DNA of 64,000 bases, taken from positions 11,056,463 to 11,120,462 of the forward strand of contig OZ037770.1 in NCBI GenBank assembly GCA_964035545.1, read 5' to 3'. The notes under the pieces were generated by a model. That model searched no databases. It had not been told where the DNA came from and worked only from the letters and a program-made list of their open reading frames with translations. Of the stretch, positions 1 to 64,000 are shown one piece after another. Position numbers and translations under genes: made by a program. The stretch is from Bugula neritina (Eukaryota; Animalia; Bryozoa). How positions within the stretch are numbered: the stretch's first letter is position 1; every line of letters starts with the position of its first letter.

Positions 1-3000
1 GTTCTGTGATAAACATAGAGATCAACCTTACAGTGTTGGATGTAGAGATTGTTTGAGTCTCTGTTGTGTGAAATGTCTGTCTGGTTTGAAGAACTGTACC
101 AGCACCGGTGAGTGGATAATAAATAATAATTATATACCAGCATTGGTGATTGGTTAATAATTATTAACGCAGTCACATTAGTTATGGGTCAACAGCTATA
201 TGTACCAGCACTGATGATTGGCTGGCAACTATATATCCACACTTGTGATTGCATGTCTGATCAACAATTTTATACTATATAAGTGGTTATGTAATCTCTC
301 AACTCATCAACCAAGAGTTTTTTTCTGGAACGGTATATTTAGAAAATATAATATGACAATATAGACAAAAATAGTCCTGTTGAAAAATCTTCAATAAACT
401 ACATTTGTAAAAAAGACTTTAAAACTCAATTTCTGATGATATATCTACAGTTTTCTTGTAGATAATAGCTAGTCTTTTTGGTTTATGTCTACAAAGTTTC
501 ATGTCGGAATCTTTGTAGGCAATCCTTGTCATTAGCCAATGACATCCTAACTTAGCTGAGAGCTATTCAAATAATAGTCACATTATATTCTATATGTTCT
601 AGAGATATGTATTTACACAATGGTGTGAGACTCAGATGTACTTGTAGGTGTCAATCACAAACTCTGCTCTCTTGAAGAACTGACGTCTGAGTTGAAACAA
701 GACATCAATGCACTGACTTCTAAACTCAGCAACAAAGAGGGAAAATGGGCTTCTATTAGCAAGTCCACTAGTACCTTGTTATCTGACTTCACATTGAAAA
801 CGGAGAGGTTCGTTGATTCCTTGGAAAAAACAAAAGAAGAGCAGGTAAATGTTACATGTCTCAGTTTTGCTTAAGGTAAATTGTGTTGTTAGTTTCAGAA
901 TATCAGTAACATTACAATAAATTTTCTAATTAGATTTTTTGCTACTAGGTTAAAATTACATTACAATAATTATGTCTATATTTAAACTAAAGAAATCACA
1001 AAAACAATTGAAAAGTTATGCTGAGAAAATAAAATAAGTGGAATCGAAAAATTACCACCAAAGTGGCTTACCGTTATAGATTGTTGGGTAATCTAATTAC
1101 CGCATGTTAGTAGTCAATTGCTACTCAAACTAATGTAAAAGTAATTTAAAAGTATTATTTCATTTGTTTACTCAAATGGCTAGCTTTTAATAAATTTTCT
1201 TGATGCATAACACTTTTTGAAAGATTGGAGAACTTACTTCAAAATATGAAAGTTTGAAATCGGACTTTCTAAAACAACGACAAGAAATTCAGAAAAAGAT
1301 AAACCAGTTTATAGAAGCAGATGTAAATGAAGAGTGTTCAAATTTTTGGACGCAAAGAGTAAGAATTTTGGCTAAGCTTCGTCAAAATCATCAAGTACGT
1401 ATCTGCATGTTTTTAGGTGTACCGTAGTTAACAAAAGTTGTTAAGAAAATTATTGCATATCATATAGACTGAAAGTACAGTTTAAAAATGTATGAAATAT
1501 AAGTAGATTTACTTAATTTAACAGTCTCTAGTTACAATAAACAGGGCGTTAATAAGATTTTTTATCAACATTGACCAAATATGATAATGCTTTTTATGCC
1601 ATATTTTTTATTATTAAAATATTGCTTAAACAACATATTCAAAAGTTGTTTTTTCTTTATTTAAGGCTATGTTAAGCTCAACTAAAAGTGTATTTGTAGT
1701 ATAAATTATACAAAATTACTTTATGAACTCATATTTCAAACTTGATCAAAAATAACTTACCACTCACATTTTATTCTTGAACTGGGCGCTTTTTTATTAA
1801 ATTTCTTAGGACCACCTGTTATAGTGTTTTTTATTTGTGATAAAGGTTGACATTGTTAATGACTACAGAGAGATCAAGCAGCATATAGATAATCTTCTAG
1901 GCAAAGCGACACCTGCTTTACAGTTGAAGAAAATACCAGAACTGAGAACTACAGGTGAGACAAACCCCAAGTTCAGGTTAAAGGAAACTATATGGTATTA
2001 CAATGACTATATATAACATATAGCAATAGTATTCAATTATAATGAAATCGCTTACATAATTTTTGCATGATAACTTGTTTAGCACACTGCGATTTCAGGT
2101 AAAACTAGAAATTTGGAAATGGAAATCACAGATCAGGACACAAAAAATGGTAATTTTTTCTTAAATGATTTTAAAACTTTTATTGCCTCCCACTCTGCTA
2201 CAATTATATACACTAACTAGTTAAGTGTTTAAAATCAGCACATAATTTAGTTATGATATTGGCCAATTATATTAAAAACTTTAAAATTTACCATGTTTTG
2301 GTTGGCTAAACATAATTGAAAGCTTAAATTCTGTTTATGCCAACCAATATGTAGAAAAATTTGATTAAATAAAAAATAGACCAAAACTTTCTAATAAATG
2401 GTGTTTTGTAACCGAACAAACTGAGCATAACCTAGAAAATATAATTTAACTTTGCAGTGAAACTTTGCAGTGAAAAAAACATCAAGTTCCTGAATTTCAA
2501 TCAGCTCAGCTATAAAAGAATGTCCTCAATTATAAAAGTCTGTGCCATTAATAACTTTCTTGAATACTGAAAATTTATAAAAGCATTCTAGTAATTAGGG
2601 ATCATTACTAGTATTAGTGGCTTTGAAGCTATGTCAATAACAAAAATATTGCCCTGTTGTTCTTCTATATAATGCTATTTTATATATAATTTGTATATTT
2701 GAATATGTGTTTAAATTTTAGTTGATACTCTTGCTCCACCATCACGCGACCCGCCATCTAAAAATGAGGACCTGGCGCATAACGAATGTGAGAGTATATA
2801 AGTTTTGACCTTAAAATTTTCACCGACAATAGTTTTGGTAAGAGTTATGACTTGCCTCACGAATGACGCAATTGTCCATCAGGTTTTAGTGAGTATCAAT
2901 CAGATTGTTGCCACAACTAATGGTACATAGTATGACAGTTTCAATGTTTTACCACAGTGTACACCTATAATGATATATGCTTTAGTATATTAACTAACCT

Positions 3001-4578
3001 TGTATATACATTCTAGTATTCATCATATTTTAGTAGCTGTTACCATATTAGTAATAGGATTGTTACCTGAGAGCAAGATTTTTATCAAATTATAGCTACT
3101 TAATTTACAACTATACACACTAATTTATGTAAAAGTTAAAATTCTAACCATTATACCTAGAAATATAAAATAAAAATATGTTTGATAGACTTTCCTGCTC
3201 AAAGGTTTAACATACAAGGGTTTTGACATTCTGTTAATTCAATTTATTATAGATGTTTGATAATAAACCTATAAATAATTGTCAAAAAGGGTATATTGAG
3301 TAATGGGGAACAGCGTAAACAGTTTCCTAAGAGTCGAAGTTCATCACAAAGCAAATAGTTGAGTGTAAGAAATAAAACTATTTTCTTGATTTAAAGCTGG
3401 TGAACTTCAGGCAGCGACAACAAATGCAAACGATGTTATATATGCAGAAGAAGAACTACCAAAAATAAGGGCTCACGGCAAAAGCTTGTCAGGTAATTAT
3501 GATGTGTATGCTATATTTTTTAAGTAATTGACTAAATTCTAAAATCATAAAAGTATATCACCATTTGCAATATTGCTATTCGATATGGTTTTGGCACTAT
3601 ACCCTACTAACAATTTACATTGATATGACATTTTATAAACGTTAGAAAAAACGTTCATTAAATGTTTAAATGTTGATACATTTTTGTACTACATACAACG
3701 TTTAGGACAAAGGTTTATCACAAAATTTTTCACCAACGTTTCATAAACGCTGCGTTGCATAATGTTGCGTATATGTTTTTTATATACAACGTTAGTGAAA
3801 TGTTTAAATTTAAACGTATCTCTTTGTCTCACACAACGTTTAGGCAAAAACGTTTTCTGCAAACCATTTTACCAACGTTTCATAAACGAGTCATACAAAC
3901 GCTGCCATGACATTGCTTTAACAACTTTTATAATTTTGCAAAACAAGCATAATTTAGTTGTTGAAATGTAGAGGTTATTTAGCATTTCATAAATGTTATT
4001 ATAATGTTTTATAAACTCTATGCAGCTTTGCAAATTTAAGTTATTATAATTATCTGGCAAAGTTTACATAACCATGCATTGCTATATGAAAGTATCTATA
4101 GCAGTGTAATATATACAAGTGGGAGTTTTATATTGTGTGTTGATAACCATGGGAGAGTTTGAAGTTTTGATCACTTTCATTGACTTATGAGTATTATGAG
4201 TGTTGAAATACAGTATCAATAGTAGATTATAATATAATACAAATTAAGTTTATCAAATAATAGTTTGATTGGTGGCTAGCCATGCATTGTGTAGTTTTGT
4301 AACTTTTCTGGTAATAACTTCTATATATAAAATTACCTTGTTTTATTTGTTTTAAAAAATACACATGACATATATTAGAAAAGAGTATAAATTCAGAGCC
4401 AATTGGGTACAGTCACAAACAGAAAGATCCAATAGGTGAAAAAAGTCAAGCAGGTGTTTCAAGTTCTTTGATAGAAATGTTTTACAGAAAAAAAATAAGC
4501 AATAGAGTATATTATAGCTGTGTCGTGGCTACTAGATTCAGAATGGCTGTACTTGCATATCATATCAATGTAAAATAA
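1..4578 (+). CDS. TRIM-like protein copy A, 5'-truncated (B-box2, coiled coil, low-complexity tail). Exons <1-107, 648-844, 1224-1394, 1846-1954, 2099-2149, 2722-2787, 3397-3492, 4379-4578
   Basis: GT-AG exons join in frame: [25 protein letters not shown] (B-box2), [19 protein letters not shown] (coiled coil). The first five exons match copies B and C exon for exon. The last three exons are less certain. Confidence 0.75.
3600..4060. mobile_element. Degenerate non-autonomous insertion rich in AACGTT motifs with internal duplication
   Basis: Repeated acaacgtttagg...accaacgtttcataaacg blocks. Absent from the paralogous intron at ~12190-12210. Termini not resolved. Confidence 0.35.
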
Positions 4579-4899
4579 TTTGAACAATTTTACGTAATAT
4601 TATTTTAATTTTTTTTTCTTCCCATGCATTCGGGTCGTTGGGGCTGATCATTCCAACATCATCATCATTATAGCTTCCTTAAAGCAGAAGAGTTGTGTTC
4701 ACTAATCAGCAGCTACACCAGACTAGCACTAAGAGGCACCGAGACAAGAAACATTCAGTATTTTAGCCAATCAAATTAACTACTTGCAGTAACAGCTGAA
4801 AATCAGCTGAGGGACAGGAGTTTTATCCTGAATATGATGAGAAAACCACACATTGTGCTCTTAGTGGGATTTTACATAATCTTATTTTATATTTCACTA

Positions 4900-5704
4900 T
4901 ATACGACAATTACTGGTTGGTGCCTTAGTTAGCATAGGTTTTGTTTAGAACTCAAAACACTGCATCATATTGATAGTTTCAAACTATTTTTTAATCTATC
5001 AGAATATTGTAAATTTTTGAATTGTAACACTTCTCATAAAAATATCTGATTTATAAACTATGTTATTTTATTTTATAGCAGAAACATCTGAGCAAATATT
5101 AAACTTTATAGTTATAATGTTCTCTTAGTATGTTATTTTGCTACTCAAAAACTGAACTTTACATTAAAATAAACGCATCAAATTTGGAATAGCTATTAGC
5201 TAAAAAAAGATTTGAGGATTTCCTGACTTATCAAATATTTGTTTTACAGAGCAATAAATTTCTTAAATGCTGAAAATTCAATGAAGATTGGTAATAAACT
5301 AGTGTAAACTGGCTGACATTTGTAAATTCTCAGTAACAAAATAAGTTGTTAAGTTTTCTTCTATGCAACGTTATATAATATTTATTAAACTTGTAGTTGA
5401 TACTCTTGCCATATCATCTGATAGCGAGGACTTGGCATACTACGACTGTCAAGGCACTAGTAAAGAACCTGAATTAGAAGTTAGCGACTATGAAGTTGGT
5501 GCCTTCATGCAGAGCGTTCTAACAGGCCCTTAGAACCATTGTCAGCAGAAGAGTGTGGTGAGAGCAAGTTCAAATTGTTATCATAAATGATAGACAACCC
5601 CAATACTTGATCCAGTGTGCAACTATAACTGGTTCAGTCCGTTAGCCTAACTTTTATACCCAGCTGTAACCATAGTAACAAATATAGTGTTTGCCCACAA
5701 CACA

Positions 5705-5803
<99 letters not shown>

Positions 5804-7440
5804 CAGCATCCTATTTCAGTGAGAAGTAGTATAATTTATTGAAATTATTTAAAATTGTGCATCTATGTATAAAAACCAGCTCACATGGTTTAAACAGTTT
5901 TGAATAGGTTGCAGGTTATTATAAAGCAAACAGTCAAGTGTAATAAATGAAAATATTTTCTTTATCTTGGTGAACTACAAACAACAATAAATGCAAACAC
6001 TGTTATATATGTAGAAGAGGATATGACTTATTGCCCTCACTCTGTCCCACTGAAAAGAAGGTCTCATAGCAAAAGTCTGTCTGGTTATTATGTCTAATAT
6101 GCTATGTTTTTTTTTTATTTTCAATAAGTAGGCAATTGATCAACCTCTAAAATAATAAAAACATATCGGTATTGGTGAATTAAGTCTATAGTTGTAGCAA
6201 TTTCCATTGACATAAGTATTGAGTGTTGAACTACAGTATTGTTGCAGAAGCTTTTTGTTCTAACTTTAGGTGAAAATATAGATTTTTGGCATTAAGCAAA
6301 GGTTTGAGTTGTGTCTTGCATTCAACATCTGTGCTATTACAACACATAGGCATCAGTGCCATTCAGCATCGTGCTGACACAAGTATATGTATATGATAAC
6401 AACCATTGAGTAGATGCAAAGTTTATCAAATAATTATTAGATTGATTGCTAACCATGCATCATGCAGCTCTGTAACTTTTCAGTTAATCGCTTCTCAATA
6501 AATGTGTAAAATTAATTTGTTTTATTTGTTTTATAGAAGTAAATGGTAACCCTGAAAGGGGCATACAAGCAAAGCCAATCAAAAACGGTGACAAACATGA
6601 AGATCCAATAGCTTATAGGTGGAAAAAGCCAAGCGGATATTTCAAGTTCTTTGATGGAAATGTTTTACAAAAATAAGCACAAACAATAGAATATATTATA
6701 GCTGTTTCAGGGCTACTTGATTCGGAATTGCGGTACTTGCATATTAATTTTAAAATAAGTTTAGCAGCTTTATACAATAGTAGTATAGTATTATAAATTC
6801 ATAGTTGCATGATAACTTATTATATTATAGTTTAAAGTACTACTAACATATTATTTTATATAAACTGCAATATATTACTTAGTCCCATTACATTCTAAAT
6901 GATTTATTGTTTTGGATTTTTGTAAGTTTGAATGTTAAATGGAAAATTATTTTTTATTGATAATTTCTTTGAAACTTGAAAAATTGCATATTTATATCGA
7001 AAATTAATAAATTTGCCGCAAATGTTGTGGTTGAATACTTATTTTGCATTTAAATGACATTCTCAAGTTTGACTTTTGGCAACATTTGCTATACAACTGC
7101 ATAGAATTATACATTCTTTTCTTTTTGTTTTTTGTCTTTATTAACTTCTGGTTCCTGCAATAAAAATAATTGATTTCATTGACTTAGTTGTTTACATAGT
7201 TCAGTGATTTTACTGTTAATATTCATGTTTTCAATGCATATAACTACAAATTTAATTTCACAAAATTTATCACCAGGTGGCAGGTAATATTTTGCTTTAT
7301 TTATATATGTAATTCTAAGTAGGCTTAGTGCAATAGAGTTTCTGTGGATCATGGATTATGTAATACTATCACAAATAAAGCAGTCATTATTATAGTAAGT
7401 GGAAAACTGCAGTAAGATTGAAGGAAAACTTGCCATGGTG
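4900..7440 (+). repeat. Duplicated TRIM 3' tail module 2 (exon-like blocks near 5397, 5960-6082 and 6537-6760)
   Basis: Co-linear similarity to 2700-4600, 11255-13250 and 32465-34083 (e.g. GATACTCTTGCCATATCATCTGATAG; GATGGAAATGTTTTACA). Confidence 0.8.
5709..5800. repeat. (CT)n microsatellite
   Basis: Pure CT run flanked by direct repeat CACAGCATC. Confidence 0.97.
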
Positions 7441-10105
7441 TGTACAGTGTTGCAGAGTGTATAAAATTTCTAGAACGCATGTTTAAATGCTATAGTAAAC
7501 TTCCTGTAAATAAAAAAATGTGCTAAAATAGTCATTATTTCTACACAGAGAGAAATATTAGTGCAGCGCTTGCACTAAAGTTGTTCAAAGAGCCTTTTAT
7601 TGTCGATATAGCCTGCACCACACCTCTAATAGTTGTTAGACCTGCACTTATTTTGATGAAATTGAAAATTAATCCGATTAGTGTAGGCTGAAAAATATTT
7701 TGTAGTAGCTCTGAAACCACTTAGTTGTTAAGTCAACACTACTTTTCACAAGTATTACGCAATCATCATCCCTTGGTCTGAATGAAGCTAAACAGTAGTT
7801 GATAGGAGCAGAAAGTGAGATCAATGCTACAACTACATATGTTCAAGCAAAATTTTATTTACATAAGAATTATGGAACAATCGGCAGTTGTTTACCTAAC
7901 AACATTATTGTTCACATGTGCACTAATGATGATCACAAACCTTTATAGAAAGCTAGGATAGAGTTGAACCCTACATTTGGGTCATTTCAATGGGTGCAAT
8001 TTATTTGAATACTATTGAAATATATGTGTATTTAAATAAATTTGAGTCAATTGCTTTTTATAATTGGCCCACAAATAAATTTCTTTGCTCTGCATAAACC
8101 TATTAATTTTGCATCTTCTATATTTTTTATTTGTTGAAAAAATTTTATTATTAATGCATTTAATGCTTTTTTTCAACACAAATTTGGAAAAACTTAAATA
8201 TTATTGCAAATATATCATATTAATGGTTATTTTATGTTTAGCAATTGATATGAAAGTTATATAAGGGTATATAGGTATATAATACTTAGTACCAAAACAA
8301 AAAATACAACCTAACTGGGGAGCATATAAGTGGAATGAAACTCCTTCAACCTACTAGCTGTTTATGATTTCGAAATTTTTTTGAACCCAAGACATTTTCA
8401 AATAGCTTGTTACTAGACTACTATTAAACATTGCCCCACTCCTTTTATCAAAGACTTAAGTTGGATTTATCAACAAAAAAATTCAACTGCACATATCTCT
8501 TGCATGGGTAGTTTAGGCTTCACTAGTCAATTTCATTCATGGAAAGGAAAGCCAACTAATTTAAAATGTGTGCAAAAGAGAGATCGGGGAGATGCACCAT
8601 TAAACTCAGATGTACTCAGTTATCAGCAAATGTGTTTTAAACAAGAAGCTTAAAATTAACAATGAAACAAGCTACTGAATAGTCAATTGTGGATCAGGTG
8701 AACCACTTCAAAAGCCTTGTGTAAACTACCTGGTGGAACAAAAGAAGATGTTGCATAACAGAGCTATAGTAAGGAAATATTTAAATTGTAATTCAAAGGC
8801 AAGAAACTGGCTTACCAAGCAGTGACAGAGCAAAGCAAAGGTTATTACATAACAGCACATAGTTTTCATTCACGGCTATTGACAGAAGAAATATTTCGCC
8901 GGCATAGTGAACACCAGAGGCTCAGACTAAGAGGTTGTGCTTTGAGATTCAGTGAATTTGTGCTTCCAAACAACCCCACAACATGGAAAACATTGAATCA
9001 TTTCATCACATGGGTAAAGATTGCAGCTACCTCTCAGAGATAGAAGATGATCACTTTCTTTCAGAGTTAGGAACTGAAGTTGTCATTGCAGCAAAAGGTA
9101 AGCCCAATCATTTGCTTAACGTTGTCATTTGATATCACAATGACAGTATGACTATTGCTGTAGACAGATAATTGAATTTGTGCAACCATAACTTTTAAGA
9201 GACCACATTGACTAATAATTCCCAAACTACTCTATTCCTATATCAATTTGATATGAGTTTTTCTGTAACAACCTATTTTCAAAAAATTTAGCGTTTTATT
9301 TCCACTTCATCTTCTAGCCATTTGTGCTAAATTCATTAATTTGAATTCCCTCCCCCATTGTAAAAAGTATTGTTAGTAATGCAGTTTAGCAGCCTACAAG
9401 TAGTTATTAGCCTTAATCAGCTGCCAAGCTAGCTTCTTGTTTTATAGCTAAGTACCAAAATGCCAATATTAGTGGTGAGATGGCAAAATTTTTCATTAAC
9501 TTCTGTGCCACCAGTTTATTCTTTTATTTATCTTTGCACAGCACTATTAAATATAAAAACATGTTTAAGTAGCAATATTTTTCTTGGTAGTACTTTATTT
9601 GTTTTTCAATTTATAGACATACTGAAACTTATCAATATCTGTTATCTCGATATGAGGGGTCCATATAAAATGCTGACTCCAGCTTAAATTGTGATTCTTT
9701 GACATTTTGGGATAATTTTAATGCAGAGAAGCTTCTATTAACTAAACTAATTACGCCCAACAGCTCTTGCATTTGTAATTAAGAAAGAAGTAAAATAAAA
9801 TGATGGCCAAAATTGTTAGTAAATTTTGATAAGCTCAAACTAACCCAAACACTACGCAACATAATAATCATAAGTTTGCCAAAGCCTGTATGGTTATTCA
9901 GAATCAAACGATTGGTACGATGGTGCTGAGAATATGCTGAAAGATTCGTAGCCAACATCATTGATACTATTAGTTTTGGCCTTAGACTTCAGCTTCTTCA
10001 AAGTTGAACTTAATTTATTTACGCTGCTTGTGATTGTATATCTTAACCAAATGTTTACTGTTTATACTAATACAGCTTAAATATTACCCAACTTTTATCT
10101 TTCGT

Positions 10106-10470
10106 TGTAGATCCCATAACATTTTTTAAGACCATGCACTCAAAGATGCTGAATAGGAGCACAAAAAAGAATTTGACCGCTACAAAACTTTGAATCATGC
10201 TGAGACCTTCAGCTTGCAAGCAGGCGCACTCACCAGTACATTACAAGCGTCACTAGGTGCTCTCGACACTACACCTCACCCACTTCTCAAAAACCCAGCT
10301 GCCCTTTTTATACTACTTCTTCAGGCTTTCCTGGCCACTCAACTCTTCTTGGAGTACTACCACACTTTACTAACTGCTGGATTTAGTTATAAAACTTCCC
10401 CCTCCCCCCTCCCGTACTTGGGTTACTATCACGGACCTCGGACTTGCACACAGGTGTGCTAACCATTACA
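10106..10470 (-). mobile_element. Possible solo LTR
   Basis: TG...CA ends, TATAAAAAGG on the minus strand, more GC-rich than flanks. No matching TSD found. Confidence 0.35.
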
Positions 10471-10835
10471 CACCACAACTGCTTGGTTATTGCTACACTA
10501 CAGAGCAAGAATGTAATGACACACACTATGGTCTTAGCAGGTTCTGCTAATATTGAGAAAAGTTAACTGAATTTACAGTCGTAGAAAAATTCTGCAACTG
10601 TTTATTTTCATGTTTTTTTTCTTATTTTAATCTTTAGAAGTTATTTTTGTTGCATTTCTTATATTCAACTATCATATACAATAAAATCCACATTACTATA
10701 CTCTCATACTGGTTAGAAGTTATGACAAGTTAGTTCAGAGTGATCAGTAATAATTTTTGCAGAAGCTTATTTCCAACGAAAATTAGAGCAGCATGGAACA
10801 TTTATAAAGTCAGCTTTGAATATAACTTAGTTCAG

Positions 10836-11045
10836 CATTGAGCATATCTAAGATCATCATTGAACAGAAATAAGATCATCATTAAACATATATAATATCA
10901 CTATTGAGCATAAATAAGATCACCATTGAACATATATAATATCACTATTGAGCATAAATAAGATCACTATTAAACATATATAATATCACTATTGAGCATA
11001 AATAAGATCACCATTGAAAATATATAAGACCACCATTGAACATAA
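10836..11045. repeat. 22-bp minisatellite (~9 units) with alternating A/B variants
   Basis: TAAGATCACCATTGAACATATA alternates with TAATATCACTATTGAGCATAAA. Confidence 0.9.
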
Positions 11046-11254
11046 TTTGGCTCATTGTGATAAATACAAAGAATCAACTTCACAACTCTTTATATCAACA
11101 TTGATCTAACATACTATTCACTGTGAACAGTACCTGACACTAATTTCTATTCACTGCTGGTCAATTTAGGGATCCAAAAAACGAGAGGTTTTAGTTGTCA
11201 GCTTATGTTCACTCTAACACTAATATTTCTCTCTGTGTAGTTGTCAATAATGTT

Positions 11255-13250
<1,996 letters not shown>

Positions 13251-13656
13251 GAAAATAAATAAATAATATTATAAACGTTTTAGTAATTTGTTGCTACTAT
13301 TTATTATGCTTACTGCAAATAATCAGTTTTTACAGCAAAAAATATACGTTGTTACAGAATGCAAACTATTCTTCTATCAGTGAAGTAGAGTCGCCAACTA
13401 AGTCCTGTGTTGTAATACCGATAATTATATTTCTTTTTTCAAATAGAACAGAGCCTTTTGTTAGTTTCTATTACTGCTCTCTACTTAAAAAGGCAAAATA
13501 AATAATACGAGAAGCAAATAACTTCATGTATCTTGAGGTTCTGTCACTCATGTTGTGGCTGCTGCAGGAAAATTTAAAAGAGAACAGTCAGTTTGTGTTT
13601 TGTGTTCAAGCTGTATACGGTAGTTTGAAAAGCGTCCAAAAATACTGAAAGTGGTA

Positions 13657-13778
<122 letters not shown>

Positions 13779-14672
13779 AATATGATAATATAATATGATA
13801 ATCCTGGCACTTATATATATATATATAGGCTACTATAAGTATTCACTATAATAAAATGTATTATATTATATTGTACGTAGTTTGCAGGACACGCTGTGCA
13901 AAATTAGATATGTTGCAGCTGGTTTGTGAAATAAATTGATTAGTGAAAAGCGCTACAGATGACCGGTACTGTTTGATTATATGCATTGAAAAGAAATATT
14001 GTAATAATGACGTGCCTCATCTTTTATAGCAGGTGGTCCTCAACAATTTTCTATTTTGCTATTTCAATATTGAGCTAAAGCTGTCATTTTGGCTGTTTGT
14101 AATTAAGACAACACTGTGACATGTATATATTCTTATAAACACATCATATAATCTGATTCAGTATGGTTTCATGTTTTAATAGTCAAAATAATGACATCCT
14201 TGACTATAATATTTTCGTATTACATCACTTTGAGTTGCCATTATAACATTGAAATGTAGATAAACACTGAAGTATGTTAGATCTCCAGCTATGATTATTT
14301 TAGTAGCATTGAAGATCAAATATACACTTTCAGGTAATGAAACATTAAAAGAAAAGAATAAAAAAGATAAAATCTACATATATTATAATGCTTACATTTT
14401 TGTTTGAAAAATGAAACCATTGATTGCACAAGTGCTTTTATATTTATATTATCTCTTTCAGTAAATGTAAATTGATACTCTTGTTACACACAAAAAAGGG
14501 CACGCCTAAGTACTGCAGACGTATGTTGTAGACCAACTGAATACTAACTACTTGCCATTTGCTCAAAGATTGTGGATAAGCATCAGCTGCATTGAGACTA
14601 CAGCAGTGATATTGTAAGTCTATAGCCTTAGAAACTGTTACCAACTGTTTTGATATCAAAGCTGTACAGCTG

Positions 14673-14772
<100 letters not shown>

Positions 14773-14818
14773 ATTTCAGCGATCATCTATGCATGTACAG
14801 CAGACTCGATTCTAGAAA

Positions 14819-17800
14819 ATGGCAACTGCTGCAAGTTCGGATCCAATAAAAAGAGAGTGTGGTTTCTGTCTGCGAGTAGATGATGATTTGGTGGGTCCTA
14901 AGCAACTTCCCTGTTCTCATGTACACTGTGGTCCATGTCTTAAAGGAGCCTTCAATGTGGCAAGAATACTGAAGTGTCCCCATTGCAGGTTGTACCATAC
15001 GTCTTTTCAAATAATGGGTATGAAACATGTTTTAGAAGACCTGTGGTTTAGTAACATATGATACATTTGACAATGTAATGTATTAGGCATTGTCATAAGC
15101 AACAAATAATTCTTAAGCTCGACTGCAGTGGCATGCATTAAAATAGTAACACTTTGTTTAGTGAATGATCACTTTTTCTGGGCAACATAGTTCATCTTAT
15201 AGCAGGTTGCAGCTAGCGCCTAGGGCCGGCGTTAGCATAAGCCTAGTGTGACACAAGTAATGGGTTTGAGTTTGAGTCATTGGTAATGTCAGGAAGAGTA
15301 TCTAATCACAATTGCTCTTGTGTTATGGTAAAAGTTAGGATCATTGGAAAGTTCTGCAAACATCTTTGACATCGGTTTATACCCCATCAAATGCTTTTAG
15401 GCACTTAAGTTTTCTGCTTCTCTTGTAAAACCAATAGGTCTACAATGCATGCAATATGTTTAGAAATCCTTGTAATTCACAATAAAATGTAAGATAGCAA
15501 GTTGTTTTCAAAATAATAATATATTTTAAAAAAAGAGCCAATTCAAATAAATTCCCTTTAACTGCTGGTGGCTTAAGTAGGGGACATTCCGATATTATAA
15601 GAGATATTCGTGTTGTCCTTAATCGCCCTCAAGTTATTAAAAATTGTTTCATACACTTAATTCAAAATCTTTTGGTCAGCATTACATTTATTGTGTGAAA
15701 TCCCTCTTAATATTTAGTTTTTTTTTTTAAAATATTCATAAAAATATATGTTTTTCCATTAGTCTCTGACAAATATACCTAGGTACTCTTTTTCTCGCTA
15801 TGAGTCATCATCTCGGTGAAAAATGCTGTTTGCAGTGAAATATTTGAAGAAGATGTGAACAATTTGCTTTCAACTGAAAAGCCTATAGAAGATTCCTTAC
15901 GAATAAAATGCGATCTATGTTATAAGAAAAAGGGAGAAAGTGTTGCAGCTGTTATTTGTTGCGCTTCATGCGAACAAAATTACTGCCTCTCACACAAGGA
16001 GGTTTGGTGTTGGTTATTGTATTGTGCATAAGGTTATATTATTTTGTTGTAGCTATTTTGAACAAGTCTGAATGTGCTCAAGCTGGTTGGTTAGCGAAAG
16101 AGGCCAAAGCCATGTTTTATTTCCGCAATATACAATACAATTTAATACTAAAACTATAAAATAAGTGAAACAATTGATTATTATCATTATTATGCACAAA
16201 AGTAGTAAGTTAATAAAATAACACTACACATAATTATTTACATAAATACCAAACATCCTCACATAATTGACAGATGCTGGGTAGGCGTGAATGTCTTAAG
16301 ATGACACATAGTCTGACATCCAACTAGGGGGCTTCCGAAATCTGGTTGAACGCCGCAAGTTGTCGCTATGATTGGCACTCCCAGTGGTTTCAATCTCGGT
16401 TCCGTCAGACTTTTTTTTAAGACTCTTAGGTTTCTCAAGACTTGCTGCTTCCGTGACAAGCGGTTTGATATCTCGCCAGTTTCTTCGTAGGAGATTGCTG
16501 TTGAGCTGCACGGCATAGGCTCTGCTAGTTAATTGTTTGCTTATTTGTATCTCCCGCCATTTTTTCCAGTGTTGACTCCAGTCTTGATCCAAAACTGGTT
16601 GCCCTTCTTCCAGTGCTGCCAAATCTTTTGCGTTGTTATTAAATCTCTGCTGCAGCATTTTGCTGCGGCTTTACTTTTTCCAATAGCATTGATTGTGGTC
16701 TGTTTCTAGCGTGAATTGGGGTAGAACTGATCTGGTTGGTCTTCCAATAAGCTGTTGAATGGGACGGGTCGTTTCTGCTTTTCAGCCAATTGTAGAATTT
16801 CAGACACACCACCAGCTCTCCATATCTATCATCATCAATTTAATGGAAAAGCAGAGTTTGCTGTGAAAATTGTTAAATGCATACTTCACAGTTGTGCAAA
16901 GCCCGAAATTGCTCTGTTAGAACATCCAAATATCGCCAAGGAAGACCTGACGGCCAGTTTGAAGTAGTTGAAGAAACTTATTCTGAAGTGCCTTTGAAAT
17001 AATAGCTGTTAGCCCTTTGTAAACAATTCCATTGTCGATAGATAGTTCATCTTGGAAGTATTTGTACCAGTCATAAATGGTGCACTTGGGAGTGTACTAG
17101 TCATGTTTAATAAGGTTTGTCAGTGTCATAAGTTCATTGTCTTATGCAGTAGTTGTCCTAATGTCAATTATCAATTCACCACAAAAACGAGAATTATTAT
17201 TTTGAGAGTCAATGTGGAAGATGTATTCTGGTAGTTGATAGTTGGGCGAGTCAAAGTATGAGTCTCTTGAGAGTAAGTCGACGGTGATCTGTCCAGCACC
17301 CTTTTGCCAAGTTACCTTAACGTTAGAGTATCTTTGTAAGTGAAGATGCATAGCCTACAACCTCTGAGATGTCTTATGAATAGATTTTCTGAAAATAGAG
17401 ACTAGGGGTTTGTGGTCAGTCTAGAATAATGACAGCATGGTAACCAAAGATATACTGGTCATAGTGCTCAGGGCCAAAAACACGCAAGTTCTAACAATAC
17501 ATAGTTCGGTCCTGATTTTGTTAAACTGTGGGATGCATATGCTACAGGCTTGCCTCCTTGAATGAGTGTTCCACCCACATCAGCATTTGAAGCGTCAGTT
17601 TGTATAGTAACTGGTTTGTTACACTCAAGTATTGTAAAGTTTTTGAGTCAGTTAGTAAAGTTTTCAGTCTATTAAAGTGTTCATTTGGTCATCAGTCCAG
17701 TGAACGTCTTAAACATTGTCTTGTGTCAGTAAACGTCGTAGTGCTTTATATTCCAATGCAAGATTGTTAATAAATTGTTACATGTATGTGATGTGACCTA

Positions 17801-20800
17801 GGAATCATTTTACTTCATGTAGATATGGGGGATTCATCTTGAGAATGGCGTTCACTCCGTTAGGATTTGATATAAGTCTATTAGTTGCCAGTATGTGTCC
17901 AATGTAAGGTAGTTCATCTTGAAGGAAGCGGAGTTTTTTCTTGTTCAGTTTCAGTCCTATCTGTCGGGCATGTTTGAAGAGTGCTTGAATGTTTCTATCA
18001 TGCTCTTTCCTTGTCTTTCCAAAATTGTGGATGTTATCTGCAGCAATATTTATGCCATCTAGACCAGCAAGATTTTTTGTGAGCCTTCTGAGAAATTCCT
18101 CCTCGGCCCTGATGCAATTCTAAAGGGTAGCCTTAGGTATTTATATTTTCCTATGGGAGTCCAGATAGTTGTCAAGTCTGTAGATTCTTCAGCTAGAAAA
18201 ATTTGATAGACACCTTTATTGGCATCACACAAGGGAAAAACTTGGCACCGTTCAGTTGTGGTAGAACATCTTCTAATATTGGCATGACAGCTTGGTTTCA
18301 TTTGATTGCTTGATTAAAGTTTTGTGGATCTATGCAGATGCCTAATTTTCTATTAGGTATGTGAAATGGCTGTAGATGGCTTATCCAGTCTGTAGGTCTT
18401 TCTACTTTGGTGATAATATGGCACTGTTCCAGTTCAAAAATAGCATTGATGAGGTCTGATATCATTGGCAAAGTCACCTTCTGCGGTTGCACTTCCGCTG
18501 GTATAGCTTCAGCTTTAAGTTCTATCTTATATTCCTGCTCAAATTTTCAATGTCCGATAAATATGTCATCAAAGTCAATGAGTATAGTTTGAAGGTCTGA
18601 GTCAGTAGTGGCAAAGTTTACATTTTTACTTTCGGTGTTAGGCAGTTGTAAGAGATCCAAATGCAAACATGACTTCCATGACAGCAAGCTGTGTTGAGTG
18701 ATTTCTACAACTAGGAATCTCAAGGTAGTGTAATTTTCTTGCTTGTTTTGTATATGTATGGGTGTCCACCGTGGTGGTGCACACTTGCTCTGGTCATGCA
18801 AACTTAGTACAGTATCAGCCGGTATCGGTATCAGTATCAGTAAAGTATTACAGGACGCACCAGTGTCAAGTTGCAATTCAATGTCATAAACAGTGTCTCC
18901 TGCTTAGCAGTGAGCATGGCTAATAATTTGCAGTCCCATACTGAATTGGCAATAGTACTTACATGCTGAGAGCCACTGTCTGAAGAGTAGTTCCAGGTGA
19001 ATTGATTAGCTGTTTCAATTGAGACCCAATAATGATGCTTGTGTGACTTGCAGTGTGACGCAAAATAGTTAAACTTCATGCAATGGTTGCACTGTTTTCC
19101 ATATGTTGGGCAAGCTCGAGGAGGGTGGTTGTTTCCACAGTTTCCACATTTAGAATCGCCAAGTGAACTTTTGCCATTGGTCTGCGAGTGCACAAAAGCT
19201 ATTCTTTGTGTTTATCACGAGTGTAATCTGGGTGGTATTGATAAGTCGGAAGTCTAATTCTATGCTTTACCAAGTTTACTTGTTTGAGTCTACAGGTGTT
19301 ATCATTAGTCTAAAGTTGCTTTTATACCTTCACGATTTTCGTTCAGAAATTCAATTTGGCCGGGTCAAAATTTCTCAGAGTTGCATTGCATTGTAAAAGC
19401 CACTCATAAAAATTTTTGTACTGTGATAACCTAATCGGCCGTTTTCAAAATAGGAGTAATAACTCCTTGTAAACATCGTTATTTAGTTATAATTATACAG
19501 TCTACGCCTTCTCAATTATCGCTTTTGTGCTGTCCACTTCACTGATTCACGACGTTTACAAAAGGCATTAAATAGTTATTATGCGAGTCAAATTTCAATT
19601 TTAGAAAGTGAGCATCCGCATCAATATGATTTCAATGAGTTTCAGTGTGACTATAAAGGGGTACCCGGACAAGTATTATTAGCTTAAACTCGGTATTTTT
19701 TTCAGCAGAGGTATAAACCCAACTTAAGTTTTGTAGTTAATTGCTGATGCCTCTTCCCGTCTACAGAGTTCAATTGTTTTGTCAACGTCAGAGCTAGTCA
19801 AGTTAAACAGTTTTTTTCTAATTATGTCACTTTCAATCCCTAGTATAAGTGTTTGTAGTATTAGTGTAATCGGAAGAATGTCTTTCAAGTAACATAGTCC
19901 TGCAATAATATGTAGTTCGGTCAAAAATTTGTTAATAGTTCTATTCCCTTGCCTACAAGTCAGTAATGAGTGAGTCTTAGCCACCAAATTTAGTCTTGGT
20001 TTGAAGTATCCGTCGAGTTGCTTCACCACTTTGTCGTAGTCAGCCTTGTCATTGTCGTCCGTCTAGTTGAATAATTCATATTTTTGGTTGCCTCGGCAAC
20101 CGGCAGTTCATAGTAGGTATGCAGTCTTCACTTTGATTTTGTTTTCGACGTTATCTTTTGCGGTGGCAGCCAGAAAAAGTTCGAAATCTTGTTTATAATT
20201 TCCTCAGGTAGATTTGGTCCATCTGCTAATGGTTTTGGTGCTAGTGATTGCTCCATGTTGTCTAAGTGCCTTTTAAAGAATGATTAAACTCCAGGCACCA
20301 TGTTTTGTGTAAGTTATGTTATTTTGTTGTAGCTATTGTGAAAGAGAGTAAACGTGCTCAAGTTAGTTGATTAATGGAAGAGGGCCAAACCGTGTTATTT
20401 CTACATTATACAATACAATTTAATACTAAAATTATAATATAAGTGAAACGTTTGATATTATTATTGTGGTGGCTCGTGAAGCTACCAGCAGCACAACAGG
20501 CAGGGTCGCGTAATTGACCCGGAACAATGGATAGCCAATTAGCGTGTTTAATAGTTAGCAGCAATTATAGTTTTCCCGCTGCTAACTCAGTCGAAGTTAG
20601 AGTGCTGAATAGTCTAGATGTGTAAATTGTCAGATGTATTTGTATCGTTTTGTAATGTATCATTGTGTTTAAAATATATACTCGTTCACTCGACTTATCC
20701 TGGTGCAGTTCTATAGCAAGTAATTAGACTCTCTGGATTGCATATCAACCCTAATTCTGGAAAACATAACAGTGGTGGCAGCAGTGGGATAGTGCATCCA

Positions 20801-23800
20801 AGATGGAGACTGAAAATGCTGGAACGCAACCACCGGCAGTAGAAGGTGAGCGTAGAGACAATGCTGTAGAGACAATGCCTGTTAACCATGTAGTAGAAGA
20901 GCGAAGGGTTCCGCGAGAACTAACTGAAGACCGCTACCGGTTAAAGGCGCCCACCTTCACGGGCGAAGAGGAGGTGGAACAATTTAGCCAAGAGTTTAGC
21001 GACGTAATGGACGTCGCCCAGTGGCCCCCTAGGGTGGCCCTGCTGAAGCTTAGAATGGCATTGATGGACAAAGCCAAGCCTTATGGGCTGGGCGTAGACA
21101 TTAATAATATCTTTGCTTCTCTGCGGGCCCGCTTCGGCCTCTCTGCTACAGATGCCAGGGCCCGATTGCAGAGGTTGCGGCGTGATCCCCGCACCCCGCT
21201 GCAGGAGCACGCCGCCCTGATCATGAAGCTGGCACAGATCGCGTACAGCGACTTGCCCCCAGTCAACCGCGAGAGGTATACCCTCGACGCTTTCATAGCA
21301 TCTGTCGACGATTTGGGTCTCCACCACCAGTTTTTAGCTAAGGGAGTCACCACCGTTGAAGATGCTCTGACTGAGGAGGAAGCTTACCTCCTAGCTAATC
21401 AAATGCATAAAAGTCGCGAGAGCTCCCGTCAAGTGGAGGTAGACCGCGCGAACACGGCCGCGGGACAAGAGGAGGAAACCTCCGCCACAGCTGCCGTGTC
21501 CCAGTTAGCGACAGCATCGAAAGTCACTCAACTGACAGACATGCTGGCCAAACTGATAGCAACACTGACACCCCAAACCCCAGTAAGTACCGCCGCTGAG
21601 CCCGTACGGCCACCGGCGCCGCCACAGGGAGAAACAGTCAGTTTTTGCTGGGAATGCGGAAATCAAGGACATTTCCGCCGATACTGTCCCTTCCTAATTC
21701 CGGCGTTAAACTACCGCGGCCCGCAGATGTTCCCACCTCCTGCGGGCCGACGATGAAACCTCCAGGGAAGAAGAAACGCAGGTCACCCAGACGGGTACCG
21801 CGTACTGGTAACCAACAGTGGCAACAGCCACGAGGGACCAGCAAGGGGCTCCGCCCCGCCGCTACCTTTTCCGTGCCCCTTCACAACAGATTCACAGGGC
21901 TACAAGCCCAAGAATCTGGATGGGAGCCCACAAAGGTAGCCGGGAATCTAGCCTCGGCACCCCCGAGGCCTACTTACCACCGTTCCAAGAGACCTCCTTC
22001 GCGACCCAAAGCGAGGGAGGTACCCCCTGCGAGAGTAAGGCCTGAAGGGAGAGTTCAGGTGCAGCCCCATGGGAACAGCTATTTCTTGCCCGGTAAACTG
22101 GAAGGCAAAGCTGTTACTTTCCTCATTGATTCGGGCTGTACCACAAACCTCTTAAGCCGCCAACTCTTTGACACCCTCAGTGCTAGGGTCAGGGGCGAGA
22201 TGGAATCATACGAGGGGGAGTATGGCACCCTAGCTGACGGGTCGTGCCTTCCCTTCTATGGTATAATTGAGCTGACGGGACGAGTCCGTGATCAAACGAT
22301 CCAAGAGACGTTCATCGTCAGTCAGCTCAAGGAGGACGCCATCCTCGGGATGCCATTCCTAAAACGGCACGGATGTCACATCGATTTTAGTAAATCTGCG
22401 ATGATGATGTCCGGGCGAGAACTCGCCTGCGTCGACAAGTTCGGCCGCCCTTTAGTGGGAGGTGTGCAGGTGGTACGCAACCGTACCATACCAGGCCGCT
22501 CCCGGGCTACCATTCACTGCAGGGTGAACAATAGCCGGATCTCTGGACTCGGGGTAGTTGAAGGCGCGCACGAAAAGATCCAACTTGCCAGCAGTCTGAA
22601 TCAGCTGACTGAGCAAGGGGAGATCTTAGTGCAGTGCGTCAACCCCTTTACCGAGTCTGTCAAGCTTCCGGCTGGGTCGATGCTGGGCCGTTTTCACTCT
22701 GTTCAGGAGGAGGACGTAGGCCCGTCGCTGGGTGATGCGACGGAGGCATTCCCTCGGTGCCCTACTCCAGGGCGAGGGACAGTCCCAGCACATCTCCGGG
22801 AGTTGTATGACACAGCCTGTAGCGGCTGCGCGAGTAACAAAGAACGCCAAGCTATGGCGAAGTTACTACGCAACTACGGGGATGTGTTCAGCAGCGGAGA
22901 TCATGACGTGGGACTGACTGGAATTGTCAGACACGAAATACCGCTGACTGCAGGGACAGTCCCTGTCCGGCAGCCCACACGTAGGCTGGGGCCGGAGAAA
23001 GAGAAGGAGGTTAGCCGACAAGTACGGGATCTTCTGGACCGGGGACTGATAGAGCCCGCCCATAGTGCGTGGAGCTCGCCGGTTGTACTGGTCCGGAAGA
23101 AAGACGGCAGTTGGCGGTTCCGTGTGGATTACCGCAAACTCAATAGCGTAACCATACAGGACGCCTACCCTCTACCTCGTATTGACGAGTCGTTGGACGC
23201 CCTAGCCGGCAGCAAGTACTTCAGTACGTTAGACTTGCTGAGTGGCTATTGGCAAGTCCCTCTGAGTCCCGACGCCCAGGAGAAGGCGGCGTTTATCACA
23301 CGGGACGGTTTGTGGAAGTGGAAGGTGTTGCCTTTCGGGTTGACCTCCGCCCCAGCCACCTTCCAAAGGCTGATGGAGCAAGTCCTCAGCGGGCTCCATT
23401 GGAAGACACTGCTGATCTACCTCGATGATGTCATCGTGATCTCCACAGACTTCGAGACGCATGTCAGTCGTCTGCAGGAGGTCTTTGAGAGACTCCGAGG
23501 TGCCGGTCTTAAGCTCAAACCTTCTAAGTGCGCTCTATTGCAGCCAGAGGTTAAGTACCTGGGGCACGTTGTCGGTCGAAACGGCGTGGCAACGGATCCC
23601 GAAAAGGTACGGGCGGTAGAAGACTGGGTCACCCCCCAAGACTTGACCGGACTCCGGGCTTTCTTGGGGCTGGTAGGGTATTACAGGCAATACATACCAG
23701 ACTTTGCGGGCATAGCACAGCCGTTAAATCGGCTCACCGCAAAGGGAGTGACGTGGCAGTGGACCCCAGTCGAACAAGGAGCGTTCGACCGCCTCAAGGG

Positions 23801-26800
23801 CTGCCTACTAACGGCGCCCATCTTGGCCTACCCAGACCCCACTCTGGAGTACATCCTCGACACTGACGCCAGTGACCAAAATGTTGGCGCTGTGCTGTCT
23901 CAAGTGCAGGAAGGCCGAGAAGTAGTAGTAGCCTACTACAGCAAGTCTCTCTCACCCACTGAACGAAATTACTGCACTACCCGCAAGGAGCTGCTGGCAG
24001 TAATCAAGTCAGTGAAGCACTTCAGACCATACCTATATGGCAGGAAGTTCCGGCTGCGTACGGATCATGCCTCGCTGATCTGGTTGTGCAAGAGAGCAGA
24101 GCCCTCTAGTCAGGTCGCCTGGTGGCTCGAAATCCTAGCTGAATTCTCATACCGGATCGAACATCGACCGGGCAAGAGACACAGCAATGCGGATGGTTTG
24201 AGTCGCCGACCTGATGGAGGTTGCAAACAGTGTCTTAACATCGAGAGGAGGGATGGAGGTCCCCCGCGATGCGAGTTGGAGACGCTGGCTCACCACAGAG
24301 CACCGTTTGACTGGGACCAGGGTCAACTCAGACAGGAGGTTGATGAGTCCCCGGAGGTTGTACAAAACCTCCGCGCCAACCCTGTACTGGCCGATAATGT
24401 CCGAGAACTGAAGAAGCTCCAAGAAAAGCTGCCTGGAGTCGTGGCAGACATATATCGGGCCAAAAGGGAAGGGCGACGACCCAGCGAGGAACGCATACGA
24501 CAGGGATGCGCCGAGTTCCGGCTATACTGTCAGCGTTGGGACTCGCTGCGGATCGGGCAGGATGGGTTACTAACCATCTCTCTAGCCGCCAGCGGCAGAC
24601 ACCCGGAAAGGAAGAGGGTAGTCTGCCCCACTGCCATCCGCCGTGAGTTGATTTGGGATACTCACAAACAGGCCCACGCAGGGGTCAAGAGAGTGATATC
24701 CAAATTACGACTCCGGTGGTATTGGCCACAAATGGAGCGTGACGTCCGACTCAGAGTCAAACAGTGTGAGATCTGCCAGGCCAGTAAGCATAGCCGTCCC
24801 CCTGGTGAAGCAGGACGGCGGAGGTTATATGCTGGAAGGCCCTGGCAAGTAGTCGCTGTAGACCTGGTCGGACCCATGCCCCTGACCCCCAGAGGCAATA
24901 GTTGGATCTTAGTACTAACCGACCACTTTACTAGGTGGGCGGATGCTCTGGCTATCCCAGATGCGTCAGCCCCAACAGTGGCCAGGGCACTAGACCAACA
25001 TGTATTCTGTTATTTTGGTCTCCCCGAACAGATAAACTCTGATCAAGGCGCTCAATTCCAGTCTCAACTGATGAGCGACCTTTGCCACCTCTGGGGAGTA
25101 AATCAGAGCCGGACCACCCCCTACCACCCTCAAGGTAACGGGGTGGTGGAGCGCAACAACCGGATGTTAGGTAATGCGCTCCGGAGTCTCCTCCTTGGAC
25201 GCGGCCAAGAGGAATGGGATACGGTGTTGCCGCAAGTCATGCGTGCATACCGTAGCACCCCACACACCAGTACTGGTGAAACCCCAAACCTCTTGATGCT
25301 CAGGAGAGAGACTCGTGTCCCTGACCATCTTACCTACCACGTTTCAGAGCAAGACAACTCGGTTCACGAGTATGCCAGTGAACTAGTGGAACGGATGAAG
25401 GCCGCACACGATATACTGCGCGAACAGCAGTGGAAGGTGCGGCACGAAGATTCCGAGGAACCACCTCTCTACCAAACGGGAGATAAGGTGTGGATGGTCA
25501 ATTACCGTAGGCGTCGCGGGCAGGCTGACAAACTAAAGCCTAAGTTCGTAGGACCCTACGTGATCGTCGAGGCTATGCCCAATCATACATACAAGATTGA
25601 GCGCTCAGGACAGGTGTCTATCCAGAATGAGTCTCGCTTGAAACCGTATTGGGCTAGCCCCGACGCAGTGGGAGAAGCCCCCCCGTTGTTGGAGCCCAGG
25701 AGGCAGACAACAACACGCGGGCGACGGCGGCATGGACCTGAATACGAAGTGGTCATACCGCGGGAAGAAAACTTGGTGAGAGAGGAGCGACAGCTTTTGC
25801 CAAGCAAATGTGGGAGTTGTCAACACCACGAAAATATCAACTTTTGTATCGGCGGAAATAGAAACAAAATTCATCCGCCGGGTGCACAAAGTCTTAATCA
25901 CGCACCCCAACCACGTTGCTCGATCTTTTCATACGCTGATGCAGTCAGGAGTAGACGTGTTTCTAAGCAGTAGTTCAAACCATTTCACAAATTCAGTATG
26001 TCTTACGACAACAGATCGTGGGGTGAGTTAACTATATCTTAATATGAAAACTAGATTGCATCGCTCAGCTCCGACTCACTGAGTCAATCGAGCTGGAGAT
26101 AGGTTAGTGAAATACCGTAGTAAGAACTCAGTTTGACTTAGAGATTTTTATAATCTCATTGCAATACGTGTTCTATCTGACTATTCACTACCATAAATCT
26201 CTACGAGGTAACTGAATGAGGAGTTGCCAGGCTATTCAAGCCAACAACACGGCAGTGTACTGTATTAACACTGTTGAAACTTTTTCAGATTACACTCGAC
26301 CCGCTACAACCAGGGTACGGGATAGAGCACTTCCCGCTCCGCATCCTGAGGAGTATGCCAATGGTGACCGGTCCGAGCCACTGCGCCGCCGTTGGCGGTG
26401 GGTGTCTCCAGAAACAGAGGAGGAAATAGAAACGGCCTGGGGGTCCAGAGGACGGACGCGATGCCAGATTTGTGGCGAAGAATGTGCCTCTCACCGCTCC
26501 TTGAAGCTACATGTCAACGCCCATCTCTTACTCACATTCTGCCCCTGCGGATACAATGATGTCTACCCCTACCCCGTCACCAGACATCGAGCGACAGGCT
26601 GTTTCTCTGGAGAGAATTACGTGGTGGATGCCAAGCTCTATCCAGAATTCCTCACTCTGATACGACCCCTAGTAAAGAAGGCAATGCTGTTAGCCGTCCT
26701 GACCTCGGATTTCCAACGCGTATTAGACTATGCCAGACAACAATCCCCATTGGTATCTGACCGCCCTCAGATTGCGTACACCCCCGAAGAGTTTGCCTAT

Positions 26801-29800
26801 CCAGAAGAAGGAGAGGTCTCCCCTATCCCGATGAAGAGACGAACCAGGTCTCCCAGCCCCCCTCTGCGCCGCAGACGGACACCGTCCCCAGACCCTGCTT
26901 GCCTGGCCACAGTGGAGGAACGCCTCCTCCGACTACAAGAAGAATTTACCCAGTTAGCACCGGATCTGCTTAATACTACGACGGGGCTCTTCCAACTAAA
27001 AGGATCAGTAGGCCGGATTAAGCGGAAACTACGTACATGCCAAGCCAAACACCGGCGTGCCCAACATTGACTCTGGTTCTGCTACCCGGAATAATCCACA
27101 ACTTCGTCCTCTTGGGAGACCCAAGAATGTCATGTAAATGCTTGACTGCTCGACAGGCCGACTCCTTGCCCAATACTACAGCTACACAGGATAGTTAAGG
27201 GCATCCTCACTAAGAATATCATAAATTTCTCTCAAAATGTAGTTCAGGTTCTTGAATAATATTGCTCTGCGGGTGGCATGCGTGTTGCCTACTTGTAATT
27301 GTTTAGCCTAAGATTAAACTACAACCAATAAGCAGCAACCTTCATTAGGGCTGCGTAATCTATCAACATTCCATTATGAGTGCTACATAAACAAAGTACA
27401 AAGCGAGCTATTCATTATAGCCTGCCAGCTAGCTAGCCTGTAATTATTATATAGGCGCCAATATCTTCTCATCCCTACGTGCTCAGTAAAGCGTGAAGTG
27501 CTGCGCGCTGCTAGTTTCTTATGAGAAAATATGGCATTTTCAGTGTATAAATCACCAATTTATGAGCAATCTAGCAGAGGTATTGAAAAAAGAAAAAAAG
27601 TTACACTGGAGAAATATCTCAGGATTCCAGCAGTGCAATTTTTATTCAGATATCATGCTTTGCTGCTGAGATATTTTACTGGTACTGAAAAGTCAGCTTT
27701 TCAGGCAAAATTGGCCAAAATTCGGCAGTTTTTTGTCTATAACTTCGCAAAAAAAATGAAAATTGAAATTTCCAAAAAACTTACACTGGAGAAAAAGAAA
27801 ATCTATAACATAGTTTTTAAATTTTGACTCTAGCACAATTAGGTGAGATTTTATTTTACTGGTACTGAATTCTTATATGATTACAATGCAAACCTCAGCA
27901 AGGCAGTTGCAGCTAAAAGGTTGCCCTTAACTATCCTGTGTAGCCGGTATTCCTCCTCTATAGCTGGCCAATTGCATGTAACTTGCTGTTATAATGACTC
28001 TGTCTGTTATTATGTATCTTTATATGTGTTATGTATTATCTTTTGGTCTACTGATGTATGTGGTTAATGATGAACGTTTTTTATATCAGAAAGAGGGCTT
28101 TCTGCTGGTGGGGGCGGTGTGGTGGCTCGTGGAGCTACCAGCAGCACAACAGGCAGGGTCGCGTAATTGACCCGGAACAATGGATAGCCAATTAGCGTGT
28201 TTAATAGTTAGCAGCAATTATAGTTTTCCCGCTGCTAACTCAGTCGAAGTTAGAGTGCTGAATAGTCTAGATGTGTAAATTGTCAGATGTATTTGTATCG
28301 TTTTGTAATGTATCATTGTGTTTAAAATATATACTCGTTCACTCGACTTATCCTGGTGCAGTTCTATAGCAAGTAATTAGACTCTCTGGATTGCATATCA
28401 ACCCTAATTCTGGAAAACATAACATTATTATGCACAAAAGTAGTAAATTAATAAAATAATGTAGTATTTTATAGAGTTACCCCCTTAATACACATTCTTA
28501 TAATTATGCACGTTAAATAGCAATCCCTAGCCCCTTTAATTTAGGTTCAATTTTGCTTAGGCATTGTAAATCGATCTTAACTGAAATTTGGCTTGCCAGC
28601 TAGCCGACATTCCGATTTTCGGACTCCGACATTCCGAATATGGGCACACCAAAACCTATCATTCCGCATTTCGGTTGATTGTCGGTTGAAAGTTGTAGAC
28701 TTCCTTTGTTTGACCAGTATAAAAGAAGGCCCATTTTGAGCTCCTAGTCAGTTGAAGACAGGAGCTCATACTGGAAGGAACCACTCTTACCAATGAAAGC
28801 TTACTTTCCACATACTACAAAAACTCTCTTATCTCTTACCACTTTCAAGGAGTTATGTTCTCTGCCTGATTGCATTCAATAACTCACAAGTTACTACAAT
28901 AACTCTACAAAGAAAGGAATTCACATACACTGGCTTTCCATGTATCGATCTCAGATCGATCTTGCTGAGATCGATCCATGGAAAGACGCCAAAGATCGAT
29001 CTCAGTCGTTCTGAGCTGGTCGGTCTGTAGAGCTCGAACTCAGATCGATCTCAAGGCAATAAGACCATGGAAAGACGAAAGATCGATCTGAGAAGTAGAA
29101 AAAGTCGGTTCGCTAAAATGTCGTCCGCTAATAAAAATTATAATTTATTGTTAATTACTAAGCAAATTACTTAATAATTACTATGGCCACATTTTCAGAT
29201 CCCAAAACTTTGACTTTCAGTACTATGATTAAAAAAACTCAATTATATAAAATTATAGAAGGTAGAAGGTACAAAAAATAGGAGCATTTAAATTGAATTT
29301 AAATGGCTAGTAAAACTTACTTCGATTAGTTATTTGCTGCTATTGCCCGTGATTAATACCAAACAGTTATGTAACATGACAGGTGGTTAAGCTGTTTGGT
29401 CTTTCAATAATTACTCATTAAAATGTTATTGCAACTCAATCATTAGCACAATAATGTTGATCTTTAAACATTCATAAAGATATTGATTTCGAAATATTAG
29501 ATTATTTTTTCATTTAAATTACCTAATAGGTTGATGAAATATATATTGAACATTGTTTTAAAATTTTGCTAGCAAAATAAAGTATACTGTTAAAATGAAT
29601 TAAAAAAAATAATTTTACATAAAAATATAGCTTTTTATTCAAGCTTAACACAGCAAAGTATAGAAATAACTTGTTGAATCATTTAGTTAGACAATGAAAT
29701 GATGTTGAAAATCATTCCTATAGACGAATTTCTAGTAGAATAAACAATAGAAAGATTTTGCATTCAAACTTTGGCAAAGAAACAAGCAAAACATATATTT

Positions 29801-32800
29801 GAAATTATGATCAATTTGTTACAGAAACATGAGGAGATGCATGATGATCACCAAACTCTCACAATACAAGAATATAGAGCTAATGCTAACAAGATGAAAG
29901 TTAGACTCTGTGATAAACATGAAGATCAGCCCTACAGTGTTGGATGTAGAGATTGTCTGAGTCTCTGTTGTGTGAAATGTCTGTCTGCTTTGAAGAACTG
30001 TACCAGCACCAGTGAGTAGATACTATAATTATGTATCAGCATTGGTGATTGTTTAGCAATTATTCACTGACACTAGTTGTTGGTCAAGAATTATGTACCA
30101 ACACATGTGATTTGCTGACAGTTACATACTAACACTAGTGATTGGGTAAAAACTATTTATCAGCACTGGTGATTGGTTCGTTGTTATATTTTATGTGGAG
30201 TGGTTAAAACCTGGTAAATCTACACATAGTTCTAGAATTGTTGAGGTAGTTGCAGTAATGGAAGAATTAAAAAAATAAGCTGGTGCTTTAGACTAGAAAT
30301 GTATCAAAAAAAGTTATGTTCTCTCGAGAATTTCAACCGCGTCCCAAACCAAACTTAGGCTATCTCAATTTCTCCACTACTGCTCCTAAATGGAAATTCA
30401 ATAAAACCATCAATTGATTGAGCAAACCCAGCTTATCATTCGAATATTGTGTTTATTCAATGCATATAGCAATTACAGAATATTAGTTTACTTAATGGTA
30501 TGGGACTCAGATGAACTTGTAGGTGTCAACCACCAGCTGTGCTCTTTGGAAGAACTGACGTCTGAGTTGAAGCAAGACGTTGATGCACTGACTTCTAAAC
30601 TAAACATCAAAGAGGGAGAATGGGCCTCTCTTAGCAAGGCTGCTAGTATGTTGTTATCTGACTTCATTTCAGAGACAGAGAGGTTCGTTGGTTGTCTGCA
30701 TAAGACAAGAGATGAGCAGGTAAATATATATCTCAGGCTGGCAAGCTTCTTTGATTATCAACGTGATATATTAACAATACAATTTATTGTTTTTATTATT
30801 TTTTTGTTTAGATGGTTTAAGAACTCTTATCTACTAAAAACCCGCAAAAGAGTGAAACAATAAAAAGCCTTTATTTGAAAATAGAATAGAGAAAGTTGAA
30901 AAATGACAATAATAACACCTCACGTAGACTGTTGAATAAACCATTGTTTTTGCTGCTCACCTTAACGTAAGAAATAATTTAAATTTAATACCATGTTTAA
31001 TCAAACTTGTTGGTTTATTTTTTTCAAGATTCAAGAACTTACTTTAGGATATAAGAATTTAGAGGCAGAGTTTGTGAAGCAGCGACAGACAATTCAGGCA
31101 AAGATAAGCCAGTTTATAGAAGTAGATGTGAACGAAGAGCGTTTAAATTTTTTCATGCAAAAGTCAAGAATTGCAGCTAAGCTTCGTCAAAGTCATCAAG
31201 TATGTATCTGCTTTTCTAAATGCTGTATAAGTAACAAATACTACCGTAGTTATAGGAGGATCATTCAGTAATTACTGGTTACAATAAATATAAGCGTTAT
31301 AATTATAGGCTTTACTAGTGTTAATCAAACACCATGATGCTTTTTTATCATACTTTTCATTATTTGAGCATTGCTTCAATAAAATTTTCAAAGAAAAAAT
31401 TATTTTATTAAAATGTCTTTTGGTTTTGTTAAACGTTTATTTGTGGGGGAAATTTTCCTTCATATGTGCTTTATCAACACATAGTTCACACTTGATCAAA
31501 ATAAAGCACTATTTGCATTTTATCCTTATGCACTTACTACATATTTTACTAAACTGCTTAGAAATTGTACAGTTTTGTTTTTTAAAAAGGTTGAGATTGT
31601 GAATGACTACAGAGAGACGAAGCAGCATATAAATCACCTTCTTAACAAAGAGACACCTGTACTACAGCTGAGAAAAATACCAGAGCTGAGAACTACAGGT
31701 GAGCAAAATATTAATTTCTGATTCAAAGTGAATAGCTTCATTAACATCTTATTCCGTAAGAAAGTTCCTGATCAAATAGTTAATTTCTCATTGATCAAAC
31801 TTTTCAGGTATTACTAGAAATTTGGAAATGGAAATCACAGATCAAGACACAAAAAATGGTAAATTTTCTTTCCCTTGTCTTTCCATGCAAGTAACTACGT
31901 GTATATATATAAATGTTACAAATTCTGAGTATAACATATACTTATAGAATTACCAGGTTTTTCCTAATGATTATACAAGAATGTTCATAAATATTTTAGA
32001 CTAATCAAAGATATGGGTCATTGTTCATTATTACTGTTTTTATTAGTCATGTTAACTACTGCCCAGCAATGTAAACAATTAAGGTGTTGCGCAATAATTG
32101 CGAAATAACCATGAAAGTTCCAATGTTTTGCTTTGTTTGGGTTTTCTATCTTTGAATAGTATTGGCATGTGGGGAATTTTTTCTACTAGAATTTTCTATA
32201 CTGGAATGCTTGAGAATGTTCTAAAGTTTTTGTTTACTATAAATGCTGAGGCAGTTGTGTTTACTTAAATCAGTTCATTTTCATAAGTTCATCTGTGCAT
32301 ATCTTACTGGAGAAACAAATTCTACTTATATTCACAACTCTATTTACTCTCAACTGGATTAGCAAGCTGTATGCTACCTGTCTATACACTTCTGAATACC
32401 AGACTTTTCGAACTCGTCACACTGCTACCAAAGTTTTGTGACAATAAAAAATACTTGCTAGCTAATTGGTGCATTAGTTAGCATAAGGTTTGTTTAGAAC
32501 CCAAAACATTGTATCACATTGCTAATTTCCAGTTATTTTTATTAAATCAGTTTTTTTTTAAATTTCAGAGTTTTGACATTCGACAAGAATTTTCTGATCA
32601 ACAAATTATTTTATTTTATTTCATAATCATCTGAGCAAATATGAAAATTTAGTCATTATGTTTTTAGCGTGTTGTTTTGATACTAAAACTAAACTTTACA
32701 TTGAAATAAAATCATCAAATTCTGAATAGCCATTAGCTAAAAGCAGATATGAGGATTTCCTGATCTTTTAAAAAAATTGTTTTCAGCAATAACTTTCTTA

Positions 32801-33546
32801 AATGCTGTCGATTCAATGAGAGCTGATATTAAACTAGTGTAAACTTGCTGAGATTTGTAAGTTCTCAGTACCTAACAAAAACTATTGTTAAAACTTTTTC
32901 CGTGCGAAGTTATATAATATTTATTAAAATTTTAGTTGATACTCTTGCCATATCATCTGATAGTGAGGACTTCTCATACTATGAATGTCAAGCCACAGGT
33001 AAAGAACCTGAATTAGAAGGTAGTGACTATGAAGTTGGTGCCTTCAGTCATGCAGAAAGCTTGTCTGGTAGTTATTATATCTATGCTATGTTTTTTATCT
33101 GTGATAAGTAGGCAATTGATCAACTTCCAAAATAATAAAAGTATATCATCATTTGCAATATTTCTATTCAGAATGGTATTGGCTAATTAAGCCTAAAGTT
33201 TCGGCAATTTTCATTGACAGGAGTATTGAGTGTTGAAATACAGTATGTATGATTACAACCATTGAGTAGATTATACAACTTAAGTTTATCCAGTAATAGT
33301 TTGATTGGTGGCTATGGTCATGCAGCATGTAGTTTTTTAGCTGTTCAGTTAATATAATTTCTCAATAAATGTATAGGATTAACACGTTTTATTTGTTTTA
33401 TAGAAGTGACTGGTAAACCTGAAGGCAGAAAGGCAGAGCCAATTGGGTACAGTGGCAAACAGAAAGATCCAAGAGGTGAAACAAGTCAAGAAGGTGTTTC
33501 ACATTCGTTGATGGAAATGTTTTACAGAAATATGAACAAACAATAG
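14819..33546 (+). CDS. TRIM-like E3 ligase copy B (RING, B-box1, B-box2, coiled coil, acidic tail). Exons 14819-14988, 15836-16001, 29825-30011, 30523-30719, 31029-31199, 31590-31698, 31808-31858, 32936-33067, 33404-33546
   Basis: C3HC4 RING CGFC...CSHVHCGPC...CPHC; B-box1 CDLC...CASC...CLSH...H; B-box2 CDKH...CRDC...CVKC...H. All introns GT-AG and phase-compatible. Ends ...[13 protein letters not shown]. Confidence 0.8.
15200..15322 (+). mobile_element. Decayed tRNA-derived SINE-like fragment
   Basis: Shares GTAATGGGTTYGA with 57075-57140(-) and ATTGGTRATGT...ATCYARTCAYAATTGC with 62847-62952(-). Confidence 0.4.
19314..19724. mobile_element. Possible non-autonomous TIR element interrupting the old gag
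   Basis: Imperfect inverted ends AGTTGCTTTTATACCT / AGGTATAAACCCAACT next to TAAA/TTAA; separates two gag segments. Confidence 0.4.
20773..20790 (+). promoter_or_regulatory. Primer-binding site complementary to the tRNA-Leu 3' end
   Basis: TGGTGGCAGCAGTGGGAT, 1 nt after the 5' LTR; one mismatch from the tRNA-Leu-type PBS TGGTGGCAGCGGTGGGAT. Confidence 0.85.
20803..21756 (+). CDS. gag: Gag (317 aa) with CCHC zinc knuckle
   Basis: Open ORF just after the PBS; [14 protein letters not shown] knuckle. Confidence 0.93.
   Translation: METENAGTQPPAVEGERRDNAVETMPVNHVVEERRVPRELTEDRYRLKAPTFTGEEEVEQFSQEFSDVMDVAQWPPRVALLKLRMALMDKAKPYGLGVDINNIFASLRARFGLSATDARARLQRLRRDPRTPLQEHAALIMKLAQIAYSDLPPVNRERYTLDAFIASVDDLGLHHQFLAKGVTTVEDALTEEEAYLLANQMHKSRESSRQVEVDRANTAAGQEEETSATAAVSQLATASKVTQLTDMLAKLIATLTPQTPVSTAAEPVRPPAPPQGETVSFCWECGNQGHFRRYCPFLIPALNYRGPQMFPPPAGRR
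21645..25973 (+). CDS. pol: Pol polyprotein (protease, RT, RNase H, integrase)
   Basis: FLIDSGC protease; YPLPRID, LPFGL, YLDD RT; DTDAS RNase H; HHCC, VDLVGP/SDQG/VERNNR integrase; KFVGPY (GPY/F). Uninterrupted 1442-codon frame. Confidence 0.97.
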   Translation: MLGMRKSRTFPPILSLPNSGVKLPRPADVPTSCGPTMKPPGKKKRRSPRRVPRTGNQQWQQPRGTSKGLRPAATFSVPLHNRFTGLQAQESGWEPTKVAGNLASAPPRPTYHRSKRPPSRPKAREVPPARVRPEGRVQVQPHGNSYFLPGKLEGKAVTFLIDSGCTTNLLSRQLFDTLSARVRGEMESYEGEYGTLADGSCLPFYGIIELTGRVRDQTIQETFIVSQLKEDAILGMPFLKRHGCHIDFSKSAMMMSGRELACVDKFGRPLVGGVQVVRNRTIPGRSRATIHCRVNNSRISGLGVVEGAHEKIQLASSLNQLTEQGEILVQCVNPFTESVKLPAGSMLGRFHSVQEEDVGPSLGDATEAFPRCPTPGRGTVPAHLRELYDTACSGCASNKERQAMAKLLRNYGDVFSSGDHDVGLTGIVRHEIPLTAGTVPVRQPTRRLGPEKEKEVSRQVRDLLDRGLIEPAHSAWSSPVVLVRKKDGSWRFRVDYRKLNSVTIQDAYPLPRIDESLDALAGSKYFSTLDLLSGYWQVPLSPDAQEKAAFITRDGLWKWKVLPFGLTSAPATFQRLMEQVLSGLHWKTLLIYLDDVIVISTDFETHVSRLQEVFERLRGAGLKLKPSKCALLQPEVKYLGHVVGRNGVATDPEKVRAVEDWVTPQDLTGLRAFLGLVGYYRQYIPDFAGIAQPLNRLTAKGVTWQWTPVEQGAFDRLKGCLLTAPILAYPDPTLEYILDTDASDQNVGAVLSQVQEGREVVVAYYSKSLSPTERNYCTTRKELLAVIKSVKHFRPYLYGRKFRLRTDHASLIWLCKRAEPSSQVAWWLEILAEFSYRIEHRPGKRHSNADGLSRRPDGGCKQCLNIERRDGGPPRCELETLAHHRAPFDWDQGQLRQEVDESPEVVQNLRANPVLADNVRELKKLQEKLPGVVADIYRAKREGRRPSEERIRQGCAEFRLYCQRWDSLRIGQDGLLTISLAASGRHPERKRVVCPTAIRRELIWDTHKQAHAGVKRVISKLRLRWYWPQMERDVRLRVKQCEICQASKHSRPPGEAGRRRLYAGRPWQVVAVDLVGPMPLTPRGNSWILVLTDHFTRWADALAIPDASAPTVARALDQHVFCYFGLPEQINSDQGAQFQSQLMSDLCHLWGVNQSRTTPYHPQGNGVVERNNRMLGNALRSLLLGRGQEEWDTVLPQVMRAYRSTPHTSTGETPNLLMLRRETRVPDHLTYHVSEQDNSVHEYASELVERMKAAHDILREQQWKVRHEDSEEPPLYQTGDKVWMVNYRRRRGQADKLKPKFVGPYVIVEAMPNHTYKIERSGQVSIQNESRLKPYWASPDAVGEAPPLLEPRRQTTTRGRRRHGPEYEVVIPREENLVREERQLLPSKCGSCQHHENINFCIGGNRNKIHPPGAQSLNHAPQPRCSIFSYADAVRSRRVSKQ
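21705..21769 (+). promoter_or_regulatory. -1 programmed ribosomal frameshift signal (gag-pol)
   Basis: G_TTA_AAC in the gag frame, 5-nt spacer, perfect 10-bp stem CGGCCCGCAG/CTGCGGGCCG; pol is in the -1 frame. Confidence 0.85.
26216..27070 (+). CDS. Accessory ORF3 of the Gypsy element: C2H2-type zinc finger, second Cys/His cluster, RSPSP basic region, C-terminal heptad helix
   Basis: 284-codon GC-rich ORF between pol and the 3' LTR; CQIC-x12-H-x3-H; CPC...RH...C; strong acceptor TTTTTCAG at 26281-26288; decayed homologue at ~35330-35868(-). Confidence 0.8.
   Translation: MRSCQAIQANNTAVYCINTVETFSDYTRPATTRVRDRALPAPHPEEYANGDRSEPLRRRWRWVSPETEEEIETAWGSRGRTRCQICGEECASHRSLKLHVNAHLLLTFCPCGYNDVYPYPVTRHRATGCFSGENYVVDAKLYPEFLTLIRPLVKKAMLLAVLTSDFQRVLDYARQQSPLVSDRPQIAYTPEEFAYPEEGEVSPIPMKRRTRSPSPPLRRRRTPSPDPACLATVEERLLRLQEEFTQLAPDLLNTTTGLFQLKGSVGRIKRKLRTCQAKHRRAQH
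27185..27940 (+). mobile_element. Non-autonomous TIR DNA transposon (CAC..GTG ends, 2-bp TSD; CMC/EnSpm-like) in the Gypsy 3' UTR
   Basis: TIR CACAGGATAGTTAAGGGCA / TGCCCTTAACTATCCTGTG flanked by TA/TA; related inverted copy at 59655-60209. Confidence 0.85.
28460..28898 (+). mobile_element. Solo LTR (439 bp) inserted in the old element's LTR
   Basis: Ends TGTAGTA...TACTACA; 4-bp TSD ATAA/ATAA; TATAAAAG at ~28718; the old LTR sequence resumes after it. Confidence 0.8.
28932..29130. mobile_element. Fragment of a DNA-transposon end with GATCGATC motifs and a hairpin
   Basis: CTTTCCATG...CATGGAAAG hairpin at 28934-28985; several GATCGATC copies; no partner TIR found. Confidence 0.5.
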
Positions 33547-34080
33547 AATATAATGGTTATAGCTGTGTCAGGGCTACTAGGTTCAGAATTGCTGTACTTG
33601 CATATTAATATAAAATGGTTTGAACAACTATATGCATTAGTAGTAGTAGTAGGATTATAAGAGAAATTTATAGATTATAACTTGTATTACATGTTACTAA
33701 CATATTATTTTATATAAACTTCAATATATCATTTAGTCCATGGCATTATAAATTATATTTTCCTTTTAATTTTAATAAGTTTGAGTGTTAAATGGTAAAA
33801 CATTTGTCATTGATAATTTATATAAAGTTTAAAACTCAACCTCCGAATTGCAAATTGATAAAATTACAACAAAACTTAATCAATATGAATTTGGTTTAAT
33901 ATTAATTAGTTTGTTTTCAATGAAGAGGCATTTGACTTCTAGCAAAATTTTAGAATTTTCTTTTTACTTCTTATTTTTATTAATTTCTGGTTCCTGCAAT
34001 AAAAGTAATCAATTTAAGTCCCTTATAGTTGTTTAAAGAGCACAGTTATTTTATTGTTGATATTCATATGCTTTTTTCTG

Positions 34081-34137
<57 letters not shown>

Positions 34138-34140
34138 AAT

Positions 34141-34185
34141 CTGTGGACAGCAGCTGTTTCGGGATTTGTCCCCTCATCAGCACAG
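34141..34185 (-). ncRNA. Minimal type I hammerhead ribozyme
   Basis: Minus strand: CUGUG-CUGAUGA-GGGGA CAAA UCCC-GAA-ACAGC U GCUGU-C-CACAG. Full core, three stems, GUC cleavage triplet. Confidence 0.85.
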
Positions 34186-34293
34186 AACAGAGTACCATGG
34201 CCCACACCTTCGCAATAGTAAAACTTATAGTTTTACTAAAGCATATTTAAAAGGTGTGTAAACTCAAGCCAGAGTGCTCAAGTGACTCAAGTG

Positions 34294-34436
34294 ACATTTT
34301 ATCTTATGACTGTGTGCTGAGCACACAAAACTAGCAGTAATATTTAGATGTTTCAAATGAAATTTGTATCGTGCAATGCTTTTTATTACTCTACTCTGCC
34401 CTGTATTGAGCCCTTTGTAGTGCTAAACCATAAAAC

Positions 34437-34506
<70 letters not shown>

Positions 34507-34649
34507 GTTTTATGGTTTAGCACTACAAAGGGCTCAATGCAGGGCAGAGCAGAGTGATAAAAAGCATTGCACGATACAAATTTCATTTGAAACATCTAAA
34601 TATTACTGCTAGTTTTGTGTGCTCAGCACACAGTCATCAGATAAAATGT
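34294..34649. repeat. 356-bp near-perfect palindrome centred on (TA)n
   Basis: ~145-bp arms are reverse complements with a few mismatches around (TA)n at 34439-34505. Confidence 0.95.
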
Positions 34650-34657
34650 AATTACAT

Positions 34658-34704
34658 TTTATCTGATGATTGTGTGCTGAGCACATGAAACTAATAGTAA
34701 TAAA
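34658..34704 (+). ncRNA. Second hammerhead-like motif (type I, atypical stem II)
   Basis: UUUAU-CUGAUGA-uuGUGUGC UGA GCACAU-GAA-ACUA A UAGU-A-AUAAA with a GUA triplet; mutated copies lie in both palindrome arms. Confidence 0.6.
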
Positions 34705-34797
34705 CTATTTTAAATCGAATTTTATCATACAGTACTTCTTATTCCAGGTGTAAGATTTCTTTATTGGTATGCTTCCATGAGAATATAATAATATGTA

Positions 34798-37344
34798 TGT
34801 AGGTGGTGCCCTTCCGACTTCTAGCTGTGGACTGATTCTATACTGGCAAGCTTACCCTGTTATAGTCTAGATATCGGGCACCCCAAATTATAAAATATTC
34901 CATCAAAACTTCGGGCATCCCAAACTTCAGGACCTCCGAATCAGACACCCCGGACTTTGGGATGCATGAACTTTGGCCAAATAATCGCATTCACATGACA
35001 AAAAATAAAAATATTTTGATGGTATATGTAAAAGAAAGCTCACTCTAACTCTATTATAAATAACAATAAAAGTAATTCCAAAGGTATTTACATAAAAGAA
35101 AGATAATCCCACAATCTATTACATTCTCTCTCCAACAAAAAGTACCCCCTTTCTGATAACAACAATTCAGTACTCCCCAAAAAGAAAGAAACAAACAATA
35201 CATATATGAATAAAATGCATGAACTCTATTTCGGACACCTAGATTTTCAAAAATTGTAAATATGCGCCGTTAATATAATACATATAAAAACATTTACCCC
35301 GGTTAAGTACATTGAGGCACGACATTGGTGACTACGAACGGTGGCTTTCCACCATCCGCTCCACGCAGCATACCCACCTCCTTAGCATCTTTAACTTCTG
35401 AGTACATCGGCTCATCTGTTGCCATAAGAGCCAAATTTCTGCTTTTGGGAGGCTATCTGTCCCATGTGGTGTTCCATTTGCTTGTAGTGTCTGGGAGGGG
35501 GTTAGTCACCGCTCGTCTGTCCTTCGACTGGTTGGGTCATCTCCGACCTTGGTCAGCACGACCCAAAGTGGCAGGGTGACTGTTGACCAAATGGCTGGGT
35601 ATGGCGACTGATGTTTTTCTTTCGAGTCGTTCCTCATTAGCCGACATGTGGGGAACCCAATGGAGGGAGCTTCCCGTTTCTGGAGATCTTCCGCATGTGG
35701 TAGTACCAGGTCGCAGAACTCACTGAAGGTGGCGGCATACACGACAGATGTTCTGCTCGGTGTGGCAGCGGGCAATGCGCTGATGCCTTATCTCAAAGTC
35801 CTGCTGATAGGAAAATTCTCCACACAGGTAGAACATGTTTAAAAAATGTTTGAAGGCATATACCCTAAGCCGCCGGGTGTTCACGTTGGCCCATAACTGG
35901 CGGATTTTGCAATGGGCCGCGGGCGTTTAACGGCTTCCTCTCATTGCGAGGACTATTCCTGTGACCATGTCCTTTTGCGCCACAACCCCAGCATGAAGTG
36001 GGCCATGCTCCGGCAAGAGCCAGCCTTGACCTTGTCCATCGATCAGCGGGCTTCCCATGTTGGGAATGTTTTAGCTCCGCCATCAATTACTTTACCATCT
36101 GTCATTGCAGAGACTGGGACATTGATTAGACATGTTGCCGTCGAAATGAAAGCAGGTGCCGCATCCCACGTTTTCACTTCTACCTGATGAGTGTTCACCT
36201 TTAATATGTGCATTCTATGGCTTGGTAATATACCTGGTCATGTCTGAGCAACAGTTTGCTATATACAATCTGTGCCAGCCGTGCCACTGTCTCCATATGC
36301 TCCTGCAAAGAGGTATTAGGCTTATGCCTCAGTCTTCACAGGTGAGCTCTGTCATCACTGGCATTACTGTTGGTGATGCCAAAGCAGGAGAATCTCAATG
36401 CAACAAAGGTACTACTGACATTGGCTTTTAGGTCATAGGGTTTGGCCCGTACGATCAAACATAGCTGTAAGTCAAGGAGTGTTACACGAGGAGGCCATTT
36501 AGAAATGGCTGCAACATTGATAAACTTTATGATAAACTGCTCTATGTCTTCATCTTCATTAAAGACAAGACCTTTAAGGCAGTACCTGTCACCAGGAGAT
36601 GCCTAGTCAGTCTCGTTGTTACAGAGGGGAGGTGGGACAAGAGCTTCAGCCGCCTCTCATTTGTCCACCGCGGGATCCACAGCTTCCTCAACCCCCTGGG
36701 GGTCCAATTTCTACCACACATCTTTCTTTAGCCACTGCTATGTTGTTGCTCCATTTCACTGGAGGAGCATTGGTCCCAACAATTATATCCCACGACTGTC
36801 ACCACTGTTGTAATTTTGTGCAGTGACTAAATTACTAAGCGTAAGTTTTGTGGAACCAATGCTAGAACATAGCTCTTTATTGCGAGTGAGACAGCAGAAT
36901 GACTTAGGTACATCAATCAATAATTATATTTACAGATAATTAGTACAAGAAAAGATATTAGTTATAAAAATCAACAGTGAACTATAGAACTACACATAAG
37001 TAAAGTTTCTATCCGAGTGTGTCAGTCCATGTGAATCATCCTGTTTATATAGCAAAGCTTTGTTCCTATCGGTTTGTGTCTTCCGGGTCTGCTGCGAGTC
37101 TCAATTCCGGCAGCAGTGACCGCTATTTTGCTGCGGAGAGGGTGCAAAATCCTGTCGGTAGAATCATTCAGTGCACATGTGTGCGCGTCATGTGTTATGA
37201 TGTAAAAATAGAAACAGTATTTCTTACGAAGTGGTAGTGAGCCTCTCGCTGAGCTGTAATAACAGTCATGTATTATTAATCAAGCAGATGGTAAATGTCA
37301 CGGCAATGTTGGGGGGTAGCATGATGTATGTCACGCCGACTACA
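34798..37344 (-). mobile_element. Degenerate pol-less Gypsy remnant related to the young element (LTR 36806-37344, PBS 36787-36804, gag remnant, ORF3 remnant, PPT, LTR-like 34798-35123)
   Basis: PBS TGGTGACAGTCGTGGGAT; gag DRYCLKGLVFNEDEDIEQF...KWPPRVTLL...AKPY matches young gag [19 protein letters not shown]...QWPPRVALL...AKPY; CWGCGAKGH knuckle; PPT GGAGAGAGAA before TGTAATAG. Confidence 0.85.
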
Positions 37345-38414
37345 ATATTTTAATCATGGCAAGACAGCCATGGTAATCTATAGTATTCTACGCATTATAT
37401 ATATTATTCTATTATATATTACATATGCACTAATGCAGTAAGAAACACCGTGCATAAGATAGGCTGCAACTAATTTGTGAAGTATAATAATATAATATAT
37501 GAAGAGTGCTAGGTTACATATGGACAGTACTGGTTGACTATATATGCATTGAAAAGAAATATTGTAAAATGGATTGGTATTTTGCCATATGTTTGTAGCA
37601 GGTTACCCTCAACTGCTTTTCATTTTGCTATTTTAGTATTGAGCTAAAGCTTTCTTTTTGCTCTTTTGTGATCAAAATAAAACTAGGTATTTCAACTTGT
37701 AATTTGTATTTCTTATACGTATCATATAATCTTAATCATTATGGTTGCATGTTTTAGATGTCAAAATGATATTATTAACTATATAATATTTTTGCATTGC
37801 ATAACCCTGGTCTCCATAATAATAAAATTCAGATAACCGCTGAAGTATCAGGGTTGCAGGCATTATATCGCTATGAGTGCTTGGAAGAGCATATATATCT
37901 ATACTTTAAGGCATAATAAAACAATAAATAAATACATTAATTTAAATAAGGCAAGGTAATAAATGATGAAATTCTTTTTGAAGATGATTGATAACACTGA
38001 TTGAACAAGTGTCTTCACAGCATATCTTTTTCAGCAATTGTTGCTTATCTTAGTATTCAAGTGAAGAATGAAATTCCTATTTACTGTGAGTTCATATTGC
38101 TATAAACTAACTGACTGGTAGCTATTTGCTATTTGCTCAACTATTCTTGAAGGAGCATGAACTACAGTAGGACACCAAAAGTAATATAGTAGGTACAGTA
38201 CCGGAATTTCTATTACTGTTTCAAGTATGTAAGTTTATATTAATAGAAACTGTTTCTTATTATTTTAACATCAAAACTGAACATCTGAATAATGTTATTA
38301 AATATATTGCTTTGTATTCTTTCAATGATAAAACCACTAAAGACACACAAACACACAAGGGCACATATTGATTTCTGTATTCGATGTAATGCACAGCAGA
38401 CTCAATTTTAGAAA

Positions 38415-41400
38415 ATGGCAGCTGCTGCAAGTTCAGATACAATGTCGAGGAAATGTGGGTTCTGCCTTCAAGTAGATGATGATTTGGTAGATCCTAAGCA
38501 ACTTCCCTGTTCTCATATACACTGTGGTCAGTGTCTCAAAGAGGCCTTTAGTATTGCAAGAATACTGAGGTGTCCCCATTGCAGGTAACAAACAGTTTGT
38601 CAAATGATATTTATCAAAAAAGCTTTGAGTGGCATGTGGTTTGATGAAATATGATATCTTATAATTCTTTCTCAACGTTTAAATGCATTGATTCTAATTT
38701 TTTGTTTAAATAAAGATGTAAGTCAATAGATTGATTGGTTTTAACTGTTAGACTGTTTTGGCACCTGTATATCTATGTCGACTTGTGTTTGAATATTTTT
38801 GGCTGCTGCTTTTGTAGTACCGGTCCAGTGCAAGGAACTTTTTTTCAGCTCAAGCATATTTTCTTTGTAATTTAAAATAAAATGTAAACTAATTGTTTTT
38901 GACATATAATATACTTGGGAAAAAAAATTACATTTATTCAATTAAATTGTAACTGATGAAACTATACAAATTATTATTTCAGAGTTTTGTAAAACTTCAA
39001 TAAGCCAAGCTAGAGTCAATAAAAAATATTTTAATACACAATATTTCAAACTTATTACATTATAATACAATACTTTTTATAAAGGTTTAATCTTTGACAA
39101 AGATGGTTTTAAAAAGTGGTACTGTTTTCCCAACTGTTCCTTACAAATATATGCATTGCACTGGTTTTGTCGCTTTAAATCATCATTTCAGCCTTAAAAT
39201 GCTGTTTGTAGTCAAATATTTGAAGGAGATGTGAAAAATTTGCCCTCCGCTAAAGAGCCTACAGAAGAATCTTTACAAATAATATGCGATCCTTGTTATA
39301 AGAATAGAGGAGAACGTATTGCAGCTGTTATTTGTTGTTCCTCGTGCAAAAAGAACTACTGCCTTTCACACAAGAAGGTGTGATATCATTTATACATACT
39401 ACCAAGTGGTTAAGTTGTTTAGGTTTTTGATAATCACTCACTAAACTGTTATTTCAACTCGACCAGCGGCGCAAAAAATTAAGTTTTATGCATTTAAACA
39501 GAAACTTAATTCAAAACATAATGTCACTTCTTTGCATAATTATAAAATTTAATAAATAGCTTCAAATTAAATAAACTGAATATTGACCATTTTTGTAAAA
39601 ATTTGGCAGCAAATCAAAACACACTAAAAAATTTTGCTTCATGTAAATAGTTTTTTATTAAAATTTAAATAAAAGAAGGATAGAAATGTGGTGTTGAAAA
39701 ACTAATATAGAAGATATCAATGAGTCATCAAAACCAAGTTTTGGTAGCGAAAGCAATGGAATTATTTTGGCTAGTAAAACATAATGAGTTGTTCAATATA
39801 TTATATTGAAATTATATTTTAATTTGTTACAGAAACATAAAGAGATGCTTGGTGACCATGAAACACTGACAATACAAGAATATAGAGCAAATGCTAACAA
39901 GATGAAAGTTAGATTCTGTGATAAACATAAAGATCAGCCTTACAGTGTTGGATGTAGAGATTGTCTGAGTCTCTGTTGTGTAAAATGTCTGTCTGGTTTG
40001 AAAAACTGTACCACGGGTGAGTGGATCAAAATTACACATAGGCATTAGTAATTGTTTAATAATAATATAGTAGCACTAGTGATTGGATAACAGAGAGCGT
40101 AGAGAATTTCAGGTACCCATTATTGTTTCCCCATGTAGCGTGTGCCTCTGTCATGCTACTTTGTATACCCCATTGAATACCATTGCCCTCTCGTAAATTA
40201 CTATGCAAATCCTTTGTAACACATGCCTGACTTAGATTACATACAAAATTAATCTGGTTGGCCAACAATAATATGGGTGATCACAGCATCTATACCCCCT
40301 GTTCACACATTGCCGTACGGTACGCCGTAACAGCAAATTTTCGCCATCTTTGTTAACATCAGGGCTGAATCGTACTTTGGTATACACTGCGGCATTGATC
40401 AAGCAGTGCTTGATTCAAAAAATCGCAGCAGGCCCCCATTGGGTAGAGTTGATCTGGTACTAAAATTTAAAAAACATTTTCACTAGTTTATTTTAATCGC
40501 TTATTGTCAATTTAAATTAACTAATTCAAAATTTTTTAAAGATCAAAAATCTTTTTCCGGCTTTTGTAAAATTGAACTCAGCTTAAAATTTAACTTTTTC
40601 CTAATTAGAAAAGCACGTAAACCAAAAACTTAAAAATCATTTGGACAGCTAAAATATTTATTATTCAAATTAGTTCGCACAATTATTTTGAAGCACAATT
40701 AAATTTAAAAGAGAATTCTTCTTTGAATTTATTTAAATGGTGCGACAAATTTGTGAATAATATCCAAATGCATTCAAATTACCGCAGACAATAATGAACC
40801 TCATTTTGATTGGTCACAACTCAACGTCATGCGTTGTACTTTATGTCAATGTGTGAACGCCTGTTAACAAAACGTAACAGCGGCGCCATTCTGTGTGTGT
40901 TATTGCGGTTCACGGTATGGCAATGTGTGAACAGGAAGATAGATGGTCACTCAAATTAATTAGAGCTACTATGATACTGCATAGTTGCCGCAGTGACAAT
41001 AATCCGGCAGGCCAATCACACTGCCTCGGCGAAACAGTCACACTTTGGTGCTACTCACATACAGTCTTAAATCATATTGTATTACTAGTTATTATATTTT
41101 TCTCATTAACTGACAGACTTGGGCTTTTTTTGTGCTGCAAGTCACCAATACACTGAATCAAAATGTTGAAGATTTTGAAGCACTTTTAGCTAGTAACTAC
41201 TAACAGTCAATAGATTAGTAAATACTGAGCCCTTGAGAAGGTTTGAAGTAGTACACACAGTATATAAATTGCACAAGACTGGTACATATACAGAGGTTAC
41301 CACTTATTAACTGCCATTGTTTCCTTATAACTGTTAGGTGCTTCTCACAAACTCCTTTCCATAGAGGAGTTACTTGCTGAGTTGATGAAAGACATCAACA

Positions 41401-44400
41401 AGTTGACCTCTGACCTACTGAATAAAGAAGGAGAGTTGTCTTCTCTAAGTAAGAAAGCTGGTAAATCAATATCTGAGTTTGAGACACAAACTGACACGTT
41501 TATAAAACTTCTGCACACAACTAGAGATAAGCAGGTAAAACATATATGGTTATTTTTTGTTATTAAACTAAAAAAAGTATGTTTAAAATTTTGAAAATGT
41601 CATGCAGTAAATTTCACGCTCTATCTAATAATATATTTTTTCTGATGAGCAATATACGTATGTTATATCACTTCTAAATCGGTTGTGAGAGTTTCCACCC
41701 ATCAATTTGCTTTATAAAGAACAGATATATGTAGTTTAAACAGATGTGGAATATTTGTCTAATATTATGCTGGAATGCTATTATAAGCAATATATAGAGT
41801 TATTTATATAATTTTTTATTATAAGAGTTGTCATGCAGAAAGTGTAGAAGCCATTTAATGTTCTGGTTGAGCGGCCATGTTGCTAATTGCTTGTTCTTCT
41901 TTCAGATTTGTTTATGCAACAACAGTAAACATAATACATTTAAAATATTGCTTTCAGATAATATTATATTACTTTTGTTTCCTATTACATCTTTTCATTT
42001 TTACTACCAATATTTATTACTAATCCTAGTTATTATTACTTATATAGATGTAAAAATTATTATTTATAAGTTGTCTACCAGTAGAGTAGTGTAACCAATG
42101 CCTGTTGCTTGACAGTTTGGCATTAGCTTGTTTATGGTAAGACAAGGTGATGCAGTGCTTAACAGCTTAATTAAGAGCTTTAAACACTATACGTATAACC
42201 TCATAACAAATCACATTTGGAAAACAGGCCTAGCCAAAACCTAACCAATTCAATAACTTCACTACATTTTAAAGCAAAATTTTATAATAGTAATCCTGGT
42301 TTTTTAGCCAAACAGTCAAATCATGCATTTCTAAACTAACAGCAGCCTCATTTGAAAATGATGAAAACTAGAATTGCCAAAAATATGTGCCTATAAGAAA
42401 GCTATAATATGGTGAACTGGTTGCTTTTAGTAAAAGTTGCTTTGATAGGCAGACATATTTACTAATTTTTGCTAGTTTTGTTCTAACATACCAATAAATG
42501 CTAAAACTGAGCACTCAAGAAAAATTTGTATGTATGGCAATACCACTGAATTTTATATAATAAAATGGTAATCAAAAATTTAAAAATATTATATATGCCA
42601 TAAAAAACTACCACGCCTTTATTAGCAAAGTACAAGCTTAAAACTTGGTTTCACAAATTGCAAAATTTTATATTAGTGCTGTACTGTTGTTATTAATATT
42701 ACATGTAGCTACAAGCTATTACACTGGAATACCAGAAGTTAGAGACTCAATTCATGGAACAGAGAAAGGCTAGACAAGCTCAAATAAACAAATTTCTGGA
42801 AGAAAAAGTCAATACAGTTTGGTCTACAATTCAGCTACAGAGGTTAAGAATTGAGGCTAAGCTCAAAAAACTTCATCAGGTCAGTTTTTTGGTTACTACA
42901 TATGCACAGCTTTACATTGCATAAATCTCCTGTTGACCAAATACTAAACTCAAGTTCTTTTATTAGCTTATTGCATGTCCAGCTGCCTATATATTAAAGA
43001 AAGTGGCCGTCAATGATATACGGTAGTTTGCAGTGCATAGATATAAAGACTCATTTTACAAACTTAAGGTTTAAATTATAAGCCAAAGGTGGGGTACTTA
43101 ATATATATTGTTCTTTAGCGCATGCAACTTACTACTCTATGTTAAAAGGTGGATGTGATTACCCAATACAGACAAACTAAAAACGAATTTGGAAAGCTTA
43201 TAGCTATGGAGATGCCAGAATTATTTTTGGAATTTCCAACTCTGCATACTATTGGTAAAAAAACCCATTTGATTTCCCATAAATTAGTTTTATGATAATA
43301 ATCAATTACTACCAGTTATTTGTTAACAAATGATTGTTTTTAGCACACAAACAGCTCTGTTTTATTTATTTCATCAATATATATATACATAAAGTAAAAA
43401 GAATACAATTAGGAATCACCCAAAGAAGGTAATGATGGGGCCCAATGGTGCGCCATAGCAGAGGCTAGTGAAAGCGCAGGGCCTAAAATGAATAACAGTT
43501 AGTCAGTTAAGTCAGTCAAGTTATGTGAATTAAATTGAGTCCGTTAAGTAAGTCAAGAAAGTAAGTCAGTAATGTATATTGTATCATTAGTGAAGATGTT
43601 ATTTGCTTATTTCCCTATAGAATTTTTGTTTTTCATGTGAGAATTTCTATTTTTTTAAATCGGTAAACTATATATGTTTAGATTTAAAAAAGAATATTGC
43701 GATAAAAATGGGACAAGAAGATTTTGCTATTGGTAAGCAGTTTTCTCTATCTGTTTTTATTTACCTTTAACTTTTGGATAGGTAAAAATTGCAGTAATTA
43801 AATACGATAAATAATCAATTATTAATATAGTCTACATAAGAATACAAATGATAATTATCAATAGTCCAGTTTTGTCATATTATTTTTATTCTAAAAGAGC
43901 AATATTTGATACTGGAACTTTTACATTTTACACTGTAAAAACACAGCTGACAGTTCAATTAAAAATTAACTTTCAACAACTCACAAGTTAACTTATTACC
44001 GTTATCTGCTTCACCAGGTGGACAAGTCTACTGGGAAGAGCCAATTGCCAAACAACAGAAAATCTTATTGAAACCAGAAAGTGCAGAGTATCAAAGTGTA
44101 ATGAAATCTTTCAGCCAGCATGCTGTTCAGACAATGCTAGCTGGTGGTTCTATGCAATCTAACAACCAGACTCAGGTAATAACTTAAATTAAGCTGATTT
44201 AAGAAATTTTTAATATAACCTGCTTTTTAGTCGCTATATATCTAGCAAACTAAACAAAGCAAATTTTTAGCTAGAAAAAATTTAATGTTACTTCAGTGAT
44301 ACTGTAACTTTCCTATTTTAGGTTAATAATATAAGACTTCATGGTGATCGAAGACGCCAATTTCCAAAAGTTGCCCAGTCTAATCAGTCCATTGGCAAAA

Positions 44401-45738
44401 AGTTCCGGGTAAACAGCTTTACCTACAAATTAAAATGTTGCTATATCAAGCTGCTGCTAAAACCTATTGCTTATTTTGCTAATTAAAATGTTATTTACAA
44501 TGCTGAAAAATTCCAGTTGATTTTTCTCTTTTTAGATAGAAGTTTATCGCGTACAAAATCTTGCCCACTACAGAAAATACATGGCACATAAAACAAGTGC
44601 TTCTAAACAGCAAAGTAGACAAAGAAATGCAGTAGTGACATCTCATCTGTGGTTTCAAACAACACCAGATGACATCCCTTCAATTGTTTCAGGGAATTTG
44701 TTTAAACAAAGTGAGTCAGGTGAGGTATAGAGTAATTTACAAATATGATTATTTGTAAATTAACAGCTATATATAGGCCATAGGTTATTCAATAGGTAGA
44801 ATGGCATATTGTATAGGTTTACTGTTAAGCAGAACATCTCATTCGAAATCGAGGCTGGTTGAACAGCAGACCCTATTTATGAAATTAAAGCTCTGCAAAA
44901 AAACTTCAAAGTCTCGAAATACTTCTGTACCTTTAAGAAAATTGAACTTTACGTTTTGTTTAAATTGCAACTTTTATTTTAGATGATTTGTACTATAAAC
45001 TTATGCATTTATGGATCTTGAGCTATAACATAAGTTTCAAAGCATTTGTTCAACAAGTATATTTCATGCACTATAGAAAATAACTTCAAGTCTTTTTTTA
45101 TGAATAAATTTAGTAAATGTTTGACAACCTTATCAACTAGCTCAGTTTGAGACGGAGTTCTTTTGGTAAGATCACTAAATTCAAACTAGGAATATTTAAA
45201 TTCAGATAATTTAAGTAATCCTGCTTAATAATTTTTATACAAGGTGATCATAACACAGCCTGCTTCAATTATTATGCAAGCTATATTGGTTCTTCGGCTA
45301 TATATTTAAATGTGTTTTATATCTAGTTTATATATAATTTTAAAGGGCAGCTAGTAAAAAAACTTTACCTAAAAACAATAAATTATTAAAATATTTTTAG
45401 GTTATTATGGTAGAAAACCAAGCATCTCTCTTTATTCAGGAGCTCACGATGCTGCAGAACCAGCGACGGGTTATTATTGTCAGAGTGAATATAATCGTTC
45501 TCGAGTTTACGTAAGAACTCAGGCAATTACTAACAAACTAGAAAAAAGACAAACAGGTGGCTCTCTTACATCCGGCTACCAGCAATATGCAGATAGTCAA
45601 ATGAGCATGGCATTTAGCTCATCATACCAATCAGGTCTTGGTTTGTTTGCAGATAACCTACCCTGTTCAACCCAGTATGAGGTGTATGATGATACCGCTG
45701 TCTATCCTGAATATGTTATCATTACACGTTCCTTATAA
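38415..45738 (+). CDS. TRIM-like copy C with C-terminal PARP-like (probably inactive) domain. Exons 38415-38584, 39212-39377, 39833-40016, 41338-41534, 42709-42879, 43149-43254, 43682-43732, 44018-44175, 44322-44408, 44536-44719, 45401-45738
   Basis: RING, B-box, B-box and coiled-coil exons parallel copy B. The last four exons give YW...LKPESAEYQSVMKSF, IEVYRVQN...Y, HLWFQTT, GYYG, DN...YEVYDDTAVYPEYVI. All junctions GT-AG and in frame with no internal stops. Confidence 0.8.
40298..40935. mobile_element. MITE with ~21-bp TIRs (PIF/Harbinger-like) in intron 3 of copy C
   Basis: CCTGTTCACACATTGCCGTAC ... GTATGGCAATGTGTGAACAGG (1 mismatch); TSD unclear. Confidence 0.75.
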
Positions 45739-45888
45739 TTAAGTAGCGTCATTTTCATCCTTTCATTAAGCTTAAGGATAGACTTTTTTTCAATTTATTC
45801 TGCGTGTGAAATTGGAAATAATAATCAATTTGATTTTTCTAGATGTTATAATAAAGAAGTTTTTTATCTATGTTGTTTGGAATCCCGA

Positions 45889-45953
45889 AGCCCCTGTAGC
45901 ATAATTGCATGGTTATAGCACGCCTGCTTGCAAGCCGAAAGTCTGGGGTTCGA

Positions 45954-45992
<39 letters not shown>

Positions 45993-46005
45993 CGCGGGTG
46001 TGTGT
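45889..46005 (+). mobile_element. tRNA-like SINE head followed by (GT)n
   Basis: B-box-like GGTTCGAAT running into a GT microsatellite; no complete cloverleaf. Confidence 0.4.
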
Positions 46006-47624
46006 GCTATTGGATTATTCATGAAATTATCATATTGTTGTATTATTTGACCAACATAACAATAATTATGAAGTTCAATATATACTAGAATCAAGATATT
46101 CATATATAATGCATGTGTTGCTTAGTTTATTTCTATTAAATCACCCAATTAATTAGTTTTAAAGATTTTTAAAAAGATATTACTAATACTACTACTATAT
46201 TATTATACATCTAATACTTTTAAAACAATTATTTTTGCAATAAACTACTCAATAAAATAATACACTATATTAAAGCGTTGATGAGAACGGAAATGCCTGA
46301 TTTAACTAAAAGATGTTCAAATAATTTGGTAAATTATAATATGGCTACTAAGAATCTTAACATACTAGCAGATCTACTATCTATTATCTACTAGCAGATT
46401 ACCATGCATGCAGATTTTGTGAGTTTGGCTTTTACACACTAATTATATGTTTTTAATAAATAATGAACATAACATTATCTTTCGTAGCAGAAAAAACAGC
46501 ATTACATGATATTTCTTATTGTAATATATTCCGCAATGTTACATTTTCTGATATTAGTTGATGAGCTTAATTAAATATTTAAAGCCATCTCTAATAACAA
46601 AAGACAAGAATGTAGCTATAACGCATGTAGTTATTTTCATTTACTTTTGATCATCTACAATGTTGCTAGCTAGCGCACTATGTTACTATCACATTAAATT
46701 GTTATTTTTACTGAATGAAACTTAACTCATAGGATAGCAAATAGCTGCGGGTAGTGCTCAGCTGCATGCCTATATGGTGTATCATGAGTTGTGATGTCTG
46801 GAATAACATCTTATCGTAACTGCTCCTGCGTAACGTACCAGTAAAAACCCTCAATGTTGACATGTGGGCACAGTTATGTTAGTCCATCTACTTGTAATGT
46901 AAGATGTTCTCACAGAGACCTAGACTATTGACACACCTCAGTTCAATAACTATCAATTATAGCCTTAGTAACTTAGTTGTCTGCACAATTATTACTGTAA
47001 TAATAATGTTATACTATGCAACCAACTCAATAGTTATCACACAGATTTTGATTTATTTTATACACTGAGCAGCAGTGGTTTAGTAAATAGAAAGCTAGTG
47101 ATTTAAATCTGCAGGTAGAGGCCATGCATTCTATGCAAGATGATGGACATTCAGTTATAATTGTTTATTTTTCCATAATAGAAAACAATTACTTGGCTTT
47201 TCACAAGGGCTGAATTGAAGTGTTTCTATGCTTACATGCTTATATACTTTAACATATAGTGGCTTTTGCAGTAATGAAAGCATTTTGCACAGTTTTTCCC
47301 AAAGTAAACAATTAAGTAAGTTGCTTTGGATATTATAAAGTCAAATATATATGTCCAAAACTTGATTAGTTGAAATTTTTCATTGGCGACACAAATAATA
47401 TAGTCACAGATACTAAACTAATTGATAAAAATAGATATTTACCGAATTTGTTGAGTTACATTTAACCAAGTTTGAGTTTAAATTACAATAAGTTCACAAT
47501 AAACCAATGACATCAATATAATAGATTAATAGCATGTGTATACGTGTATATCCAAGATGCGTAAACGTAGAATATATTTAACTTCATTTCGAGCTGATGA
47601 ATTTCTGTAACTTGTAAAGTTCGA

Positions 47625-48581
47625 TCAAGAGTTCACTGTATTGTTGGGGACATTTTCAATGGGCTGTACTCTGATTGTCTTAACTCGAAGAATTCTCATG
47701 ATGTGAGTTCTGTAGCTAGGAGTCATTACGATGTATACAATGATGTTCAAAGTACCATAAATAGCTTGGTAATAGATAGATATCCATCTGGTGACAATAG
47801 TCACTCTCATTGGCAAAGTTTTAATTATATTAAAGATCACTGACAGAAAACTTGGAACATAAAGCAAATAAAATGTAATACAAATAATTAGAATGTATTG
47901 AGCTGATCTTTTCACCATTAAGTCATCTGTTCCAATCGTAGTACGTTGTTGCATTCTTTTAAGCTCTCTCCAAGTTTTGAATAGCAGAACCACACAAATT
48001 GTCAAACTTATTGTTATAGAAATCATAAAAACTGCTCCCGCTTGAGTATTGAAATAAATCGGCATAGATCCAAACATACTGAAACAAAAGTTCCTCAGGT
48101 CTGCGCTTATGGGGATACCTATCACAACAAGACTAACTATCCAGATTGTGCCAAGACAAGCTCCTAAGTTGTTAAGCACTTTGTCTGTCTGTACATTGAA
48201 TGGTCGACATATGGAAACATATCTTTCATAGCTACCAGTTACCAAGATGAGATTTCGAGCCAAGTATGTGGCAAAGCCAAGTATGTTGATTACAACTTGA
48301 TACACCAAGACCTCTCTGTCAGAAAGTTTTACAACTAGCCTGTTCAGATCACAGATGACAAATAAGGTAAATATTGTACCTGTGGCTATGTCTGATATTC
48401 CAATGTTTACTACGACCCAAAAATATCCATTTCTCTTTGACTTGTCCAAGCTTTTCAGCACAATCAAGTTTAGAATGTTGCATACAACACCAAGCATGTT
48501 GAGTACCATTGAGGCTGTAGGAATAGTTGAATCAGCACAGAGTTCTGTTACATCATCACACAGGAAGCTGTTGTTCTCCAT
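47625..48581 (-). CDS. Intronless class A (rhodopsin-like) GPCR, ~318 aa, orphan
   Basis: Seven hydrophobic segments; TM1 N, TM2 D (ISD), SYERYVSICRP (E/DRY), TM4 W, TM6 YVP, TM7 NIIVY; first ATG gives MENNSF. Confidence 0.9.
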   Translation of the reverse strand: MENNSFLCDDVTELCADSTIPTASMVLNMLGVVCNILNLIVLKSLDKSKRNGYFWVVVNIGISDIATGTIFTLFVICDLNRLVVKLSDREVLVYQVVINILGFATYLARNLILVTGSYERYVSICRPFNVQTDKVLNNLGACLGTIWIVSLVVIGIPISADLRNFCFSMFGSMPIYFNTQAGAVFMISITISLTICVVLLFKTWRELKRMQQRTTIGTDDLMVKRSAQYILIICITFYLLYVPSFLSVIFNIIKTLPMRVTIVTRWISIYYQAIYGTLNIIVYIVMTPSYRTHIMRILRVKTIRVQPIENVPNNTVNS

Positions 48582-51500
48582 TCTCTTGCTGATAGTTTTC
48601 AAGAGTAGTCAGCATACAACTTTTGACAGAGTATATTATGCAAAAGTTTTATACCTTTTAAGCTCGAAATCAGTCTTCCAATTGAAAAAGATGTTAGAAA
48701 TACATTGTATACTGTGAATCAGTAATGTTAATTTGCTTGAAAATATAATTAGAGAGAAACATTTTAGAGAAAGTCAAGTTAAATAATCAATGTTACGTTT
48801 ACAATTGAAAGCATATGCAAGATTGTAAGAATATAACAGTATGTCAGGTACAGAAATATTTTATATTTACCATAATTACATGCGTAGTAATATTTTAAAG
48901 TTGATTGAAAATGAAATTACTAATATTATAATGGATAACATAGAAATGTCACTTCTGTTAATACATGTTTAAATCGATAATTCTTGTATCAATATCATCT
49001 TATAGAAAGAGAAGATAGCAAAACATGACACTCTTGTTCTTGTCATGCGCAGTATGTTATTATAGTTGTAGCAATGTATGGGAATTTACATTTTTACAAT
49101 ATTTCTGCAGTGTAGACACAGAATTGAGGCTTTTAAAAAATATTAACCTAATGTAATGCACAGAAATATTTCATTTGGCATGTATTATAGACTGTAAAAT
49201 CTCAACTTTGACACATATAAAAGTTTAGCCAAGCGTATATTGATTGATTTGAAATGTAATTACTATTTCAACTTAATTTGGATAGCATATAGAAATGTCA
49301 TCTTTTCTTAATGTGTTCAAATCAATAATTTCAGTTTTGATTTCATTTTTATATGAAAATACAAAATACATGACATATAAGCTGGCAATCTCAACAGCAT
49401 GCTATTTTAAAATGCGTGACTATATTACATTTACTTTTTTTCTATACTAAAATTTGCTTTATTCAATGTTGCATAATTATACTCACTCTTATAGCATGCA
49501 GTGATTGAAATCTTGCGAAGCTAATACAAGCATTTTTATGAGTTCTTATATAACGCTGATGTAAGCAATATTACAGCTGTTCAACAGAAAATTATCATCA
49601 GAATTGGTTTACACTTTGAACAAACCCCTTCCTTTCGATGAAACTCTTTCCTTTTTTTAGAACATATATGAACCAGAAAAACCGGAAGCAGCTATAAAAT
49701 GAAGTGTAGACAAAGTTCGAGTTTGGAGAATAAAAAGTATACTTTAGAGAGAATCATGGTTGTAATATAGTAAAGAAACTCGTAAAGTAGTTAGAATCAA
49801 TAGCATCAATATGTGTAGCAGAAGCTAGACGTCCGATAATGATGTTTTCATAGTGAAGTGAAGTGTTCTCTGAAAATGCTATAACTGCTCAAACCCGAAG
49901 CTGATAAGACTTTTAATAATAAGTGTGAACTAATTTTTTAGTTTACATTATTTTAAGTATAGTTGATGTGCTAATTGTAATGGTTTTTGGTAAACAATAA
50001 TTGTGTATTTTTTAATAAATTCTAGTGTTTCACCTTTATTAAAATAATCAAATTAATAATAGAAAATGAAACATAATTGAACAGATTGATCACTCATTAT
50101 AAGAAGCTTCTTATTTTTTTTATTTTATTCCTTATCTACACTTTATGTATAGCTACTTTATTCACAAACACCAGCTAGGAAGCTTACGTTGAAATAGGTA
50201 GGACTGTAGTATTGTAGTGGCTGTGGGAAGTAAACCCCCTAGTACTCTCTATACCTAAGTACTTGTATTATTTTATGAGGCACAAAAGTCCCAAGGGACT
50301 CCAACTCCGTAGCGATACCGCAGCTCTGTGCGGCATTATCACCAGAACCCTATACTAACCTATCAGGACCAACCTCTTGGATATAAACAGCGCCTTCCAG
50401 TGCCCAGCCTCAGTTAGAAGATAAATGTCAACTACATTAGTTAAGTTACTTGTGTAATTGTTCCTAAATTGTACTCTTTTGCTACTTTCTATATGACTCT
50501 GTTGGTACGTAATTAGAATCTCAATACAGTTCCTTCTTTAAGACGTCAACTGTTTTGGTTTTTTACATAATCTCATAGTAGACATGCAGTAATAATTTGT
50601 GCATACAATCACACCCCACTTAATAGCACATAAAACTGCAACAGTATTTTTCACACATTTGCTATCAAGAAGCTGTTTGTTTAAAGAGTTGTCTTATACA
50701 AGCCCGATATTCTTCTTTTGATTTCGGCAAATTGGTCGATCGTGAAAGTTTTTCCGGGAACGAAGTGGCGTAAAGGCACCCGTAAGAACTAAAAATACTA
50801 ATTTATCTATTTCTATCGAAGAAAACTTTACTCTTTCTCTTTTATTTTGCCAACAGAGCTCATCATAATTATATCATTACCAGTACTTCATTCAGTCACT
50901 GAACTAAGTTTAAGGTTTATTTGACTTTTGAATTTCTATTTACTTCTATATTTTTCTCAATAATTTTGACCTTTTAATTGTTAAATATAAATTTACTGAT
51001 TACACTGATTTATTTTAAGTATTGACTATTGTCAGATTAGTAAAGTCAAAAGTAAAACTAAAAGTAAAAGACAAGTGAGCCGCCTCGAGCTTGTAGTTGT
51101 ACTTGTAGTTGTAGTTGTAAAATAAAAAAGAACAAAAGTGAAGTCTAAATGAGAGGCTGGCCGAAAAGTTGAAATCTAAGTAAATGTTAAAATACAGTCT
51201 TTACTCTCTAGTAAACTGGTGTAATTAAAATTGGAGTTTGAAGACAAATAATATTTATTAATAACATAACTTAAATAATAATAATATGACACTGTGATTA
51301 AGTTTAGCATCCGTTTACAATAAATTATTAAATTTTATAAATTAATATTGAAATTTATAGTAAAGAGTTTAAGTATGATTTATATTATTATATTTATTGT
51401 ATTTAAAATTATTAAATGATAATCATAAAGGAATTCACTGAGTCTCAAAAGTCAAAGTGAACGTTGATGCTAGCAACAAACTGAAAGTGGAAATTGGTTT

Positions 51501-52479
51501 ATTCTTCTCGTTATAGTTATAAGATATATTTAAACATTTACTAAATACTTATTTTATTTCAGGCTTATGATAATAGTTATACATTTTTGCTCATTTTGCT
51601 ACAGTTAATTTTGTAGCAAAACTATACTGAAAGTTATAATTAAAAGCTAGCTTTAAGTATAACTTACAGTTAGAGTATAATTGTATACCTATGCGTACAA
51701 AAAGTACAGCTATAGGTACAAAAAGTTGTTGAGTACTATTTATGATTCTTATTGATCAGTGTCACTGCGCTTACCCTTGATTATAAGTACATTCAATATT
51801 AGATTGTATGTAAATTAATACATTCTATCAATGCCAAATTAAATATTTAGAATTGCTATAATTGTCTGATTCTGCTAATATGTTATATAATTACAGTAAA
51901 TTTTATTGTGGTATTCCTGTTTTTATTAGAACTACTGGTATGAGACTTTATCATCATTCAGATAAATTATATTTAGGTGTTCTTAAAATATGACCAGTGT
52001 CGTGTTTTTGTCTTTTGCCTTTTTATTAAAACAGTTTCAGGGTTAAAGAAATTTAAAAAGCTTATGTGCTAATGAATGTATTTTAGCAAAAATATTGTGC
52101 TCTTGCGTATGTTAGTATCACCATTCTATATACATTTACAAATACTTGTCAAATATTTTCAATACTACTGGCAAAAATTAAGCTAAAAATATTGAACTGG
52201 TAATGAAATATAAGTTCACAAATATGTAAACTAATGTGTTCTCTAGTTTTCAAAAGAGTTAATGACCTAAAGCTGAACAAGTGAATGTTTAGAAGTAGAC
52301 AAATCTACACATTTAATATAAGCATCTCATATATGCCATTCATATATAATATATTTGAGGTACTGTATGACTTCAGGGCATGTTGAAGATTCAGATAGGT
52401 ATTTTGTGTGCTCAAACCTGTTGCAAATATATGCCTCATATTTATAGTCAATACTATTTACAAATACATTACGACCACT

Positions 52480-52875
52480 AGTGTACGGTGTTACAGCTAT
52501 AGTGCAACCAATAGTGTACTGTGTTACAGATATACTACAACCAATAGTGTACTGTTTTACAGATATACTACAACCAATAATGTACTGTGTTACAGATATA
52601 CTGCAACCAATAGTGTACTGTGTTACAGATATAGTGCAACCAATAGTGTACTGTGTTACAGATATAATGCAACCAATAGTGTACTGTGTTACAGATATAT
52701 TGCAACCAATAGTGTACTGTGTTACAGATATATTGCAACCAATAGTGTACTGTGTTACAGATATACTGCAGCCAATAGTATACTGTGTTACAGATATACT
52801 ACAACCAATAGTGTACTGTGTTACATATATACTGCAACCAATAGTGTACTGTGTTACAGATATATTGCAACCAAT
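52480..52875. repeat. 33-bp minisatellite (~12 units) abutting the GFUS start codon
   Basis: Unit ATAGTGTACTGTGTTACAGATATACTGCAACCA. Confidence 0.95.
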
Positions 52876-57882
<5,007 letters not shown>

Positions 57883-58593
57883 TAATTCTAGACTAAGTTC
57901 TATAGTTTGATGCAGATTAGACGAACTCTACTCAACAGTTTCCATAATATATATGACTAATATCTCTAATCATGTAATTTATTCTTAGCTAGTTGATACT
58001 AATAGCTTGATATTAACCCGTTTAGTCTTTTTTGGAGTTGTGTTTCATCATAGGTACCCCCCCTTGTCTATTAATTACAGTTTCATCTCTTTTTGAGAGG
58101 TTAATGAAATCTCACCTTTCTGATATTTCTGTCTATGGAGTGCACTATAGTATTTTCCATAATTTTACTGTTTATATGCATAAGTGTCTTTCATTAATCA
58201 TACCTAAACTTGTCAATTTTTGAGGTTCTCAACCAATAAAATATACCAAACAGCAAAGCAATAACATTTTGCTTGGTTCAATTATAAAATCAATTTAATT
58301 CACATGGTTTTTGGCAATCAACGTCACAACTAAATATTTTCAATTATCAAACTAAGTTGAGGCATTGTCTTATGCAATAACAATACCATTATAAATATAT
58401 TTATGACTATAAAAATAGTTAAACATATAGCCCAGCCATGTCATTTATAATAGATAGTAATACATTTCCATTGCAATAATTAGCTACTTTATTTTTAATG
58501 TATTTCAAACGCAGCTAAAGTTTGCTTGATTAATCTTATATTGGCTGCTCATCAATTATAAATCACAACACTTAATTGGGTATAAGGTATACT

Positions 58594-60321
58594 CAGGGAT
58601 GTAGTGGCAAAAATGTTCTAGGCCATACTCTCAGGCCAGGGGGCCGCCCAGGCCCCCGGCGGGGTCCGGGGCAGCGCCCCGGCCGCCGAAGCCCTCAGAG
58701 CTCTTCTGATGCAAATTTATGCAATTTAAAGCCATTGTGAATTCTAATTCTTCTGAAAAAATCTGTGTTTAAATGTGCACCTCACTATTATTTTCATACA
58801 ATAGCAGCTACATGACGACTGGGCATTGCTGCAAACTATATAAATATTCAGTATTGTCCCATACTTGTTGACTGTAGTTTTAAATGTAAAGTCTTACTCA
58901 ACTGCAGTTAGGTTTGTTCTGACATGCACCAATTACAAACTGTACAGAAAAATTGCTGAAGATCTCAAAAAGATGGAAGGATAGAGGCAGGTAACAAGTG
59001 CTCTCCAAATGCAACCTGATTGTTTTATTAATAACTAATAGACTGACGTGCCCAGAAAAAGAATAATAGATCAGAAGAGAGGCAGATTGCAAATCAGAAA
59101 ATGTGTGTTTGTTATTTATAAAGAGCAATTTGAATTGATAACTCATTGGCAAGCAGAAATTGGTTAAAAACCTACTTGGAGTTTATTGGAGTACTAGTCT
59201 AATCCATAAGGAGATACCACCACACCTTCTAACACACAATAAAGCACACCCAAGAAAAGTATGTTAACTTGGTTTTAAAATAAAACCCCTGAACTTTCAC
59301 TAGACACATCAAGGAAACATACCCCAAATGAAAAAAATTGACAGGTTTAATACGTGTTAACCTAGAAGATGATTAAATATAAAGCCAGATGTTAGTTAGT
59401 ACAATCAAACATAAAAGGTTACTTATGGTGGTGTACAGTTTGCAAAACCTTATTGCATTGATAATTAACATGCAATAACGCTAGGTTTTTGAGCAAAATG
59501 TGGACATTATAGTACCTGTAGACCTCAGTGATAAATTTTTGGTATAACCTCTCCTACACAACTGGTACTGTTTCTTGAAGACATTTTGATTTTATTTCTG
59601 GATTTCATGTTGGTTTTTTAAAATTCTATTGCTTATTGACAAAATACAAGTCCACACAAGATAGATGAGGGCAACCTTCTAGCTGTCACTGCCTAATTGT
59701 GCTAGAATAAAAATTTAAAAACTATGTTGTAGATCTTCCTGTTTCTCAGAGCACCTGCTTTTTCGAGTTTTCAATATTTTTTTGCAAAGTTATAGGCAAA
59801 ACACTACTCATTTTGGCCAATTTTATCTGAAAGTTTATTTTTCAAAATGTGCCAAATATCTCAGCAGGAAAGTATGGTATTGGAATAGAACAAACGCTGT
59901 TGGAAACCTGAGAAATTTATGCATAGCAAATTTTTTGATTCCTTTCAACAGCCTTCATAGATTTTCTACAAATTAGTGATTTACACACTGGAATGAAATA
60001 TTTTTTCCTTAGCAATCACCAATGCACAGCACTTCGCGCTTCAGTGAACACCTAAAGATGAGAAAACGGAATGTTGATAGCTCTCATTATTCATGGTGTA
60101 ATCTCAGTCTAAACAATCACAAGTAGGCAACACGCATGCCACCCACATAGCATCAACATAACAAGAACTTAAACTAGATTGTGAGCGAAGATGCCCCAAC
60201 TATCCTGTGCACTAATCATCTTTCAAAAATATTATGCCCATACGGGCGTATGGCCTAGAACAGTCTATTTTCTTCTAGGCCATACGGCGTATGGGACCGT
60301 ATGGGTACCACTACATCCCTG
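58594..60321. mobile_element. Non-autonomous hAT-type DNA transposon
   Basis: Perfect 14-bp TIR CAGGGATGTAGTGG / CCACTACATCCCTG; 8-bp TSD GGTATACT on both sides; subterminal CCATAC/GTATGG repeats. Confidence 0.92.
59655..60209 (-). mobile_element. Older, deleted copy of the CAC..GTG element nested in the hAT element
   Basis: Reverse-complement homology to 27185-27940 (GGGTGGCATGCGTGTTGCCTACTTGT); flanked by CA/CA. Confidence 0.8.
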
Positions 60322-61849
60322 GGTATACTGCAATAAGGGAAAAGCGTGTTTGCAATAGCTGCATAATCATAACTGAGGTGTTGCAGGCATAACTTAAATT
60401 GCTTGAAAGTGCAACTATGTTAGGTATGCTTTAATACCATTAGCTGTGTAGAACACAAAAACCATGCAATTGAAAACACTATACTAGTTGAAAATATATA
60501 GTTTAACCACATAAGTCATTTAAACTGTTCACACCATGCCTGCATGCATGTGTTTGTACTCTAATTTTGGCAAATCAATAATTAGTTCTGATATGTAAAA
60601 CTACAAGTTTTAATACTAAATTCTATACCATATAATTATGAGCTTGCAGCAAACCACAGCGCAGTAGACACATACTGTATATGTGCTTTGGCACAACTTA
60701 ATTTATAGGTTGCATAACAATGTGCTGCAAGTTACCACAAGCGGTAGCTATCTTGAAAAATCAACTACGAAAACAAAAGAGCATCTAGAAAATACATTAC
60801 ACTTATACTAGCCACAGGATAGAGTCGAGAGCAGCTTTGATGATGGCTATCGTTCTTAGAAGAGTTGCATTCTTTTTGGTATGCACAAAACCTCATGCTG
60901 ACGTAGAGTAGCCCACTGAGCTGGAAAAGTTCATTGGAGTAGCCACTCTTATTTTTCAAACTACAAAGCCGGGTGGTACTTATTACGCTTCGTAAAAATG
61001 CAAAGATTCAGTTGCGTGAGAATTTCTCGTAAATATTGACGATTCAATTTCTCCAAGTTAAAATTCTACTTGTGCAACTTTCAAGTGCAGTTATTAATAA
61101 AACATTAAACATCAATGATCAATCATCAATCAGAATTTTTTCACTATGATGATCATTTATGCTACTATTAAAGCATTATTTATTTACGTAGTTTTAGTGG
61201 CACTAAATTTGCAAAGTTTTTAGTTGTAACTAAGTTAAATTTTACAATATTTAATTTTATATTTGAGTTTGAGTTTGCAATTTTATAAACAATAAAATTA
61301 AATATAATGAATAATTATAAAACATGAGTATAATAATCATATTCATTATTTTATAATTTAATGTTGATATTTATATTTTATTCAAGATTATAATCATAAT
61401 GAATAATAACAATATTTATAACTATTTATGATTGTAAATATTAAGCTTAGCTCCTATAATTATAATAATTATAACAACATGTAACCCAGTGAATATCAGT
61501 GATGAGTGAATTACACTATCACTGTGTTGCATGTTTGTTAGCAGATCAAATGTAATTCAAGTTGAAGCTTAAAAGCTACTTTTGCACCCATTAGCTGTAA
61601 GTCTAACTTTATCACTATGAGTATGTGTAATGTGTAGGCATGATGCACACTTTGATTTTCAGTTTCACACTTAGTCTTACAGTTAGTGTTACTGTTACAG
61701 TGGTATTGTTAGTTAAACCTACCATTACTGTAAGTGTAACACTTAAAATTACTTATAAAATTTATTATAAGTAACTATGCATAATGTTGTAAATATGGTT
61801 TTGTATTAAAGTCTTTTAGAGTGCTTTTCGACATTACAGATAGATACCC

Positions 61850-63791
61850 ATGTCTTCAGCCACCATTCAGCTGGCAAAGAGGTTTTCAGCCCGAAGTCTG
61901 CAAATTTTTTCTAGAAGAAAAGCCTTTCAACATTTATCTTGTCGACAGTTCAACGAGCAGTCCTGCATAAATCGTGAGTTGGACATCATAATAACTAGTG
62001 ATATCGAATAGTCACATTGCATAATAATCGACTGTTAAACACAAACTAAACTAGTTTAAAAATGTCTTTTGAATTTTAAAGCCGGAGATGGTCTCACCAA
62101 TGAACAAAAACTTATCTTTGAAACTGCAAAGGATTTTGCTACAAACGAAATGGAGCCTAAAATGAAACTCTGGGATGAAGAAGTTAGTCATCGTTAAGTA
62201 TTAATCTATTTTACGTTATAAACAGCTGCTATTGCATTTTAAGTCCAATCATATGCAACATGAAAGTTTAGTAAATGCTGCAGTTAGTGACCTCACCTAT
62301 ATCAAATCTGCATATCTTTCCTTACTATATGTATTCATAGCCTAATATATGGCCACTGTGTATGTACTAAAAAAAATTTCTCAGTGTAATAACCCATAAA
62401 TTTCACAAGAGATTTCATGGTTGTGCAGTTTTAAGATATTTTTTCTGTAGGAGATATTTCCAAGAGATGTGTTACAGAATGCAGCACAGCTGGGGTTTGG
62501 TGCCATCTATTGTAAAGAGGATTATGGAGGGACGGGACTGGGGCGGTTGGATGCCTCCATTATATTTGAGGCTCTGTCTACAGGTTGTGTGAGCACAACT
62601 GCATACATTAGTATTCACAAGTGAGTGTGGTGTGACTGTATTCTACTATTTTAGTGGCTGTACATTTGCTGGGAGCATATAACACATTTTGCTTCAAACT
62701 ATACGTTGCAAGAAAAGCTAAAAACTTGAAGGCTAATCGTTTGTGAATTTTTTGTTTATATCTTGGTATTAATTCTATAGTCATTGTCAGGCAATAATCA
62801 TATACAGCCAACTTATTTTTTTTAAGATTTACTCTGGTACAATTATGCAATTATGACTGGATGCTCGTTGTAACATCACCAATAGCCTTTACTGCGGATT
62901 GCACTCATGACTTCGGGTTAACTAGGCCAGCACTCTTACCCCTAGACCATGAATGTTGTCTCCATTTTGTTTTTAAATAATGGTATACTATTAGCACTTC
63001 ACTTGGATTTTTATTTTGAGCAAAAATATGTTAGATCTAAGGCTATCTGATCTCAGCCAATAGCAACTGTTAATGTTTTATTAAGCCCACAACAACAGCT
63101 TTGAATATAAGTATATTCCAAGCTGGTTTTTGGCAGCATGTGTGCATGGATGATTGATACCTTCGGAACAAAAGAGCTGAGAGAGAGACATTTACCAAGT
63201 CTGGCCAGTATGGAGAGATTTGCTTCATACTGTCTGACAGAGCCAGGTTCTGGTAGTGATGCTGCTTCTATATCCACTAGTGCTGTCAGAAAGGATGACA
63301 AATATATATTGAATGGCTCAAAGGTAAATTATGTTACTATGGCAACCAATGTTTACCTGGCTGTCTTTAATTACTTCTAAATTCAATCTGTATTCAGTTC
63401 AGTCTATCATATAAAACATGATTGTATGCAGTATATATACTTTTAAATTGACCCATGTGTTTTAAAATTCTATTTAATCTGTATATATAGCTTCTAAATT
63501 TATTTTCTGTTTCCCTCCAAAAGTATTTTTGAAATCGTCCAATTAGGGGTGTGGTGTATTATTGTATTTTTCTCGTTAGCACAGACTGTACCACGGCTGC
63601 TAGGATCAGACTGGTTAACTTTTTATGATGTAGCATGTGTTCTTATTTTAAAGGCATTCATAAGTGGGGGTGGAGAAAGTGACGTGTACCTTGTAATGTG
63701 TAGAACTGGAGATTCTGGTCCTAAGGGTATAAGCTGTGTGCTGGTAGAAAATGGATCACCAGGATTGTCATTTGGTGCCAAAGAAAAGAAG
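61850..63791 (+). CDS. ACAD8: Isobutyryl-CoA dehydrogenase, mitochondrial (3'-truncated by window). Exons 61850-61973, 62082-62182, 62451-62620, 63137-63323, 63654-63791
   Basis: Basic presequence; [89 protein letters not shown]. Confidence 0.93.
62847..62952 (-). mobile_element. tRNA-derived SINE remnant in an ACAD8 intron
   Basis: Minus strand TGGTCTAGGGGTAAGAGTGC (A-box-like), degenerate B box, and a core shared with 15280-15316. Confidence 0.5.
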
Positions 63792-64000
63792 GTAATGGAC
63801 TTTGAGTTACTAGAAATTGACTTTCGTATTGTGTTTTACAACACTGTATTTGTTTTATGTTCGCAAACAGCATTTAATTGTGGAAAAAGAAACAAAATAT
63901 GTTTGTCTTACAGCTACAAAACCTCTTAGCAGTTGTAAACTGGTGCTAAGTTTGTGTAACTTTTTAAATTATTTTATATAACACTTTTAGAACTATTAAC

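Follow-up and report, generated by a model that had tools for sequence, protein, structure and literature searches.

Animal LTR retrotransposons are usually viewed as carrying gag and pol, with or without env. The env of Drosophila gypsy is expressed by splicing a short Gag leader to an open reading frame (ORF) behind pol, and its product is a membrane glycoprotein. Retroviral accessory genes such as foamy-virus Tas/Bel1 and the Tat and Rev genes are found past the structural genes and ahead of the 3' LTR and are read from subgenomic mRNA, and chromoviruses carry an extra chromatin-type module, the chromodomain, at the integrase C-terminus. For C. elegans Cer1, the available text of one study describes CERV, a nuclear protein of 517 aa from five exons with a C4-type finger, an M-domain ring, a G-protein-like domain and a leucine zipper; it is required for export of genomic RNA (gRNA), with no homology reported there outside nematodes (PMC10309623). 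According to the part of the source available, the ORF3s of the bdelloid elements Vesta and Juno are family-specific and of GDSL esterase, DEDDy exonuclease, transmembrane or coiled-coil type, and non-env ORF3s of this kind typically come from spliced messages (PMC5408684).

We analyzed a window of 64,000 nucleotides (the whole stretch of DNA) from the bryozoan Bugula neritina, in which a gypsy-type element carries a third gene, here ORF3, behind pol. ORF3 resembles Drosophila gypsy env in its probable leader splice but is without a clear transmembrane segment; it resembles Tas/Bel1 and Tat/Rev in gene position and a probable subgenomic mRNA, but these are retroviral and no homology to ORF3 was found. 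As far as the available description of CERV goes, ORF3 is like it as an accessory protein, other than env, in a gypsy-type element, with a probable spliced mRNA sharing the Gag N-terminus, a Cys-rich finger with a zipper, and a predicted nuclear location. That same description sets CERV apart from ORF3, which sits behind pol and has a C2H2 and C2HC finger pair and a C-terminal coil. The CERV set of a C4 finger, a ring in the M-domain and a G-like domain does not fit ORF3, whose ligand pattern differs and whose predicted 274 aa are too short for a G-like domain. Vesta and Juno likewise have a non-envelope gene in the env position, but the types described in the available text are other than zinc finger, and the word 'zinc' is absent from the text on bdelloid elements in PMC5408684. 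The term is also absent from the available text of annelid and mollusc surveys (PMC8556966, PMC6238403), and the part of PMC6431247 available adds nothing further. Literature searches turned up no account of the ORF3 family; supplements, Repbase and GyDB may list such ORFs.

The element carrying ORF3 is a young Ty3/gypsy LTR retrotransposon, with 306 of 307 positions identical between its LTRs:

20465..20771, + strand: 5' LTR, 307 bp, TG...CA, a single mismatch to the 3' LTR
20773..20790, + strand: primer-binding site, tRNA-Leu-like
20803..21756, + strand: gag, CCHC knuckle at the C-terminal end
21600..25803, + strand: pol, shifted by -1 from the gag frame; encodes protease, RT, RNase H and integrase with an SH3-like tail
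28102..28117, + strand: polypurine-tract-like stretch directly 5' of the 3' LTR
28118..28424, + strand: 3' LTR, paired with the 5' LTR

Protease-RT-RNase H-integrase order, paired TG..CA LTRs, a target duplication, a primer-binding site (20773..20790, which we take to be for tRNA-Leu) and a polypurine tract together place it in Ty3/gypsy. TTAT is duplicated on either side, where AT-rich flanks make duplication lengths of 4-7 bp indistinguishable. The gag knuckle scores under the cut-off for Pfam zf-CCHC (E 0.13), and gag has 129 homologues. The element was found in only 4 sequencing runs, always as contigs (share at most 0.08 in three runs). One RNA-library contig spans 26437-26655 of ORF3, which is no proof of expression.

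ORF3 is open from stop to stop over 26216-27070, in a separate frame behind the pol stop and so not in frame at the integrase C-terminus:

26289..27070, + strand: ORF3 main exon, 259 full codons
26378..26761, + strand: compact zinc domain, made up of a W-V-S helix, a C2H2 finger, a C2HC finger and a helical extension
26837..26890, + strand: Arg/Ser-Pro patch, candidate nuclear localization signal, subfamily-specific
26900..27050, + strand: coiled coil with basic C-terminal end (approximate limits), the best-conserved part in the close family

An earlier note on this DNA had described an intact ORF after pol with CQIC-x12-H-x3-H, a second Cys/His cluster and a C-terminal heptad helix, and all three are present where it placed them. 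The RSPSP motif that it also listed occurs in the window ORF3 but is shared by just 2 of the 39 rows of the close family, so it is no family trait. Its view that ORF3 is not env agrees with our results: Pfam scans return no env family, the modeled part is a zinc domain, and there is no clear transmembrane segment (top 19-residue hydropathy window 1.51, under the usual transmembrane level; above 1.6 in 3 of 39 family rows).

The zinc domain matches no Pfam family; for zf-C2H2_4, ORF3 falls under the cut-off (E 0.14) and P0261 above it. Finger 1 keeps the pattern Cx2C-x12-Hx3H across the family, as in classical C2H2 fingers. Modeling gave the domain pLDDT 94.5 and pTM 0.86, and near-invariant ligands together with this model make two zinc sites highly likely. 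The full-length model is poor (pLDDT 55.6), and a dimer prediction scored 0.02, which is no answer and was set aside. Profile comparison links the domain to SALL3 (E 3e-6), and by sequence and fold its best neighbors are tandem C2H2 pairs, for many of which a structure on DNA is available. The fold matches themselves are weak (Kaiso at Z 3.7, with rmsd 3.5 across 58 residues; SALL4 at Z 3.6, with rmsd 3.1 across 51), the best Z of 3.7 being equaled by an unrelated membrane protein; Foldseek against PDB and viral libraries returned no match to the domain at E<=0.001, and a protein atlas gave only leads below 0.9, mostly C2H2 clusters. In the helix of finger 1 a basic R-R/S-L-R/K is conserved and position 6 is hydrophobic (L/V/I), the linker is F/Y-x3-F without TGEKP, and the second finger reads CxC..H..C. 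The domain is therefore no Krueppel-type TGEKP array with polar helix positions -1, 3 and 6, and finger 1 would read DNA unlike a classical Krueppel finger; it may bind RNA or protein. An SR-like role for ORF3 was considered and dropped, a basic cluster followed by S/T-P occurring in just 7 of 36 distant rows.

Three stretches of the element bear on how ORF3 is expressed:

20803..20845, + strand: gag leader exon, 14 codons plus 1 nt, ending at the element's strongest donor
25997..26022, + strand: candidate mini-exon, CAG/T-ATG at its start and a phase-1 donor at its end
26262..26288, + strand: splice acceptor TTTTTCAG with branch-point-like TTAAC, ending at 26288

Both phase-1 donors named by the earlier note were confirmed in position and in phase with the acceptor and ORF3. 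The gag donor AAG/GTGAGC, at 20845 and 43 nt as counted from the ATG of gag, is the sole 8/9 match among the element's 17 GT sites scoring at least 7/9, and the mini-exon donor GGG/GTGAGT (26022, 25 nt from the ATG at 25998) is one among 16 sites at 7/9. Of 56 sibling Gag leaders, 41 have E-G-E at the gag donor position, and the signature [FL]-[SL]-[DG] stands at the acceptor in 17/17 unspliced homologue rows that extend that far (38 rows in total). Relatives' indels flank the candidate mini-exon, with none inside it among the 12 of 18 indel rows listed. Independent support for the Gag-leader splice proposed earlier comes from a database protein, P0028, in which a sibling Gag leader is fused to ORF3 precisely at the predicted donor and acceptor: its first 14 residues are the leader of sibling Gag P0132, followed by the expected joined-codon Asp and then ORF3. 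P0028, the one natural junction among all matches, is indirect evidence for the sharing of a Gag N-terminus that is common to CERV-like and env-like expression. From this junction and the conserved signals, the splice 20845>26289 very probably joins the Gag leader to ORF3, giving a product of 274 aa. Neither splice was matched among the 15 of 244 contig joints listed, nor among all 6 joints of a second sibling-contig comparison.

Two further features affect the window copy:

25803..25804, no strand: internal junction, sibling contigs continuing with different DNA on either side
27181..27944, no strand: MITE-like insertion in the 3' UTR, inverted ends of 27 nt

Since sibling contigs differ on both sides of 25803 (7 contigs per side in X4, 1 per side in X2), we infer that this copy lost DNA there by internal deletion, and its final ~56 pol-frame codons and the sequence upstream of the mini-exon are probably products of that event. 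Siblings skip the MITE-like insertion (loose ends at 27184), and a partial second copy lies near 59.7-60.2 kb of the window.

ORF3 is a conserved element gene. Among 1382 candidates, 73 were close homologues (identity 43-94%), and a wider search (50% library) gave 120 matches. In an 88-row alignment the eight zinc-ligand columns are kept in 83, 86, 85, 84, 88, 87, 81 and 69 rows. The earlier note had named a dN/dS near 1 in siblings as a sign against it; we found 0.09-0.37 (6 pairs from four copies of one related family, other than the window's own), while the integrase control, a single pair without synonymous changes, is uninformative. A C-terminal coiled coil usually comes after the zinc domain, and a heptad coil lies within the last 90 residues of 14 of 37 distant proteins, versus 0 of 37 shuffles. 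In distant members the part upstream of the fingers is net acidic (37 of 43) and the finger pair net basic (41 of 43), with an acidic-hydrophobic 12-mer upstream of the fingers in 20 of 43, a distribution of charge like that of transcription factors; in the window ORF3 the N-terminus has no long acidic part (net charge of -1 for residues 1-50). Scans for the ORF3 locus gave 0 of 180 metagenome pattern matches, 0 of 21 viral and 0 of 56 genome, and a scan for integrase gave 0 of 3 viral contigs. A search for longer ORF3 forms in the length window 1128-3220 aa gave 0 of 7984, a weak test that P0320 escaped.

The domain is also present in gene models of bryozoans (Watersipora XP_067940963/4 and XP_067944745; Bugula KAF6040922/3), three of which have a further N-terminal motif in common, noticed by eye. 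Both points would suit a captured host zinc-finger gene carried as a passenger without a role for the element. Yet such named models appear only at about 31% identity or less over the domain, versus 43-94% for the close matches; families that differ in their linkers retain the ligands and the coil; dN/dS lies below 0.4; and bryozoan rows are scattered at several places among element-linked rows in a domain tree, with weak support. We therefore consider a passenger very improbable. None of the 73 nearest matches is a named host gene, so that recent capture, which the earlier note had raised against its own reading, is largely refuted; an ancient host origin may apply.

A wider gypsy clade shares the module, which occurs in three arrangements: spliced, as a free ORF and as a Pol extension. 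The domain sits behind integrase in 7 of 19 related loci, where it is either a free ORF or an in-frame extension of Pol, nine related loci ending too early to show the downstream region. It is a separate ORF in the window family and in L004/006/008/015, is found in its free form with an ATG of its own, and is fused at the Pol C-terminus in three families (L002, L010/L012 and P0320). A further Cys/His tandem at the Pol C-terminal position of L009 (Prob 5.9%, E 0.006) was excluded from the counts, and L016 and L017 (integrase identity 36% and 42%) show no domain match in 6.1 and 2.7 kb downstream. In the window element, the 7 loci and P0320 the domain lies behind integrase on the gag-pol strand; in a second element of the window it lies behind gag:

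35338..36805, - strand: second, decayed element of another subfamily, with a primer-binding site and a remnant of gag; pol is missing, and the same zinc domain with its coil follows on the strand of gag

The earlier 'spliced ORF3' is supported in the window family but gives way elsewhere to free and fused forms. The integrase tree (18 rows, without L017-L019) is a polytomy and gives no order of fused, free and spliced states.

ORF3 is a third gene that a clade of gypsy LTR retrotransposons has conserved, in the env position behind integrase. We propose that in the window family a 14-codon Gag leader would be spliced to the acceptor at 26288, giving a protein whose predicted zinc-finger pair precedes a coiled coil. 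This product probably binds nucleic acid in the nucleus and oligomerizes via its coil. At the weakest step, its target would be the element's own DNA and its output transcription, activated or de-silenced in the manner of foamy-virus Tas. The layout of acidic N-terminus, basic fingers and coil favors such a nuclear DNA-binding transactivator or anti-silencer of its own element, the prediction that we tentatively prefer, at slightly under an even chance, over RNA export and integration targeting.

A spliced product might instead bind unspliced genomic RNA and let it exit the nucleus, as do CERV and Rev. The strong donor and acceptor mean that genomic RNA retains an intron, the 3' part of this intron is conserved among siblings and could contain a response element, and close-family proteins end in an Arg-rich tail; the precedent is CERV itself, spliced, sharing gag exons and needed for gRNA export in the available account of Cer1 (PMC10309623). 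Since the spliced form is only one of three arrangements, a purely Rev-like role is less probable. In the Pol-fused L002 and L010, which keep the domain, searches saw no strong gag donor; an export factor made from unspliced RNA only could not start the cycle, whereas a trans-acting regulator is allowed. Export also leaves the acidic N-termini of distant members unexplained, the CERV architecture differs (517 aa, C4 finger, G-like domain), and an Rfam scan of the element gave zero matches. We judge export unlikely.

The Pol-fused families recall chromoviruses in having a module at the integrase C-terminus (L002, L010/L012, P0320), but with a zinc-finger pair and coil instead of a chromodomain, and with the module free or spliced in other families; Pfam scans found no chromo family. 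These three fusions fit an integration-targeting or nuclear-import module equally well and count against the transactivator. Here the domain would act as a chromodomain-like part, its free forms using the coil to join integrase or the particle. The tandem of L009 occupies the same place, the window copy lies in an AT-rich site, and SALL4-type pairs have been solved on AT-rich DNA. Against this, the window family and L004/006/008/015 have a separate ORF, and the fused ORFs of L002 and L010 have an internal ATG past the end of the integrase tail (ATGs picked by eye), from which the module may be expressed apart. Targeting seems to us unlikely, slightly more so than export.

In the literature searched, only CERV has been tested as a regulatory accessory protein of an animal LTR element. 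If our preferred reading, a transactivator or anti-silencer, is true, ORF3 would be a second, apparently unrelated and clade-wide regulator, and the strategy of complex retroviruses, in which a subgenomic mRNA yields a small nuclear regulator, would have re-arisen outside retroviruses. We speculate, as a rather doubtful extension, that this invertebrate gypsy clade comprises 'complex' retrotransposons encoding their own transcription factor, which bryozoan hosts have domesticated as genes; the bryozoan gene models offer a possible case of domestication. The three arrangements of one module form a natural series for the origin of accessory genes, and the compact, well-modeled domain would give a handle on silencing escape, RNA export and insertion-site choice in animal elements.

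ORF3 lies behind pol, in the env position, of a gypsy element whose pol encodes protease, RT, RNase H and integrase. This element and its neighbors comprise the following features:

20465-28424, + strand: gypsy LTR retrotransposon, with LTRs, a short target duplication, PBS and purine tract
20803-21756, + strand: gag, followed by pol in the -1 frame
27181-27944, no strand assigned: MITE-like insertion, absent from sibling contigs
35338-36805, - strand: second, decayed element of another subfamily, with PBS, a gag remnant, then zinc domain and coil, and without pol

The LTR pair (307 bp) carries one mismatch, and GC content is 51-58% in the element versus approximately 31% in the host, an animal and, judging by repeats, exons and named homologues, probably an invertebrate. 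In sibling contigs, both flanks of position 25803 are replaced by other DNA. The window copy is young yet damaged. The MITE-like repeat occupies the 3' UTR and has 27-nt inverted ends, with a related partial copy at 59654-60189. In the ORF list, decayed gag, protease and RT pieces of a different LTR element lie directly upstream of the insertion (17805-20062, - strand). Elsewhere in the window are a perfect palindrome with 178-nt arms and a TA microsatellite at its center (34294-34649) and a dispersed duplicate host exon (3-121, 29744-30025 and 39802-40033), whose Cys/His pattern we take to be B-box-like and which suggests that host genes of one family lie here in tandem.

ORF3 is a genuine gene. 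The motifs and splice signals that an earlier note read from the sequence are all present where it placed them, including an Arg/Ser-Pro patch, which is restricted to 2 of 39 close rows. The conservation in relatives that it called for is borne out by 73 homologues among 1382 candidates (43-94% identity), none of which carries a name. Across close relatives, conservation averages 0.87 in the coil, 0.79 in the fingers and 0.49 in the linker. The dN/dS ratio is 0.09-0.37 across six pairs among four close copies of a single related family, the window's own family lying outside this DNA-level comparison. A Pfam scan of ORF3 returned no family at or above cut-off; a profile search yielded 120 representatives of a wider family with the pattern W-[VI]-[ST]...Cx2C-x12-Hx3H...CxC...H...C, its eight zinc ligands each kept in 69-88 of 88 rows. 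That ORF3 is a passenger gene captured from the host, an outcome the earlier note had flagged, appears very unlikely from these comparisons: its best matches are not named host genes, and bryozoan gene models have the domain at no more than about 31% identity. Among bryozoan zinc-domain proteins, P0260, P0316 and P0317, from two genera, have an extra N-terminal motif in common by eye, and two Bugula genes with the domain have adjacent locus tags. Two domain copies each are present in P0312, P0316 and P0261.

Both proposed donors, in gag (20845) and in a candidate mini-exon (26022), are in phase with ORF3, as predicted. The gag donor is the single top scorer of 17 GT sites scoring at least 7/9. 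Read at the protein level, E-G-E at this donor is kept in 41 of 56 sibling Gag leaders, even where the remaining leader diverges, and all 17 unspliced homologue rows that reach the acceptor (38 rows in total) show [FL]-[SL]-[DG], a translated pyrimidine-AG acceptor. The gag-leader splice itself is supported by database protein P0028, in which 14 residues identical to the start of sibling Gag P0132 are followed by Asp and ORF3 sequence, with the junction exactly at the predicted sites; it is the only such junction protein among all matches. Because its contig (5320 nt) exceeds the expected spliced RNA, the source is likely a retro-copied spliced message. A chance deletion striking both donor and acceptor is improbable. 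Among the joints listed for contigs of four runs, neither splice was matched.

In the mini-exon (25997-26022), the ATG is preceded by a plausible acceptor, and none of the indels listed for relatives falls inside this stretch. However, the surrounding intron is also conserved, so that a genuine exon here is doubtful. By arithmetic, joining the leader (43 nt) and mini-exon (26 nt) to ORF3 would break its frame, and translation would meet a stop at 26427-26429; inclusion could possibly act as an on/off cassette. YAG|TA occurs 1-11 nt before the ATG opening the zinc-domain region in four of four cases (L002:5665, L010:5602, L004:3246 and window 25998), a hint only, as these ATGs were picked by eye.

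The 128-residue zinc domain (26378-26761) was modeled with a pLDDT of 94.5, and Foldseek found no match at E<=0.001 in PDB and viral libraries. In a wide structural search, residues 19-79 matched tandem C2H2 pairs, among them those of Kaiso and SALL4 (best Z 3.7), tied with unrelated helical proteins, and by profile finger 1 resembles SALL3 (E 3e-6). On this basis, the modeled domain is a finger pair within a larger fold, for which these searches gave no clear counterpart. The basic helix of finger 1 is conserved, and helix position 6 is hydrophobic. Distant members have an acidic upstream region (37/43) and basic fingers (41/43), and 14 of 37 have the terminal heptad coil versus 0/37 shuffles.

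An integrase scan recovered 19 related loci (36-62% identity), to which we applied the domain HMM. The anticipated position held wherever the domain was found (seven loci, always behind integrase on the pol strand), but its presence is not universal: L016 and L017 lack it by HMM, the match in L009 is doubtful, and nine loci end too early to judge. Four of the seven (L004, L006, L008 and L015) form one family with a free ORF, its own ATG visible in the three with a whole frame. In the other three, from two families (L002, L010 and L012), the Pol frame ends in zinc domain and coil, followed by a terminal repeat in L002 and a purine tract in L010; P0320, 59% identical to the window integrase, likewise joins RNase H, integrase and zinc domain in one protein. 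Neither the integrase nor the domain tree orders the fused, free and spliced states. The gag remnant of the second window element is approximately 49% identical to sibling Gags, and this element ties a distant ORF3 subfamily to gag within the same host. L013, of the same family as L009, has a motif inside pol (2447-3640), spotted by eye, that we presume to be dUTPase-like.

These arrangements bear on function. Integration targeting would account for the fused but not for the free forms, and we consider it unlikely. RNA export resembling that by CERV, the spliced accessory protein of C. elegans Cer1, has an experimentally tested precedent (PMC10309623) and would suit the strong splice sites of the window family; it fits poorly with the fused families, in which a search for donors turned up no strong one in gag, and seems only slightly less improbable. 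Non-env ORF3s (PMC5408684) and one spliced nuclear regulator (PMC10309623) are already in print. In the literature covered, which excluded supplements and repeat databases, we found no account of this zinc-finger and coil family. The acidic arm, basic fingers and terminal coil would together constitute a transcription-factor layout, and a trans-acting regulator would be compatible with all three gene arrangements. From this layout and tolerance we tentatively propose, at somewhat less than even chances, that ORF3 may drive self-activation or anti-silencing of the element.

Follow-up and report, generated by a model that had tools for sequence, protein, structure and literature searches.

A predicted TRIM ubiquitin ligase gene of Bugula neritina with a PARP14-like pseudo-enzyme as its C-terminal part

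TRIM ubiquitin ligases are grouped into classes according to the recognition domain at their C-terminus, the part joined to a RING/B-box/coiled-coil (RBCC) half. Catalytically dead PARP domains, such as those of ZAP (PARP13) and PARP9, are known to work alongside E3 ligases in the antiviral defence of vertebrates, and their contribution to it is poorly understood. In ZAP and TRIM25, a dead clade 3 PARP domain is functionally combined with an RBCC ligase; the two parts reside on separate vertebrate proteins, and recognition is provided by the zinc fingers of ZAP and the SPRY domain of TRIM25. The DTX3L-PARP9 heterodimer likewise brings together a RING E3 ligase and a PARP without the catalytic His. 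Its subunits are, however, encoded by separate genes, DTX3L is of the Deltex rather than the RBCC type, and PARP9 carries macrodomains. A precedent for a non-enzymatic PARP fold is found in the plant RCD1/SRO proteins, in which an inactive PARP-like domain acts as a protein-interaction hub, although these come from another lineage, have WWE and RST as partner domains and contain no ligase domain. E3-type and PARP domains do occur in one polypeptide in Dictyostelium, whose clade 3 PARPs include proteins that begin with a U-box (Perina et al. 2014, PMC4245714). These proteins combine the U-box with a macrodomain, whereas a B-box and a coiled coil are absent, and their PARP domain is not described as inactive (PMC4245714).

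Here, we describe a gene in a 64,000-nucleotide stretch of Bugula neritina DNA (henceforth the window) that probably encodes a TRIM/RBCC E3 ligase with a pseudo-enzyme derived from a PARP14/10/12-type domain at the position where most TRIMs of this genome have a beta-propeller-like domain. Both parts of the ZAP/TRIM25 pair would thus lie in one predicted chain, without the zinc-finger RNA-binding part or the SPRY domain. The Dictyostelium fusion, which belongs to Amoebozoa, is independent of this one. We found no description of a TRIM-PARP fusion in the literature searched, including surveys of TRIMs and of PARPs; an earlier note on this DNA had not counted PARP among the standard C-terminal classes of TRIMs. 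As a natural, predicted single-chain version that exists in several diverging copies, the gene could provide a simple system for finding out which partners a dead PARP fold binds and how the link between ADP-ribosylation machinery and ubiquitination arose. The finding is made at the level of sequence, in a little-studied animal.

Exon borders read from the sequence yield an 11-exon, phase-consistent gene on the + strand (38415-45738) with 594 codons (1785 nt). It encodes, in this order, a RING finger, B-box 1, B-box 2, a predicted coiled coil and a tail of four exons (8, 8b, 9 and 10). The earlier note had proposed that the four exons at 44018-45738 splice in frame onto the RBCC gene, and the reading agrees: all eleven exons have AG/GT sites and compatible phases and join in frame, and the tail exons are collinear in three paralogs. 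An in-frame stop lies two codons upstream of the ATG in exon 1. Exon 7 begins and ends in phase 1, and a transcript without it would stay in frame. We consider it likely, in a judgement that covers the TRIM and pseudo-PARP explanation as a whole, that this is one real gene with a predicted single transcript. Its features are as follows:

38415-38584, + strand: exon 1, start codon and RING finger of the C3HC4 type, ending in phase 2
39212-39377, + strand: exon 2, a linker followed by the first part of B-box 1, with the Cys/His pattern C-x2-C-x13-C-x2-C-x4-C-x2-H...
39833-40016, + strand: exon 3, remainder of B-box 1, then B-box 2, ending in phase 1
41338-41534, + strand: exon 4, final His of B-box 2, then the first segment of the coiled coil
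42736-42879, + strand: exon 5, coiled coil
43149-43254, + strand: exon 6, end of the coiled-coil region, ending in phase 1, donor site read from the sequence
43682-43732, + strand: exon 7, linker mini-exon of 51 nt, phase 1 to phase 1
44018-44175, + strand: exon 8, N-terminal block of the PARP-like domain, W-E-E-P ... L-x-P-x-S-x-E-Y-x-x-V-x-x-S-F
44322-44408, + strand: exon 8b, cassette of 87 nt, phase 0-0, an insertion relative to canonical PARP domains
44536-44719, + strand: exon 9, strand-helix-strand-helix block, site of the NAD-site His-Gly in active PARPs, here L-W-F-Q-T
45401-45738, + strand: exon 10, remodelled centre, V-Y-V-R-x-x-A-I-T strand, variable Q/S/Y-rich loop and C-terminal strands to Y-P-E-Y-V-I, TAA stop
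45850-45855, + strand: AATAAA, likely polyadenylation signal found by pattern search, 112 nt 3' of the stop codon

The N-terminal half is of the RBCC/TRIM type, with a predicted coiled coil, and a predicted E3 ligase, as the earlier note had read it. The RING encoded by exon 1 matches Pfam zf-RING_2 (PF13639, 6.6e-06) and zf-C3HC4 (PF00097, 22.1 bits, cut-off 21), and its zinc ligands, read from the sequence, are complete (C-x2-C-x15-C-x-H-x2-C-x2-C-x12-C-x2-C). B-box 2 in exon 3 likewise scores above its cut-off (PF00643, E 1.2e-05, 25.8 bits against 24.1), and B-box 1 is assigned on the Cys/His pattern across exons 2 and 3 together with weak Pfam B-box/AN1 matches. In a crude test for heptads, hydrophobic a/d occupancy in exon 4 is perfect across 28 residues, which none of 500 shuffles equalled; the same crude test gave no significant signal for exon 5, which is free of Pro and Gly and has 48% charged residues plus Gln, or for exon 6.

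This half belongs to a TRIM superfamily with more than 150 copies in the genome. The nearest relatives outside the TRIM-PARP group end in a propeller-like exon of 270-300 residues, and this TRIM-propeller (NHL-like) family of the same genome shares the RBCC half and the habit of forming tandem arrays; the recognition end is what has been exchanged in the TRIM-PARP gene. No propeller remnants were found in the TRIM-PARP cluster. A Pfam NHL scan of the genome lacked the sensitivity needed for mapping the propeller family. Within the superfamily, the gene that the earlier note had treated as a single oddity turns out to be a member of a small local family. The tail is present in five copies, namely in the window gene and at loci L006, L007, L008 and L009. 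L007, L008 and L009 are tandem paralogs 80-100 kb downstream that repeat exons 1-6 and 8-10 in the same order and on the same strand, each over ~6.5 kb, with junction phases matching those of the window gene. Exons 2 and 5 are conserved in the paralogs, and identity to them is 66-84% for exon 1 and 77-85% for exon 6. For exon 4, identity to the three downstream paralogs is 92-97%, and dS is very low. Exon 7 is present in L006, L008 and L009 and was not found in L007.

The tail follows the order of conserved blocks in PARP14/10/15/12 (clade 3 mono-ADP-ribosyltransferases, PF00644): W..P...L.P.S.EY..V, I.R[VI]QN..Y, L-W-x-x-T, an RV.TG-type strand and Y-P-E-Y-[VI]-I. The landmark motifs listed in the earlier note are all in place, with W..L.PES.EY..V...F in exon 8, I..VQN...Y in exon 9, G.YG across the split codon of exons 9 and 10, and DN...Y.VY....VYPEYVI at the end of exon 10. 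Pfam is blind to this similarity: PF00644, suggested in the earlier note as a check, matched no tail exon in an exon-by-exon search, nor the locus in a whole-genome PF00644 scan. PARPs were also absent among the PDB matches of paralog profiles for exons 8, 9 and 10 (hmmsearch), which were chance matches. Homology was instead established via bridging sequences. A search of 1.84 billion proteins with an exon 9 profile retrieved fragments with the canonical LWHGT motif (P0002, E 1.3e-05; P0003, E 9.7e-05), and P0003 in turn matches PARP14/10/15/12 structures (1.2e-06). No full-length or spliced relative of the TRIM-PARP family was found in this search, which returned short genomic ORFs; a further match, P0004, is a low-complexity repeat protein and was ignored.

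Comparison with canonical PARP genes of the same genome bears out the relationship to PARP12/14-type domains that the earlier note had suggested. Profile alignment with hhalign connects exon 9 (98.1%, E 9.3e-14), exon 8 (paralog profile A3 against canonical first exons, 95.4%, E 1.8e-08) and the last 32 columns of exon 10 (92.3%, E 5.4e-07) to the canonical PARP exons. A lone intermediate relic, L034:5458-5733(-), links the exon 10 strand and end to both sides (95.7% and 98.5%) and extends the match to ~80 of the 111 residues of exon 10. The first ~28 residues of exon 10 matched nothing, and its first half remained blank against the canonical exons in both local and global hhalign. ESM Atlas features for exon 10 consisted of unnamed phage clusters with scores below 0.9 and were discarded. 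The canonical PARP paralogs themselves, including those at C2:17.05 Mb and C4:1.14 Mb, match PARP15/10/14/12 structures (E 2e-25), and their profile also matches ZAP and RCD1. They share the three-exon layout, intron positions and phases of the tail, including the phase 1 acceptor of exon 8, and no TRIM exons were found within 7-8 kb upstream of them. Together, the blocks and the intron phases indicate that the tail descends from a PARP14/10/12-type catalytic domain.

The NAD-binding triad of PARPs is H-Y-[EIL]. In the tail, the LWHGT of canonical copies has become L-W-F-Q-T, as the earlier note had read, and L-W-F-P-T in L006, such that the NAD-site His is replaced by Phe and the Gly by Gln or Pro in all five copies and in a metagenome ortholog (L021). 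The GxGxYF region, which the note had called lost, is unrecognisable to profiles in exon 10, with no profile similarity at the triad Tyr, for which a conserved S-L-Y-S is a by-eye candidate only. Compared with PARP14/10/15/12, the tail thus has Phe-Gln in place of His-Gly, no recognisable GxGxYF and a sequence below PF00644 detection, and in addition carries a cassette of 29 residues following the first block and, ahead of the last strands, a loop that is long and variable. Together with the open frames of all five copies and dN/dS below 1, these features characterise the tail as a putative pseudo-PARP, derived from a PARP, devoid of the catalytic His and kept under selection.

One alternative, which we regard as rather unlikely, is that the locus comprises two transcription units, a tail-less TRIM whose last exon is 6 or 7 and an independent small pseudo-PARP gene, duplicated jointly because they are neighbours. 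The one public sequencing run found to contain the locus is genomic DNA, and its contigs retain the introns and show no splice joints. Genes A and B, the two TRIM paralogs in the window that are closest to this gene, consist of exons 1-6 without a pseudo-PARP tail. Conversely, L006 has exons 7-10 only, all open, and the 17 kb upstream of them contain no TRIM exons, which leaves room for the tail working alone. L006 nevertheless retains exon 7, the linker exon of the TRIM-linked gene, and this fits a 5'-truncated duplicate. A viral insertion was considered as what cuts off the L006 copy; a search there found neither similarity to the retroelement of the window nor a long ORF. Further arguing against two units, exon 8 opens in phase 1 and has no start codon, the sole nearby Met, in exon 7, is not conserved in the paralogs, the introns between exons 6 and 7 and between exons 7 and 8 would be gaps of intron size (427 and 285 nt), and the phases at these junctions (exon 6, 1; exon 7, 1-1; exon 8, 1) are compatible in every copy. 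We give hardly any credence to the view that exons 8-10 are decaying PARP relics behind a TRIM gene that are not expressed as protein. Pfam does not see the tail exons, a lone relic of exon 10 lies close by, and dN/dS of exon 10 is high (0.45-0.98, with 0.98 for one pair, compared with 0.17-0.66 in exons 8 and 9). Against decay, all five copies, at dS 0.4-1, have kept every frame and splice site and have in-frame indels, and exons 8-10 are free of stops in each of them. Neutral drift at 0.2 substitutions per site would be expected to give ~7 stops, and in a neutral simulation at that divergence none of 2000 outcomes was stop-free.

It is also unlikely that the tail has abandoned the ART fold and consists of short conserved blocks around a disordered Q/S/N/Y-rich segment that act as linear motifs or as a new small fold. 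The centre of exon 10 has no detectable PARP similarity, and its Q/S/N/Y-rich loop varies from ~35 to ~120 residues among the copies. AlphaFold combined with Foldseek, a further check suggested in the earlier note, was applied to single exons: exon 10 alone gave pLDDT 44 with a helix at the position of a canonical PARP strand, and exon 9, modelled with 15 sequences, gave pLDDT 66 with two helices placed as in a PARP domain and without the strands; Foldseek found no match to these models in the PDB. Such single-exon models are, however, fragments and not a fair test of the tail fold. The conserved blocks cover the entire domain and follow one another as in canonical PARPs (N-terminal block, H-G block, RV-TG strand, C-terminal strands), and the strand-forming blocks are the most conserved parts of the tail, which speaks for retention of the fold. 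Very improbable, in our view, is a tail that is still an active ADP-ribosyltransferase or an NAD-binding module using non-canonical residues. Pseudo-enzymes with migrated residues are known in general, the Tyr of S-L-Y-S could replace that of the YF motif, and a conserved His stands two residues ahead of L-W-F in three copies. This upstream His is replaced in the two other copies, however, both the His and the Gly of the H-G motif are exchanged in all of them, and the GxGxYF region is lost along with its second Tyr.

Under the preferred reading of a TRIM gene with a pseudo-PARP tail, a 3' exon module of a PARP14-like gene, entered in phase 1, would have been placed behind the phase 1 end of the coiled-coil exons, and the fused gene would afterwards have been duplicated in tandem. 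As the phase 1 module and its intron positions are common to the donor family, the gene would be a clean example of exon shuffling, which would have happened within a very large TRIM expansion, itself probably immune. By analogy with other TRIMs, the coiled coil would dimerise the protein and the RING would recruit ubiquitin-loaded E2. With Phe-Gln in the place of His-Gly and the donor loop lost, the tail would be unable to bind NAD+ in the canonical manner, and it would therefore serve as a binding module that chooses the targets of ubiquitination. Its likely partners may be active PARP14-like paralogs, their substrates, or factors targeting them. The single transcript, the ART fold, the binding role and any immune role are what we infer from the sequence. 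Improbable, though conceivable, is a role of the tail as an integrated decoy, in which a dead version of an antiviral PARP14-like enzyme of the animal itself, mounted on a ubiquitin ligase, would trap for ubiquitination any pathogen factors or selfish elements that dock on PARP catalytic domains. Such a tail would be an animal counterpart of the integrated-decoy domains in plant NLR receptors.

The relic that bridges exon 10 and the canonical exons sits just upstream of the window, and no exons 8 and 9 were found beside it in L034. The cassette encoded by exon 8b was not detected in L006 or L009; L007 and L008 have equivalents of 27-30 codons that are flanked by good splice sites and carry an NQ[SP]IG motif, and the exon is 76% identical in the metagenome ortholog L021.

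The window (G000:C6:11056463-11120462, in an assembly of 216 Mb) is AT-rich: apart from a retroelement, its GC content is approximately 30%. It is made up of small exons with AG/GT introns. The gene at 38415-45738 comprises the following exons.

Exons of the gene at 38415-45738 (borders read from the sequence)
38415-38584, + strand, exon e1
39212-39377, + strand, exon e2
39833-40016, + strand, exon e3
41338-41534, + strand, exon e4
42736-42879, + strand, exon e5
43149-43254, + strand, exon e6
43682-43732, + strand, exon e7
44018-44175, + strand, exon e8
44322-44408, + strand, exon e8b
44536-44719, + strand, exon e9
45401-45738, + strand, exon e10

AG/GT sites occur at every exon border, split codons read AG-T, G-GT, G-AT, G-GT and G-GT, and the summed exon length of 1785 nt corresponds to 594 codons plus a stop, which reproduces the 11-exon, in-frame model of the earlier note. 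The frame is also kept without e8b (87 nt) or without e7 (51 nt). The ATG has a stop 2 codons to its 5' side, and the TAA is followed 112 nt later by AATAAA.

The N-terminal half begins, as the earlier note had read it, with a RING, two B-boxes and a coiled coil. Exon e1 encodes a C3HC4 RING (PF00097 above cut-off; PF13639 at 6.6e-06), e3 carries a B-box (PF00643 at 25.8 bits, cut-off 24.1), and a B-box1-type Cys/His pattern, read by eye where Pfam is weak, spans the e2/e3 junction. Heptad a/d occupancy in e4 is perfect and was matched by 0 of 500 shuffles; e5 and e6 are helix-like, but their heptad signal is not significant in a crude shuffle test. Together, the RING, the B-box, the B-box1-type pattern and the e4 heptads identify this half as a predicted RBCC/TRIM protein.

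The tail encoded by e8-e10 is harder to place by standard models. All searches used single exons as query. The PF00644 search suggested in the earlier note, run exon by exon on e8, e8b, e9 and e10, gave no match; a genome-wide PF00644 scan found 17 other exons and not this locus; and profiles built from five paralogous copies, searched against the PDB with E values up to 10 admitted, retrieved no PARP. In a set of 1.84 billion representative proteins the exon-9 profile had four matches, one being the same exon from a metagenome and two being fragments with V-E-T-x-P-L-W-H-G-T (E 1.3e-05 and 9.7e-05). The LWHGT-bearing fragment P0003 matches the PDB catalytic domains of PARP14, PARP10, PARP15 and PARP12 (best 1.2e-06), and an ORF carrying PF00644 lies downstream on its contig. 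In the window's own genome, the exon-9 profile recovered PARP exons, termed canonical, at C2:17050290 (1.6e-07), C2:678649, C4:1138818 and C2:1067706, each followed approximately 1 kb downstream by an exon above the PF00644 cut-off.

These canonical genes share a three-exon layout with the TRIM-linked tail: a first exon with W..P....L.P.S.EY..V, a second from I-K-R-V-Q-N to F-D-R-G-x-x-G-K-N-G and a third from F-G-N-G-T-Y-F to Y-P-E-Y-I-I-K-F. Intron phases are the same in both groups (1 before the first exon, 0 before the second, 1 between second and third). The canonical third-exon profile matches PARP15/10/14/12 at approximately 2e-25, and also ZAP, RCD1 and tankyrases. Profile-profile comparison of TRIM-linked with canonical exons gave 98.1% (E 9.3e-14, 55 columns) for exon 9, 95.4% (E 1.8e-08) for exon 8 and 92.3% (E 5.4e-07) over the last 32 columns only of exon 10, bearing out the PARP12/14/TiPARP-type landmarks described earlier. 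No TRIM exons were found in the 7-8 kb upstream of the canonical PARP paralogs.

A lone open exon-10-like frame of 108 codons lies approximately 4 kb before the window start (L034:5458-5733, minus strand, equal to G000:C6:11052457-11052732). It scores 95.7% against the canonical profile (E 9e-09, 55 columns, the RV-TG strand among them) and 98.5% against the TRIM-linked one (E 2.4e-15), and is intermediate between the two groups. Through this frame, e10 residues ~30-111 correspond, by transitivity, to the second half of the PARP catalytic domain. No exon 8 or 9 was found beside the frame, probably the remnant of a former copy. We consider it almost certain that the tail derives from a PARP.

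Catalytic residues have diverged throughout the TRIM-linked group. At the NAD site the motif is L-W-H-G-T in canonical copies, or L-W-H-A-T in two cases; it is L-W-F-Q-T in the metagenome ortholog and in the TRIM-linked copies, apart from one copy with L-W-F-P-T. The His of this motif holds NAD+ in PARPs; in all TRIM-linked copies it is therefore gone, together with its Gly, in agreement with the LFHGT-to-LWFQT change noted earlier. The first ~28 residues of e10, the expected place of GxGxYF, match nothing, and the YF block, previously reported as lost, is indeed unrecognisable, a conserved S-L-Y-S being a by-eye candidate only. In the ungapped C-terminal match, the canonical Ile at position three of the mono-ART triad is replaced by Gln in the window gene, by Tyr in three of its paralogs and by His in L006, a further copy. 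At the sequence level it is well founded that the domain is catalytically dead, and very probably it cannot bind NAD+ canonically. The two L-W-H-A-T paralogs, L024 and L026 (G000:C2:678649 and C2:1067706), show that the donor family itself has begun to depart from the canonical NAD site.

Whether the TRIM half and the tail belong to one gene or two was judged from the copies, since the one public sequencing run that contains this DNA is a genomic one, in which contigs continue through introns and splice joints are absent. Three tandem paralogs (L007, L008 and L009; C6:11.198-11.224 Mb, minus strand) each repeat e1-e6 and e8-e10 collinearly within approximately 6.5 kb, and junction phases are compatible in every copy. 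L008 and L009 have an exon e7; L007 has none, and its frame holds nonetheless. In addition, e8 has no start codon, the Met of the window's e7 is not conserved in the paralogs, and the gaps flanking e7 measure only 427 and 285 nt. The best argument for two separate genes comes from a fifth copy, at L006:1346-3572 (G000:C6:11161845-11164071, minus strand), which has an open e7-e10 only and upstream of which there is no TRIM exon in 17 kb and no long ORF in 6.4 kb; we read it as a 5'-truncated duplicate. Because of the collinear paralogs, fitting phases, missing e8 start codon and short gaps, this indirect evidence favours one gene over two, and the tail is likely carried in one transcript with the TRIM half. 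The window gene is one of four complete copies.

The RBCC family is very large: the genome contains >150 of its RING exons and at least 91 of its coiled-coil exons. The nearest members outside the cluster end in one exon of 270-300 residues with weak beta-propeller signals, which was not found in this cluster. Two TRIM paralogs lie nearby: gene A has its 3' end at window 2-1950 and its e1-e3 in L034:7770-9461, and gene B occupies window 14819-16001 and 29825-31694, with e2 and e3 separated by approximately 13.8 kb of GC-rich DNA. In these closest paralogs e1-e6 were found and no PARP-like or propeller tail, so that the predicted TRIM-PARP fusion is specific to this small clade.

The tail exons bear signs of constraint. 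At pairwise dS of 0.27-2.2, dN/dS is 0.17-0.62 in e8, 0.24-0.66 in e9 and 0.45-0.98 in e10, compared with 0.09-0.68 in the RBCC exons. No stop or frameshift occurs in e8-e10 of the five copies; neutral simulation at 0.2 substitutions per site produced approximately 7 stops, with 0 of 2000 trials stop-free. Exon e8b and its splice sites are conserved in the window, L007 and L008. Between copies, the e10 loop preceding the last strands ranges from ~35 to ~120 residues, and it has a 45-nt in-frame indel relative to L021, a 1596 bp contig from a JGI host-associated metagenome. This ortholog is 88-91% identical in DNA to window 44344-45639, introns included, and its e9-e10 intron contains an inserted repeat of ~220 bp; the match shows that DNA of the host is present in that metagenome. 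Among the RBCC exons, dS between paralogs is 0.05-0.18 for e4 (window 41338-41534 against L007, L008 and L009) and 0.13 among downstream copies for e3 (window 39833-40016), far lower than the 0.2-0.65 of e1, e5 and e6, a difference that points to gene conversion in the stretch encoding B-box2 and the first coiled-coil segment. The gene at 38415-45738 is real, most likely functional, and encodes a predicted TRIM ligase whose tail is a pseudo-enzyme derived from PARP14.

Single-exon structure predictions were uninformative on fold: e10 alone reached pLDDT 44, and e9 with 15 aligned sequences reached pLDDT 66, with two helices, no strands and no Foldseek match. The two helices presumably sit as in PARP catalytic-domain structures. 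Inactive PARP domains act as binding modules in ZAP/PARP13, PARP9 and plant RCD1, and by analogy the tail most plausibly works like these. A role in target recognition is somewhat favoured, and an immune role is possible but doubtful. The tail differs from an active PARP in the Pfam model, the catalytic His and the YF block, and agrees with it in descent. Single-chain E3-PARP fusions with U-box, macrodomain and PARP occur in Dictyostelium (PMC4245714). In line with the earlier note, no RBCC-PARP class was found in TRIM surveys (PMC3503706; others by title and abstract), a PARP survey (PMC4245714) or the further literature searched, which does not prove its absence.

On its 3' side, the gene is bounded by an intronless 325-codon ORF (47625-48602, minus strand) that matches the rhodopsin-type GPCR model PF00001 (E 4.3e-08). 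Further on, a ~27 nt tandem repeat at 52327-52971 can be read without stops in several frames of both strands (e.g. units of SVTQYTIGC) and is directly followed by a probable GDP-fucose synthase-like gene with the Rossmann-type start G-G-S-G-L-V-G. Acyl-CoA dehydrogenase exons (PF02770, E 4.2e-09) lie at 63138-63929.
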